Shown here piece after piece: positions 1-64,000 of a stretch of DNA of 64,000 nt. Below the pieces are notes generated by a model that had not been told where the DNA came from, did no database searches, and saw only the letters and a program-made list of their open reading frames with translations. Both the position numbers and the translations under genes were made by a program. The stretch is from NCBI GenBank assembly GCA_973895155.1, contig OZ316899.1, positions 2,749,455-2,813,454 on the forward strand. The letters are read 5' to 3'. Within the stretch, counting starts at the first letter, position 1, and every line of letters begins with the position of its first letter. This DNA comes from Marsupella aquatica (lineage: Eukaryota > Plantae > Marchantiophyta).

Positions 1-26
1 TGATCGACTTTGTCATAGTCACCCAT
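1..26 (-). pseudogene. gag: Element A: gag start (MGDYDKVD), runs off the left edge
   Basis: Reverse complement of 1-26 matches the gag start of element B at 21470 (MGDYDEVD). Confidence 0.7.
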
Positions 27-48
27 CTTGTCCAATCGCCCCAAGGAC

Positions 49-66
49 TCCCCAGTATGGTCGCCA
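49..66 (-). promoter_or_regulatory. Element A primer-binding site TGGCGACCATACTGGGGA (tRNA-Arg-like)
   Basis: 18-mer 1 nt from the LTR end (GCGACA); identical copy at 48229-48246; resembles the Ogre-type Arg PBS TGGCGACTCCACTGGGGA. Confidence 0.8.
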
Positions 67-67
67 A

Positions 68-2030
68 TGTCGCAAGGACAAGAAGTTAGGGGCTCCTTGG
101 GTAAACTACGTGTTTTTGGCTGCGATTGGGACAGGCGACAAGCACTTTTTGGAGCAAACTCTCACTCCTTTATTTATTTTTACTTTTCTCTCAATGGTTA
201 CAATGGGTGCCCTTGAGTAAGCTTGCTTGCAAGAGTCTGGTAGCTGACCCTACGGCGGGCCGCTACCTCTAACTTGTCAAGCTAAACTCCTCAAGTGGCT
301 ATCTACTCAAAATCTGACGGAAAAACTCTCCTCCTTAGCTCACAAAACCAAAACTTGACTAGCTACTCGACTAGTCCTAACAGCTCACAAGAAACTCGAG
401 CCTGGATCAACGAGACTCCAAGCTCGAGAACCTACACCGGATCCAACACTTGCACAAAACACCAAAATTGTTGCACAAAAGTTGAATTCCACAGAACGCA
501 GCGGAACTCACAGGACGGAACACAACAAAACTCAATAGACAACCGCCAATCGCAATGAGCCAAAGCCCAAGGCTTAAATAGCATCCAAAACCAACCTTCC
601 AGTCTGAGTTAGCTGACATCAGCGAGGCTCATCCAAACTCCAAGCCTGGTGACTCACCCAAACACCAAACCTGGTGACAACGAGTCACCCAAACATCAAA
701 CCTCAATCCATCCAATCAAGCAACCTGTCCAAGTCAGCATGCACGCAACCGAACAGGGACGCCTCGCCCATCAGTTCCTATAAAAACCATGCATCGTGCT
801 CTATGTTGTAGGCAAATAAAAGTGAAAGCGAGGCAAATAAGAAAAGGGTGAGGCAAGGAAAAAGAAACGGCCCCTAATGGGCTCGAGCCTAGGGCTTTGC
901 GCCCCCCTCTCCTTATGAGCTCCCAAAGAGGTGGGGGCTATGAGCTCCCCCCCTCTTAAATGCTCTTTGGGCCTCATGCTTGGCTCGAATGTACTCCCTT
1001 CTGTTTAATGCAGCATAGGGCCTCGTGCCCTCTACTAGCACTCGCTTCCCCCTCCTCTCCTTGGCTTGTGCTCAGCTCCCCCTTGCTTTTAATGCTTCAT
1101 AGGGCCTTGTGCCCTCTCCCTCTTGTGCAAAAATCTACTCCCAAGAGAAGGGAGTCTGTACTCCCCCCCTCTCTTAATGCTGGCAACAAAAGGTCAAGGC
1201 TAGAATGAGGCAAGGAGGAGGCGAAAGAAAAATGGGACCCCCCCTATATGAGTAAGGAGGACTGGAGGAGCGAAGGGAGGGTGCGTGGCCCTATGCGCGG
1301 CTTTGGGGCATTGATGAGCCCCGCATGTGTATACTCAAGCTGCAAGTAGGGCAACAGCAGGACTAGGAGGCAGCTCGCGATGGCAGCTGCCAAGTAGAGA
1401 AAAGGGGTCGCGGCCAGGAAACAGCTCGCGACCGAAGCCGCCTGAACAAAATGGAAAAAAGGGGAGAAATTGGCCGAAAACACCAAAAATGGCCTTGCAT
1501 ATGTCGATCAGCAGCAAGTCGCCTCCACTTCGCGGCAATCGATTGGCAGTCAAAAGTAGGTTTTGCTGCGGCCGGCAATTGACGGAGGCAACACTCAACG
1601 GAAGGGATCACGGACGCACCTAGGAAGGAAAAGTTGGGTTCCAATAGAAACGTTATGTGTATACTTACACATAACGCGACATTAAACCCATAATTTCAAC
1701 CCGTCCCTCCATTGTTGCTCAAAGAAATTGCACCGACTTCGACGGGAAAATGTCAACTGTCTCGAGCAATTGAGAAGCACAACGTCTCTGATCTTGTTCC
1801 CCTCACCACAGTTCTTCTTGAATAAAAGGCGTAAGAGAAATAAATGTACTGAAATTGAATAAAAAACTGGCGGGATGCCAAGATCGGCCAGGAGCATCTG
1901 ACGAATCACTATGTGAATCCCGTGTACGGAATCGACGAGCATTTTTTGAGTTCTATCAACAATGATTCAAGAAGAACTGAAAACCAACAAAGAAAGACAT
2001 GCCCTAAGTAAGCTAAGTCTCAGCGTCACA
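68..2030 (-). mobile_element. Element A 5' LTR (Ty3/gypsy, same family as B)
   Basis: 68-790 is the reverse complement of the B LTRs and ends GCGACA next to the PBS. The distal boundary at 2030 (TGTGACGC on the minus strand) rests on the TG terminus only. Confidence 0.6.
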
Positions 2031-2374
2031 CTAACAAGCGCGCTTGCTTCAAGAGCGCCTTGAATTTGCTATAAGAACATGTTGCTAACTCAGGTAGTAC
2101 ACTAGCCCTAACTACATACCTAGCAGGCATGCGAGGGACGTGCCGATGTGCATAAGAGGCACTGTCCCTCGGCATGACAGCTCTACAAACTAGCAAAGGA
2201 ATTAATCATTGACAAAAAGCTCTCACAAGCTTGAGAATTTTGAAATCAAATTTTCTGATGGTTTTTTTGACAATTTACGGTACGTAGTTCTTTGATTACT
2301 CAACTTTGTGCCCACTAGTCTCCTCATACTTAGTCCCCATCAGATGGTTGTTTTGAACACCTGGACCATAGAGG

Positions 2375-2671
2375 TGTTAGGAATTGACTCTCAGTTCCCA
2401 ACTTCTAGTTAGTTTGGCCTTACTAGGGTTAGTTGGCCCTTGGTTAGTTTAGGATAAGATCCACTTATTTAGGCTCACACATCTTAGTCTCCCTTGGGGG
2501 GTAGAGGTTGGAGGGAGAGCTTTCTCTCCCTCATTCTTCACACATACTGTCATATGCTATGGATCCTTAAGAATTTTCTTCACTCGGGGTGTCACATCGG
2601 TGTAGCGTCTGATTGTGTGTCTCTCTCATGTTCCGCATTGTTGTCTAGTCCAAAGTTGACGGTTTCTTACA
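2375..2671 (+). mobile_element. Element C: Ty1/copia 5' LTR
   Basis: TGTTAG...CTTACA followed 2 nt later by the iMet PBS. No partner LTR in the window. Confidence 0.65.
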
Positions 2672-2673
2672 AG

Positions 2674-2685
2674 TGGTATCAGAGC
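2674..2685 (+). promoter_or_regulatory. PBS TGGTATCAGAGC (initiator Met tRNA)
   Basis: Exact canonical plant iMet PBS directly after CA. Confidence 0.85.
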
Positions 2686-4233
2686 TTTGTGTTCGAGGTT
2701 TGGTGGCCTGGGCAGTGGTGAGAGTGTTTATTGTGTTGAATCAGGGTGAAATATTGAGTTGTTGTTGATGATTGCGGAATCATTTCACCGGTTGCTCTAC
2801 ATTGGAGTTTTTGTGTTTGAAAGAGGTGACGGTTTTCCGACTGAAACTTCAGTTGAAGTATCGGATGTGTTTCCCTGTGTTTTCTGAAGGTACTTTTGAG
2901 TGGACAGTCCAGAAATTTTTCATGCGCAACATCGAGCATTGCGTCTTGGTGAAACTTTTTTTGTGTTTCATCAAGCTATTGCAAAATTTTGTCGATTTTA
3001 GTTTTGCTATTTAGAGGTTAAACTTCTTGGTTATGGTGATTTGGTTGTGGTACCACTATTCTTTGCAAAAATGTCGTGGTCCTACCACCAAAAGTTACCA
3101 TTTCATTTCTCCTCATTTTTTGTGAGTAGTTGCCATTTTGCAATTATTTGTGGAGGTGTGTAAGGTCAAATACTGAGTATGTGAGTACGCCTGTGTATGT
3201 AACACGGTATGGTACTAAGGACGAGTCAAACATAAAGTACAAGGATAGAAGAGGAGATTGTACCTGGTACCATGCACTTATTGAGGGGGCTGGTAAGTTT
3301 GTACCTTACCTGGCTTGGAGCATTCATTGGGCTTGTACACTGTACCAGGCCTGTGCAATATAGGAGGGAGAGAAAGGAGAGTCTCTTCTCCCTTGTGACT
3401 GTAAGTACAAAGCTTGGTTGTACTAGCACATTCAAGAGGAAGTTGAAGGGGCTGTACCTGGTATCAGTCCAAGTACAACATTAATGAGGCAGATTGTTTT
3501 TTATGTGCAAAGAAGGTGGTGTGGGGTCTATTTGTGACCCAAGGTACAAAGTAGAAGGGAGGGGAGAGTAGGAGATCCCAGCCCTTGTGATACTTTTTGG
3601 CTCATGCATTGGGGCTCTTGGCCATAAGCACATTAAATTAGGAAGGTGACAGATGGCGCAATGGAGAACATAAGCTTGAAGGGCAAAGGGAGGATAAGGG
3701 GCAACACTTGCCCTCTTTGGTTGTTTTTTGTTAAAACATTTGTTTCTTTTGCGCATGTGGGTTTTCCCTTGTGGCTGGACAGGTGTCACTTTCTGGTGCC
3801 TTCTGCTGTAAACCTTGACTGTACTTTGATTCCCCTGGAAAATTTCTTTTCTAGACAGCTGAATTTTGGCCAAAATTTCTGAATTCGATTGTCGTCGAGT
3901 CAGAATGTTTTTGCAAGATCTTGCAAGGGGATACTCAAGGGGGTTGAGCACAGGCTAGTGAAATCAATTTGTGCGTTGCTATTGCAAAAAAACAGGGGAC
4001 CTAAGATACCCGACTGGGGTCAAAACGGCCATTTTGACCCCCCTTTCGGTCCAAGATGAATAAGTTTTTGCTGAAGAAGTTTTTTGCCAAATCGTTTTCA
4101 AATCTTGGTAGTGTACCTTGCAGGCTACGTGGCGGTGCATTCCATTTCCACTTTTGCCAAGTTTCATTTTTTGGTACATTTTTGGGTGGAGGTATTTCGG
4201 TTGTGTATTTCCTGTGTGTTTGTGGCAACATCA

Positions 4234-4430
4234 ATGACTTCAAGAAAGCTTGCGGTGCCAAAGTTTGAGGTGGAGAATTTTGACGGGAAGGTCAGCTTCA
4301 GCCTCTGGACTTGGCCCTCAAATATAATAGATGAGGAGTGGGAAGACATGTTGGTGTAGGCGTGTAGCACAATTGAGTTATTCTTGGCCGGGATTATTGG
4401 CAAACAACATTCTCACTACAACAATGACCT
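4234..4430 (+). pseudogene. gag: Degenerate copia gag N-terminus
   Basis: MTSRKLAVPKFEVENFDGKVSFSLW...DEEWEDM resembles the Tnt1/Tork-type KFEVEKFDG..FSLW start; internal deletion and stop follow. Confidence 0.65.
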
Positions 4431-5026
4431 CAACCTTTTGTTTGAGAGCAAGTACTTGGCCCCTCCCTATGATATCATGGCTATGTCCAAAGAAATTAAA
4501 AAGTGAAAATTTTGTCTCATTATTGGGTTAATGGAGTATAATAAACCCAGAAATGGCTACAAAGTCTAGTTTACAGTACAAAATCCGGACATATCCGGAT
4601 AGCACTCTTTTTGGAACTTTAAAATACAGGTACAATTGCACCACAAGAGAAGGCGTATGAGAATGAAGATAAAACCATAAGTTGAGCATCCGGCCAAAGA
4701 CTGAGACTTGGTTTTCGAGTTCTTAAGGCGATTGTTTGGGCTGCAATCCACACACCGAGACGCTACAAAAATCTTTAGTCTAAAAGATTGGAGAGAATAG
4801 AGCCGGACAAGGCTACCAATTCAAGGCATTAGTCGTGAGGAACTGGTTATGGGGGAAATGGGTGATTGTTTGATTGAGTGGGGAAGTGGCAACTTGATTC
4901 CAATTTTCGGATTTGAGATTTCCAGATTTTTGTGAAGGGATTTTAATTCAGTTTCTTTCTCTCCATCGCCTCATCATGGTGAAGAGAAAGGGTCCGGATT
5001 TTGCCCCAGAAAAATCCGAAATCTGG

Positions 5027-6330
5027 ATGATGCCTAAGCGTACGACCAAGGAGCGGACTGTCATGGTTAATGAGAAACCGTTGCGACCCAAGATCGCGTC
5101 GGATCCAAAAAGGAAGGCCCGACTTTAGAACAATTTAGAGGCGATGGGTTGTGCAAAGCTACTCGAGTTACCATGGATTACCAGAGTGCGGTGTTCGTGA
5201 AGGAGGTCCGGAATCGTGCGACCCTTACTTTGGAATTTCCAGATTCTATTAGAGGAAATCCGGAAAAGTGGACAGCGGTCATCGTTTCATCATTGTTGGA
5301 TGTGCCATTGAAAGGAGAGAGCTTTCTAACTTCAAAGGAGAATTTTTTCGACAACTATTTTGATGGCGAAGTAGATCCAAAGGATGGCCAGAAGGTATCT
5401 CAGTGTTGTAATGAGGAGTTCTTTGATGTCCTGTCCTTCCTGTTACCAATTCTATCCCCTGCCAAACCTCGCCGAGTTACAATCCAGATTGGGAATACCA
5501 TTGCTGCTTCCTACATTGGTGAGAAGAAGATTTCTTGGGCAAAGGTGTTGGAGGAGGTCATTGCTAAGGAAGTCCGGAATCTTCATTTGAAGACCCCCAC
5601 CTCCCTTTCGTGCTACCTGGCTAACCTGTACTCCATGGACCGGGTGCCGATAGACAAAGTAGAGGAGTATGAGAACCAAGCCATGTTAGCTCAACTTGGA
5701 GATCCAGACCGGCAGCAATCACAGGGGACAAAATCAAAAGAAGATCCGGTTGTTGAAGTACAACCTCCCAGGACCCGAAAGAGGTTAGTTCAAAGTCCAG
5801 AACCGGATCCAGTCGAAGATCCGGAACCTGTCCGGAGACCGGAAAGCAGAGGAAGTCTTCCGGGTGTGATCCCAAGTTCCAAGTGGACGGTATCAGCAGA
5901 GTTGGAACATGTCCGGACATTCGTGGAGAGTGCAACCGGAAAGGCTAAGCAACTCAAGGATCTTGTAGGGAAAGTTGCTGAGATGCTCAACTGCAGTCCG
6001 ATTGTCATCATTTCCACTTTGGATATGGTGATTAAAAGTCAGGCCAAGAAGAGGATCTGGGCCTTAGAAGACCAGACAGACAAGGACAGAAGGAAGATTG
6101 ACTCCTTGGTAGACCAGTTGGATGTTGCACAAAAGAAGTTGGAGGACCATCTTCAGATCCGGAAGCTTCTGAATGGAGCAGTCATCAGTGTTCAGGAAGC
6201 GCTTCATGTACCGGCCTTGGGCTTGTTGGAAGCCAACCTGATTGATAAGTACTTAGCGACTGCCAATCCAGGCACTATTGCTAAGGTTATTGAGTGCAAG
6301 AACCGGTTTGTGTGGAATGCCTCGATATAG
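5027..6330 (+). pseudogene. Retrotransposon accessory ORF (short form of the LTR-ORF domain family), with C-terminal coiled coil
   Basis: One stop (5126-28) and one frameshift (about 5175) join MPKRTTKE...LEAMGCAKLLELPW to the 393-aa ORF. Motifs LxLPW, RGNPEKWT..LLDVP..G, DG....QCCN, SFLLPILSPAKPR and WAKV recur in the ORFs of D, G, H, I and at 26390. Confidence 0.65.
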
Positions 6331-7483
6331 GTTTATGTAAGAAACTTGGCATTTTATTGCTTTTTGAACAAGGAATAGTAAGAAAGTTGTTTTAAGTGCT
6401 ATCGGAGTAACTAGGTTTTAGGAACTTAAGTAGGTAGAATAGGAAAGATAGTGGAATGGAAGGTTACTGAGTTGTAAGCAAGTGACAAGGGATAAGAAAG
6501 GTCTTTATGGTGGGGCATACAATGTTCTGTCCTTAGTTAGAATAGGCAACTGTTCCAAGCCGGAGAAACAACCCGACACTTGAAGTCTTAGTTTTGGATA
6601 AATATTTTCCCTATAGGTGCTAGGAGGTCCTTAGAGCACCCCTATGAAGTATGACTTCAAGTGGGGTCTCAACCTAGGGTTTCCTTGTGTTTTGGTGGGA
6701 CTTAAATTAACAAAATAGCGGGTCTCGGGAAAAATAGCTGATGGGAAACGGTAGGGGTTCCAAGTTGTAAAGTAGGTTAAATATGGTCCACTATATCCCT
6801 GGAAACTTGTGGGAGAACTTTGTTACCTTTGGTTACTTTTTGGGAGCATCTCAAAGTTGAGAGGAATTTTGGAAAACATAAGAATTAACCCTCTTTACCT
6901 AATTTTAGAAAATAGTTTATAAGGGTTTGTCTAGATATTAGTAAACCAGGACATAGTCCTATGTCTAAAGAATCTGTAGATTTACTCAAAAGTCATTTTG
7001 GACTCATGTGTGAGGTTTTGGGGCGGTCCAAAACAGCCTGAAAATACTGTTTTTCCAACAAAAACATCCAAAAACTTTTCTAAGTGTCAACCGTGTCGGC
7101 GGCGACCATGACTTAAGCACGAGGCCGGGGAGACTCAAGCACAAGGTCAGGAACACCATAAGGGTCAATACATGAGATGTTTGCTTCGAATTGGGATCAA
7201 GAGGCAGCTACAAAATTGAATTGAGCTGCTATAGCTTCAGGCATGGGATGCTAATCAAAATTGGCTGGCTGCCTCGATGCTGCTGATTGGAATAGAGTTG
7301 CTTGCTATGGAGAAATAGGCTGCTGCTGATCAAGAGATGGCTTGCTGACTGTGAGCTATGGTGGGCTACGAAATTGAAGGGTTGGCACCTGATCAGACTG
7401 ACTGCTGCACCAGAATTAGAAGGGCTAGTTTCAAGCACGAGATGTTGAGTGTTGGCTGATTAGTAAGTATGCTGAAAGCTCAA

Positions 7484-8150
7484 TGTGGCGCATCCCATGA
7501 CACTTTGAAACCAAGAACCCTCCCTGAGCAAGCCGATTCCCACCGGTTTCTTGGTTGCCAAGGCCGATTCCAAGGTTTATCGACATGGGATGTTGCTTTC
7601 CTCTCACTACTATACTAACGTTTTACCACATATACTGGACAGATCCTTCATTGGGTCATGAGATATGTACCCGGCTTATTCTAGGCCTCACTTCCGTCTC
7701 TCCTATCAGTCTTCCTTCAGGTATGTTTGGATTCCGCCCCCGGAATGATGCCCAATTGGCTTGGGTAGCCGCTAAAAGCCCTCTTAGCTCAACACATCCA
7801 ACTCTCCCTACTTCTTAACTTACTTTCTCTCCTTAGTTGATGTGGGCAATCTTCACACAAGTTGATGTGACACACAATTAGAAAGATAACTCTTACTGAC
7901 TAAGGTATACCATGCCATTGCCATACAAGGAGTACTTCTCCTGCACAAGGTCTGCGAACTAAGCCGGAAGGCCAACTCTATTCAGCTCTTAGGCATGAGG
8001 AAACATAAATATACACAAAGGTCACTGCATAACTAACCGAGAGCTTCTCTTTACTAACTGATTCTAGCCTTGCTGGTGCACTAAAAACTTGTTTAAGAAG
8101 AAGGCCCTGGGGTCCCTGTTGACCAGGTATTTATCCCAGCAACATACCTA
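7484..8150 (-). mobile_element. D4: diverged 3' fragment of a D-family LTR
   Basis: Colinear with 42153-42800 (D2 end) and starts TGTGGCGC on the plus strand. The other end and TSD are missing. Confidence 0.75.
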
Positions 8151-8354
8151 CCTATTTCAGAGAAGTAAGTATAGGGGTAGTTTACTTAGGGTAGTAAAAG
8201 GGTTACAAGTAAAATAAGGTCAACTTTGACTAGGCATAACTTGAGACTCACTCACTCTTTTTGCAAGCTTTCAAGTGGGTTGGAAATCTGGTGAGGAGGA
8301 ACATAAGTGGGAGCACGTTTGGAGGTCAAAGGATGCAACTCATGTGTGGCATAT

Positions 8355-9835
8355 AGTCGCGGAACTCGACTACCTTAACACTTAGCTCCGGCGTCGCTGA
8401 CTCCGATGCCGAGCTCCCTTATGGTCCAGGCCCGGATAGGCCATCCGGGGAGGACTTAACATGGGGAGACTTGTGGGCAATGAGACGTAGCACTAGCGAG
8501 GCAAGGGGCCAAGCTGGGGATACACACTAAGGACTTGGACTAGCCTATGGCTGGTCGGGTCAAGGGGAAATGGGCTGGGCTCAAGGATGGCCATCCGGAC
8601 CTTAGGATGGACTTTGAGTTCTGAGGGCTTGGGAGTGAGTTCCTCTTGGGCCCAAGGCCAATGGAGTTGACGCCATTGGCAACGGACGCTTGGGGCGCAA
8701 GTTGTGGCCCGATCCGGGTTGGGCCGGTCGGGGGCCCCGAGCGGCGATCAGACCTGAGGGCCTAGGCATGAGCACTGGGTCGGCCCAGTCACGATAGGCT
8801 AAGGCACTCCGCTTGCGGATGCCTATCAAGAAAGTTATGGGCGTTGTCAGTTGGTGGCGCGCCCATTATGCGCGATGGGATCCGGGTTGGGGGCCAAATG
8901 TTTAGGGACCAAAGCTGGTCCGGGGGTGGCACGTCTCCAGAAACATATATGAGGGGAGTGGTGTCTCCCGGGGGCTAAGGCCAAGCCGAAATCGTGAGCC
9001 GCGGCGGTCGCGATACTATCGGAAACCGCCAAATGGAAATGGCAATATCTCCCAACGGGAAGTCCATTGGAGGACTTCTTGGGTGCGTTGGAAATCTCTT
9101 GAGGAAGGCTACGTCCTCTTGAGCTCAGCTAGATCTGGGGGTGCCGTGGGTTCTTGTGGTTTGTGGGTGTTAGCTCGCCCCCTTGCCAAATCCTGTCGAA
9201 CAGCAGCCAAGCCGCGTTCTGTCTCCCAAGGGAGCTTGCATTGGGGAGGCAATGCCAAGTAGGTGCGGAGGCTGAGTTCCAAGGGTGCTCGGCCCCTAGA
9301 CCACCAGTGGGGCAAACCGGGAGCGGTTGCTAGGGTCGGGACTGTTCTGGTCCCGGCGTCTTGGGACAAGCTTTAGGACAAGCTACGCTATTTGGGCCAT
9401 GAGCATGTCCTGAGGTCAGGGCGGTCAGTTGGTGATGGATAAGTACGAGGGGGAACCCGGGCCGCGCGCAAGGAAGAAGCTATTCTGGACAAACAGTGGG
9501 CGTGGGTTCTAGTTCTGGCTTATGGCATCGGGAGGACCTATCGCTGACCTATTTACCAACGTCTGTTGAGCTTGAGTTAGGATGCTAGACTTGGCGAGTT
9601 CTAGATCTTGAAGGGTTACTTACCGAGGTGCTTGGTTGCTTGTGCAGATAGGGAGGACCGTTGAGTAGCGGTCGTGTTAGAGAGCAAGTGCGGCTTTGTA
9701 TGGGCGGGGCCGCTGGCGGTGCAAAGGGGCACTAGGTTTGCTTGCTTAGGTATTCCGTGGAGGCGTTTGGGCACCAAGGGCACTTAGGCGTGAGTGCTGG
9801 GATTAGTGAGGGGCTGGGTGGCGAAGTCCACCACT
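8355..9835 (+). mobile_element. J1: solo LTR of family J with AGT...ACT termini
   Basis: Full-length match to both J LTRs. Flanked by perfect 5-bp TSD CATAT (8350-8354, 9836-9840). Confidence 0.9.
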
Positions 9836-10117
9836 CATATTCCAGGGCTTGGAAAGAGGCAAAATAGCAAGTAGTAGGGTGGGTTATGAACTATAGAGTT
9901 GGACTTTGTGTGTTAGGAGGACTTGGGGGAGGTATAGTTGGACCCCAGGTTGAGCTTGGTGTAGTGTGGAAGGAGAATAGTATTAATAGAGGATTTTTCC
10001 TTTGATGCCTAGCCAGGAATCATTAGGCTAGTTTAAATAGTAAAATCAGGAGTGTACCCTAGGAAACACCTTAGTATAGTAACAAAAACAGGGAAATATA
10101 AACAATTAAGGGTGACT

Positions 10118-13100
10118 ATGGAACCCAAGCCAAGGCTGAAAGTAAGGACGTCGGGGAAGGGAACACGATTAGGGTTAGGGCGCGCTAAGTACCAGCGGCT
10201 ATGGGTAACCAACGGGAAGGAAGACCAGCCAAAGGGGAGGGGTAAGGACCGAGCGCAAGGAAGGGCGGCTCATTTGCAACCACGAGCCAAGCTGAAGACT
10301 ACGGGAGGCCAACTACTGTCCGCTGCTCAGGCAAGCACTCGGGGTGGAAGCAAATACCGACAATCAACTCAAGAAGGGTATGAGCAATGTCAATAAAGTT
10401 GCTCATTTTTGGGGATGCCTGTTAGAACGGGCAACTGAGTACATTGGGGCCTACCAGGACGAAGAATTGGAGAGAGCGGCTTGAGAACGGCAGGAGCTCG
10501 CTCGGCTGTGGGAGTTGCAGAAGTCTGCTTTCTTAGGAGGAAAACTCATTACGACTGAATTCTTGTGGACGCCTACTGCCGACAAACTCGATGATCTTCT
10601 GTTTTCTGAGAACAGAATAGTCGGCATCCGGGAGGCCATCAACCACTGCAACGACATACATTGGGAGTTGAAGGGTAGCACGGAGGGGTGGACAAAGGCA
10701 ACCGTGCTAGGAGAAACATCCACGGTAGCCGCTATGAAGAGGAAAGGGAACAACAACGAAGAAGCCACCCTTGCAAAAAGAACGAGGTCGGCGGCCCCCA
10801 GGAAACCAGTAGAGTAGGGAAGCAGGAGGCAAGTGGAAGCCAAAGAGGAGGAGGTTGACCCCATCAATGCCGTTCCAACAAGAGATGACACCTGGAAGGG
10901 CTGGGCAGCGACCCTCCCTGAGGAGGTGCAATTACACTTTGCGCGGGAAGAGGATGCATGCTTTACGGCTATGCAGACTCAGAAATACCAGGACTTCATG
11001 GCCGGATCCCACTTGGAAGCCTTCGTAAAGTTGCCATGGCTGAAGCTGGAGGTGCCGGATTCAGACTTACTAAAATTCGTGGGATCATGGGACCCGAGAC
11101 CAATTCCACAAGGGTGTATGGGAAGGATTTCTATCTCACTCCCCGGGTGATTGCCGAAGTGTTTGGCTTGCCGATGGGCAATAAGAACAAGTAGATACCA
11201 GGAAGACCTTGCCAGACAAGGAGTTCCGTTTGTTTCCAGGGCCATCAACAAAGAATGGCTTCTTCCAAAACACCTGCACAAACTCGCACATAGGAGAAAT
11301 GATCGATTTCTTGCGGGTGACCATGCATTGTAACTTGTCGAGGGCAGAGATCGGCAAGGCATAGGTCTATCTGGCGGAGAGGCCAGACCCAAGCCGAGAC
11401 TACAACGGGTACCTCCTCACCCAACTAAAGAAGATCTTGAAGGAGGAACAACTGGTGATTGGCATGGGAAGCGTGTCCCGGCTTGGTTATCACATGCCGC
11501 TATTGTGCCGGTATGCCCGAAGTCAGATATTCGTCCCGGTACTGCCCCTGCAGGCAAGAGCACCAGAGGAGGTTCCGGAACCAAGGCCGGCAACAGAGAA
11601 ACCAACCCAGCCCAACAGTCCTACAATCGAGCAGGTGTTTAGGCCGAGGAAGGAAGACTTGCCGATACAGCAACCAGGCATGCAGAATCTGCTGAATTGT
11701 TGGAGAAGGAAAGGAGAACGGCAACGGGACCGGTACAGGATAGTGCTCCCGAAGTCGGCCTTAGCCAACTTACCAGGGAAAACCCCTTTACCGGGGTCAA
11801 GGAGAGAAGGAGACCGGAACACGAGCCGGGAGTTTGAATGTATGTAGGAGATTCAAGTCCCAAAGCCAAGGAAAAGCAGCCCGAAGCTCCTGGTCGCGAC
11901 AGGGAGAAGATGAGATCAACATGGAAGCCGGAGGAACCAGGACCCATGATCTGTGAGGCCGTGTTCACGGCAAGACCAGGACAGCAGCGGGGGGAGCCGG
12001 TAGTCCAAGCCAAGGAGGAGGCGGTAGAAGGCTACGACAATGATGACTCCGGCTACGGGTCGGACCATCATGTTCCAGGAATAAGGACCTGTGGCAGGTT
12101 CATCCCCACTCTTCCAAGAGTAGTTCGAGGGGACCCGACCCAGTAGAGCAGCCCCGAGTCTCCCCCACCAGATGTCGCTCCCCCAAGCTTTGACGGCATA
12201 AAATAGACAGCACAGGAGTTTTAGGAACAACTCAGGGAGGAAGAAGAGGCAGCCCTGGCTAGGGAGAAGGATTTACCAAGAGGAGAATGGCCAGAGGACA
12301 TCAGGCGGCTTGCAGAAAAACAAAGCAGCCCGCCAGCCACGATAGAAGAAATTTGCAGGGCGGCTTGGGAACAAAGGCCGCGGTGGATGATGCCGATGAC
12401 TTCTACTCACTCCGCCTATGCTAAAGAACGAGCCATGGAGTACGAGGAGATGTGTGGGGAACTTGTGCTTGGCATCTTTGGGGAGGAGTTGGAGTAGGGA
12501 CCTTTTTTCCAGAGGGAAATGTTGGAGAAGCGCCGATTAGAAGAAGCGGTGGCTTTGGAGAGAAGCAAGAAGGACGAGGTCATCCATTGGCTTAAGGCAA
12601 GGGAAGCCGAGGTAGAAGACCTGAAGACGGCCAAGAAAGCCCAAGATGAGCTATGGATTAAGCGGCATGACCTCAACATCATGCAGGGGCAATTGGATAC
12701 CGTGCAGTCTGATAATCAGATTATCAAGGATAAACTGACTCGGACCCAGGGTGAGCTGGCCGATTCGATCAAGGAGAAGGAGAAGTGGAAGCGAGAGCTG
12801 AGAGACGCAGAGGAGGCCCACATAGCAGCCAACAATTGGGCCATGGCGGAAACTCAAAGAAGGGAAAGGGCGCTGAAGAGGGAACTCGAGGATATCCGCG
12901 GAGCCCTTGAGCAAAAGGAGGCCGAGTTAGGGAAATCCTATCAGGCAATTATCGTGCTGCGGTAGGAGCTCGCATCCATGACGGCCAGCTTCAAGGCACA
13001 CCTCCGTGAGAAAGACGACCAGCTCGACCAGACTTATGCCAAGATGAATAAAATGGAGTCTGAGGTCGTTACGGAGCTCGACAAGGAGCTGAGAGCAACC

Positions 13101-13808
13101 CAGGAGGAGAGGGCTACCTTAAAGAAGGAATTGGAGGAAGCCCAGAAGGAGCGGGAGGAGGCGTGCAAGGACCTGGATGAATTGCAGGAGGAGTTGGAGG
13201 AAAGCACGCGGAAGATGGAGAACTTACAGCGGCAAGCCGACAACCAAATAGAGCGGCTGAAGAAACAGGCCGCAGTATTTAAGTGCTTGGCTTCCTCAGG
13301 TCCAACTCCAATTGGGGCAACCAAGTTACCAGGAGTAGTACTGGCCAAAGGACAAGTCGAGACACTCATACCGGTGCTGGAGGTAAGTGGCAAGGGGAAG
13401 GGACCAGCTGCCGAAACAGGGAAGAAGAAAAAGCAAAAACCTTTTGGGTCAGGGAGTAACACGGCTTCTCAAGCCATCGTGACCAAGGAGGTAAACCCAG
13501 CACCAACCTCAGGCAGGGTCACGGTAGAGGATCCAACTGTCCTACAAGGCGGGGATGGCAAGGGCAAAGCCGGAATGCTCAGTGATGAGGCCGGTGTACC
13601 AAATCCACCACTAGAGCAGGCCGGGGAGGCCGTAGCCATATCGGAGGCCGTGGCCGATGCTGAGGCCGAAGCCGAGGGGGGACCCAATCAGGCCGATGGA
13701 GAGTTGACTCGGTCCGGAGCAGGTAATCTGTCAGAGGACGGACCTATGGTAGTGGCTACGGAAGAAGTGTTGGGGGCGTCCATTGAGGATCAGCCACCAC
13801 TACCATGA
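10118..13808 (+). pseudogene. D1 LTR-encoded accessory ORF, multiple stops and frameshifts
   Basis: ORF-track fragments 10052-13808 align end to end with the near-intact D3 ORF. Confidence 0.85.
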
Positions 13809-15105
13809 CGGTGGTGGAGGGCCGCTCCTTTTAAGGAGGGCGGACGTGGAGGGAGGAGGCATGAGTGGGCAGGGCGGGCTCAGATCTCCAAGTTTAGAAT
13901 TAGGATAAGGATCGGGAGGCGGCCCTGACACTTAGCTTAATGGGATTGCGGATCCACTGGTAAGAGCAACACTTGTGCTCCTGCCTCGTTGTACATAGGT
14001 AGATTATGGACAGGTTAGATTAGGCTTATGCTGCAAGGAATTGGGCGGATCCACTGCTAGGATAAGTACCTGGGCAGCGGGGGGTTCAGGGCCTTCTTCC
14101 TTAGCAAGTTTTTAGTGCACCAGCAGGGCTGGGATCAAGTAGTTAAAGAAGCTCTCGGTTAGTTATGATGTGACCCTTGTGTATATTCATGTTTCCTCAT
14201 ACCTAAGAGATGAATAGAGTTGGCCTCACGGCTTAGTTCGCAGATCTTGTGTATGACAAGTACTGTTTGTATGGCAAGTGCATGGTATAACTCAGTCAGA
14301 ATGAGTCATTTTGCTAGTTGTGTGTCGCATTAACTTGTTTGAAGAATACCCACATCAACCAAGAGGTATAGGCCGATGCTGAGGCCTAAGCCGAGGGTGA
14401 ACCCAGTCAGGCCGATGGAGAGTTGACTCGGTCCGGAGCAGGTAATCTGTCAGAGGACGGACCTACGGTAGTGGCTGCGGAGGAAGTGTTGGGGGCGTCC
14501 ATTGATGACCAGACACCGCTGCCATGACGGTGGTGGACGGCCGCTCCTTTTAAGGAGGGCGGACATGGAGGGAGGAGGCGTGAGTGGGCAGGGCGGGCTC
14601 AGATCTCCAAGTTTAGAATTAGGATCATGACCAAGGGGCGGCCCTGACACTTAGCTTAATGGGATTGCGGATCCACTGGTAAGAGCAACACTTGTGCTCC
14701 TGCCTCGCTGTACATAGGTAGATTCAGTTAGGTAGATTCAGTTAGGTAGATTTAGTTAGGTAGATTAGGCTTATGCCGCAAGGAATTAGGCGGATCCACT
14801 ACCAGGATAAGTACGTGGGCAGCGGGAGGTTCAGGGCCTTCTTCCTTAGCAAGTTTTTAGTGCACCAGTAGGGTTGGGATCAAGTAGTTAAAGAAGCTCT
14901 CGGTTAGTTATAATGTGACCCTTGTGTATATTCATGTTTCCTCATACCTAAGAGATGAATAGAGTTGGCCTCACGGCTTAGTTCGCAGATCTTGTATATG
15001 AGAAGTACTGTTTGTATGACAAGTGCATGGTATAACTTAGTCAAAAGGAGTCATTTTGCTATTTGTGTGTCGCATTAACTTATTTGAAGATTGCCCAATC
15101 AACCA
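13652..15105 (+). repeat. Tandem duplication of about 720 bp inside D1
   Basis: 13652-14367 repeats at 14371-15105 (GGCCGATGCTGAGGCC...CAACCAAGA). Single copy in D2. Confidence 0.9.
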
Positions 15106-16306
15106 AGAAGGGAGTAAGCAAGGTAGTAAGAGTTGGATGTGTCGAGCTGAGAGAGGTCTTAGCGGCTTACCCAAGCCAATTGGGGATCATTTCGGCGGCG
15201 GAATCCAAACATACCTAAAGGGAAACCGAGAGAGGAGGACAAGGGAAGGCCTAGAATAGGCCAGCTACGTATCTCATGACCCAATGAAGGATCTATCCAG
15301 TATATGTGAGTAAAATGTTAATAGTAATAGTAGTAGAAGGAGGTTAGCAGCGTCCCATGCCGCTAAGCCGCAAAATCGGCCTCGCCAAGAGCGAAACCTG
15401 CGGGAATTGGCTTGTGCAAAAGGGTTTCTTGGGTCTAGGGAGCCATAGGACGCACCACATTTCCTTTGTTAGGGATCGGGAGTCTCATCTCTTAAGTGAA
15501 ATCTCTACCTTGCCAAGGTAGGGCTAAGCTTGAGAAGGGAGAGGTGGTCCATGCTTAGTGTGGAGAATGTGTAGTAAACTTTTGTTGTAAAGATGATGCA
15601 ATAAAAGGAGACTTGCCAATATTCATTGTGACCATTAAGTGTGAGTGCGTTTGAAGTGTAGGAGAGCAAGAGAAGAGTCCATGCTAGGGTGTAATCTTGG
15701 TCTAAGCTTGAAGGGGATGTGCTAGTACAAAACCAAGGCCAAGGAGGCAAAGTTAAGGTTGAGCACTACTTTGAGACTTAGAGAGGATTATAGCTTGAGG
15801 GAGGGAAAGTACTTTGCTTGGTATGTGGTGTTAACAAGAAGTAAGAACAAGAGGAAGAGTCCTTAGATAGAGGAGCCTTCTCTAGAGCTCAAAGGGGATG
15901 TGTGGACCCAAACCAACGCCAGGGGGGCAAGGTTGAGGGGTAACACTACTTTGAGGGTCTTGAGGAGACTTAAGCTTGAAGAGGAAAGTACTTTGGGTTC
16001 TTGGGTGTTTGTGTGAGAATCTACTCTAAGGTGACAGCTTGGAGTGGAGATCCCCCTTGCTGATCCTTGGAGTAGAGGAGAGGGGAAGGGTGTGAGTGCA
16101 AAAGTAGTCAAGGGGACTACCTCTCTAGAAGTGGAGAGTTGAAACTACTTATGTATGGAGTGAGTAGATATTGCAAGCATATTTCAAAAGTTTTGTCAAT
16201 CCTTTATGACCCTGGTATGACATGGAGCAGGTAGTAGGTAGTTTTTAGGAGAAAAGCCCCTTAAGCTCCTTGACAAGTGTTTGACATAGAGTCCCACCGT
16301 TGTTTT

Positions 16307-16324
16307 TGGCACCGCTGTCGGGGA
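16307..16324 (+). promoter_or_regulatory. Element K PBS TGGCACCGCTGTCGGGGA (tRNA-Asp, Athila-type)
   Basis: Three transitions from the Athila PBS TGGCGCCGTTGCCGGGGA; lies upstream of gag. Confidence 0.75.
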
Positions 16325-16430
16325 TAACTCCTTGCAATTTTTGTTGTGGAAGTGGAGCCACAAGACTTGGAGGTGTGTTTGCAAGTTGGTTGTTCAAGAG
16401 GAGGGAGATAAGAAGGTGATTGTGAGTGGC

Positions 16431-18093
16431 ATGCCCACTACAAGGAGTCAAGCACTAAGAGAAGCCTCTCTTAGTTTTAACTTTGGTGACCAGTTGGAGC
16501 AACCAGATTGGGTGGACATTCATTTGCAAGCTGAAGCGGAACCCAGTGTAGGGTGGAGTGATACATCCTCTTCCACTTCCAACACAAGTGAAGAGCAAGA
16601 AGTATCCATGGTAATGACTCAAAGAGCAAGATTTCAGTCCAAGACATTCCATGGCAAGCCCAAGGAGGATCCTGATGCTTGGTTGGAGGACTTCATTGGG
16701 ACAGCCCAAGCCAATGGAGAGTTTGATATTAAGTTGACCACTTTGGCGGGTGTCTTGAGAGGAGAAGCAAGACCTTGGTTCAACAGCCTATCAAATGCCA
16801 CCAAGAATGATTGGGATGCCTTCAAGCTAGCCTTCTTGCAGGAGTTTAGGAAAGTGGGAGAAGAATTGGAAGCTTTGATCAAGATAGGAGAGATCAGAAT
16901 GGGATCCAAGGAGTCAGTAAGGAGGTTTACGCAAAGGTTTCAAAGGTTAGCTACCAAGCTTGACCCTAGACCAGTAGACTCCATGTTGTTGGCATGGTTT
17001 GTGGCAAGCCTACCCAAGAAGATGGGTGTCTCAGTAAGGCAATCCCACCCTAATACTTTGGAGGAGGCCATTGAGGCAGCTCAGTCTTATAGGAGTGCTG
17101 AGATCTCTAGTTCCAAGAGTAGGAGAAAGAAGAAGCGATTTGCCCATAATGATTCTTCTTCTAGCTCAAGTGAATCAAGTAGTTGTTGAAGATACTTCTG
17201 ATTCAGAATCTGAGGAGAGTAGTTCCAGTTCATAATCTGATTCTAAGGAGGACTCCGAGAAGAAGAAGAAGAAGAAGAAGAAGAAGAAGAAAATAAGCGA
17301 CCAGAAGAGGAGAGCTAGCAAGAAGAAGCCAAGTGGTAAGCACCACAAATCTGCAACCTTCAACTTGGTGGAAGGTTCTACACCAGCAAGCAAGGAGAAG
17401 AAGTTGATGGACAACAAGATGAGTGAGATCACCAACCAACTCAAGGCCCTATCAGTTCATTTTGCTGGTATGCAACCTGATAGGAGAAAGGTACCGGTAA
17501 ATAGAGCCCATGTATGGTGTGTCAAGTGCAAAAGTTCTGGCCATACACCTCAGGAGTGCCAAGGTTGGAGGAATCAAGTTCAGTATGTCAATGAAGAGCC
17601 CAGTGAAGTTTATCAAGCAAGTGAAGTGGTGGACTACTTCTATGAAGAAGCCCCATAGATGGTGTACCAGATTTTGGGAGGCCCAAGAACTTTGCAAGGA
17701 AGACCAGTTCCACCCATGGCACCTCAACTTATGCCTAGTCTTCAACCAAGAATGGTGGATCAAATGGGACCTCAAGGACCCGGGGGAGTGGCAAGAACTA
17801 CCGTGGTGATCTGCTGGAACTGTCAAAAACCAGGGCACTATTCCAACAATTGCCCCGAACCAAGGAGGCAGGGACAAGGAGCTCCCTATCCTCTTTGTGC
17901 TGTTTGTAAAAGAGAGGGTCATACCACAGCCAACTGTCCTATTGGATCGGCTGCCAAGATGATGGTAGGAAGGGTGGAAGCCCCTCAACCAGTGGTTGCC
18001 AAAGCTCCTAGTGAAGCCACAATGAACTTCTTGAGTATGGAATGGCAAGAGGAGACCAAAGATGAAGTGACACAAGTTACTGGTGGGGAGTAT
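16431..18093 (+). pseudogene. gag: Element K gag with three zinc knuckles; truncated at the start of LTR I
   Basis: MPTTRSQ start; capsid motif FHGKPKEDPDAWLEDF; CVKCKSSGHTPQEC, CWNCQKPGHYSNNC, CAVCKREGHTTANC. One frameshift (about 17180) and one TAG (17656). Confidence 0.88.
17259..17291 (+). repeat. (AAG)n poly-Lys tract in K gag
   Basis: About 10 AAG units read directly from the sequence. Confidence 0.9.
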
Positions 18094-18935
18094 TGTGACG
18101 CCGCCAGCACGGCGGTTAATAAGTGATCCGGCCTAATCCGTGCTTAGCACGCGCTCTATGGACATAGTAGTCCGTAATAATTAGCATAACGACACTAAAG
18201 TAGGTAGTAATCACGACTATGATATCATTAGTCAATAAGGAGCATTTACGCTCAGGCTGGCGGCGGAGCGCCATTCGTACCCCCGGGTTTCAGGCATGTA
18301 GGGATGTCCCCTTGGGTCCGTATAAAGACTCAAAGGGGCAGCTTGCTGACACGCTCTGACCCGGACCTGCGGAGTGGCCGGTACACTGCAAGCGTGAAAG
18401 GATCGGCCTATCAGAAGGAGGAAGGGGCCGTTTGGCCGACGAGCTCTCAGGGTATAAAAGGCGGGCCATTCTCTTGCAAAGCACCAGCACTTCACCCATC
18501 GCACCAGCTCCGATCCCAGCTCACTCATCTGTTCTTTAGTCATCCACCGCCTTTCCCCTATATGTCTGTCACTATTCTATCCAATTTTGCCCTTCGGTTT
18601 TGGCTTCAATTTCTATCCATCAGAAATCATTTAGCAAAGTAACTGGCCGAGGTCAATCCGCGCCAGTACAAAACCAAAAGGTAGTACAAACAACTCATCC
18701 GTCTGGCCGGGCGCTCTCACTATAACGGAGATTTCAACCTCCCGTTCCATAGCAAGCTCAGTCGTCCCGACGAGATCTCCAAATACTTCTTTGACGGCCT
18801 AAAGTACGTCAGTTTCTAGGAGGCACTCCTTTGGCTTCCGGATAAGGTCTTCACACTCCCGGGCACGATCAACTTACAATGACACCACTTTGAAGTCCAG
18901 GCTCACATCCCCGCCAAAGTCCAGGCCTCCATAGA
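18094..18935 (+). mobile_element. Giant LTR I, left part (TGTGAC start, TATA box, 5' end of accessory ORF)
   Basis: Homology to H 37726 and below begins exactly at TGTGAC. TATAAAA at 18453-59; ORF from ATG 18562 (MSVTILSNFALRFWLQFLSI). Confidence 0.82.
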
Positions 18936-20415
18936 AGTGGTGGACCTCGCCACCCAGCGCCCTCACCAATCCCAACACTCACGCCTGAGTGCCCTTGGTG
19001 CCCAAACGCCTCCACGGAATACCTCGAGCAAGCACCCGAGTGCCTCTTGCACCACCAGCGGCCCCTCCCATACAAAGCCGCACTTGCTCTCCTACACGAC
19101 CGCTACTGAACAGTCCTCACTGTCTGCACAAGCAACCAAGCACCTCGGTAAGTAACCCTTTAGGATCTAGAACTCGCCAAGTCTAGCATCCTAACTCAAG
19201 CTCAACAGACATTGGTAAATAGGTCAGCGATAGGTCCTCCTGATGCCATAAGTTGGAACCTGAACCCACGCCCACTGTTTGTCCAGAACAACTCCTTCCT
19301 TGGGCACGGCCCGGGTTCCCCCCCGTACCTATCCATCACCAACTGACCGTCCTGACCCTAGGATGTGCTCATGGCCCAAGTAGCGTAGCTTGTCCTAAAG
19401 CTTGTCCCAACACGCCGAGATCATAATGGCCCTGACTTTAGCAACCACTCCCGGTTCACCCCACTGATGGTCTAGGGGCTAGACACTCTTGGGACTCAAA
19501 CTCCACACCTACTTGGCCTTGTCTCCCCAATGCAAGCTCCCTTGGGAGACTGAACGCGGCTTGGCTGCTGTTCGGCAGGATTTGGCAAGCGGGCAATTTA
19601 ACACCCGCAAACCCTGCAAACCCACTGCTCCCCAAGACTTAGCTGAGCTTAGGAAGGCGTAGCCCTGCTCAAGAGATTTACAACGCACCCAAGAAGTCCT
19701 CCAACGGACTTCCCGTTGGGAAGATATCACCATTTCCGTTTGGCGGTTTCCCTTAGTGTCGCGACCGTCGCGGCTCACGACTTCGGCTCGCCTTTAGCCC
19801 CACAGAGACACCACTCCCCTAATATATGCTTCTAGAGACCTGCCACCCTTGGGCCAGCTTTGGTCCTTAAATATTTGGCCCCCAACCCGGATCCTATCCA
19901 TAATGGATGCGCCACCAACTGGCAACGCCCATAACTTTCTTGTTAGGCATCCGCAAGCGGAGTGCCTTAGCCCGTTGTGATTGGGCCGACCCAGTGCTCA
20001 TGCCTAGGCTCTCAGGTCTCATTGCTGCTCGGGGCCCCCAATCGGCCGAACCCGGATCAGGCCACAACTTGCGCCCTAAGCGTCCGTTGCCCATGGCGTC
20101 AACTCCATTGGCCTTGGGCCCAAGAGGAGCTCACCCTCAAGCCCTCAGAACTCAAAGTCCATTCGGAGGTCCGGACGGTTGGCCTTTAGCCCGGCCCATT
20201 TCCCCTTGACCCGACTAGCTCTCAGCTAGCCCAAGTCCTTAGTGTGTGTCACCATCTTGGCTCCTTGCCTTCGCTAGTGGCACGTCTCTTTGCTCACAAC
20301 TCTCCCCATGCTAAGTCCTCCCCGGATGGCCTATCCAGGCCTGGACCATAAGGGAGCTCGGCGTCGGAGTCAGCAACGCCGGAGCTAAGTGTTAAGGTAG
20401 TCGAGTTCCGCGACT
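18936..20415 (-). repeat. J 3' LTR
   Basis: Direct repeat of 30177-31582 and homologous to J1. Confidence 0.92.
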
Positions 20416-20428
20416 TGCACCCCCCCCT
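20416..20428 (-). promoter_or_regulatory. J polypurine tract (AGGGGGGGG-TG-CA|AGT)
   Basis: Run of 8 C on the plus strand at 20420-27, adjacent to the LTR start. Confidence 0.8.
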
Positions 20429-21469
20429 AAAAATGGTCACGTCCGCGTGGCCTCAGTAAACGTTCCAACACGCCTAGACCACTTTGGGCCTTAAAAATTT
20501 TATGAGGTAACAAATGGTTTGCACATAAGGTTGCTGCAAACCAGGTTGGTATGCGCATTGCAGACTTAGGAAATTCCAACCTATCCAACTTATCCAAGTA
20601 GGATGCCAGTCCAAACGGTGTCGTGCCGAAAGATTTTGGCTCAAGAATGGCTTTTATTGGGGATGATGGGCAAGGCCTCCAGGTTGGGTTGCGTGCATGC
20701 TGACTCGGAGGGGCTGCTTGGTTGGTTGGATTGAGGTTTGGTGATTGGGTGACTCGTCGTCACCAGGTTTGGTGTTTGGGTGAGTCACCAGGCTTGGAGT
20801 TTGGATGAGCCTCGCTGCTGGCAGCTGGCTCAGGCTGGATGGTTGGGTTTCCGATGCTACTTAAGACTTGAGCCTCGGCTCATTGAGGTTGGCGGTTATC
20901 TATTGAGATCTATTGAGTTGCATTCTGTGAGTTCCGCTCCGTTCTGCGGAACTCGACTGTTGCGCGGCGGTTTTGGAGTTCTAAGTGAGTTTTCAATCCA
21001 GGTGGGGAGTTTTCAATCCAGGCGGGGATTTCTCGAGTTTGGAGTCTTGTCGATCCAGGCAAGGATTTCTTGAGTTTGGAGCCTCGTTGGTCCAGGCCCG
21101 AGTTCCGTGCGAGCTGTTTTAGACTAGTGGAGTAGCTAGTCGAGTTTTTGGTTTTGTGAGCTAAGGAGGATAGTTGTTCCGTCAGATTTTGAGTAGTTAG
21201 TCACTCGAGGAGTTCTACTTGACAAGTTAGAGGTAGTGGCCCGCCGTAGGGCCAGCTACCAGACTCTTGCGGGCAAGCTTACTCGAGGGCACCCATTGTA
21301 ACCTTTGTGAGAAAAGTAAAAAATATAAAGGAGTGAGAGTTCGCTCTAAAAAATGCTTGTCACCTATCCCGATTGCAGCCAGAAACGCGTAGTTTGCCCA
21401 AGGAGCCCCTAACTTAAGTCCTCGCGACATTTGCAACCATACTGGGGATTCCTTGGGCGATTGGATGAG

Positions 21470-22782
21470 ATGGGTGACTATGACGAAGTTGACCGGATAT
21501 CGAGCATCGTCATGTCGATGATGAGAACCATAAGGAAGGAAGAGCTTGAGTCGGAAAGGGCGAACAGGGAAGCAAATAGAAGTACTCAGTGTCTCCAAGA
21601 GGTTTTGAAGGAGAATGGGCAGTTCGATGGGAGAAATGTGACAAGCTACCTTAAGTCTTACTTGATAGAAGCAGCTATCTACAAGTTGGACGAAGGGACC
21701 GCCGTGAAAGAGTTCATGGTGCTGGTTGAGAAGGAGTTGAGTTCGATGGTGCGGACCATCGTTGAGTCAGTTGAGGGCTGGGATGACTTTGACCAAAAGA
21801 TGAAAGAGGAGTTCCAAGCGGAGGATGCTGATCGGGTCACGCAGGCTACCTTCTTGGATTGGGTGAATGACAAGAACAAGAAGCTGAAGGGGCCGCAAGA
21901 GCTCCTAAGGGAGTTCAAGAGAAGGGTGTCTCAGTTACCAAAGCGGGATGTGGGAATCATCGAGTTGCAGCGCTCGACGCTCTTCTTGAGGGCAGCCGAT
22001 GAGGACCTTCGAGAGGAGCTTGAGAACGCGATGGAGCTGCTGGAAGCTTTGAGAGTTACCTTGTCTAACGACTGGAACCAAGTTGAGAAAGCGGTGTCAA
22101 AAGTGAGCAATCGACACCGGCGGCGAGAGCTAGACAAGGAGGCTACCACTCTTGACCTAAGGCCGTCGGAACCGATATTGAGGAAAGGGAAGCGAGAACC
22201 AGCGAAGGATGAGATCAAGCCATCGGTGGATGATCTCGCGGAAATGATGCAGAACCTGAAGATCTTGGCAGCACATGCAATCGAGAATCCAAAACCGAGG
22301 GTTGCGAGTGCTCCCGAGAGGAAGCAAGAGATGCAGAGTTGGCCATGCATGTGGTGCGACAGCAAAGAGCATGACAAACGGGAGTGCTTGGACCTGAGGG
22401 GGAAGCTGCGGATAAAGGGCTGATCAAGTTTGTCGGTGAAGTTGGTCAGAAAAAGATATCGTTTGCCGACACTAAGGAGCCGATTCCATTCAACTCCAAC
22501 AAGGGAGGCATGAAGGCTTTGGCTGAGAAGCGAGCTGGGAAGCGAGTCGAAGAGGCATCCTCTTTGCACCTGGAAGCGAATGTTTACAATGTGGAATTGG
22601 ATGGCCCCGTGACGGAAACGGACAAGTTTTATAAGCGCTTGGCGGATCTGGTGCGAGAGAGATCCGGATGGAGTGACCCGGTGCTGATCAATGTGATAAC
22701 GGTTGAGGTTGGGGCTAGTTGGGATGCCTCGGTTGAGTCAAAAAGGAAGAAAACCGATGAGGATGACACTCTGTCTCAATGA
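21470..22782 (+). pseudogene. gag: B gag (one frameshift near 22390)
   Basis: QFDGRNVTSYLKSY capsid motif and CMWCDSKEHDKREC knuckle; homologous to E gag. Confidence 0.85.
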
Positions 22783-22845
22783 GGGGAACGAGAGAGGCGG
22801 GATACTCGAGACAAGGAAAGGAGGGTTAGGTTCAAAGAAGAGGAA

Positions 22846-24339
22846 ATGAGCGAGAAAGAGCTAGAAAAAGGGAAACCGATCAGGAAGGACCCAGGCTGGG
22901 TGCTTGGCACGGACGTGGACCAGGCCATGTACCCGGAGGTTGTAGCTAAGAAGTTCTGGAGCCAACAGGCTCAAGGGTTTACCAACGCCAAGTTCTTTGG
23001 CAGTATGAGGTGGGAGATCCAGGAAGCGATCTTGGAGAGATCCAAGAGGAAACGGATTTACAAAGAGGGCCCTCACACCTTGATGGGGGAGGCTGGCGAG
23101 ACGGAAATTGGGAGTTTCCAAACTTACACTACTAGGGCGTCCATGGGTTCCGGTAGTAAGCTTGCCGGCCCCAAAGAGTCAGACTTGGGGGAACCGAAGA
23201 GGGTCAAGTCCCTTGAAGAGGAGCTCATGAACTTGGACGATGAGTTCTTCGATGCGGAAGAGGAGCTCATGGGAGCCGGAAGCAAAGCTGAGTCTGTGGC
23301 AAACAGGGACCCAACCAAAGGGGGAGAACGGGAAAGCATTACCGCGCATTCGAGAACCATTCATGTCATGGGCTCAATGAAAGGAAACGGTTATGCTTAC
23401 CAAGATGGATACTGGGCTCGAGCAAGTCTGGAGAGCGAGTGCCAGTTGGAAAGAATGGAAGGCAAGGTGCGGGCGCTCATTGATATTGGCTCGGAGATCA
23501 ACTTGATGGATCCAAAGGTGTTTCAAAAGGGGAATTGGCTGGTGGACAATGAATTGCTTTGGAGTGTGAACTTGGTGAGTTCAATGAAGGACTATCTTTG
23601 GGGCGGATGTCCGAATATGATGGTGAAGTTCGGGAATGTCAAGCAGGCTTGTAACATTTTTGTTCATGAGCACTTGTCGTTTCCGGTGATACTGGGCATG
23701 CCGTTCATCACTGAATGGAGGATGGAGACAAAGGTTCTGGATGATACTACCTTCATGGTGAAGGCTAGGGGCAAAGATGATAAGGAGGTGGTTCAGTTTC
23801 CGGTGGTTCTACCTGGAAATGAGAGGAACCGAAAGCAGCTGCGAGATCCAACAGCGGCAGAAGTTGGCATTGCTATGGGGGAGAACCAAGATGCTAAGAT
23901 GGATCTAAGTGCAAAGTTCAAAGGGGAGCCAATTGCGGACCGAAAGATGGGGAGTCTAGTGTTCAAGGAAGAGTGTTACTCAGGAGAGCTACTGGACATT
24001 GGGAAGTATCTGAGTGACTTTGGGAAGCGGCTGAAGCAGGATGGTAAAGAGTTCGAAGACATTCGAGTGAATTTTGATAAGTTCATTCTTAGAGAGGGCT
24101 ACCTTTGGCGGAAACCTAAGGGCCCCATGCTAGTACCAAGGAGAGTTGTCAATTCTAAGGATGAGCAAAAGCGGATTTTGGAGGAAGTCTATGATGTTGA
24201 GGTCAAAGGTGGTTTGAAAGGAATAAGGGCGAAGGTCTGTGAGCGGATCCGAAAGGAGTATAATTGGTGGCCAGATTTGTATTGGGATGTTCAGGAGTAT
24301 GCTAACAATCGAGGGATCCATCACAACTTGAAGAGGTAG
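22846..24339 (+). pseudogene. pol: B protease fused to a degenerate integrase zinc-finger region; RT, RH and IN core absent
   Basis: ALIDIGSEINLM protease site, then REGYLWRKPK..PRRVV..KRILEEVY..GG...WWPDLYWDVQEY; no RT motifs. Confidence 0.75.
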
Positions 24340-25081
24340 ATTCAAGAGCTTGATCGGATTGACTATCGAGTCGTTGACATACGGGAGAGAGTGAAGGTTT
24401 GCAAGGTGCGAACTAGAGATGAAATGGACTCAAGTTCCGACTTGAGTGAATTTTAAGACGAGGCACTGGTCCAGGCGCATCCATTCGACTTGAGTTTCGA
24501 AAGTGGCTTGACTGGTTCTGATTCGGACGAGTTGGACTTTGAGTTTTTGGAAAGTGGAGTGCCTAAGGCCAAGTCTGAAGGCTTTGGGTTTGAGTTTCTT
24601 GAGGAGGAAGTGGTCCAGGCGCATGGCTCGAGTTTGGACTCAGACTTAGAGGAAATCTGATGGATTGGAGCAGACCGGAGGCTGCTCAGGTTTACTGGGG
24701 GAGGATATCGTGCCAAAAGATTTCGGCTCAGGAATGGCTTTTATTGGGGATGATGGGCGAGGCCTCCCGGTTGGGTTGCGTGCATGCTGACTCAGAGGGG
24801 CTGCTTGGTTGGTTGGATTGAGGTTTGGTGATTGGGTGACTCGTCGTCATCAGGTTTGGTGTTTGGGTGAGTCACCAGGCTTGGAGTTTGGATGAGCCTC
24901 GGTGCTGGCAGCTGGCTCAGGCTGGATGGTTGGGTTTCCGATGCTACTTAAGACTTGAGCCTTGGCTCATTGAGGTTGGCGGTTATCTATTGAGATTTGT
25001 TGAGTTGCATTCTGTGAGTTTCGCTCCGTTCTGCGGAACTTGACTGTTGCGCGGCGGTTTTGGAGTTCTGAGTGAGTTTTT

Positions 25082-25200
25082 GATCCAGACGGGGAATTTC
25101 TCGAGTTTGGAGTCTCGTTGATCCAGGCGGGGATTTCTCGAGTTTGGAGTCTTGTCGATCCAGGCGAGGATTTCTCGAGTTTGGAGCCTTGTTGGTCCAG
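25082..25200 (+). repeat. 37-bp tandem repeat in B 3' LTR
   Basis: Three copies of GATCCAGGCGGGGATTTCTCGAGTTTGGAGTCTTGTC; two in the 5' LTR (about 21016-21095); one in A. Confidence 0.85.
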
Positions 25201-26389
25201 GCCCGAGTTCCGTGCGAGCTGTTTTAGACTAGTGGAGTAGCTAGTCAAGTTTTTGGTTTTGTGAGCTAAGGAGGATAGTTTTTCCGTCAGATTTTGAGTA
25301 GTTAGTCACTCGAGGAATTCTACCTGACAAGTTAGAGGTAGCGGCCCACCGTAGGGCCAGCTACCAAATTCTTGCGGGCAAGCTTACTCGAGGGCACCTA
25401 TTGTAACCTTTGTGAGAAAAGTAAAAAATATAGAGTGAGAGTTTGCTCCGAAAAGTGCTTGTCACCTGTCCCGATCGCAGCCAGAAATGCGTAGTTTGCC
25501 CAAGGAGCCCCTAACTTTAAGTCCTCGCGACAACGTGTAAGCTAACTCCAAACTCGTCGGACCCATTGTTCTCCCCTTGGGGTACTCCCCTTTAGTTTGA
25601 ACCAGCCCGCCCACAGATGTAAGGCGGGCACTATCTACTTCCACTTGCGAAAAACAAATAGGGCGCCCAACAACCTGTAGCACCAACACAATCCAACTTT
25701 ATCCTTAAGAGGCCGAGAGGAGTGAAACTAGGATACAACTTACAAAGGTAGCTACAGTTGCCTGTACCAGTTCACAACGGCGGCAGGCCGCTTCGCTTAC
25801 GATAGCTTTGAAGGATCTCTAAGGCATTACTCAAATTTTCTTCTGGTTCCCAAGTACTCTCGGCCTAATCATAGCCAGCCCACTTCACCAAATACTCTAA
25901 GATTTGCCTTCCCAACTTGCGTTTGTAACGGTGGTGTAATAGTTGTCTAAATTAGAAACTTAGAAATAATGAATTTTTTTTTAAAATTTGTAGTTAGAAA
26001 TAGATTAAACATAGCCAATTAATCTACTTTTAGATATAAGTAAGGTTAAGACTTAAGTTAGGCAAATTAGTGGATAATACCTTGAGTAATTAAGTAGGGG
26101 TGAGACGAGCCGAAAGAAACTACTATCGATGTTTTCAAAGCACGGAAGGAAGATTGGTGCTGCCAAGTTTGACCGTGCGTTACAAAGAGCGTTTTGGCGT
26201 AAAAGTGCAACGGCGCTTTGGAGTAAAAGCGCAATGGTGTTTCCGGGGAAAAGCGCAACAGCGCAACCGCGCAACAGCATTTTGGAGCAAAGGCGTAAGG
26301 GCGCAACAGAGCAAAAGAGCAATGGCGGATCACTTGGCATTAATCTCTTCGGATCGATAGTTGGTGACAACGCCTTGTTCCTTGTTACT

Positions 26390-26893
26390 ATGGCAGACGA
26401 AGGGGGAGAGATGACTGCGAGAAGAGTTCCCTTACCTAAGGCCGTCCCTGTGACATACCCTACAATGGAAAGAAACTTGCACATTTTGAAGGAAGCACTG
26501 GTGGTCATGCACCTGAGTAAATTGCTCACTCTGCCTTGGTCCATAACTTCATTAAGTTTTTTGAAGGATTTCAGTGATGGGGCACAAATCGAAGTTGGTA
26601 TGGTGGGAACTGCTAGGGTGAATCCAGAATTCTGGACTCTGCAATTTGTTGCTAATGCTTTCGACTGTCCCGCCGAAGGTGACAGCCTTCACTCACGACA
26701 AGGAGCTAGCAAGGTGAACACTATGTTTCACAGGAGACTACTCCCCATTCTAAATGTTGAACGACAAATCAGGTCTCTTCCATTTGCTCGACATGATACG
26801 CAGGTTATGGATTTCCTTCGAGAGGTGATTCAAACTGAGACATTCAGGAGTTTTCAACAACCGGACCAGTCAGCACTACTTCAAGAGGATTGA
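26390..26893 (+). pseudogene. Truncated accessory ORF of the same domain family, antisense within J's 3' region
   Basis: LVVMHLSKLLTLPW and TARVNPEFWTLQFVANAFDCPAEGDSL align with 5027-6330 (AMGCAKLLELPW; SIRGNPEKWTAVIVSSLLDVPLKGESF). Confidence 0.55.
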
Positions 26894-27849
26894 CCTATTC
26901 CATCCTTCGAGTCAGGATTAGTCAATCTCCACCATTTTTGTTAAATAGTTATCATAGTTAGAAAAGTCTCATACTTTTTCAGGAGGTGGCTCTTATCTAG
27001 CAGACCATACCCTGAAAGTATCAACTTAAACCGACATGTAGCATTTTGAGTTTTTCTTAAGCGTAATTGCGCAAAGGCGCAAAAGCGCAACGACACTTCC
27101 GACACTTAGAAATTTTTTTGGAACAGTGTATTTTCTATCCGACAACACTTTTCACCGATTTTATTATGGCACTTAGACACCTCAGAAAAGTCTAAAATTT
27201 TGCCAACATGTAGCATGTATGTAAATCTTCCGCCTAGAAAAGTTTCACCCTATTATGACCTTTATGTTAGAAATTAAAATTCTGATAAACTCACAATTTA
27301 TTAGTTTTACCACAAAAGTGCAAAAAACACTTTCACTCTGGTTTATACTAAGGATCATTTTTGATTAGTTTTTCATTCCAGGAACATTCTAGTGAACCTT
27401 GAGTAATCTTGTAACACATTTCCATACTTTTTACTTTAGTTTATGACCCTTAAGACATGAAAGGGCATGTCTTTTCATTATCTCTTTTCCCTTTAGTTCC
27501 TGCTAGCCTATATGTAGTAGACTTTATGTCATTTTTTGTGAGAAGAAATTTCATGAGCGCTCAGTTGCAAGATTGCAACTTTGTTACCTCCATTTGTAGC
27601 AAGCACTCCATTGCATATGAGTACTTAATACAAAGGAATTCTTCCCCCTTCAAGTCTAAATGAATGAGAAGTTTGGACCCTTGAAGTAAAATTATTGTGA
27701 TTGTTAAATATTTTGAGTATGTGGAAATAGATTCCTTGTTGGTGATGTTTCATATATTCCTTAGTTCTTGATGCATAGTTTTTGACGTGACATTGCTTGT
27801 GCACGGGATGCAAAGATTGTTACTTACCAATTACTTATGGCTTCAAATT

Positions 27850-28340
27850 TGATCATGATGGTGTCTCTTATTTGTGACAAAAAGTACCGATTGGATAGAG
27901 TCCTATGGAGCCGCAACTACCAGTAAGGGTTGCAGAAGTTCTCTTTTTGCCCTATAGACCGTTTGGTTCTTTTGGCACGAGTAACAACTTTGCACGTGGC
28001 GAAGGACCAATTGCTTCATGTCCGGCCAATACACATCTTGCGACATGCTGCGATACGTAGCGGCTTGTCCTCCATGCCCTCCCCAGGGCAAGTCATGGTA
28101 CTTTTGCAGAACCTCTAACCTTAGAGACTTTGGTATGTACACACGCCTCTGCTTGTATCGCGATAGTTGAACATTATGCGTCGTATCCAACCCCAATGTC
28201 ACGTGCCTTACCTTGCACACTAACGATTGTAGCAACTCTTGCACGTCCACCCCAAGACATGCTACCGCCTGCCCACTTATGAATTAGGCGGTCGCGCCTG
28301 TATCCACCAAAGAAACACCCAGATTACCGTTAGAAATGAC
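27850..28340 (-). pseudogene. pol: J pol remnant: protease site joined to integrase HHCC region
   Basis: LVDTGATA at about 28289-28310, then YIPKSLRLEVLQKYHDLPWGGHGG...YWPDM...CYSCQKNQ...LLQPL. Confidence 0.8.
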
Positions 28341-30031
28341 TTCACAAAAATCAGTTTTTCAGGATCCATTGTCTTAATCTTAGGTATCTTCTCTCGCAAC
28401 AACACCTTATCTCCAGTAGGAACATCCCTTACAGGGACCTTGTCAGCTACTAAGGGTTTGGTTAGAGCAATACTTATCTTAATGCTCTTCTGCCCTCCAT
28501 CTCCGCTTGGCTTGCCACCTTTCGTGGAACAATCCTTCCTTTGATGGCCCATGGCACCACACATGAAGCACAAACTTTCCACCCGCCTCTGCTCCATGAG
28601 TGTCTGCTTGTTTGCTTTCTACGCCGATGAGGTTCCTTTCTTGAAGTTGCCGACCTTCCGGTTTTGCTTAGCTTCTCCATTCTGGGGCCGGGGGTCCAAA
28701 CCACCGGCCCCCGCCCCCTCAGGCTGCTTACGCTTATTCCCGAGACCTTTTGCTTTCCCAACTTCCCCCTTGGAGCCCTTGCCACCCACCTTCGCCAAGT
28801 CCGGTCGGTTATTCACCAATGTAGTGGCCTTGTCGAAGGCGTCAGAAAGCGTTTTGAACTCGTGACACTTTTCCTGTAACTTTTCCCTGAGCAGCGGCGG
28901 GAGCTTCACGATAAAGTTGTGAAGCTGTGTATGTAGGGTCTCTTGTCCCGCTGGGATACACGCCAACTGGTTCTGGTAATAAGTGATGAACTTTTGGATA
29001 TCACCCCTGAAGCTCATCTCCGTTACACATTTATGAGCGTGCCGCTCTAGGTACTTAGTGGTGACATGAGCACGGAGTCCCTCAACCAGGTTTTCCCAAG
29101 TTAATGGCAAGGAGGAGTCCTCTCGCAACTTCTTCCATGACTTATACCAAGTCAAGGCATAGTCCTTCAGGTAAGGAGCGGCTGCGGTAGCCCAAGTGGA
29201 ACGCTCAACACACGCTTGGAGATTAATCTCCATTGTGGAGAGCCAACTCAGGAACTTTTGTCCACTTTGTTCGTAGGCCCCATCATAAGTTGGAGGAGTC
29301 GGTAGCTGGTTCACTTGGAACATACTCTGTCCAACTACCATTCCCCCCTCGGGATGCGTCGCACTCTGACTACCCAGAATAAGTAAGTACTTAATCTGGG
29401 CCCCCTTGTTGTGTTCCAACTGCTCATAAATGAGTCGTTGGTCTTGAGTCAACGGACCCAAACCGTCGTCAAGGGCTGGGCCCTTGTGGGTTGTATGAGG
29501 ACGGTCCTCCAACCGTCTTTCCTTTGCGGGCCGCTTGTCCTTAGGTTCTCTCATGGATTTTGGTGACACCCCCCGCGTCTTGCGAGCACCATGACCTCTC
29601 GAGACTGAGGCATCACCTGCATTGCCCTGGTTCTGCTTGGTCAAATTATCCACGATGACGTCCGGATCGACATCATCCTCTGGTTTCGCATCCAACCCTC
29701 TCAAGGCTAAGATCAGTTCCTCCTCTGGGTCCTGACCCTCTTCCTCTGATTCAGCTTTAGCATTCTCGTCGCTTCCATCCACGTCAGAGCCGTCATCATC
29801 CGACCTGTCCTCCAAAGGATCAGCCACCTCCTTCCCTTTAAGTCAACGGGGCTCTGCAATTGACGTGTTTGCCGCGGCGGTCGACGGTTCGGCCACCAAG
29901 TCTTCTTCGTCCTGCTTGTAACGTTTGTCTAGGGAAGTCAACCCGTCCTCCTTCTGTTCCTCTTGAACTTGGGCTCTCCCCTTGGTGGGGGGAGCTTGTT
30001 TGCCACTCTTTGATTGAGTGTTTTTAGCCAT
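28277..30031 (-). pseudogene. gag: J gag, two in-frame stops
   Basis: ATG 30031 (MAKNTQ); capsid-like FLSWLSTME..YLKDYALTWY..LTWENL; knuckle CFMCGAMGHQRKDC. Stops at 29843 and 28619 are in frame. Confidence 0.85.
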
Positions 30032-30162
30032 GTTCCTAGTGACCGAATCTGCCCGCAGTCGACCCGCCGAGCACGTAGAAGCACTAAGTCCCCGCAAAAA
30101 TCCGTTAAGATTTTTGGATTCCAACTTAGCACAACCCCGGCCCGGTGTCTATGCCAGCAATA

Positions 30163-30174
30163 GCTCTGATACCA
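30163..30174 (-). promoter_or_regulatory. J PBS TGGTATCAGAGC (iMet)
   Basis: Exact match, 2 nt (TG) from the LTR end ACT. Confidence 0.9.
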
Positions 30175-30176
30175 CA

Positions 30177-31582
30177 AGTGGTGGACCTTGCCACCCAGCG
30201 CCCTCACCAATCCTAGCACTCACGCCTAAGTGCCCCTGGTGCCCGAACGCCTCCATGGAATACCTCGTGTAAGCACCCGAGTGCCTCTTGCACCACCAGC
30301 GGCCCCTCCCATACAAAGCCGCACTTGCTCTCCTACACAACCGCTACTCAACGGTCCTCACTGTCTGCACAAGCAACCAAGCACCTCGATAAGTAACCCT
30401 TTAGGATCTAGAACTCACCAAGTCTAGCATCCTAACTCAAGCTCAATAGATGTTGGTAAATAGGTCAGCGATAGGTCCTCCCAATGCCATAAGCCAGAAC
30501 CAGAACCCACACCCATTGTTCGTCCAGAACAACTCCTGCCTTGGGCACGGCCCGGGTTCCCCCTCGTACCTATCCATCACCAACTGACCGCCCTGACCCC
30601 AAGACATGCTCATGGCCCAAGTAGCGTAGTTTGTCCTAAAGCTTGTCCCAAGCTTGTCCCAACACACCGGGACCAGAGTGGCCCCGACTTTAGCAACCAC
30701 TCCCGGTTCACCCCACTAATGGTCTAGGGGCCGAACACTCTTGGGACTCAACCTCCACACCTACTTGGCCTTGCCTCCCCAATGCAAGCTCCCTTGGGAG
30801 ACTGTACGTGGCTTGGTTGCTGTTTGGCAGGATTTGGCAAGCGGGCGAGTTAACACCCACAAACCCCAAGAACCCACTGCGCCCCCAGACCCAGCTGAGC
30901 TCACTCAAGAGCTTTCCAATGCACCCAAGAAGTCCTCCAACGGACTTCCCGTTGGGAAGATATTATCGTTTCCATTTGGCGGTTTCCCTTAGTGTTGCGA
31001 CCGCCTGGTTTCCCCGGACCAGCTTTGGTCCTTAAACATTTGGCCCCCAACCCGGATCCTATCGCGCATAATGGGCGCGCCACCAATTGGCAACGCCCAT
31101 AACTTTCTCGTTAGGCATCTGCAAGTAGAGTGCCTTAGCCCGTTGTGATCGGGCCAACCTAGTGCTCATGCCTAGGCTCTCAGGTATCATCATCGCTCGG
31201 GCCCCCGATCGGCCCAACCCGGATCGGGCCACAACTTGCGCCCCAAGCGTCCGTTGCCCATGGCGTCAACTCCATGGGCCTTGGGCCCAAGAGGAGCTCA
31301 CCCTCAAGCCCTCAGAACTCAAAGTCCATCCGGAGGTCCGGACGGTCGGCCTTTAGCCCGGCCCATTTCCCCTTGACCCGACCAACTCTCAGCTAGCCCA
31401 AGTCCTTAGTGTGTGTCACCAGCTTGGCTCCTTGCCTTTGCTAGTGGCACGTCTCTTTGCTCACAAGTCTCCCCATGCTAAGTCCTCCCCGGATGGCCTA
31501 TCCGGGCCTAGACCATAAGGGAGCTTGGCGTCGGAGTCAGCAACGCCGGAGCTAAGTGTTAAGGTAGTCGAGTTCCGCGACT
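30177..31582 (-). repeat. J 5' LTR
   Basis: Direct repeat of 18936-20415 with a deletion of about 75 bp. Confidence 0.92.
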
Positions 31583-31587
31583 ATAGA

Positions 31588-33737
31588 CTACCAGTTTGGT
31601 ACCACATCCACGGGTGGAACGCCTATCCTGACCTCACTCGGATTCCCCTCAGGCTTCCTGAATCTTATGGCGCCTCCTTCAGCTACAACCGACGCCAACT
31701 CATTGGTGTCAGCGCCAACACCACCTTGGCCTCAGCCAAGCCAATCTCCACCACCAGCCGCACCACCCCTCTAGGTGCAATCCGTGGTTAACGCGGTGAC
31801 CATTAGTTCCAAAGACAAGGAGGCTCACCCTCCCTTGAACCGGCGGCCGAGAGGTGCAAATCAGCATGTTGCCGAGCAACCCACGCCACTCCCACAAGGC
31901 CGAGTGGATAACACGGTGACTGTAGCGGCCCTGGCACCAATACTTACGGCGGTAGCGCTGCCGCCTCCCGATAGAGAGGATGGGGAAATGTCCCCCTCTT
32001 CAAGTCACCACGGGAACCAGTCCCGAGGTAGGAAGAGAAAGGAACCCGTAGGTGTAGCCGGGCTGCCTTTGGCCACGGTTGCGGTGGCCAAGCTGACCAT
32101 GCATTGCATGGGGGAGAATGTCCACAAGAACATCCTCCACCCCAAGCATGCATTCTACCTGAAGACCCAAGGGTTTGAGCACCTTGCCTCTCTCCCTTGG
32201 AATGGAAGCAGGTACTACGGGCAAGACATGATGAAGTTCATCCAGAACTTTGATGAGGCCCGCCAACAAACCTGAGCGCACGAGAGAGTGATGTCTCTCA
32301 ATGAGGCACGTCTTAAGATGATCTTTGGCCTACCCAAATGACTAAATTGGGTAGAATCACGGGCTCCCGGGGGCAAGGGAGCCAAGTATCAGTCCTCTAG
32401 CTTCCCGACCGAGGGAGCAATGGACAATGGATTCTTGATGAGGACATGCCTTATCCCGGAGGTAGCATAATGACTGGAGTTCTAGCAGTACGCTCTCCAC
32501 ATGATGGAACCAAGGGGCAAAATATCTGCCGCCCAGGTCATCCAAGTTGAGAACTACCGGCGTAGGAAGTGGGCGTCCTTCTTCATCAAGAAGTTCCATG
32601 AGGAGATGGAACGGAGAAGGAAGACTTTGTACCTTGGCGGAAAGGCGTACTTTGCTAGCCACATCAAGATCATCATCGAGTGGTACACCCGTTTTGACTG
32701 CCAAAGCCTCCCTTGTATCAACGAGCCCGAGCTGACCCCATCGCAGTGGATATTCCTGGCCCAGGAGAGGCAACCTCAGCCCGAGGCCCAAAGTCTGGCA
32801 GCCGTAAGACCTCCTACCCCAGCCCCGCAACCAGCCGCTGCCGCCCCTCCAAATGTACCCAAAGACGCGGTTATCGCAACCCTGGACGCGATCAACCTGG
32901 TCACCGCGATTGAAGCTATGCTGGTAGAGGCCGGACCCGAGCCTGAGACTATAGTGGCAGAGGAGATCCTGCCACCCTCCACGGATGTTCAGGAGAACCG
33001 CCCAGCCCTAGTGAACCCAGCCCCCTCTACTGTCATACCTCAAGGGCTGGATGTCTCCACTCCAACTCCCACACGGGCCGAGGTCTGTCCTTGCTCGAAT
33101 CCAGAGGGGCATAGTCTGGACTACCCGGAACTCTTTGCACCGGGAACATTTCTGAATGGGTTGCTGGAAGACTTCTCTCAACAAATTGCCCGAGATACCG
33201 GGGGAGTACATGGCACAAAAGGTGGCCTACTTCTTCAACCAGGAGTTGGTTGCGGCCATGCAAGTAGGGCATGCGCAGGCTGAGGCTACGCAGAGAATAG
33301 AGCGGTATCGGGTTGAGTCTGCCCACCTGAAAGACAAAGTGGCAGCCCGAGAGACCAAACTTCAACTGTTGCGACCTCAGGTAATGGCCACTAAAGATCA
33401 GGTGGCCGAAGCTAGGGCCCAGGCATCCTTAGCAAAGCAGGTCGGAGTCGGGCAGGACGCCGACCAGCTCAAAAGGTAGAGGGATGGCCGCTCCAAGTCC
33501 AACTCTGGCAGATCTAGCAAGCATGCCAGACATTAGCGAAGGGATAGGTGTAGGATAAAGTTAGGAATAGGATAGTCAGGCGATAAGAACAAGCGCCAAA
33601 ACTAGTTAGCGGCACTGTCCTATCCAACCAACCTTTGTAGTTAGGATCTTAGAATAAGACACGCCGTTTTACGGCCTGATATTTAGCAGAGTTTAGAATC
33701 TGGGATAGCTTAGATTTGAGCACGTGGTCGGTCCGGA
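31588..33737 (+). mobile_element. Giant LTR I, right part; accessory ORF remnant to 33536; interrupted by H
   Basis: Translation aligns with the H ORF (MHCMGENVHKNILHPKHA; MMEPRGKIS.AQVIQVENY; C-terminus DGRS.SN...KH.RH*). Confidence 0.85.
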
Positions 33738-36700
33738 TGTCACATTGTCAACCTAGGCCTTAACCCGGGCTTTGGCTTAGACAGGCAATCCTTCGTAAAT
33801 ATGAGGGTTCGGGCAGGGAGGGACGCACAGGATGCTCCTAACTTACGTAAACTAGCGCTAAGTGCGCTTATTGTTATGTACAGAGACCTCCTAGGTATAG
33901 TTTGTGTTCCGCCGCCAGAACGTACCTTAGTCGACACGGGATCGACCCCGGCTCATGGACTTCTAAGCCTTCATGTTACCGCCTTTGATCTAGATCCATT
34001 AGTACAAGGGCTCAACCCGGGCTCGCAACCCCGTACCCGTATCCGGCACCCCGTGCACGGTTGGCACAACGTGTTCGGCCCAGCGTTGATACTTGCACAC
34101 AAGACTCATACATGCATTCATACATACATAACAGAAATCTTGATTTACACGAAGGAATTAAGGAGAAAGGATTTCATTCATTTATGATCATACACTTTAC
34201 GATTGGTTGACCCAACACCTCGTGAACGAACGGGCCCAAGGCTGAGGAGTATACACTACAACGGAGCCCGGCTCTGCACTCGCCCAGCAAGCTTAGTCGT
34301 ATATCCTCCCCTTGGCACTCCGGTATTTCACCGAGTTTGGGACTCCCCGCGCGTACTGCGAATGGCCAACCTCTGAGTCTAAAATCCCCCTCCCCTAACC
34401 TCTACTGGGGGGCCGCTAAATACTAAGGGCTGAGGACCGGCCTGGCCTCGTGCCCGAATCTATGCTAACTTATATCCTTGCTAAGCTGGTGCCTGCTTGT
34501 CCTATTAGTCTAACCTATTCTACACAGGCTAGCTAATGTGTCAGCGCCGCTATCTTCTGGCCGGCACTTGTCCTACCAGCCTGTTTTAGCTACTCCTAAG
34601 TCTATTCTAAGCCTAACCCTACGCTAATGTCTGGTGTGCTTGCCAGAGCCATTCGAGTGGGAGCGGCCATCCTGTTGCCTACGCAGTCTATCGTTGTCCG
34701 TCTTGAGGAGCTGGACTTGGTCCAGCAGAGATTCGTTTTCTCGCTTTGTTGCGTCCGTCTCCTCAGCTACCTCCTGGCATGCCTCTTCCAGTTGTTGGGC
34801 GTTGCTCGTCAGCTTGTCCACCACCTGGGTCTGTTTCCCGGCTTCGGCTTGAAGCCGTGCCACTTCGGCCTGCAGGGTGGCAATCTCCTTAGTGTCACGC
34901 TGGGCCCGCTATTCGGTCTCCTCTAGGTCTTTCTACTAGATGACAGTTTGATTCTTCAAACTGTCAACCTGGGTCTGGAGCCGTGCAATCTCGGCCTCCT
35001 TCCCGGCTTTGGCCAATTCGGGTAAGGCGGTAAGGGCATGCGCATTTGCTAACAATTCATTGGCGGCTGCAACCTTGGGTCGTAGTTGCAGAAGCTCAGC
35101 CTCTTGAGCCCCAACTTCATCCTTTAGGTACACGGACTCAACCCAGTACCGCTCTATCCGCTGAAGGGCCTCCGACTGAGCCCGACCTGCCTTTACTACG
35201 GTAACCAACTCTTGATTGAAGAAGTAGGCTACCTTCCAAGCCATGAACTCCCCGGTATCCCGGGCTATCTGTTGGGAGAAATCTCCCAAAAGCCCATTTA
35301 GAAATGTACCCGGTACAAAGAGTTCCGGGTGGTCCAGGTTATGCCCGTCTGGAGTTGGGCACGAGCAGACATTAACTTGCGTGGGAGCCGGGGTAGTGAC
35401 ATCCAGCCCTGTGGATGTAGTGTTGGAAGGGGCTGGAGTGTCCTCCTCCACCATCGGGCTGTCCTTTGGAATAGCCACTAGTGGGTCTTTTGGACCCTCG
35501 GGCTCGGGCAAGGCCTCCACCGACCCAACTTCTGTACCAGACCCGGCCTGGTTGATCGCGTCTAAGGTTGTGATCACTGCCTCTTCCGGTTCTTCTTCGG
35601 CCACGGCTACAGCTACCTGTGGAGGTTGGATGGGTGAGGCCTGCGTTGCCGCCAAACTTCGGGCCTCGGGTTGAGGCTGTCTCTCCAAGGCCGGGAAGAT
35701 CCACTTAGTCGGGACCAACTTAGTTACGTTGACTCGGGGAAGGGTTCGTTGATCAAACCGGGTGTACCACTTGAGAATGATCTTGATGTGGCTCACAAAA
35801 TACGCCTTCCCATCAATGTATAGCAACTTCCTTCGCCGCTCCATCTCTTCATGGAACTTCTTAGCAAAGTACAAAGCCCACGTCCTAGGTCGATAGTTCT
35901 CGACCTGGATAACTTGGGCAACGGAGATCTTGCCCCGGGGTTCCATCATGTGGAGGGCGTACCTCTGGAACTCCAGCCGCTCAGCTATCTCAAGGATGAG
36001 GCAGGTCCTCATCATAAACCCGTTGTCCACTAACCCCTTGGAGGGAAAACTCGAGGATTGGTACTTGGCTCCCTTGCCCTGTGAGCCCGTCATTCGACTC
36101 GGTGATCACCCTTGGATAGCCCAAAGATCATCCTGAGCCGCTCCTCTGTGAGGGACATATTCCTCCCCCGCAGCCGAGTATGCTGACGTACGTCGTCATA
36201 ATTCTTGACAAACTCCGTCGTGTCCTCCCCGTAGTATTTGCAGGTGTTCTAGGGGAGAGAGGTGAGGTGCTCGAACCCCTGAGTCTTCAAGTACACTGCA
36301 TGTTTGGGGTGGAGGATGTTCTTATGTACGTTTTCCCCCATGCAGTGCATTGTTACCTTGGCCGCGGCTACCGTGGCCATGGGTAGCCCGGATACAGCTA
36401 CGGGTTCCTTCCTCTTCTTTCCCCGAGACTGGCTCCCGTGATGGCTCGGGGAGGGTGACACCTCCCCATCCTCCCGATCGAGTATGGGTAGTGCCACCGC
36501 CACTAGTATTGGGGCCGGGGAGGCTACGGTTACCGTGTTATCCGCTGGAGCCGCTACTCGGGTCCAGGCCTAGGGAAGGGGCGATGTAGTGCCGGCTCCC
36601 TGGGTGCTTTCTCCTCTAGGCCGCCTGAGCAAGGGTAAGGTATCGTCTTTGTCATCGCTGAGGTCCACAGCGTTGACGACGAAGCATACTTGTACTGGTG

Positions 36701-37726
36701 GGGTGATCAACGGTGGGGATCGGCTAGGTTGAGGCTGAGCCTGAGCCTGGACTGGTGCAGGTACGGGCATGGCCGGGCTGGCACCGGTGGTTGATGGTGT
36801 AGTTGCCATGAAATTCTGTAGGTGCCGAGAGAGGTTTTATGATGCAAGTGTAGACGCCCTTATAGATTGGGTAGCGCTGGACTCGCTGTTGATGATGTCC
36901 CGGACCCGAGCGGGGATGTGGTCAAAGTGGTGCCGTTGTAAGTTGATCATGCCCAGGATATTGAAGACCTCGTCCGGTAGCCAAAGCAATGCCTCCCAGA
37001 AGCCGATATATTTGCCTCCGTTGAAGAAGTACCCTGATATTTCTTCGGGTCGATAAAGCTTGCTCTAGGACGGGTAATCAAAGTTAAGGAGATAGTGATG
37101 GCGGCCTGCTAGGCGGATGGCTCTCTTGTACTCGTGTTCGATCTTGTATCGTCACGGGTTGGTGTGTTTCAACGAGTCAGCCAAGTGCCCTCCGATAGAC
37201 AAGAACTGCGTCCAGAATTGTATGGCCGAACTGGAAAGGATTGTGTGCAACATTTAGAGGAGATGGAAGGCAACTATAGATAAGCGAGAGAACTAGGGTC
37301 GAAGCTGGCGTGTGGACTGAAGAACTAGTGCATTGCAGAGGATTGGCCCCCTTTTTATACCCTGAGAGCTTGTCGATCGCCCGTTACCTCCTCATCGCTT
37401 ATAGGCCGAGCCTTTCACACTTGCAGTGTACCGGCCACTTTGCCAGTCTAGGTCAGCGCGTGTCAGTGGCCGCCTCCCAAAGTTTGTTATACGGACCCGA
37501 GGGGGAAAGGGGAGGGCCCATTACACGCTCGCAACCCGAGCGTGTGAATGGCGACCCGCCGCCAGCCCAAATACGAACGCCCCTTATTGACTAATGATTT
37601 CCTACTCATAATGGCTACCTAAATACTGTTGTTATGCTAATAATTACGGCCTAAGATACCTCTACTGCGCGTGCTAAGCATGTTTAGGCCAAATCATTTA
37701 TTAGCCACCTTATCGGCGATGTCACA
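33738..37726 (-). repeat. H 3' LTR (3989 bp) containing a TATA box (37353-59) and the accessory ORF
   Basis: Starts TGTGAC after AGGGAGCTA, ends GTGACA; left end shared with the 5' LTR remnant. Confidence 0.78.
34624..37253 (-). pseudogene. H LTR-encoded accessory ORF (about 875 aa, several stops)
   Basis: MLHTILSSSAIQFWTQFLSIG start; central domain; C-terminal coiled coil (MARLQAEAGKQ...). Homologous to the I and G ORFs. Confidence 0.82.
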
Positions 37727-40700
37727 TAGCTCCCTGCTTAATTGTGAAGCGTCCTTGTGAACATCACTATTGGCGTCATCGTCTTGATGGTGGTACTTCT
37801 TCACACAATCATAACTGACTCGCGTGGGGAGTAAATCACCGGCGTATGTCGCAAGGTCCAAAGATCCGGTAGGGTAGATCTGATTGACTAGGAAAGGCCC
37901 TAACCAATGGGTATGAAGCTCCCCGGGGAACTGCATGTACCTGCTATTGTACAGCAGGACTAGATCGCCTATCATGACATTGACCTTCCGTAGTCCTTTG
38001 TCATGCAGTTTCTTGGAAGCTGCCTGTTGCTTTACGGTGTGCCGAGCTGCTAGTAGCCGTGCTTCTTCTAAGGCTTCAATTTGATAAGCTTGGTCGGACA
38101 AACTTTCAGGTTTGGGTAAGCAATCCCAAATGCTGACTCATGGAGTGTGTACTTCAAACTCAATGGGCACCAACAAATGTTGGCCGAACACGAGAAAGTA
38201 CGGGCTATGGCTCGTTGTAGTTTTGTAAGCTAGATTATACAAGTACACCGCTGCGTACAACTTATCATCCCAATCCGTTTTGTCCGTGGCCACTGTCTTG
38301 TTGAGGATCTTCCCTATGATACCATTGGCTCTCTCCGTCAGCCCGTTGGCTTTAGGTGATACAGGGTAGTCCTGCGGTGCTTGACTAGGTAACGCTCCGT
38401 AAGCCGTGCTATGGTGTCATTGAGGAAGTGTGTTCCACGGTCGCTTACTAATTCCAAAGGAGGCCCGAACCGGGTGAAGATCTGCTCGTATAAGAACCGG
38501 GCTCTTGTGGCGGCATCGTCCCTTACCATAGCCCGTGCTTTGACCCACTTCGTGGAGTAATCTATAGCTAATAGGATGTACCTGCATCTTTGTCTTTGGG
38601 TAACGGGGGTGAACGGCCCAATATAATCAATACCCCACTTCTCAAAAGGTGCTAAGGGAAGCACAGACGTGAGAGGGTGATGGTGAGCTCATCTTGGTGC
38701 CCCAGCCCGCTGACACAGGTCACAGCCCTTAATGAAGCGTTGTACATCCCTATGCAACGTGGGCCACCAATACCCTGAGTCGAGAATCTTTCGGGCGGTG
38801 GTGATAGTTGCAAAATGGCCTCCTGCTTCCTCTTCATGCAAGGCCCGTATCACAATGAGAGTTTCTTTGTACTCCAAGCAGCGTCATATTTTCCCGTTAA
38901 TTCCTTCCTTGTGTAGGTGGCCCCGTATCATGATGTATGGCCCCGCCTTTCGGAGAAATACGGTGGCAGCTTCCTGGTTGATGCCGTTGGGGATGCGTCC
39001 AGTTAGAAGGAACGTAATGATTGGCCCATACCATGTTGGCGCTCCCATCCCCACGTGGAATAGTTCCTCATCGGGGAAGGTGTCGTTAATAGGTTGCCCG
39101 ACTGGTACTCCATCCAGTCTTGAAAAGAAATCAACATTGAGGTGTGCCTTCTCGGGTCAAACCCGTACTTTGTAATTAAACTCTTGCAGTAGTAACACCC
39201 ACCGGGCTATCCTTCCCGTGACATCTGCTTTGTTGACCATGTACTTCAGGCTATCATGATCCGTGTGGAATATGACCTTATAGTCGAGCAGATAGTGTCG
39301 GAACTTCTTACATGAGTAGATAATACCCAGAGCTTCTCGATCAATGGGAGAATAGTTTTTCTTGGCTGGGGAGATTTCTAGTGTTGGCTGCACTGGGGTT
39401 GTATCTTGCTTCTTCCGACGCTTCTCTTCCTGTTTCTCTTGCTTTTGTTTGGCGCGAGTCGCCACACGGTAGCACTCAACTTCGTCCGACGGGTTTGGGT
39501 GTTCCACCACATCCACCAGGTTCACCCATTCTATGGTATCATCTTGCCATTCTATAGCGATCATTTGTACGACGGCATCGCTAGTAGCAAAACCTCCCAG
39601 GGCCAGCCTGGCTGCGCTTGCTCGGGCAGCGATCACCAAGGGGCAATTGGCCATGGAGTGGGCCTCAGTTTTGCAAACTTTACATAGTGGAGTGCCCCGG
39701 CCATCTCCCTGTCGTCTTGGCTCAGTGCATTCCCTGCCAAAGTTACCCAGCTTCTCACAGTTGTAACAAACCGAGGATCGCCAAGTCCCGGGTTTAGGAG
39801 GAATGCTCGGGTTACTGATAACCTGGACATTCCTGCCATTGTTTGGGTAAGGGTAAGTCCTTCTACCAGCTAAGTTGCGTGGACCCATCGTGGAAATTTG
39901 GTAGACAAAATTGGTGGCGTCTTCAAAGAAGTACTCGGTGGACTCCGGTTCTGGCCCCGAGCTGTCAGCGTCCTCCAATTCCACCTGATGGACCCTATTC
40001 TTCCATCGCGGGCATTCTTGCACCACGTGCCCGGATTGGAAACACTTGGAGCACCATGCGTGTGCTCGGGTCTCAGAAGGTTTCTTTTTCTCCACGGGCT
40101 TGTCCGCAAGGTGTACCAACAATGCTTTGAGACGATCCATAATTTCATTGAGCTTGTCTGCTTCAATGGCCTTTGGATCGGGGATCTTTCGTCCAACACA
40201 AGGCTTGACCTTCTCTTCCTTCTTAGCTCGCCTCTTCTTCTTCTTCTTGCTCTGGCTCTCGCTCTCCAAATCACTCCCCGATGAGTTGGAAGTGGAGGAT
40301 CTGCTGGTCGAAGTCAAATCCAAACTAGATTTTGTCTCCGAACTAGACGAGGTCGAACGATGTTTCTTCTTCTTCTTGCGTTTCTTCTTCTTCTTGTCGT
40401 TTGATTCGGAGTCACTGTCACTGAAGGTTTTGTATTTGCCCTTCTGTCGGCGTGCCCGTTGACTTCGCCGAGAGTTATAAGTGGATTCCCGATAGGTTTT
40501 GGCGCACGCTATGGCCGCTTGCATTGAAATTGGGTTATTTTGGCGCACCCAAAATTGCATATTCATGGGCAAACCATGGAGAAACCACGTAAGCTAGAGC
40601 GCATCTCCTGGCCTTGGCCGGATCTTGGCGGCAAGTTTCTGAAACTTCTGAATGAACTTTTGCAAAGATTCCTTCTTTCCCATGCAAAGCTGGCCGATCT

Positions 40701-41211
40701 TTAATAATGACCGCTGCTCCAATCCAATGGCACAAAACTCTTGCAGCAATGCAGCTTGGAAGTGTGCCCATGTGGTCCCGGGTGGCAGCAATTTGTACCA
40801 TGGACAAGCCTCTCCCTGCATCACACCGGGGAGGATGGTTAGCTTAATGGCATCTTCCCCATTGGCCTTAGCAGTGGCTTCAAATTCATCCAACCATTCA
40901 TCTGGATCGTCCCCATGATGCCCTTTGAAAGGTTGATAATGAAACCGTGACCGTTGCGATACTTGTGGGGGAACTTGGGCAGCGCGGGCCATAGCCGGTG
41001 GGGCTGCTGCCATTGGTACTGCTAGCGGTGGCGCAGCAGGGACTGGAGTAGGACCGGCTGGTCCGGACCCCAAAGGTCCCGATGGTATGTTCATTTGTCG
41101 AGGTGATAGCAAATCCTCCGAGCTTGAGGATTCGGAGCTTGTTGTGGCCGCACTCTCTCGTTCGCTGGTCAATCTTCTCAAGTAAGCGGCTTGAGATCGG
41201 GTGACGGGCAT
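37694..41211 (-). pseudogene. gag-pol: H gag fused in frame to RH C-half and integrase; protease and RT deleted
   Basis: MPVTRSQ gag, three knuckles, junction DTTPVQPTLEIS|PAKKNYSPIDREAL at about 39370, GGHF..CDLCQR, IDYIGPF, SDRGTHF, LHTHWLGPF. Confidence 0.9.
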
Positions 41212-41308
41212 CTACTCGTATAATGACAATGGTTAGTAATGAACTGGGGACTGGTGTACCTCGCCCTAGTGCATTCGCACATGTCTCCCCTCTACTACAC
41301 GTAGAGTG

Positions 41309-41327
41309 TCCCCTCCATCTAGCGCCA
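41309..41327 (-). promoter_or_regulatory. H PBS TGGCGCTAGATGGAGGGGA (tRNA-Asn-like)
   Basis: One mismatch in the first 17 nt to the complement of the plant tRNA-Asn 3' end as I recall it (TGGCGCTAGAAGGAGGG); 12 nt from the LTR end. Confidence 0.75.
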
Positions 41328-42040
41328 AAACAAAGGCTATGTCACGTCGTCAGCCTACGTCTTAACCCAGGCTTTGGCTTAGACAGGCACATCCTTCGTA
41401 AATATGAGGGTTTGGGCAGGGAGGGACACACAAAATGCTCCTAACTTACGTAAACTAGCGCTAAGTACGCTTACTGTTATGTATAGACACCTCCTAGGTA
41501 TAGTTTGAGTTCCACCGTCGGAACGTACCTTAGTCGACATGGGGTCGACCCCGGCTCACGGACTTCTAAGCCTTCGTGTTACCGCCTTCAATCCGGATCC
41601 ATTAGTACAAGGGTTCAACCCGGGCTCGCAACCCCGTACCCATATCCGGCACCCCATGCACGGTTGGCACAACGTGTTCGGCCCGACGTTGATACTTGCA
41701 CACGAGACTCATACATGCATTCATACATAACAGAAATCTTGACTTACATGAAGGAATTAAGGAGAAAGGATTTCATTCATTTATGATCATACACTTTACG
41801 ATTGGTTGACCCGACACCTCGTGAACGAATGGGCCCAAGGCCGAGGAGTATACACTACAACGGAGCTTGACTCCGCACTGACCCAACAAGCTTAGTCGTA
41901 TACCCTCCCCTTGGCACTTCGGTATTTCACCGAGTTTGGGACTCCCCGCGCTGTCGTGGGGATTCTTTGTTTAGTAAGTTCCTCCTAAGTATAGCTTAGT
42001 AGTATAGGATAGTAGTTTGAATTCTCACATTATATGCAGT

Positions 42041-42152
42041 CTATAATGTGCATGCTACAGTGGAGGACCTACAGTGTGCATGCTATAGTGCACGATCTAC
42101 AGTGTGCATGCTACAGTGTACGGTCTACAGAGTACATGCTATAGTACATGGT
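42041..42152 (+). repeat. 28-bp tandem array in the E LTR, left part
   Basis: Unit CATGCTACAGTGTACGATCTACAGTGTG; three full units plus the unit split by D2. Confidence 0.92.
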
Positions 42153-45100
42153 TGTGGTGCGTCCCATGGCTCCCTAAACCCAAGAAACCCCCCAGCACAA
42201 GCCGATTCCCGCAGGTTTCGCGCTTGGCGAGGCCGTTTTCGCGGCTTAGTGGCATGGGACGCTGCTAACCTCCTTCTACTACTACTATTAACATTTTACA
42301 CACATATACTGGACAGATCCTTCATCGGGTCATGAGATATGTAGCCGGCCTAATCTGGGCCTTCCCTTCTCTTCCTCTCCTTCTAGTTGGGTATATTTGG
42401 ATTCCGCCGCCGAAATGATCCCCAATGGGCTTGGTTAAGCCGCTAAGACCTCTCTCAGCTCGACACATCCAACTCTCACTCCCTTGCTTACTTTCCTTTA
42501 TCTATTAGTTGATGTGGGCACTCTTCACACAAGTTAATGTGACACACAAATAGCAAAATGACTCCTTCTGACTGAGTCATACCATGCACTTGCCATACAA
42601 ACAGTACATCTCATACACAAGCTCTGCAAACTAAGCCGTGAGGCCAACTCTATTCAGCTCTTAGGCATGAGGAAACATGAATATACACAAGGGTCACTGT
42701 ATGACTAACCAAGAGCTTCTCTTACTACTTGATCCCAGCCCGGCTGGTGCAACTAAAAACTTGCTAAAGAAGAGGCCCTGAGCTCCCCGCTGCCCAGGTA
42801 CTTATCCTGGACGCGGATCCGCCTAATTCCTTGCAGCGTAAGCCAAATCTATCTAATGAATCTACCTAACTGAATCTACCTATGTACAGCGAGGCAGGAG
42901 TACAAGTGTTGCTCTTACCAGTGGAACCGCAATCCCACTAAGCTAAGTGTCAGGGCCGCCTCCTGGTCCTGATCCTAATCCTAAAATTAGAGATCCGAGC
43001 CCGCCCTGCCCACTCACGCCTCCTCCCTCCACGTCTGCCCTCCTTGAAAGGAGCGGCCCTCCACCACCGTCATGGCAGCGGTGTCTGTTCCTCAGTGGAC
43101 GCCCCCAACGCTTCCACCTCAGCCACTGCCGTAGGTTTGTTCTTTGACAGATTACCTGCCCTTGACTGAGTCAACTCTCCATCGGCCTGACTGGGTCCAC
43201 CTTCGGCTTCGGCCTCGGCTTCGTCATCCCCTGCTTCTAGGGTAGTTGGATCCTCTGCCGTGACCCTGCCTGGGGTCGGTGCTGGGTCTGCCTCCTTGGT
43301 CACCACGGCCTGTGGAGCCGTATTACTCCCTGACCCTGAAGGTTTCCGCTTCTTCTTCTTTTCTGGTTCGGCAGCTGGCCCCTTCCCCTTCCCACTTACT
43401 TCCGGTACTAGTGCAAATGGCGCGGCTTGTTCTTCAGCCAGTACCACTCCTGGTAACTTGGTTGCCCCAATTGGAGGGGCCTGATGGAGCCAAGCCTTTA
43501 ATTATTGCGGCTTGTTTCTTCAGCCGCTCCGTTTGGTTGTCGGCTCGCCATTGTAAGTTCTCCAGCTTCCGCGTGCTTTCCTCCAACTCCTCCTGTACTT
43601 CGTCCAGGTCCTTGCGCGCCTCCTCCAGTTCTTTCTGGGCTTCCTCCAGCTCCCTGTGGGCTTCCTCCAATTCCTTCTTCAAGGTAGCCCTCTCCTCCTG
43701 GGTTGCTCTTAGCTCTTTGTCGAGCTCCGTTACGACCTCAGACTCCATTTTATTCATCTTGGCATAAGTCTGGTCGAGCTGGTCGTCCTTCTCCCGTAGG
43801 TCGGCCTTGAAGCTGGCCGTCACGGACGCAAGTTCCTGCTGCAGTGCAATAATCCCTTGATAGGATTTCCCTAACTCAGCCTCCTTCTGCTTAAGGGCTC
43901 CGCGGATAACCTCAAGCTCCCCCTTCAACGCCCTTTCCCTTCTCTGGGTCTCTGCCAGTGCCCGGTTGTTGGCTGTTATGTGGGCCTCCTCTGCATTCCT
44001 CAGCTCTCGCTTCCACTTCTCCCACTCCTTGATCGCATCGGCCAACTCTCCTTGGGTCCGCGTCAGTAGATTCTCGATCATCCGATCATCAGACTGTGCG
44101 GTATCCAACTGGCCCTACATGATATTTAGCTCATGCCGCTTAATCCGCAGCTCATCTTGGGCTTTCTTGGCCGCCCTTAGATCCTTGATTTTGGCTTCCC
44201 TTTCCCTAAGCCGACGGATGACCTCGTCCTTCTTGCTTCTTTCCAAGGCCACCGCTTCTTCTAAATGGCGCTTCTCCAACATCTCCCTCTGGAAAAAGGG
44301 TCCCTGCTCCAACTCCTCCCCAAAGATGCTGAGCGCTAGTTCTCCACACATCTCCCCGTACTCCATGGCTCTATTTTTAGCATAGGTGGAGGAAGTAGAA
44401 GTCATCGGCATCATCCACCGCGGCCTTTGTTCCCAAGCCGCCTTGCGGATCTCCTCTATCATGGCCGGAGGGCTTCTTCATTTTTCTGCAAGCCGCCTGA
44501 TGTTCTCTGGCCATTCTCCTCCTGGTAAATCCTTCTCCCTAGCCAGGGCTGCCTCCTCTTCCTCCCTCATTCGCTCCTGAAATTCCTGCGCCGTCTGTTT
44601 TATGCCGTCAAAGCTTGGGGGAGCGACATCTGGCGGGGGAGACTCGGGGCTGCTCTGCTGGCTCGGGTCCCCTCGGACTACTCTTGGGAGTGTGGGGATA
44701 AACCGGCCACATGTCCTTACTCCTGGAACATGATGATTCGACCCGTAGCCGGAGTTATCATTGCTGTAGTCCTCCACCGCCTCCTCCTCGGCTTGGACTA
44801 CCGGCTTCTCCCGCTGTTCTCCTGATTTTGTTGTGAACACGGCTTCTCCTCTTGCCGGTCTTGGTTCCTCCTCCGGCTTCCGTGTTGATCTCTTGTTCTC
44901 CTTGTCGGGGCCGGGAGCTACGGCCTGCTTCTCTTCGGCTTCGGGACTAGAGGCTCCTACATACATCCGGACTCCCGGCTCGTGTTCCGGCCTCCTTCTC
45001 TCCTTGACTCCAGTAAAGGGGTTTTCCCTTTTAAGCCGGTTTAGGCCTACCTCTGGAGTAGTGTCCTGTATTGTTGCCGTTGCCGTTGCCGTTGTTGTTG

Positions 45101-46835
45101 TTGTTGCCGATGCCGTAGCCATTCTCTTTTCTTTCTCCAGCAGTTTCAGCAGATTCTGCATGCCTGGTTGCTGCATCGGCAAGTCCTCCGTCCTTGGCCT
45201 AAACACCTGCTCGATTGTAGGACTGTCGGGCGGTTTAGGTTTCTCCGTTGCCGGCCTCTGTTCCGGAACCTCCTCTGGTGCCCTTGCCTGTAGGGGAAGT
45301 ACCGGGGCAAAGGTCTTACTTCGGGCATACCGGCACAATAGCGGCATGTGATAGCCAAGCCGGGATACGCTTCCTTTGCCGATCACCAACTGTTCCTCCT
45401 TCAAGATCTTCTTTAGTTGAGTGAGGAGGTAACCGTTGTAGTCCCGGCTTGGGTCTGGCCTCTCTGCCAGATAGACCTGTGCCTTGCCAATCTCTGCTCT
45501 CGGCCAATTGCAATGCATGGTCACCCGCAAGAAATTGATCATCTCTCCTATATGCGGGTTGGTGCAAGTGTTATGGAAAAAACCATTCTTTGTTGAAGGC
45601 CCTGGAAACAACCTGAACTCCGTGTCTGGCAAGGTCTTCCTGGTATCTACCTTGGTCTTATTGCCCATCGGCAAGCCAAATACTTCGGCAATCACCTGGG
45701 GAGTGAGATAGAATTCCTTCCCATACACCCTTGTGGAATTGGTCTCGGACTCCCATGATCCCACAAATTCCAGTAAGTCTGAATTCGGCACCTCCAGCTT
45801 CAGCCACAGTAACCTTACGAAGGCTTCCAAGCCGGATCCGGCCATGAAGCCCTGATATTTCCGAGTCTGCATAGCCGTAAAGCATGCATCCTCCTCTCTT
45901 GCAAAGTGTAATTGGACCTCCTCGGGGAGGATCGTCGCCCAGCCTTTCCAGGTGTCATCTCTCGTTGGAATGGCGTTGATGGGGTCGACCTCCTCCTCCT
46001 CGGCTTCTCTCTGCCTCCTGCTCTGCTGTTCGGCTGGTTTCTTTGGTGTAGCCGACCTCATTCTTTTTGCCGGGGTGGCCTCGTCGTTGTTAATTCCCTT
46101 CCTCTTCATCTCGGCTGCCGTGGATGTCTCTCCGAGCACGGTTGCCTTTGTCCACCCCTCCGTGCTACCCTTCAACTCCCAGTGTAGGTCGTTGCAGCGT
46201 TTGATGGCTTCGCGGATGCCGACGACTCTGTCTTCGCAAAACAGAAGGTCGTCGAGTTGATTGGTAGGAGTCCACAAGAATTCGGCCTTGATGAGTTCTC
46301 CTCCTAAGAAGGCACCTTTCTGTAGCTCCCACAATCGAGCGAGCTCCTGCCGTTCTTGAGCTGCTCTCTCTGATTCTTCGTCCTCGTAAGTCCCAATGTA
46401 CTCAGTTGCCCGTTCGAACAGGCATCCCCAAAAATGTGCCGCTTGATTGACGTTGCTCATACCCTTATCGAGTTGATAGTCGGTATCTGCTCCCCCCCTG
46501 AGTGCTTGCTTAAGCAGCTGATAGTAGTTGGCCGTCCGTAGTCGTCTGCCCAGTTCGTGCCTGCAAATGAGCCACAACTCTTCGCGAGCGGTCCTTACCC
46601 CTCTCCTCCTCGACGTTTCTCTTCCGTTGGTGACCCCTAGCCGCCGGCATTTATCGTGCCCTAACCTTAATCGTGTTCTCTCCCCTGGCGTCCTTACTTC
46701 CGGCCTCGGCTCGGGTTCCATAGTCACCCTTAATTATTTATATTTTCTTATTTCTGTAACTATACTAAGGTGTTTCTAGGGTACACTTCCCAATTCCACT
46801 TAAACTAGCCGAGTGATTCCTGGCTAGGCATCACA
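42153..46835 (-). mobile_element. D2: giant ORF-containing solo LTR (4683 bp)
   Basis: TGTGATGC...GCACCACA; TSD ATGGT/ACGGT (one CpG transition). Removing it restores an exact 28-bp array unit. Confidence 0.92.
43070..46721 (-). pseudogene. D2 LTR-encoded accessory ORF (first about 750 aa open, then frameshifts)
   Basis: ORF-track pieces 44478-46727, 44115-44462, 43434-44108 and 43070-43447 are colinear with D3. Confidence 0.88.
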
Positions 46836-47100
46836 ACGGTCTACAATATGCATGCTACAGTGTAAGATCTACAGTGTGCATGCTACAGTGCATGATCTAC
46901 AATGTGCATGCTACAGTGTACGGTATATAGAGTGCATGCTACAGTACACGGTCTATAGTATGCATGCTACAGTGTAAGATCTACAGTGTGCATGCTCCAG
47001 TGCAAGACCTACAGTGTGCATGCTACAGTGTACGATCTATAGTATGCATGCTACAGTGTACGATCTACAGTCTGCATGCTACAGTGTACTGCCTACAGTT
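46836..47100 (+). repeat. 28-bp tandem array in the E LTR, right part
   Basis: CATGC recurs every 28 bp from 46851 to 47075 (nine units). Confidence 0.95.
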
Positions 47101-47208
47101 GCTCCACTCATGTAACTACAGTACTAGCACACTTACTTGCCTTGGATGTGTGACACATGGCTTCCATCCGTGTGCCATGCTTGATCCGTGTGTTTGAGGT
47201 GTGAGCAC

Positions 47209-47216
47209 TATAAATA
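47209..47216 (+). promoter_or_regulatory. TATA box of the E LTR (TATAAATA)
   Basis: Consensus TATA about 110 bp downstream of the repeat array within the LTR. Confidence 0.6.
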
Positions 47217-47314
47217 AAGAGGAGAGGGGCTCTCTTCCCTCACTCCCCATCTTTCATCAATTAAGTGTGAAGCCTTAAGAATCCATTGGACTTGGTGACC
47301 TCCTCTATGAATAT

Positions 47315-47600
47315 AACCCTTATGAAGGAGACCCACTCATACACGCTTGCTTAGAGCTTCGGCTTGGCCAGAGATATTTTGTATGAGTTGGACCTTCAAA
47401 AATTATTATCATTTGATGGAAGATGGTTATTAAGTCCTAAAGAGTTGCAAAGTGCTCAACAATACCTTAACATCATATGCTCCTTTTGGGTGAAACCCTT
47501 ATGAAGTAGACCCACGGATGCACGCTGGCTTGGAGCTTAGCTCAGTCAGTGGTAATTTGTATGTGTTGGACCTTCAGATAGTGTTTTCATTCAAAAGAAG
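47315..47600 (+). repeat. Diverged two-copy repeat (period about 180 bp) in the E LTR
   Basis: AACCCTTATGAAG.AGACCCAC...TGTATG.GTTGGACCTTCA occurs at about 47315 and about 47494. Confidence 0.7.
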
Positions 47601-48228
47601 ATAAACTTATTAAGATAAATATTTGCATGTATATACTTAGAGTTAACTCAATGCATAGTATTTGTTTGAAATGAATGATCTTTTCGTTGAATGATTCTAT
47701 ATCTTGTCATTAGAATGAATATTAGTTGGATGGAATATTTGATAGTACGATAATGCCCAGACCAATACCTATTCTTCCTCTCCCTAATCCTTTCTTTATT
47801 AGAATTCATGTACTCTAAAAAGAGATAATGCGTCAGCATATGACTTTTCACTTTGGAGAAGCATTTGCAATTGCGGTGTTAAATTCAATAGAGTCAATTG
47901 TATACCCTTATGTAGTTTATGGGCAGAATTGGGCTTGCACAATTTTTATCTTGTATTGAGATGGATCTCAACAAACCTCCCTCCGATGAACCTCCCGTTT
48001 CTTTCTCGTTGGGAGATATTCATTTTGTAACTTGACCCAAGGATGCAATAGTCCGTAGGTATGGAGAAAAGGGTTATGATATTGTGCTTTCATCCACAGA
48101 ACCATTCCTTGTGGTGTCTGCTACCCAATCTAGAATAGTAATCATGATCTTAACTTAAGTTCTCTCTTGACACTAGCAGCCATAGGCCCGGTGCTTCCTC
48201 AAAAACCACATTTTCCCCCCAGACATGT

Positions 48229-48246
48229 TGGCGACCATACTGGGGA
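48229..48246 (+). promoter_or_regulatory. E PBS TGGCGACCATACTGGGGA
   Basis: Identical to the A PBS; 3 nt after AGACA. Confidence 0.85.
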
Positions 48247-48332
48247 AACTTGAGGCTAGTGTCAAAGATAAAAGGATATTGATGAGAGAAGAAGCTTGAT
48301 AGAAAATAGAAGCAAAGGGGAAGTTGTTCACA

Positions 48333-50650
48333 ATGGTAGGAGGAACTATGGAAGAGATGACTGAGATGTTTATGAGTTTGATGGTGGCCAAAGCACGAAG
48401 AGAGGGACCTGAGAACTAGAAGAAGGAGGAAGCAAGTCGTATGACCAAGTGCTTACAAGCTTTGTTAGCAAAGTTTGTGCAGTTCGACGGGAGAAGAGCA
48501 ACGCGGTACTTGAAAGAGTATTGGACAGAGGTAGCCATCCACAAGATCAGTGAGAAGGTTGCCATTCATGAATTTGCATCATTGGTGGAATCAGAGTTGA
48601 AAGACATCATCACCAAGATTGCTGAAGGAGCCAAAGAGGATTGGAAAACATTTGAAATGAGGGTGAAAGAGGAGTTTCGATTTGAAGATCCAGATCGAGT
48701 TACTGCAGCCACGTTCCTTGGTTGGGTACAAGAGAAAAACAAGAAGTTGGGACCTCAAGAATTATTGAGGGAATTCAATAGGCGCTACTATCAGCTATCT
48801 TCAAAGGATCTAACAATAATCAGTCTCAGAAGAGGGGGTCTTTTGATCCGTGCAGCTGATATACCTTTGAGGGTAGAGTTGGACAATGCTCTAGATGTTA
48901 TTGCTCCATATGCGGATGAAGTCACTTGGGAACAAGCAGAAGCTGTAATCCACAAAGTGATGAAGCAAAGGAGGAGAAGGGAAGTCGATCAAGAGGCGGA
49001 AGCTCCCATTCTAGACTTGAAAAAAGTCAAAGAAGAAAGTACTACTGATGGAGGAGAAAAAGAAGTCAAAGGCAGCATCATAGAAGGGGGCAACATAGCA
49101 TCATTGACAGACATGATAGCAAAGCTTGCTCTTTCCATTCAAGCCTTGGAGAACAAAAACCCTGGTGGAACATCACTAGCAGCCTTGAATAAAAACTGGA
49201 ATTGTTTGTGGTGTGATAGCAAGGAGCATCACAGAAGGGATTGTGGAGAACTGACAGAAGCATTGCGACTTCGACATGTCAAGTTTGTGGAAGGGAAGCT
49301 TGCATTTGTTGATTTTGGAGAGCCAATACCAATGAATGTGAACCGAGGAGGAATGAAGCAGATTGTGGAACAGAGAATGAGAGAGAAAGTTTCTAGTGCT
49401 GCAGCGATGTATGGTGATCCTTCTGTCTTCAGTCTTCAAGTTAAGAAGGATCTGCCTTCCATAGAACATCTTGATATTATTTAGAGGAAGAGACTTGCGG
49501 AAAGTATCCGGAGAAAATCCGGTTGGGATGTGCCTGTGTTGATCAACTCTATCACTGCGGAAGTAGGAGCAGCATGGAATGCCGCTGTGGAAGATAAGAG
49601 GAGGTATGAAGGCACTTCTATGGAAGAAACCCAAAGGAGATAAAAGCAACAGAGACCCAAAGCAGGACCTCGCTTCACACGTCAAGCCAAAGAGAAAGGA
49701 GTTCGATTTGAGGAGCCTGAACCGTCCACAAGCAAGAGTCAAGAAGAAATTCCCCATGGAAGCTCAATGGATACCGACACCCCAAAGAAAGGTGCTAAGA
49801 AGAGCCCAGGCTATTTGCTTACTAGAGAGGTGGAGCAAACCGTTGATCCAGAGGTGATTGCCAAGAAATTTTGGCAGCAAGAGGCTAGGGGGTTCACTAA
49901 TGGAGAACTTTTTGGAAGTCTTCGTTTAGACTTACAAGGCAAGATCTTGGATAGGGCAAGAAGAAAAAGGGTTTACAAGGAGGGACCTCATGCACTAACT
50001 GCCAAGATTCTTAGCTATGACTATGAAGATGATCTAGAAGATGAAGAAGAAGAAGAAGAATTGGAGGGAAATGTATTCTGTGCTACCATGAGTCACCATG
50101 AAGCAACTTCAGGTATTCATGGCAATGTAGCCCTACATGAGGTGGATTTGCGGGAAACAATCCGACCGTATTGGGCAAGAGCTTGCCCGGAGATCGAGGT
50201 GCAATTGCTTGGTGCTGAAGGAGGAATTCAAGCACTCCTAGACTCGGGATCTGAGTTGAATCTAATGTCTAAAGAGACATACCAAAAAGGGCATTAGAAG
50301 ATTGACTGTGAAAATAATGGAATGTCAATTTAGTGGGCACAAGGGCAAATCCCTTGTGGGGAGCATGTCCCAAGATCATGATCAAACTTGGGAATGTGGT
50401 AGAAGCTATCAATGTCTTTGTATTTGAAAAACTTCCATATCCTCTTATTCTTGGTGTTTCTTTCATCAGAGAATTACGAGTAGAGACCATGGTACTTGAT
50501 GATGGTACTCACATGACAAAAGTGAAGAGCAAGGATGACTTGAAGAAGATTCAATTTCCCACACTTCGGCCAGGTAGTACAAGAGATCGTCGGGAATTAA
50601 GAACGGTGGAGGAGTACAGGTCCGACCAGAGTATGAAGGGTTTCGACTAG
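48333..50650 (+). pseudogene. gag-pro: E gag-protease
   Basis: QFDGRRATRYLKEY; CLWCDSKEHHRRDC; ALLDSGSELNLMS. Several stops and frameshifts; ends KGFD*. Confidence 0.87.
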
Positions 50651-50685
50651 GCATCCCGCTAAGAGAAGCGAGCAGGCGGGACGCC
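50638..50685 (+). promoter_or_regulatory. Candidate -1 ribosomal frameshift signal (G GGT TTC + stem-loop)
   Basis: In-phase slippery heptamer at 50638-44, 5-nt spacer, 11-bp stem GGCATCCCGCT/GGCGGGACGCC; the -1 frame is open downstream. Confidence 0.7.
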
Positions 50686-51780
50686 AAGCCTTTAGTCTCG
50701 TCTATGGAGGTTCATTCCTCTTTTGTTGGTGTGAGTAGGACTAGTGAAGTGTGCTATTTTCATAAAGGTGGTGTGAAGAGGAGAGCTCAAAAGATGTTGG
50801 AAAAGAAAGAAAAAGATTTGTTCACATTAGGAGTGTTGAAGGTTGAAGAGATAATAGAAGGAGTACTAGAGGAAAAGGGATTACCACCCTCTCTACGAGA
50901 GATTATTGGAGACATTGAGGAAGAAAAGGAGAAGTGGAGGTGGAAAGGGATGTGTATGGTTACATTGAGCACTTTACAGAAGTACACACAAAGTACAAAA
51001 CAGTGGACAAGAAGGTGCGACCTGCAGCAGTTCCCTTGCCATCTGAGGCTAAGGAAATATTGAAGCAAGCAAAGGAGGAGCCAAGTCTTAGAGATCATAC
51101 TAAGATTGGGCATAAATTCATTGAGGAGACGTTGCTCAAATTAAAGATTGGTGATAAGGGTTTACTAGAGGAAGAGAGAAGAGCCTTCAAGGAGATGATC
51201 ATCAAACATGAAAAGGCCTTTTCCTTTTCCATTGGAGAGATTGGATGTGCTGATCCAAGGGAGATCACACCAATGGTAATCTTCACTATTCCACATGTTC
51301 CTTGGGACCTTAAGCCAATTCCTGTGCCACGAGCACTGATACCTAAGTTGGTGGAGTTACTCAAGGAGAAGTTAGATGCCAAAATCCTTGAGAGATCAAA
51401 CGCTCCGTACTCAAATTGGTGGTTCACGGCAAGAAAGAAGAATGGGAAGCTAAGGTTCATCCAGGACATGCAACCACCAAACAAGGTCACCATAAGGAAT
51501 GTGGGCACAGGACCTGTGGTGGATGAGTTCGCCGAGGAGTTTGCTGGGAGAGCAATCTACTCCATTGGTGACTTATACTCAGGGTATGATCAGTTTCAGC
51601 TTGCCCAAGATAGCAGGGACATTACTGCTATGAGGACGCTACTAGGATTGCTGAGAATTGCACCCTTCCTCAAGGTGCAACTAACTCGGTGGCCCATATA
51701 CAAAATGCCATGAATAGGATTTTGCAGCCGTTTGTTCCAGAGAAGACTAGACCTTTTCTTGATTACATCCCCATAAAAGG
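50644..51780 (+). pseudogene. pol: E reverse transcriptase, N-terminal part, cut by F at the FLDYIPIKG (YxDD-equivalent) motif
   Basis: TKYKTVDKKVRP, HVPWDLKPIPVP, KKNGKLRFIQDMQP, DLYSGYDQF. Confidence 0.9.
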
Positions 51781-54329
51781 TGTTGTGAGGTATAGAACAA
51801 CTGATACTTCATTCCCTTCCATATCCTCACATATAGGCTATCCAATAGCCAGGCGGTTAGACAGTTAGTGTGGTCTAACCTGAGTAGGCGTAACCCTAGG
51901 TAACCTCATGTATGGTCTGGTTAACTCAGGTTACAACACTCCCCCTTGGGTGTAACATGACCCGGGGAGAAAAAAAAGGAATGTTGCACCCACCTCTAGC
52001 CTACTCTAAATATGAAATGTGTATTCTGAGGTTTGTGGTTTGGGGGGAATGTAACCTCATTAAAACCCCCCCTCCTTTCTTGCTGGGGGGAAAGAGTGTT
52101 ACCATTCCATCCCTGAAAACCTTATAATCATGGTTAAGTTATGAGTAATCGAGTTATTAGAGTTAAAGTGGTGTAAGGATGTCATATGCTATGTAACGTT
52201 ATTGGAATAGTAAAGACCTAAATGTCTTGTGTGTGTTTCGAAAGTGAGAAAATTTGCGTGGCGATTTTTGGTGATTGCAATAGCGAGCGTTTGGTGTTGT
52301 CTGCTAGAGTGTGAGGGTCGTCTCGAAGGAATGCACGTCACGGAAGTTTCTCGTTTGTAGTTTCGGCATTCTGTTGCTTCGAAGATCTTAAATGTGCTTT
52401 GGTTGGATGAAGGGCGGACTTGTGTCTAAGATGATAGATGTGCGGTGCTCGGTTTCTTCACGTGAGATGGTTGACGCGCGTTGTGGTCCTGGTCGTCTGT
52501 GAGATGTTGAGGGGCAATGGACTCAGCTTTCTTCCTGAAGAAGTGATGTTGGGCCTAGGCATGTTTGTCACAAGGTCGGTGATTTTCGGTGGGAGGTGTC
52601 TGCAGCTGCATTGTTGGTGGTCATTCTTGCTGAGGTCGGGTGATTCTTCTCTGTTCAATTCGCTTTTGTGCGATTGGAGTGTCGGGGAGCGGATGTGGCC
52701 AGTAGGATTTGTTCCCGACTGCTTTACAGGCGAGGTTTTGTATTGCTCCCCTGAGTCATTCACTTTTGTGGCTCTCTTATAGTCATTCTTTCCGTCATGT
52801 TGGCGCAGCTGCCGTTTCTTGTAAATTTCTGTTGTGATCTTTGTTCGAGATCTGTTCGAGTTGAGCTGGTCCAAGCTTTGCGGTATAGCCTACGGGTCGG
52901 GTCTCCCCCTGAGCAAAATGAGCGCGGCCACTGTAAGTATAATTGTGTTTAATTTTGTAGTTCAGTTAAGGTCCGTAGACCTACTGAATGGCATGCTGCT
53001 TATGTAATTCAGGGGGTAGGGATTTGGTAAACATATCGGCAATGTTCTGTGAGCTTTGTATCCATTTGACTTGATTACTAGTGCCTTGTTGTTCATGCAT
53101 AAAGAAGAACTTAGGAGCGATGTGCTTGGTGCAATCTCCCTTGATAAAGCCTGGTTGAATTTGTTCAATGCAGGCTCGGTTATCTTCATGGATTTCTGTC
53201 GGTGTTGACAGTGTAGGTATGCCGGTATTCTCATGAATGTGATTAATAACGTTGCGTAGCCAGATACACTCCCTGCTTGATTCATAGAGAGCTATGATCT
53301 CTAAGTGGTTTGACGATGTCGTGGTTAGTGTCTGCTTGCAGCTTCGCCATGAAATGGCTGTCTCGCCCATCAGGAAAACGTACCCTGTCTGGGACTTGGC
53401 GTCCTCAGGGTCTGAAAGGTAACCTGCATCAGCATACCCAAAGAGCAAGTAATTAGCATTTGATGGGTAGAATAGTCCCAGATCCATGGTACCTGCTAGG
53501 TAGTGGAAAATGCGCTTTATGCCATTCCAATGCCTAATAGTCGGCTTGGCACTGTGGCGTGCCAATAAATTTACTGCAAAGGCTATGTCGGGCCTTGTCT
53601 GGTTTGAAAGGAACATCAAGACACCTATAGCAGATAGGTATGGCTTTTCTGGGCCAAGTAGTGGCTCTGTCTCGCTCCTCTTCCGGAAGAGATCCTTTTC
53701 TTTGTCAAGTGAGCGAATGTCCATGGGAGATCTGACTGCAGTGGCTTTGTCCATGTTAAATTTCCTTAGTATCTTTTTGAGGTATGTGGACTGATGCAGT
53801 AGAATGCCATTGTGCAGGTGCTCAAATTGCAGGCCTAGGCAGAAAGAAGTCTGGCCAAGGTTGCGCATCTCGAAGGCCTTTTTCAGTAGTGTAATAGTTT
53901 CAGTCAGAATCTTTTTAGTTCCGAACAGGTTCAGATCGTCCACATAGATGGCTACTATAATGAATTCTTTGTTCTCCCGCTTCAGAAATAAGCAGGGTGC
54001 TATATCAGCATTCTGAAATCCCATAGCTTGCATCTCGGCCTTAAATCGTTTGTACCATGTCAGGCCACTTTGCTTAAGGCCATACAGTGATCTTAACACC
54101 TGTACTGCAAATCTAGTTCTCCGGGTGGTGTCCCTCTGATTCGGTGTAGGAGCTTTAAGGGCTATCTTGGCTGCAGTCTTGTGGAGTATTGATGAATTTG
54201 TATGTTTGAATGTTTCTGGCTGATTTCGAGTTGTTGCTGTATGGAATTGTTTCCCTTTGTTGTGGTATGCGACTCGTTTCACCAATTCTGGGGGGGCGTC
54301 CATGTATATAACTTTGTCTAAATGGCCGT
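51781..54329 (-). mobile_element. Element F: 3' part of a Ty1/copia (Bianca-like) element
   Basis: 3' LTR 51781-51938 (TGTTG...CAACA, 158 bp); PPT AGGGGGAG 51939-46; RT/RH upstream; cut by D3. Confidence 0.88.
52981..54329 (-). pseudogene. pol: F RT (C-terminal part) and RNase H
   Basis: SLYGLKQSG, AIYVDDL, PYLSAIG..TRPDIAFAVNLLAR, GYADAGY, IHEDN, IKGD.TKHI.PKFF (Bianca-type), ADMFTKSLP. Confidence 0.93.
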
Positions 54330-57300
54330 TGTGATGCCTAGACAGGAATCACTCGGCCAGTTAAGTGGGTAAAGCAGGAAGGCACCCTAGGAACACCTTA
54401 GTATAGGGACAAAACAAGGAAAATATAAACAATTAGGGGCAACCATGGAACCCGGGCCGAGGCCGGAGGTAAGGACGCTGAGGGTGAAAACTCGATTAGG
54501 GTTAGGGCGCGTTAAGCGTCGGCGGCTAGGAAGGATCAACGGGAAGAAGGACCGGCAGAGGAGAGGGGTAAGGAGTGCTTGCAGGAGATGGTGGCTCATT
54601 TGCGAGCACGAACTAGGCAGACGACTACGGGAGGCCAACTACTGTCAGCTGCTTAGGCAAGCACTCGGGGAGAGAGTAGATACCGACGATCGACCTAAGG
54701 AGGGTATGAGCAACGTCAATCAAGCGGCACATTTCTGGGGATGCCTGTTCGAACGGGCAACTGAGTACATCAAGACTTACGAGGACGAGGAATCAGAAAG
54801 GGCAGCTCGAGAACGGCAGGAGCTCGCTCGATTGTGGGAGCTGCAGAAGACAGCTTTCTTAGGAGGCGAACTCATCAAGGACGAGTTCCTGTGGACGCCT
54901 ACTTCCAATCAACTCGACGATCTTCTGTTTTGCAAAGACAGCGTCGTCGGCATCCGAGAGGCCATCAAGAACTGCAACGACATACACTGGGAATTAAAGG
55001 GTAGCACGGAAAGGTGGACCTAGGCAACGGTGCTAGGAGAAACCTCCACGGCAGCAGAGATGAAGAGGAAGGGAGCCGTCAACGATGAAGCCACCCCGGC
55101 AAAAAGAACGAGGTCGGCGGCACCAAAGAAGCCAGCCGAGCAGCAGAGCAGGAGGCAGGGAGAAGCCGAAGAGGAGGAGGTCGATCCCATCAAGGCCATT
55201 CCAACCAGGGATGACACCTGGAAGGGCTGGGCGGCAACCCTACCGGTGGAGGTGCAACTACATTTTGCACGGGAGGAGGATGCATGCTTTACAGCCATGC
55301 AGACCAAGAAGTACCAAGGCTTCATGGCCGGATCCGGCTTAGAGGCCTTTGTAAGATTACCATGGCTGAAGCCGGAGGTACCGGAGTCAGACCTATTAGA
55401 ATTTGTGGGGTCATGGGAACCCGAGACCAATTGCACGAGGATATATGGGAAGGATTTCTATCTTACTCCCAAGGTAATTGCCGAAGTGTTTGGCTTGCCG
55501 ATAGGCAATAAGACCAAAGTTGATACCAGGAAGACCTTGCCTGACAAGGAGTTCCGGTCGTTCCCCGGGCCATCAACGAAGAATGGCTTCTTCCGGAACA
55601 CCTGCACCAACCCGCACATAGGAGAGATGATCAACTTCTTGCGGGTGACCATGCATTGTAACTTGCCGAGGGCAGAGATCGGCAAAGCACAGGTCTATCT
55701 GGCAGAAAGGCCAGACCCAAGCCGGGACTACAACGGGTACCTCCTCAACCAATTGAAGAAGATCTTAAAGGAGGAGCAGCAGGTAATCGGCATGGGGAGC
55801 GTATCGCGGCTTGGCTATCACATGCCGCTGTTGTGCCGGTATGCCAGAGGTCAGACTTTTGCCCCAGTACTTCCCCTGCAGGTAAGGGCACCCGAGGAAG
55901 CTCCAACGCCGAGGCCGTTGGCTGAGAAGCCTCAACCACCTGTTAGCCCTACGATCGAGCAGGTGTTTAGGCCCAGGAAGGAGGACTTGCCGATGCAGCA
56001 ACCAGGCATGCAGAGTCTGCTGAAACTACTGGAGAAAGAAAAGAAATTGGCATCGGCAACAACAACGGCAACGGCAACAATGCAGGACACTACTACAGAG
56101 GTAGGCCTACACCGGCTCACAAGAGAAAACCCCTTTGCTGGAGACAAGGAGAGAATCAGGCCGGAATCCAAGCCAGGTGTTCAAATGTATGTGGGAATCT
56201 CAAGCTCCGAATCTGAGGCAGAATTGCCTGAAGCTCCTACCGACGAAGAGGAGAGGGAGAAGCCGGACGTCCAAGAAGTAGAGGAGGCAGTGGAGGACTG
56301 CAGCCATGATAATTCCGGCTATGGGTCGGACCATCACGTTCCAGGAGTAAGGACCTGTGGCCGGTTTGTCCCCACACTTCCAAGGGTAGTGCGAGGGGAC
56401 CCCAACCAGCAGAGTAGCCCTGAGTCTCCCCCACCAGATGTTGCTCCCCCGAGCTTTGACGGCATAAAACAGACGGTGCAGGAATTTCAGGAGCGAATCA
56501 GGCAGGAAGAGGAGGCAGCCCTGGCTAGGGAAAAGGATTTACCAGGAGGAGATTGGCCGGAGGACATCAGGCGGCTAGCCGAAAAAGGAAGCAAACCTCT
56601 AGCCACGATTGAAGAGATCCGCAGGACGGCTTGGGAGCAGAGGCCGCGATGGGCGATGCCGATCACTTCTACTTACTCCACCTACGCTAAGAATAGAGCC
56701 ATGGAGTATGGTGAGATGTGTGGGGAACTTGCGCTCGGCATCTTTGGAGAGGAGTTGGAGGTAGGACCCTTTTTCCATAGGGAGCAGTTGGAGAAGCACC
56801 AATTAGAAGAAGCGGTGGCTTTAGAGAGAAGCAAGAAGGACGAGGTCATTCGGCGGCTTAGGAGGATGGAAGCCGAGATTGAAGATCTAAGGGCGGCCAA
56901 GAAAGCCCAAGATGAACTGCGGATTAAACGGCATGAGCTGAACATCATGCAGGGGCAGTTGGACACCGCGCAGGCTGATAATCAGAATATCAAGGAAAAA
57001 CTGACTCAGACGCAGGGAGAGTTGGCCGACACGATCAAAGAGAGGGAGAAGTGGAAGCAAGAGCTGAAGAATACAGAGGAGGCCCACATAACAGCCAACA
57101 GCCGGGCCATGGCAGAGACCCAAAGAAAGGAATGGGCGTTGAAGGGGGAGCTCAAGAAAATCCGCGGAGCCCTTGAGCAGAAGGAGGCCGAGTTAGGGAA
57201 ATCCTATCAAGGGATTATGGCGCTGCAGCAGGAGCTTGCGTCCCTGACGGCCAGCTTCAAGGCCGACCTAAGGGAGAAGGACGAGATGCTCGAACAGACT

Positions 57301-58572
57301 TACGCCAAGATGAACCAGATGGAGTCTGTCATCATTGCAGAGCTCGACAAGGAGCTAAGAGCAACCCGGGAGGAGAGGACTACCTTGAAACAAGAACGGG
57401 AGGAAGCCCAGAAGGAACTAGAGGAGGCACGCAAGGACCTGGATGAGACCCAGGAGGAGTTGGAGGAAATCACGAGGAAGATGGAGAACCTCCAGCGGCG
57501 GGCCGACAACCAAACGGAGCGGCTGAAGAAACAAGCCGCAGTATTTAAGTGCTTGTCTTCATCAGGCCCAACTCCAATTGGGGCAACCAAGTTACCAGGA
57601 GTAGTACTGGCCGAAGAAAAAGCCGCGCCACCTGCACCAGTGCCGGAAGTAAGTGGGAAGGGGAAGGGACCAGCTGCCGAACCAGAAAAGAAGAAAAAGC
57701 GGAAACCTTCATGGTTAAGGAGTAATCCGACTCCACAAGCCGTGGTGACCAAGGAGGTAGAACCAGCACCATCCTCCGGCATGAATACGGCAATAGATCC
57801 CGCTATCATCACAGGTGGGGGTGGTGCGGCCCAAGCCGAACTACTCAGTAATGAGGCCGGTATTCCAGATCCGCCTCTTGAGCAGGCCGGGGAGACCGTA
57901 GCCGAGGCTGAGGCCGTAATCGATTCCCGAGCCGATGCCGACGCCGATGGTGGACCCAGTCAGGCCGATGGAGAGTTGACTCAGTCAAGGGCAGGTAATC
58001 TGTCAGAAAATGAACCTACGGCAGTGGCTGAGGAGGAAGCGTTGGGGGCGTCCATTAAGGATCCACCACCGGTGTCGTGACGGTGCAAGGGCGCCGTTCC
58101 TTTTAGGGAGGGCGGACGTGGAGGGAGGAGGCGTGAGTGGGCAGGGCGGGCGCTGATCTCCAAGTTTAAGATTAGGATCAGGACCAGGAGCGGCCCTGAC
58201 ACTTAGCTTAGTGGGATTGCGGTCCCACTGGTAGGAGCAACACTTGTGCTCCTGCCTTGCTGTACATAGGTAGATTCGGGCAAGTAGATTACTGTTAAGT
58301 AGATTAGGCTTACGATGCAAAGAATGGCGGATCCACTACCAGGATAAGTACCTGGGCAGCGGGGAGCTCAAGGCCTCTTCTTTAGCAAGTTTTTAGTTTG
58401 CACCAGCCGGGCTGGGATCAAGTAGTACGAGAAGCTCTCGGTTAGTCATACAGTGACCCTTGTGTATATTCATGTTTCCTCATGCCTAAGAGCTGAATAG
58501 AGTTGGCCTCACGGCTTAGTTCGCAGAGCTTGTGTATGAGATGTACTGTTTGTATGGCAAGTGCATGGTATG
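54330..58572 (+). mobile_element. D3: giant ORF-containing LTR inserted in F RT; interrupted by G
   Basis: Starts TGTGATGCC and cuts F at (Y)GHLDKVIYM; colinear with D1 and D2 until 58572. Confidence 0.9.
54445..58080 (+). CDS. D3 LTR-encoded accessory protein, 1211 codons with a single in-frame TAG (55021-23); probable start MSNVNQ at 54706
   Basis: ORFs 54445-55023 and 55030-58080 are in the same frame; D1 and D2 have Lys at the stop. Has an N-domain, central domain, long coiled coil and acidic tail. Confidence 0.85.
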
Positions 58573-59555
58573 TGTCGCACCCCTACCCTGGGCCTTAAAT
58601 CCGGGTTAGTGTCGTGGTGCGACCTCGACCACCAGTAGGGGTGAGGGTTCGGGCAAGGAGGTGTGTAGTGACCTTCAATAGCCCTAAGTCGGGCTAAGCC
58701 GCTATACTTACTGGTATAACACTCGCATAATTCGTACTTGTCATAGGTATATTTATTTTCCACCGCTGGAATTTTCCCTCAGTTAGTGACGCGGACTAAC
58801 TCCCGACTTGGGGCTTTTCAAGCCATCAACGTGACAGGACCTTGTGACATGCAATGAGCGGCAATCCCTACCATTAGTCCGCACCCGGTACGTCCCTTAA
58901 AATGGCGCCTTTGGCCGGACAAAGCATACACACAACACCAGTTACTCTCAGAAACATTAAGGGGAAAAGACTACATTTACTCAGCGAAGCATCAGTTTAC
59001 ATGGTTGACTCGACTTCAAAGGGGGTCAGCAGGCCCAACGGCAGTCGATGCCCAGTCTCTACGAGGCCCTGCCTTGCACTTGCCCAGCAAGCTCAACTCT
59101 GGCTCTCACTCTTTGGTACGCTCTGACCCTACTCAGGCCGGGACTCCCCGTGCCTCGCCTTTCTTCTGCTGAGATAACTAAGCCTTCTCCCCCTTCCCAT
59201 CGCGGAAGGGGAAGCCTAAATACTACCATAGCGGAAGAGAACCGGAGGATACTACCTTCCGGGGTACTACCTATTGACTAACTAACTGCTGACTACCGGT
59301 CGCGCTACACTGACCGGTTGACCGTCGACTACGAGTGTGCCAACCGGAATGGCAGCGGCCAAGCCTACTGACAAACTCAAGTCCGTTGATGGACTCAATC
59401 CTACGTTGGCTGATCCTAACTGACCGGCCCTAATTCTTCCTACTGCCGCTAATCGGTGCCTAATGACAGTCATTCTGTCGTTACGCCTAACTAAAAGATG
59501 CCGCTGACTTAACCGCTTCGCGCGGCGCCTGCTTCTACCCTTCGCTAACTACCCC

Positions 59556-62003
59556 TTACGTGTGTGTAGTGGTTGGACCAGGGCTGGTCCCCTTGTCGAG
59601 GCGAGACCTCGAGCCGCCTTGATCAGAGGTGGGCCCAGGTTTTCCCCGCTGGAGGACGAGCAGGGTGACGCGGTCCTGCAAAGCCTTGTTGTCCCGTAAT
59701 GCTTCCTCCGCCTCGTTTGCAGCTTCGTCGGCTTCAGTCTGGAGCCGCGCCACCTCCAAGTTGAGCTGGTCGATGGCGTCGCGATGGACCTGGTCCTACG
59801 CTAGCAATTTATCTCGTTCGGCGGAGAGACTAGCCACCTGCTGTGCTGCCTGCAGGAATTGTTTGTTGAGGTCGGTCAGGCTGGTAACCCGAGCCGAAGA
59901 TTCTGAGCGTAATTGAAGCACGGTGTCGTCCAGCTTCTTGAGTTCGGCCTGCGCTCCGCTTAACTCCTGGGTTAGTCCGTCCCTCTGTTCGACAGTGCGG
60001 ACTAAATCCTCGCGGCGGGTCGTTGCCTCCTCCTCGAGGTGTTCTACCAGCATCTAGAGACGCCCGATCTCATTCCCCTTCGCCATGAGTTCTTCTTCCA
60101 AGCGGCTGACGATCCGTGGTTGGTGCTCTAACATGAAGAAGGCTGGCTGAAAGTACGCCGAGACTTGTTGTCCGATGTATGTCGCCAACTCCCCAGACAT
60201 AGTCTGGCTAAACTTCTGGACCAGGTCGTAGGCCATGGTCCCCGGGGCTACTTGGTAGTCCTCCATCCTCTCGGGTACCGGTGGTTCCTCGGCAGGGGCA
60301 ACGAGCTCCTCCGTAGTCAGCGCTGGGGAGGGGAAGGTTTCTTCAGGTGGTGGAGGGATTGGGGGTGGTTGTACTGCAGGTAGCGGAGGCTCAACGGAAG
60401 GAGGCGGTGGAATTTCCACAGGGGGCGGTTGCGGAGTATTAGTCGGGGCTTCCGGCTTGGGGTTTGTCCGAGGGACAGTAGTCCGCGTAGTCGGGGTTGC
60501 CTCCTTTGGGGCGGGGGTGACATTACCCGGGGCTGAGGTGGCCGTATTCTTTCCTCTGGCCTCCCGCCGTGCCTTGTACCAGGCGAGGATAATGGCGATA
60601 TGACTCCCCAAGTAAGTCTTTCCTCCAATAGCCATACCACCCTGAGCCCGCTTCAGCTCCCCCGAGAATCTTCGGTAGAAGAATTGGGCCCAATTTCGTC
60701 GTTTGTACTGTTCCACCTGCACTATCGTGCAGTGGGAAATCTCGGATCGTGGCTCAATCATGTGTAGGGTAGTCCGTATGAAGTTAAGCCGCTCCATACA
60801 GGTTAAGTTGGTGCACGCTCCTTGCTTGTATCCGTTGTCCGTCTTACCCTCAGGTTTGAAGTGCCGCGGCGTATACTCCTTATCCCGAATTCGGATTTCC
60901 ACCGGCACCGGCCCGGTTGGTAGGCCGAAAATTTGCGTTAACCGATGCTCCGTGAGTGATAAGGTCTGCCCCGAAACCTTGGTGGTTGACGCATCAGTGT
61001 CGAAATTGGAGATGAACTCACAAATCTCCTTCGGCCCGGCGGCGCACGGCCTCCATAGTAAGTGGGCGAACCGCTCCAACTGATGCTCCTTGAGATAGTC
61101 CGCATGTTCGAGTTTCTTGATCGCGATCCAGACTACCTCGGGGATGCGGATTACCTGTAATAAGTTGGACTTCGGGTTATCCGGGGGCCGTCGGGTCTGG
61201 TTGGTCGGGGGGTTTGCCGGGGCAGGTGCAGGCGCGGCGTCGGTCCGTGTTGATTCGGGGGCCGTCGTAGTCCTTGACCGCTTACGAGGACGCTGTTCGA
61301 GTTGCGGACTAGCTCGCTCGGAACCCAAAGAACACTCCGTGTTGATTATTGGACGGACTTGGGATTGGTTCGGCGGTACTCCGGTGGTCATCGGTTGAGG
61401 CGCTGGGGTAGCCATATCCCAGTTGAAGGCGTTGGAGCTTTCCCCGAGGAACGTGAGATTATGCGCCGCTTCCTGTTGTTTGCTGATGTCTTCTTGGCGC
61501 TTTTCGGCTGTGATCTGCTGGTCTAGGTACCCCGGAATCTTGTCGAACTCCGCTTGAGTAAGCCGCTGGTTGCCCTTCAGCTTAAAGAACTTAGCTGGAA
61601 CCTCAAGAATCGCCTCTGCTACCGATCTAAGCCCTTCCTCGCTGAGATATAGTTCGGTGATGTAGTCTCGTAGCTCGTTATAGCTAGAATCCCTGGTGAT
61701 GGCTGTCCTTTCGCAATTAACCAGTGCTACCTTGGTTACCAACTTCGCGTACCTTCGTTCGTAAGCGGCTTTCTCGGGGCAAGAGTACCAGTAAGTCTCG
61801 GAGAACTTAGCACCTACCTCGCCAAACAAGGTCCAAAATCCCAAGGCTGTGAGGGTCATACTAACCTCGTAGTCCGGTTCGTTGCGTCCACGTTCCCACC
61901 TGGCTGGTCCTTTTTTGCGGAGGCCTCGCTCGTCCTGACTAAATCTCGCCACATTTCGCTCTTCTCCCTGGATAATTTCCTCGTAAAGGTCGACTGGATT
62001 CAA
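59556..62003 (-). CDS. G LTR-encoded accessory protein, one frame with two in-frame TAGs (60054, 59796); probable start MTLTALGFW at 61859
   Basis: Three ORF-track pieces share one frame; domains align with the H, I and D ORFs; coiled-coil C-terminus. Confidence 0.82.
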
Positions 62004-62362
62004 TCAAAAAGGCGAGCGGATGGCAGCGTCCGTGAATTCCAAAAAGGTAAACGTGAGTGAATGGCCCGCAGTGCCATCGGCTCCTTTCTTATGGGGGTGC
62101 CTGGACAAGCCCGAGCGTGAGAAGGTCAGGCCGTTTGGTCATTGATAACGAGCTGAAGTCGGCGTCTCGGTCCAAGCGTGATTCTTCTAACTGATTTTTA
62201 CTCCGCTGCCGCCACCGTACCTCGGTCGTGCGTAATAATCCCTTTCCTGAACTCGTAATTATTTGGTTATCTTAACCTACTCCTAATCTAATCATAATGG
62301 CAACTTGACGGCTATACGTGCTATTCTACGCTATGGCTACGGTCCTAATGACCGTATAAGTC

Positions 62363-64000
62363 CTAATCTACGACCTGGGTTCGGTCAAGTGACACGTTAC
62401 CCGTGTCACATAGCTCCCTACTTAAGTGTGAAGCGTCCTCGCGAACATCATTACGCTCGTTGTCCTGATGAAAGTACCTCTTCACACGATCGTAACTAAC
62501 TCGATTGGGAAAGAGGTCGCCGGCGTACGTCAATAGTTGTAGGGATCCGTTCAGGTACATCTGCTGGACAACGAAAGGTCCTAGCCAGCGTGTGTGTAAC
62601 TTTCCTGGAAAGTACATGTACCTACTGTTGTACAGAAGGACAAGATCTCCCGCAGTGATGTCCACCTGGCGCAGTCCCTTGTCGTGATGTTTCTTCGTTG
62701 CTTCTTGCTTAGCTGCCACGCGTTGCGATGCCCACAATCTGTGTTCTTCTAGACTATCGATCTTATATGCTCGATCGGACGAACTAGCGGCCTCCGATAG
62801 TCTGTGGCGGATGCGCACCCGGGGGGTCTCGACCTCAAACTTGACGGGTACTAGCGCATGTTGTCCGAATACCAAGAAATACGGACTATGGTTTGTAGTG
62901 GTCTTGAACGCCAAGTTGTACGAATAGACCGCCGCGAAAAGCTTGTCGTCCCAGTCTGTTTTGTGGGCTGCCACGGTTTTGTTGAGGATTTTCCCTACAA
63001 TGCCATTAGCCCGCTCTGCTAGTCCGTTACATTTGGGATGATAAGGAGTAGTCTTCCTGTGCTTGACGAGGTAACGGTCAGTCAGTTTTTCCACCGTTTC
63101 GTTCAAAAAATGAGTCCCGCGGTCGCTGACTAATTCCAAGGGAGGTCCGAAGCGGGTGAAGATCTGTTCGTACAGGAACCTGGCAGTGGTGGCCGCGTCA
63201 TCCTTGACCGTTGCCCGGGCCTCGACCCATTTAGTCGAGTAGTCGATAGCCAGAAGGATGTACCAGCAACGCCGACCTTGGGTTACCGGAGTGAATGGTC
63301 CGATATAATCGTGCCCCATTTCTCAAACGGGGCAAGGGGAAAGATTGGAGTTAGAGGATGATTACCCGATCTGCGAGGTTTGCCTGCGCGCTGACATAAG
63401 TCACACCCTCGGATAAAATGGGCTACGTCGTGATGAAGCGTGGGCCACCAATAACCTGCGTCCAAGATTTTGTGAGCCGTGGTGACCGGGGCGAAGTGTC
63501 CTCCTGCCTCTTCCTCGTGCATAGCTCGCATGACAATGATCGTCTTGTTATAGTCTAGGCATCTGCGGATTTTCCCATCGACGCCTTCCTTATGCAGATG
63601 TCCGCGGATCATCATGTATGGTGCGGCCTTGCGGAGAAAGACCGACGCGGCCTCTTGGTTTATGTTACTTGGAATGCGGGCCGTTAAGAGGAAGGTGATT
63701 AGGTCCCCATACCATGTTGGTTGGTCCGTTTCTACGCGGAATAACTCCTCATCCGGGAATGCATCATCGACAGGTGCGTCGTCCGACTCCCCTTCGATCC
63801 TTGAGAAGAAGTCCGCATTTACGTGAGCTTTCCCTGGTCGCACCCTGACTTCGTAGTTAAATTCTTGGAGCAGCAGGACCCAACGGGCTATTCTCCCTGT
63901 TAAGTCTGCTTTGTTTACCATGTACTTCAGGCTGTCATGGTCAGTATGGAATACTACCTTATACCCCAATAGATAATGGCGAAACTTTTTACACGAGTAG
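62363..64000 (-). pseudogene. pol: G pol: RNase H C-half and integrase (one frameshift near 63300)
   Basis: KKFRHYLL..HTDH..RIARWVLLLQEF; HEEEAGGHF..CDLCQR; DYIGPF, SDRGTHF, GLAERAN (D,D,E triad); KLHTRWLGPF. Confidence 0.94.

Follow-up and report, generated by a model that had tools for sequence, protein, structure and literature searches.

An abundant liverwort Ty3/gypsy retrotransposon family with AGT...ACT in place of TG...CA termini

Results

Structure of element J

The analysed window, 64,000 nt of Marsupella aquatica contig OZ316899.1 (positions 2,749,455 to 2,813,454), carries on its minus strand an LTR retrotransposon, element J, extending from 18936 to 31582. Its features are as follows:

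18931-18935: left copy of the target site duplication (TSD), ATAGA on the plus strand, read from the sequence
18936-20415, minus strand: 3' LTR, 1480 nt, with family-wide boundaries at 18936 and 20415 from contig loose ends
20416-20434, minus strand: plus-strand priming region adjoining the 3' LTR, made up of a T-run, A, a G8 polypurine run (20428-20420) and TGCA (20419-20416)
20434-20453, minus strand: conserved stem-loop with 8 predicted pairs and the loop CGGA, just upstream of the T-run and polypurine tract (PPT)
20619-25532, plus strand: unrelated LTR element with TG...CA ends, outside the J family, nested in J
25700-25933, minus strand: chromodomain-region remnant, recognised by DNA similarity only (69% to L002:15553-15786), with no Pfam match
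25934-27902, minus strand: AT-rich 2-kb stretch in place of the integrase core and SH3 domain, with no domain match and no similarity to relatives
27903-28250, minus strand: N-terminal H2C2 zinc-finger piece of the integrase (Integrase_H2C2, E 5.7e-20; 81% DNA identity to L002:14355-14622)
28277-28597, minus strand: nucleocapsid ORF with a CCHC zinc knuckle (zf-CCHC match)
28619-29827, minus strand: gag ORF, 402 aa (Ty3_capsid, E 2e-6; 27.7 bits, slightly below Pfam's 29.1-bit cut-off)
30163-30176, minus strand: TG spacer (30176-30175) and primer binding site (PBS) TGGTATCAGAGC (30174-30163), read from the sequence
30177-31582, minus strand: 5' LTR, 1406 nt, AGTCGCGG...CCACCACT
31583-31587: right copy of the TSD, ATAGA on the plus strand, read from the sequence

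J thus has the LTR pair, TSD, PBS and PPT of an LTR retrotransposon. On the minus strand its layout is TCTAT/AGTCGCGG...CCACCACT/TG/PBS(tRNA-iMet) ... G-run-TGCA/AGTCGCGG...CCACCACT/TCTAT. The two LTRs are 92% identical (88 transitions and 20 transversions), both start with AGTCGCGGAACTCGAC and end with GGTCCACCACT, and the similarity between them breaks off precisely at AGT and ACT, next to a TSD that matches at all five positions. Inspection of alternative registers found no TG...CA at or near either LTR boundary. The preliminary description, which had read AGT...ACT ends and a perfect ATAGA duplication here, proved exact in its coordinates.

On its internal side the 5' LTR continues as ...CCACCACT/TG/TGGTATCAGAGC, a 2-nt spacer followed by a 12-nt PBS that we take to be the complement of the 3' end of plant initiator tRNA-Met. 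The 3' LTR is preceded by TTTTTAGGGGGGGG-TGCA/AGTCGCGG, with the polypurine run AGGGGGGGG lying 4 nt ahead of the LTR. In the stem-loop upstream of the PPT, three pairs carry compensatory changes between J and its relatives L002 and L004, the latter a metagenome contig.

The interior is heavily reduced, the protease (PR), reverse transcriptase (RT) and RNase H (RH) being absent between the CCHC knuckle and the H2C2 piece. Relatives of the J gag are 43-67% identical to it, and those with an organism name come from the liverwort Calypogeia fissa. Other J copies have an empty site for the nested element, marked by a contig loose end at 20618. What remains in the window is an old copy that has lost internal sequence and harbours a nested TG...CA element. 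The search for an autonomous copy proposed earlier found none in the window, where J is without PR, RT, RH and the integrase (IN) core, so that all enzyme evidence for the family comes from relatives; L002 and L004 did provide integrases for placement in a tree and inspection of loop residues.

Termini across the family

The window also holds a second, independent insertion:

8355-9835, plus strand: solo LTR of the J family, AGT...ACT, with the perfect TSD CATAT (8350-8354 and 9836-9840)

Among J relatives in C. fissa, perfect TSDs (GTTCT/GTTCT and CCACT/CCACT) occur alongside duplications matching at four of five positions (GGTGT/GGTGC and TGCAC/TACAC). Six independent insertions from two genomes therefore have 5-bp TSDs in the AGT/ACT register, four of them perfect and two 4/5; this was the outcome that the preliminary description had proposed to look for in further copies. 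The duplicated sequences are varied (ATAGA, CATAT, GTTCT, CCACT, GGTGT, TGCAC).

Contigs assembled from public runs, none of which is recorded as RNA, place the boundaries at the same positions. Between 28 and 77 contigs per run end at 18936 (four runs) and between 63 and 104 at 20415 (listed for three of the four); at both points they diverge into unrelated flanks, with a flank consensus agreement of only 0.33-0.40, and word depth in the public runs increases by a factor of about 50-100 at 18934.

AGT...ACT rather than the canonical TG...CA bounds each complete J-family LTR inspected, whether from the window or from C. fissa, and the 3' LTR of L004 starts with AGTCGCGG. The LTR-TG-PBS junction recurs in C. 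fissa (L001:8945-8966, L003 and L034), and PPT-3' LTR junctions homologous to that of J are found in L002, L004 and L034. The full-length J of the window and the most frequent form in C. fissa are identical over their first 9 nt (AGTCGCGGA) and their last 11 nt (GGTCCACCACT); elsewhere in the LTR, BLAST yields a single alike block of 60 nt. Immediately ahead of AGT on the PPT side, J and L004 have CA and both C. fissa subfamilies have TA; of the flanks described earlier, PPT-CA/AGT and ACT/TG-PBS, both hold for J, but the CA is not constant in the family. Metagenome DNA was scanned once for the LTR-PBS junction and once for the stem-loop that precedes the PPT, and neither scan gave a match.

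An AGT...ACT family is accordingly confirmed as real and abundant in liverwort Ty3/gypsy elements, and the same ends are shown in at least two other lineages, namely two C. fissa subfamilies and contig L004. The agreement of the independent solo LTR, the C. fissa TSDs and the contig breakpoints goes well beyond what would be expected by chance. The alternatives, that a different register would reveal TG...CA as the true ends or that this one copy mutated after insertion, have in their favour a general prior only, since 99% of unmotifed extra rice LTR candidates are false positives (10.1101/137141). Six insertions sharing one TSD register, contigs from other copies breaking exactly at 18936 and 20415, the same ends in another genus and in L004, and the lack of any TG or CA close to the two boundaries make the probability of such an artefact practically negligible.

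Chromovirus identity and a TG...CA relative

Relatives of J have the domain order gag-CCHC-PR-RT-RH-IN-chromodomain. L002 and L004 match CCHC, protease, RVT_1, RNase H, Integrase_H2C2, rve (in L002), SH3_Tf2-1 and Chromo; the PR-RT-RNase H-IN order of Ty3/gypsy (Metaviridae) is found in L002, L004 and L034, the window copy keeping gag, CCHC and the IN H2C2 finger only. The Chromo match of L004 lies in a called gene that aligns to CDY and HP1 chromodomains, and in L002 a single stop codon divides the match (16 + 24.6 bits). The relatives' integrases combine an H2C2 finger, a D,D-35-E core and an SH3-like C-terminal domain (Integrase_H2C2, rve and SH3_Tf2-1 in Pfam); in L004 and L002 the aspartates of the DDE triad lie in MDFI and IVDRF and the glutamate within GQ[TV]ER. 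An integrase of this AGT clade aligns to Ty3 IN over the catalytic Glu and the SH3-like domain (E 4e-20). By predicted domain content, the J family is a chromovirus, that is, a Ty3/gypsy lineage with a chromodomain integrase.

Another chromovirus, L005, reads GTAGC/TG...CA/GC/TGGTATCAGAGC ... CA/GTAGC, with ordinary ends and a spacer of the same 2-nt length. Since the spacer geometry is shared, the AGT clade differs from L005 in this respect only by a terminal base pair flipped at both ends. Plant chromoviruses at large (Tekay, Reina, Galadriel, CRM, Tcn1 and the bryophyte clades) resemble J in domain order, C-terminal chromodomain, tRNA-iMet PBS, 5-bp TSD and LTRs of 1.4-1.7 kb; they have TG...CA ends and an HP[Q/E] loop in the integrase, whereas the J family has AGT...ACT and HH[E/D] or HSH.

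The integrase active-site loop

The loop proline is kept in 136 of 148 aligned integrases. It is missing in all five aligned members of the AGT clade and in 7 of the 143 others, which are scattered singletons; L034, a sixth AGT-clade integrase read outside the alignment, also lacks it. Where H-P-Q is conserved before the catalytic Glu elsewhere, every AGT-clade integrase examined has His or Ser for Pro and Glu, Asp or His for Gln, giving HHE, HHD or HSH (L002 AYHHETNGQTER, L034 AYHHETDGKTER, L004 AYHHDTDGQVER; HHE in P0033 and P0066, HSH in P0041). P0033, P0041 and P0066, the first two from short contigs, are placed in the clade by their integrases; LTR junctions were read in L002, L004 and L034. 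In the integrase tree, obtained by a quick search, the five AGT-clade members form one group (SH-aLRT 99, branch length 0.74), which adjoins the group holding the L005 integrase with weak sister support (83-84). An integrase-profile scan of IMG/VR gave only one contig with real LTRs, L030, whose ends are TG...CA; the scan patterns required HP[Q/E] and were blind to loops with another residue in place of Pro, and most contigs were circular-assembly artefacts with terminal overlaps of 100-156 nt.

In PFV, residues Pro214-Gly218 of this loop push between the strands and stack against an adenine (PMC6784120). Relative to the Ty3 loop H-P-Q-T-D-G and PFV Pro214-Gly218, the AGT clade replaces the positions equivalent to Pro214 and Gln215, which makes the substitution a plausible, though unproven, clade-specific candidate for altered end specificity. 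As far as can be discerned, the loop and the ends each changed a single time and did so on one branch; their association is thus a single event and could be coincidence.

That single event also fits an integrase of relaxed specificity, tolerating any terminal pair, with ends that drifted to AG...CT and became fixed and a Pro-to-His change that was unrelated or permissive. Plant non-TGCA families with one or two altered terminal bases do recur, often clustering with TGCA relatives (PMC9804982), and the seven scattered integrases outside the clade are likewise without the proline. Against this stand the terminal 9-12 nt, identical between genera although the LTR interior has diverged beyond BLAST, which argues for strong constraint on the exact ends; moreover, both ends are altered complementarily with the inverted repeat preserved, and no TG...CA copy occurs among the J-family LTRs examined. 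Relaxed specificity is therefore considered unlikely.

Discussion

Under the standard model of reverse transcription, minus-strand synthesis from the tRNA 3' end would produce linear cDNA ending ...CCACCACT-TG. The U5 end would then carry the TG spacer, so that 2 nt must be removed there, and the integrase would trim them and join ...CT-3'OH, not ...CA-3'OH, to cuts staggered by 5 bp. The same reasoning applies to the PFV and HIV intasomes and the Ty3 intasome 7Q5B, where a 2-nt U5-PBS spacer implies 2-nt 3' processing as in J, although the processed end of J would be CT-3'OH. At the U3 end, extra nucleotides would depend on the position of the RNase H cut, and this end may be blunt, as in foamy viruses (PMC6784120). 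The preliminary description had envisaged symmetric cDNA ends, CAAGT...ACTTG, trimmed by 2 nt; the trimming is supported by the model for the U5 end, but the symmetry is not conserved, because the PPT-side dinucleotide is TA in C. fissa.

J is very probably an old deleted copy of an abundant chromovirus family of a liverwort-like genome, whose LTRs have the outermost base pair flipped on either side (AG...CT). It may be hypothesized that the integrase co-evolved with the AGT...ACT ends through the active-site loop that normally touches the terminal base. A wider proposal is advanced more tentatively, as possible but on balance doubtful: that the whole liverwort chromovirus clade re-specified its integrase-DNA end contact from CA-3' to CT-3' at both ends together with the Pro-Gln loop replacement, in convergence with errantiviruses, and that plant TE references built on TG/CA systematically miss the lineage.

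As the preliminary description had it, TG...CA is nearly universal in plants, accounting for about 99% of elements in rice, with non-TGCA ends at about 1% overall in plants (10.1101/137141; PMC9804982). Catalogued plant alternatives are TGCT, TACA, TACT, TGGA, TATA, TGTA, TCCA, TGGT, TGTT and AACA (10.1101/137141; PMC9804982; PMC5659011), with TGGT and TGTT from lotus, TGTT and AACA from Rosaceae, and Tos17 and TARE1 as further non-TGCA examples. The J motif, AGCT in this four-letter notation, is absent from the plant lists in these three sources, and no plant or liverwort report of AG...CT or AGT ends was found in a literature search whose coverage excluded most subscription journals and Repbase, which makes this weak evidence. 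Like J, the known plant non-TGCA elements have non-canonical dinucleotides that are stable within a family and compatible with transposition. Most of them belong to Copia, have short LTRs of about 270-330 bp, often lie close to genes and as a rule depart from TG...CA at one end, whereas J belongs to the Ty3/gypsy chromoviruses, has long LTRs and many copies, and is altered at both ends, with the inverted repeat kept and A as its first letter.

The AGT/AnT terminus is, as was also recognised at the outset, a hallmark of insect errantiviruses (PMC5408687; PMC3601003). All three terminal nucleotides are fully complementary in 5 of 11 of them (PMC5408687), and the Zam clade reads AGTTA...TAACT or TAATT (PMC3601003). 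The AGT...AnT termini of the Drosophila gypsy, ZAM and Idefix subgroups describe J (AGT...ACT) as well, and since Drosophila errantiviruses are where termini of this kind are otherwise known (PMC5408687; PMC3601003), horizontal acquisition of an errantivirus-like element from insects, with the ends inherited by descent, has to be considered. Errantiviruses, however, are insect elements with an env gene, no chromodomain and sequence-specific palindromic targets, and none of the last three traits is found in the J family of plants. Its integrase ends in a chromodomain and groups with chromodomain-bearing relatives, its tRNA-iMet PBS is separated from the LTR by 2 nt, a spacing shared with the TG/CA chromovirus L005, its 5-bp TSDs are varied in sequence, and the roughly 430 nt between the chromodomain end and the 3' LTR of L004 leave no room for an env ORF. 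An insect origin is thus very improbable, and the resemblance is best read as convergence.

These ends bear directly on how plant repeats are annotated. REXdb elements were predicted with 5'TG and 3'CA mandatory (PMC6317226), and LTR_retriever admits seven alternative motifs only, all T-first, its authors regarding the first T as invariable (10.1101/137141). As predicted from the outset for tools that require TG...CA, an abundant AG...CT family would be dropped or misbounded by the main plant LTR pipelines, built on TG/CA or on a short list of T-first motifs, so that figures for repeat content, LTR age and solo LTRs would be biased in bryophyte genomes.

The CA-3' end is regarded as essential to retroviral-type integration. 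If the clade has indeed been re-specified, it would offer an att site and an integrase that are naturally matched, for asking how retroviral-type integrases read the invariant CA. A successful CT-3' clade with a loop change of its own, set beside a TG/CA relative that shares its geometry, would make end recognition directly accessible to testing. That insect errantiviruses and a plant chromovirus clade have the same AGT...ACT solution suggests that there may be few workable alternatives to TG...CA.

Termini and structure of element J

Element J, a minus-strand Ty3/gypsy LTR retrotransposon at window positions 18936-31582, carries a second LTR element within its body. The features concerned are the following (window coordinates):

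31582..30177, minus strand: 5' LTR of J, 1406 nt
20415..18936, minus strand: 3' LTR of J, 1480 nt
20619-25532, plus strand: nested LTR element inside J, about 4.9 kb, with TG...CA ends TGTCGTGCC...CGCGACA
4-790, minus strand: LTR related to the nested element

The LTR limits agree exactly with the coordinates given in the preliminary description. On the minus strand (a slash marks each boundary) the 5' LTR reads flank-TCTAT / AGTCGCGGAACTCGAC...GGTCCACCACT / TG / TGGTATCAGAGC, and the 3' LTR TTTTTAGGGGGGGG-TGCA / AGTCGCGG...GGTCCACCACT / TCTAT-flank. AGT and ACT are the exact limits of LTR-LTR similarity, neighbouring registers at these boundaries contain neither TG nor CA, and the element is flanked by a perfect 5-bp target-site duplication (TSD). 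Junction reading confirms the AGT...ACT termini and the TSD ATAGA first proposed for J, and the termini were then followed across a clade in at least two liverwort genomes. Aligned with each other, the two LTRs agree at 92% and differ by 88 transitions and 20 transversions, which marks the copy as old.

The window copy of J codes for gag (a weak Ty3_capsid match), a CCHC knuckle and the integrase H2C2 zinc finger; protease, reverse transcriptase (RT) and RNase H have been lost from between knuckle and finger, and about 2 kb of AT-rich sequence stands in place of the integrase core. This stretch, window 25934-27902, occupies the expected place of the integrase core and SH3 domain, and has no domain match, nothing alike in relatives and no second copy within the window. 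The nested element has LTRs of about 810-825 nt that are 92.5% alike, an imperfect TSD (ACGG and ACGT), and ORFs of 330 and 497 aa with no Pfam match; the empty site for its insertion is visible in other J copies among public-run contigs.

The AGT/ACT register across the family

The register is real for the J family, as three independent lines of evidence demonstrate: a solo LTR, public sequencing runs and relatives in another genus. The solo J LTR at window 8355-9835, opposite to J in orientation and 88% identical to its LTRs, reads CATAT / AGTCGCGG...CCACCACT / CATAT. Contigs from four public sequencing runs, which cover two coded organisms and come from two studies, were compared with window 18436-20915 at a likeness of at least 85%. 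Exactly before 18936, 28-77 contigs per run pass into unrelated sequence, and exactly after 20415, 63-104 per run diverge likewise (a figure given for three of the runs), with a consensus agreement of contig flanks of only 0.33-0.40. At 18934 the summed word depth increases by a factor of about 50-100, and beyond 20427 it drops by a factor of about 10. Break-offs and depth steps therefore indicate that the J family is abundant, that it has more LTRs than internal parts, and that its boundaries lie where the first reading had put them. Insertion flanks are AT-rich in consensus (window 18900-18935 and public-run contig ends), a hint that insertion favours AT-rich DNA; the TSDs themselves differ in sequence.

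Relatives of J are 43-67% identical in a gag search, and all those with an organism name come from the leafy liverwort Calypogeia fissa, which also points to a liverwort or a closely related bryophyte as the source of the window. The LTRs of the C. fissa loci (L001-L003, L034) span 1589-1664 nt, start with AGTCGCGGACATG and end with GGTCCACCACT. Two TSDs match at all five positions (GTTCT and GTTCT, CCACT and CCACT) and two at four of five (GGTGT and GGTGC, TGCAC and TACAC). The LTR-primer binding site (PBS) junction ...CCACCACT / TG / TGGTATCAGAGC is common to J and the C. fissa loci, where the polypurine tract (PPT) junction is GGGGGG(G)TGTA / AGTCG. More distant is L004, a metagenome contig with a J-type LTR start, whose protease-RT region is only 50% identical to that of C. 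fissa and whose sequence across the beginning of the 3' LTR is GAAGAGGGAGCTGCA / AGTCGCGGATAAG. Within C. fissa, L034:5918-15985 is arranged as LTR, internal region, LTR, short internal piece and LTR end fragment; because a single TSD (CCACT) surrounds the whole, this suggests a recombinant or tandem element and not two insertions.

The first 9 and last 11 nt of the LTR are identical between the full-length window element and the commonest C. fissa form, and in the remainder BLAST finds a single 60-nt block alike. Such conserved tips amid a diverged interior look like the pattern expected of constraint on integrase attachment sites. The block itself (86-88% identical; window 19807-19866 and 8906-8965, L002:13412-13471) may belong to the promoter or the R region. 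A conserved stem-loop with loop CGGA and eight predicted pairs immediately precedes the T-run and PPT; in J, C. fissa and L004, three of the pairs are preserved by two-sided changes. The stem-loop may function in cis within the 3' untranslated region, for instance in plus-strand priming or packaging. Its copies are:

20434-20453 of the window, minus strand: stem-loop in J
L002:16119-16138: stem-loop in C. fissa
L004:4741-4760: stem-loop in the metagenome contig

Domain content and classification

By its predicted domains the J family is a chromovirus, since the relatives L002, L004 and L034 supply what the window copy has lost, including, in L002 and L004, a chromodomain. L002 encodes CCHC, protease, RVT_1, RNase H, Integrase_H2C2, rve and SH3_Tf2-1, its chromodomain being split by one stop codon; L004 has the same set minus a recorded rve match, and its intact chromodomain aligns to CDY and HP1 chromodomains. 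L034 contributes RVT_1 and RNase H matches together with the integrase active-site loop.

Two side observations concern other database sequences. At the chromovirus-like locus L006:1011-3122, an upstream ORF joins the protease to dUTPase and DCD domain matches. Proteins P0010 and P0017, which bear the labels Acinetobacter nosocomialis and Candidatus Saccharimonadales MAG and lie on contigs about 1.4 kb long, are 52-66% identical to the liverwort retrotransposon's protease and RT; bacterial assemblies contaminated with plant DNA are their probable source.

Processing of the cDNA ends

In the standard model of reverse transcription, minus-strand DNA begins at the 3' end of the PBS-annealed tRNA, so that the linear cDNA has to carry the spacer at its U5 end, ...CCACCACT-TG. 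Because the integrated copy ends ...ACT while the cDNA carries the TG spacer, integrase would, under this standard model, remove 2 nt at U5 and then use the CT-3'OH end; trimming there appears well founded. The symmetric trimming originally envisaged was only partly borne out: the CA-AGT arrangement at U3 is present in J and L004, whereas in C. fissa the dinucleotide is TA. At U3, 2-nt trimming may occur, depending on where RNase H cuts after the G-run; the U3 end of foamy viruses can go without processing (PMC6784120).

A clade-specific change in the integrase

A canonical comparison is offered by L005 (protein P0025), a TG...CA relative with a chromodomain and a 43% identical protease-RT region. 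Its junctions read GTAGC / TGTAAGATCCC...TCTCA / GC / TGGTATCAGAGC, with ...TTTCA / GTAGC at the far end. L005 and the AGT clade, the integrase group of J-type elements, share the PBS and the 2-nt spacer, and L005 also has a 5-bp TSD; they differ in these features solely by the terminal base pair, which at either LTR tip is reversed in the AGT clade, AG...CT in place of TG...CA (AGCT in the four-letter plant notation). L005:1164-10085 has LTRs of 2.7 kb around an internal region (3888-7355) with pol only; gag is absent between the LTRs, and small ORFs are present inside the LTRs.

The preliminary description had proposed an altered end specificity of the integrase, and inspection, in the relatives, of residues contacting the DNA end revealed a clade-specific loss of Pro in the active-site loop. 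The AGT-clade integrase aligns with E 4e-20 to the integrase of Ty3, for which an intasome structure (7Q5B) is available.

Active-site loops of reference and AGT-clade integrases
Ty3: N-H-P-Q-T-D-G-Q-S-E-R
PFV: Y212-H-P214-Q215-S-S-G218-K-V-E221
L002: A-Y-H-H-E-T-N-G-Q-T-E-R
L034: ...H-H-E-T-D-G-K-T-E-R
L004: ...H-H-D-T-D-G-Q-V-E-R

The integrase piece of L004, used as the query of an exhaustive search, gave 150 cluster representatives, and the alignment took in 148 integrases, 136 of which have Pro at this position. Among the five AGT-clade members aligned (L002, L004, P0033, P0041, P0066) it is His in four and Ser in one; outside the clade, 7 of 143 (P0101, P0107, P0114, P0145, P0165, P0171 and P0180) lack Pro, as scattered singletons with Ala, Gln or His. 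The position that follows holds Gln or Glu in 143 of the 148, and Glu, Asp or His in the clade. The window's other integrases, in elements near 38 kb and 63 kb, retain H-P.

A quick maximum-likelihood tree unites the five (SH-aLRT 99, branch length 0.74) in a group that is sister, with weak support, to the group containing L005's integrase, and the loop change is a single event on one branch. The other metagenomic members are placed in the clade by this tree; AGT...ACT ends were read in J and C. fissa, and the AGT start of the 3' LTR in L004. In PFV intasomes, according to a review, the segment Pro214-Gly218 is inserted between the two strands of the DNA, where it stacks on the adenine of CA (PMC6784120), so the change sits where it could matter. 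An altered end specificity is thus plausible from the sequences, with the loop Pro position as a concrete candidate residue.

Relation to known non-canonical termini

Plant LTR elements are overwhelmingly TG...CA: non-TGCA forms make up about 1% overall, mostly short-LTR Copia, and the authors of the published motif set consider the first T the only invariable base (10.1101/137141). Further additions are TGGT and TGTT in lotus (PMC9804982) and TGTT and AACA in Rosaceae (PMC5659011); AG...CT is absent from the motif set and from both additions (10.1101/137141, PMC9804982, PMC5659011). Element prediction in the REXdb survey required 5'TG/3'CA (PMC6317226). AGT/AnT ends occur in Drosophila errantiviruses (PMC5408687), the Zam clade having AGTTA...TAACT or TAATT (PMC3601003). 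The literature consulted supports the preliminary description on plants, errantiviruses and detection tools (10.1101/137141, PMC6317226, PMC5408687, PMC3601003).

AGT-type ends are common to J and the Drosophila errantiviruses. J is nevertheless no errantivirus: a chromodomain is present, there is no space for an env gene, and the 5-bp TSDs differ in sequence between insertions. The resemblance is best read as convergence. Non-canonical LTR termini are already known as a kind, of which the AG...CT chromovirus is a variant, and the AGT...ACT termini are confirmed for J and for a clade present in two or more liverwort genomes.
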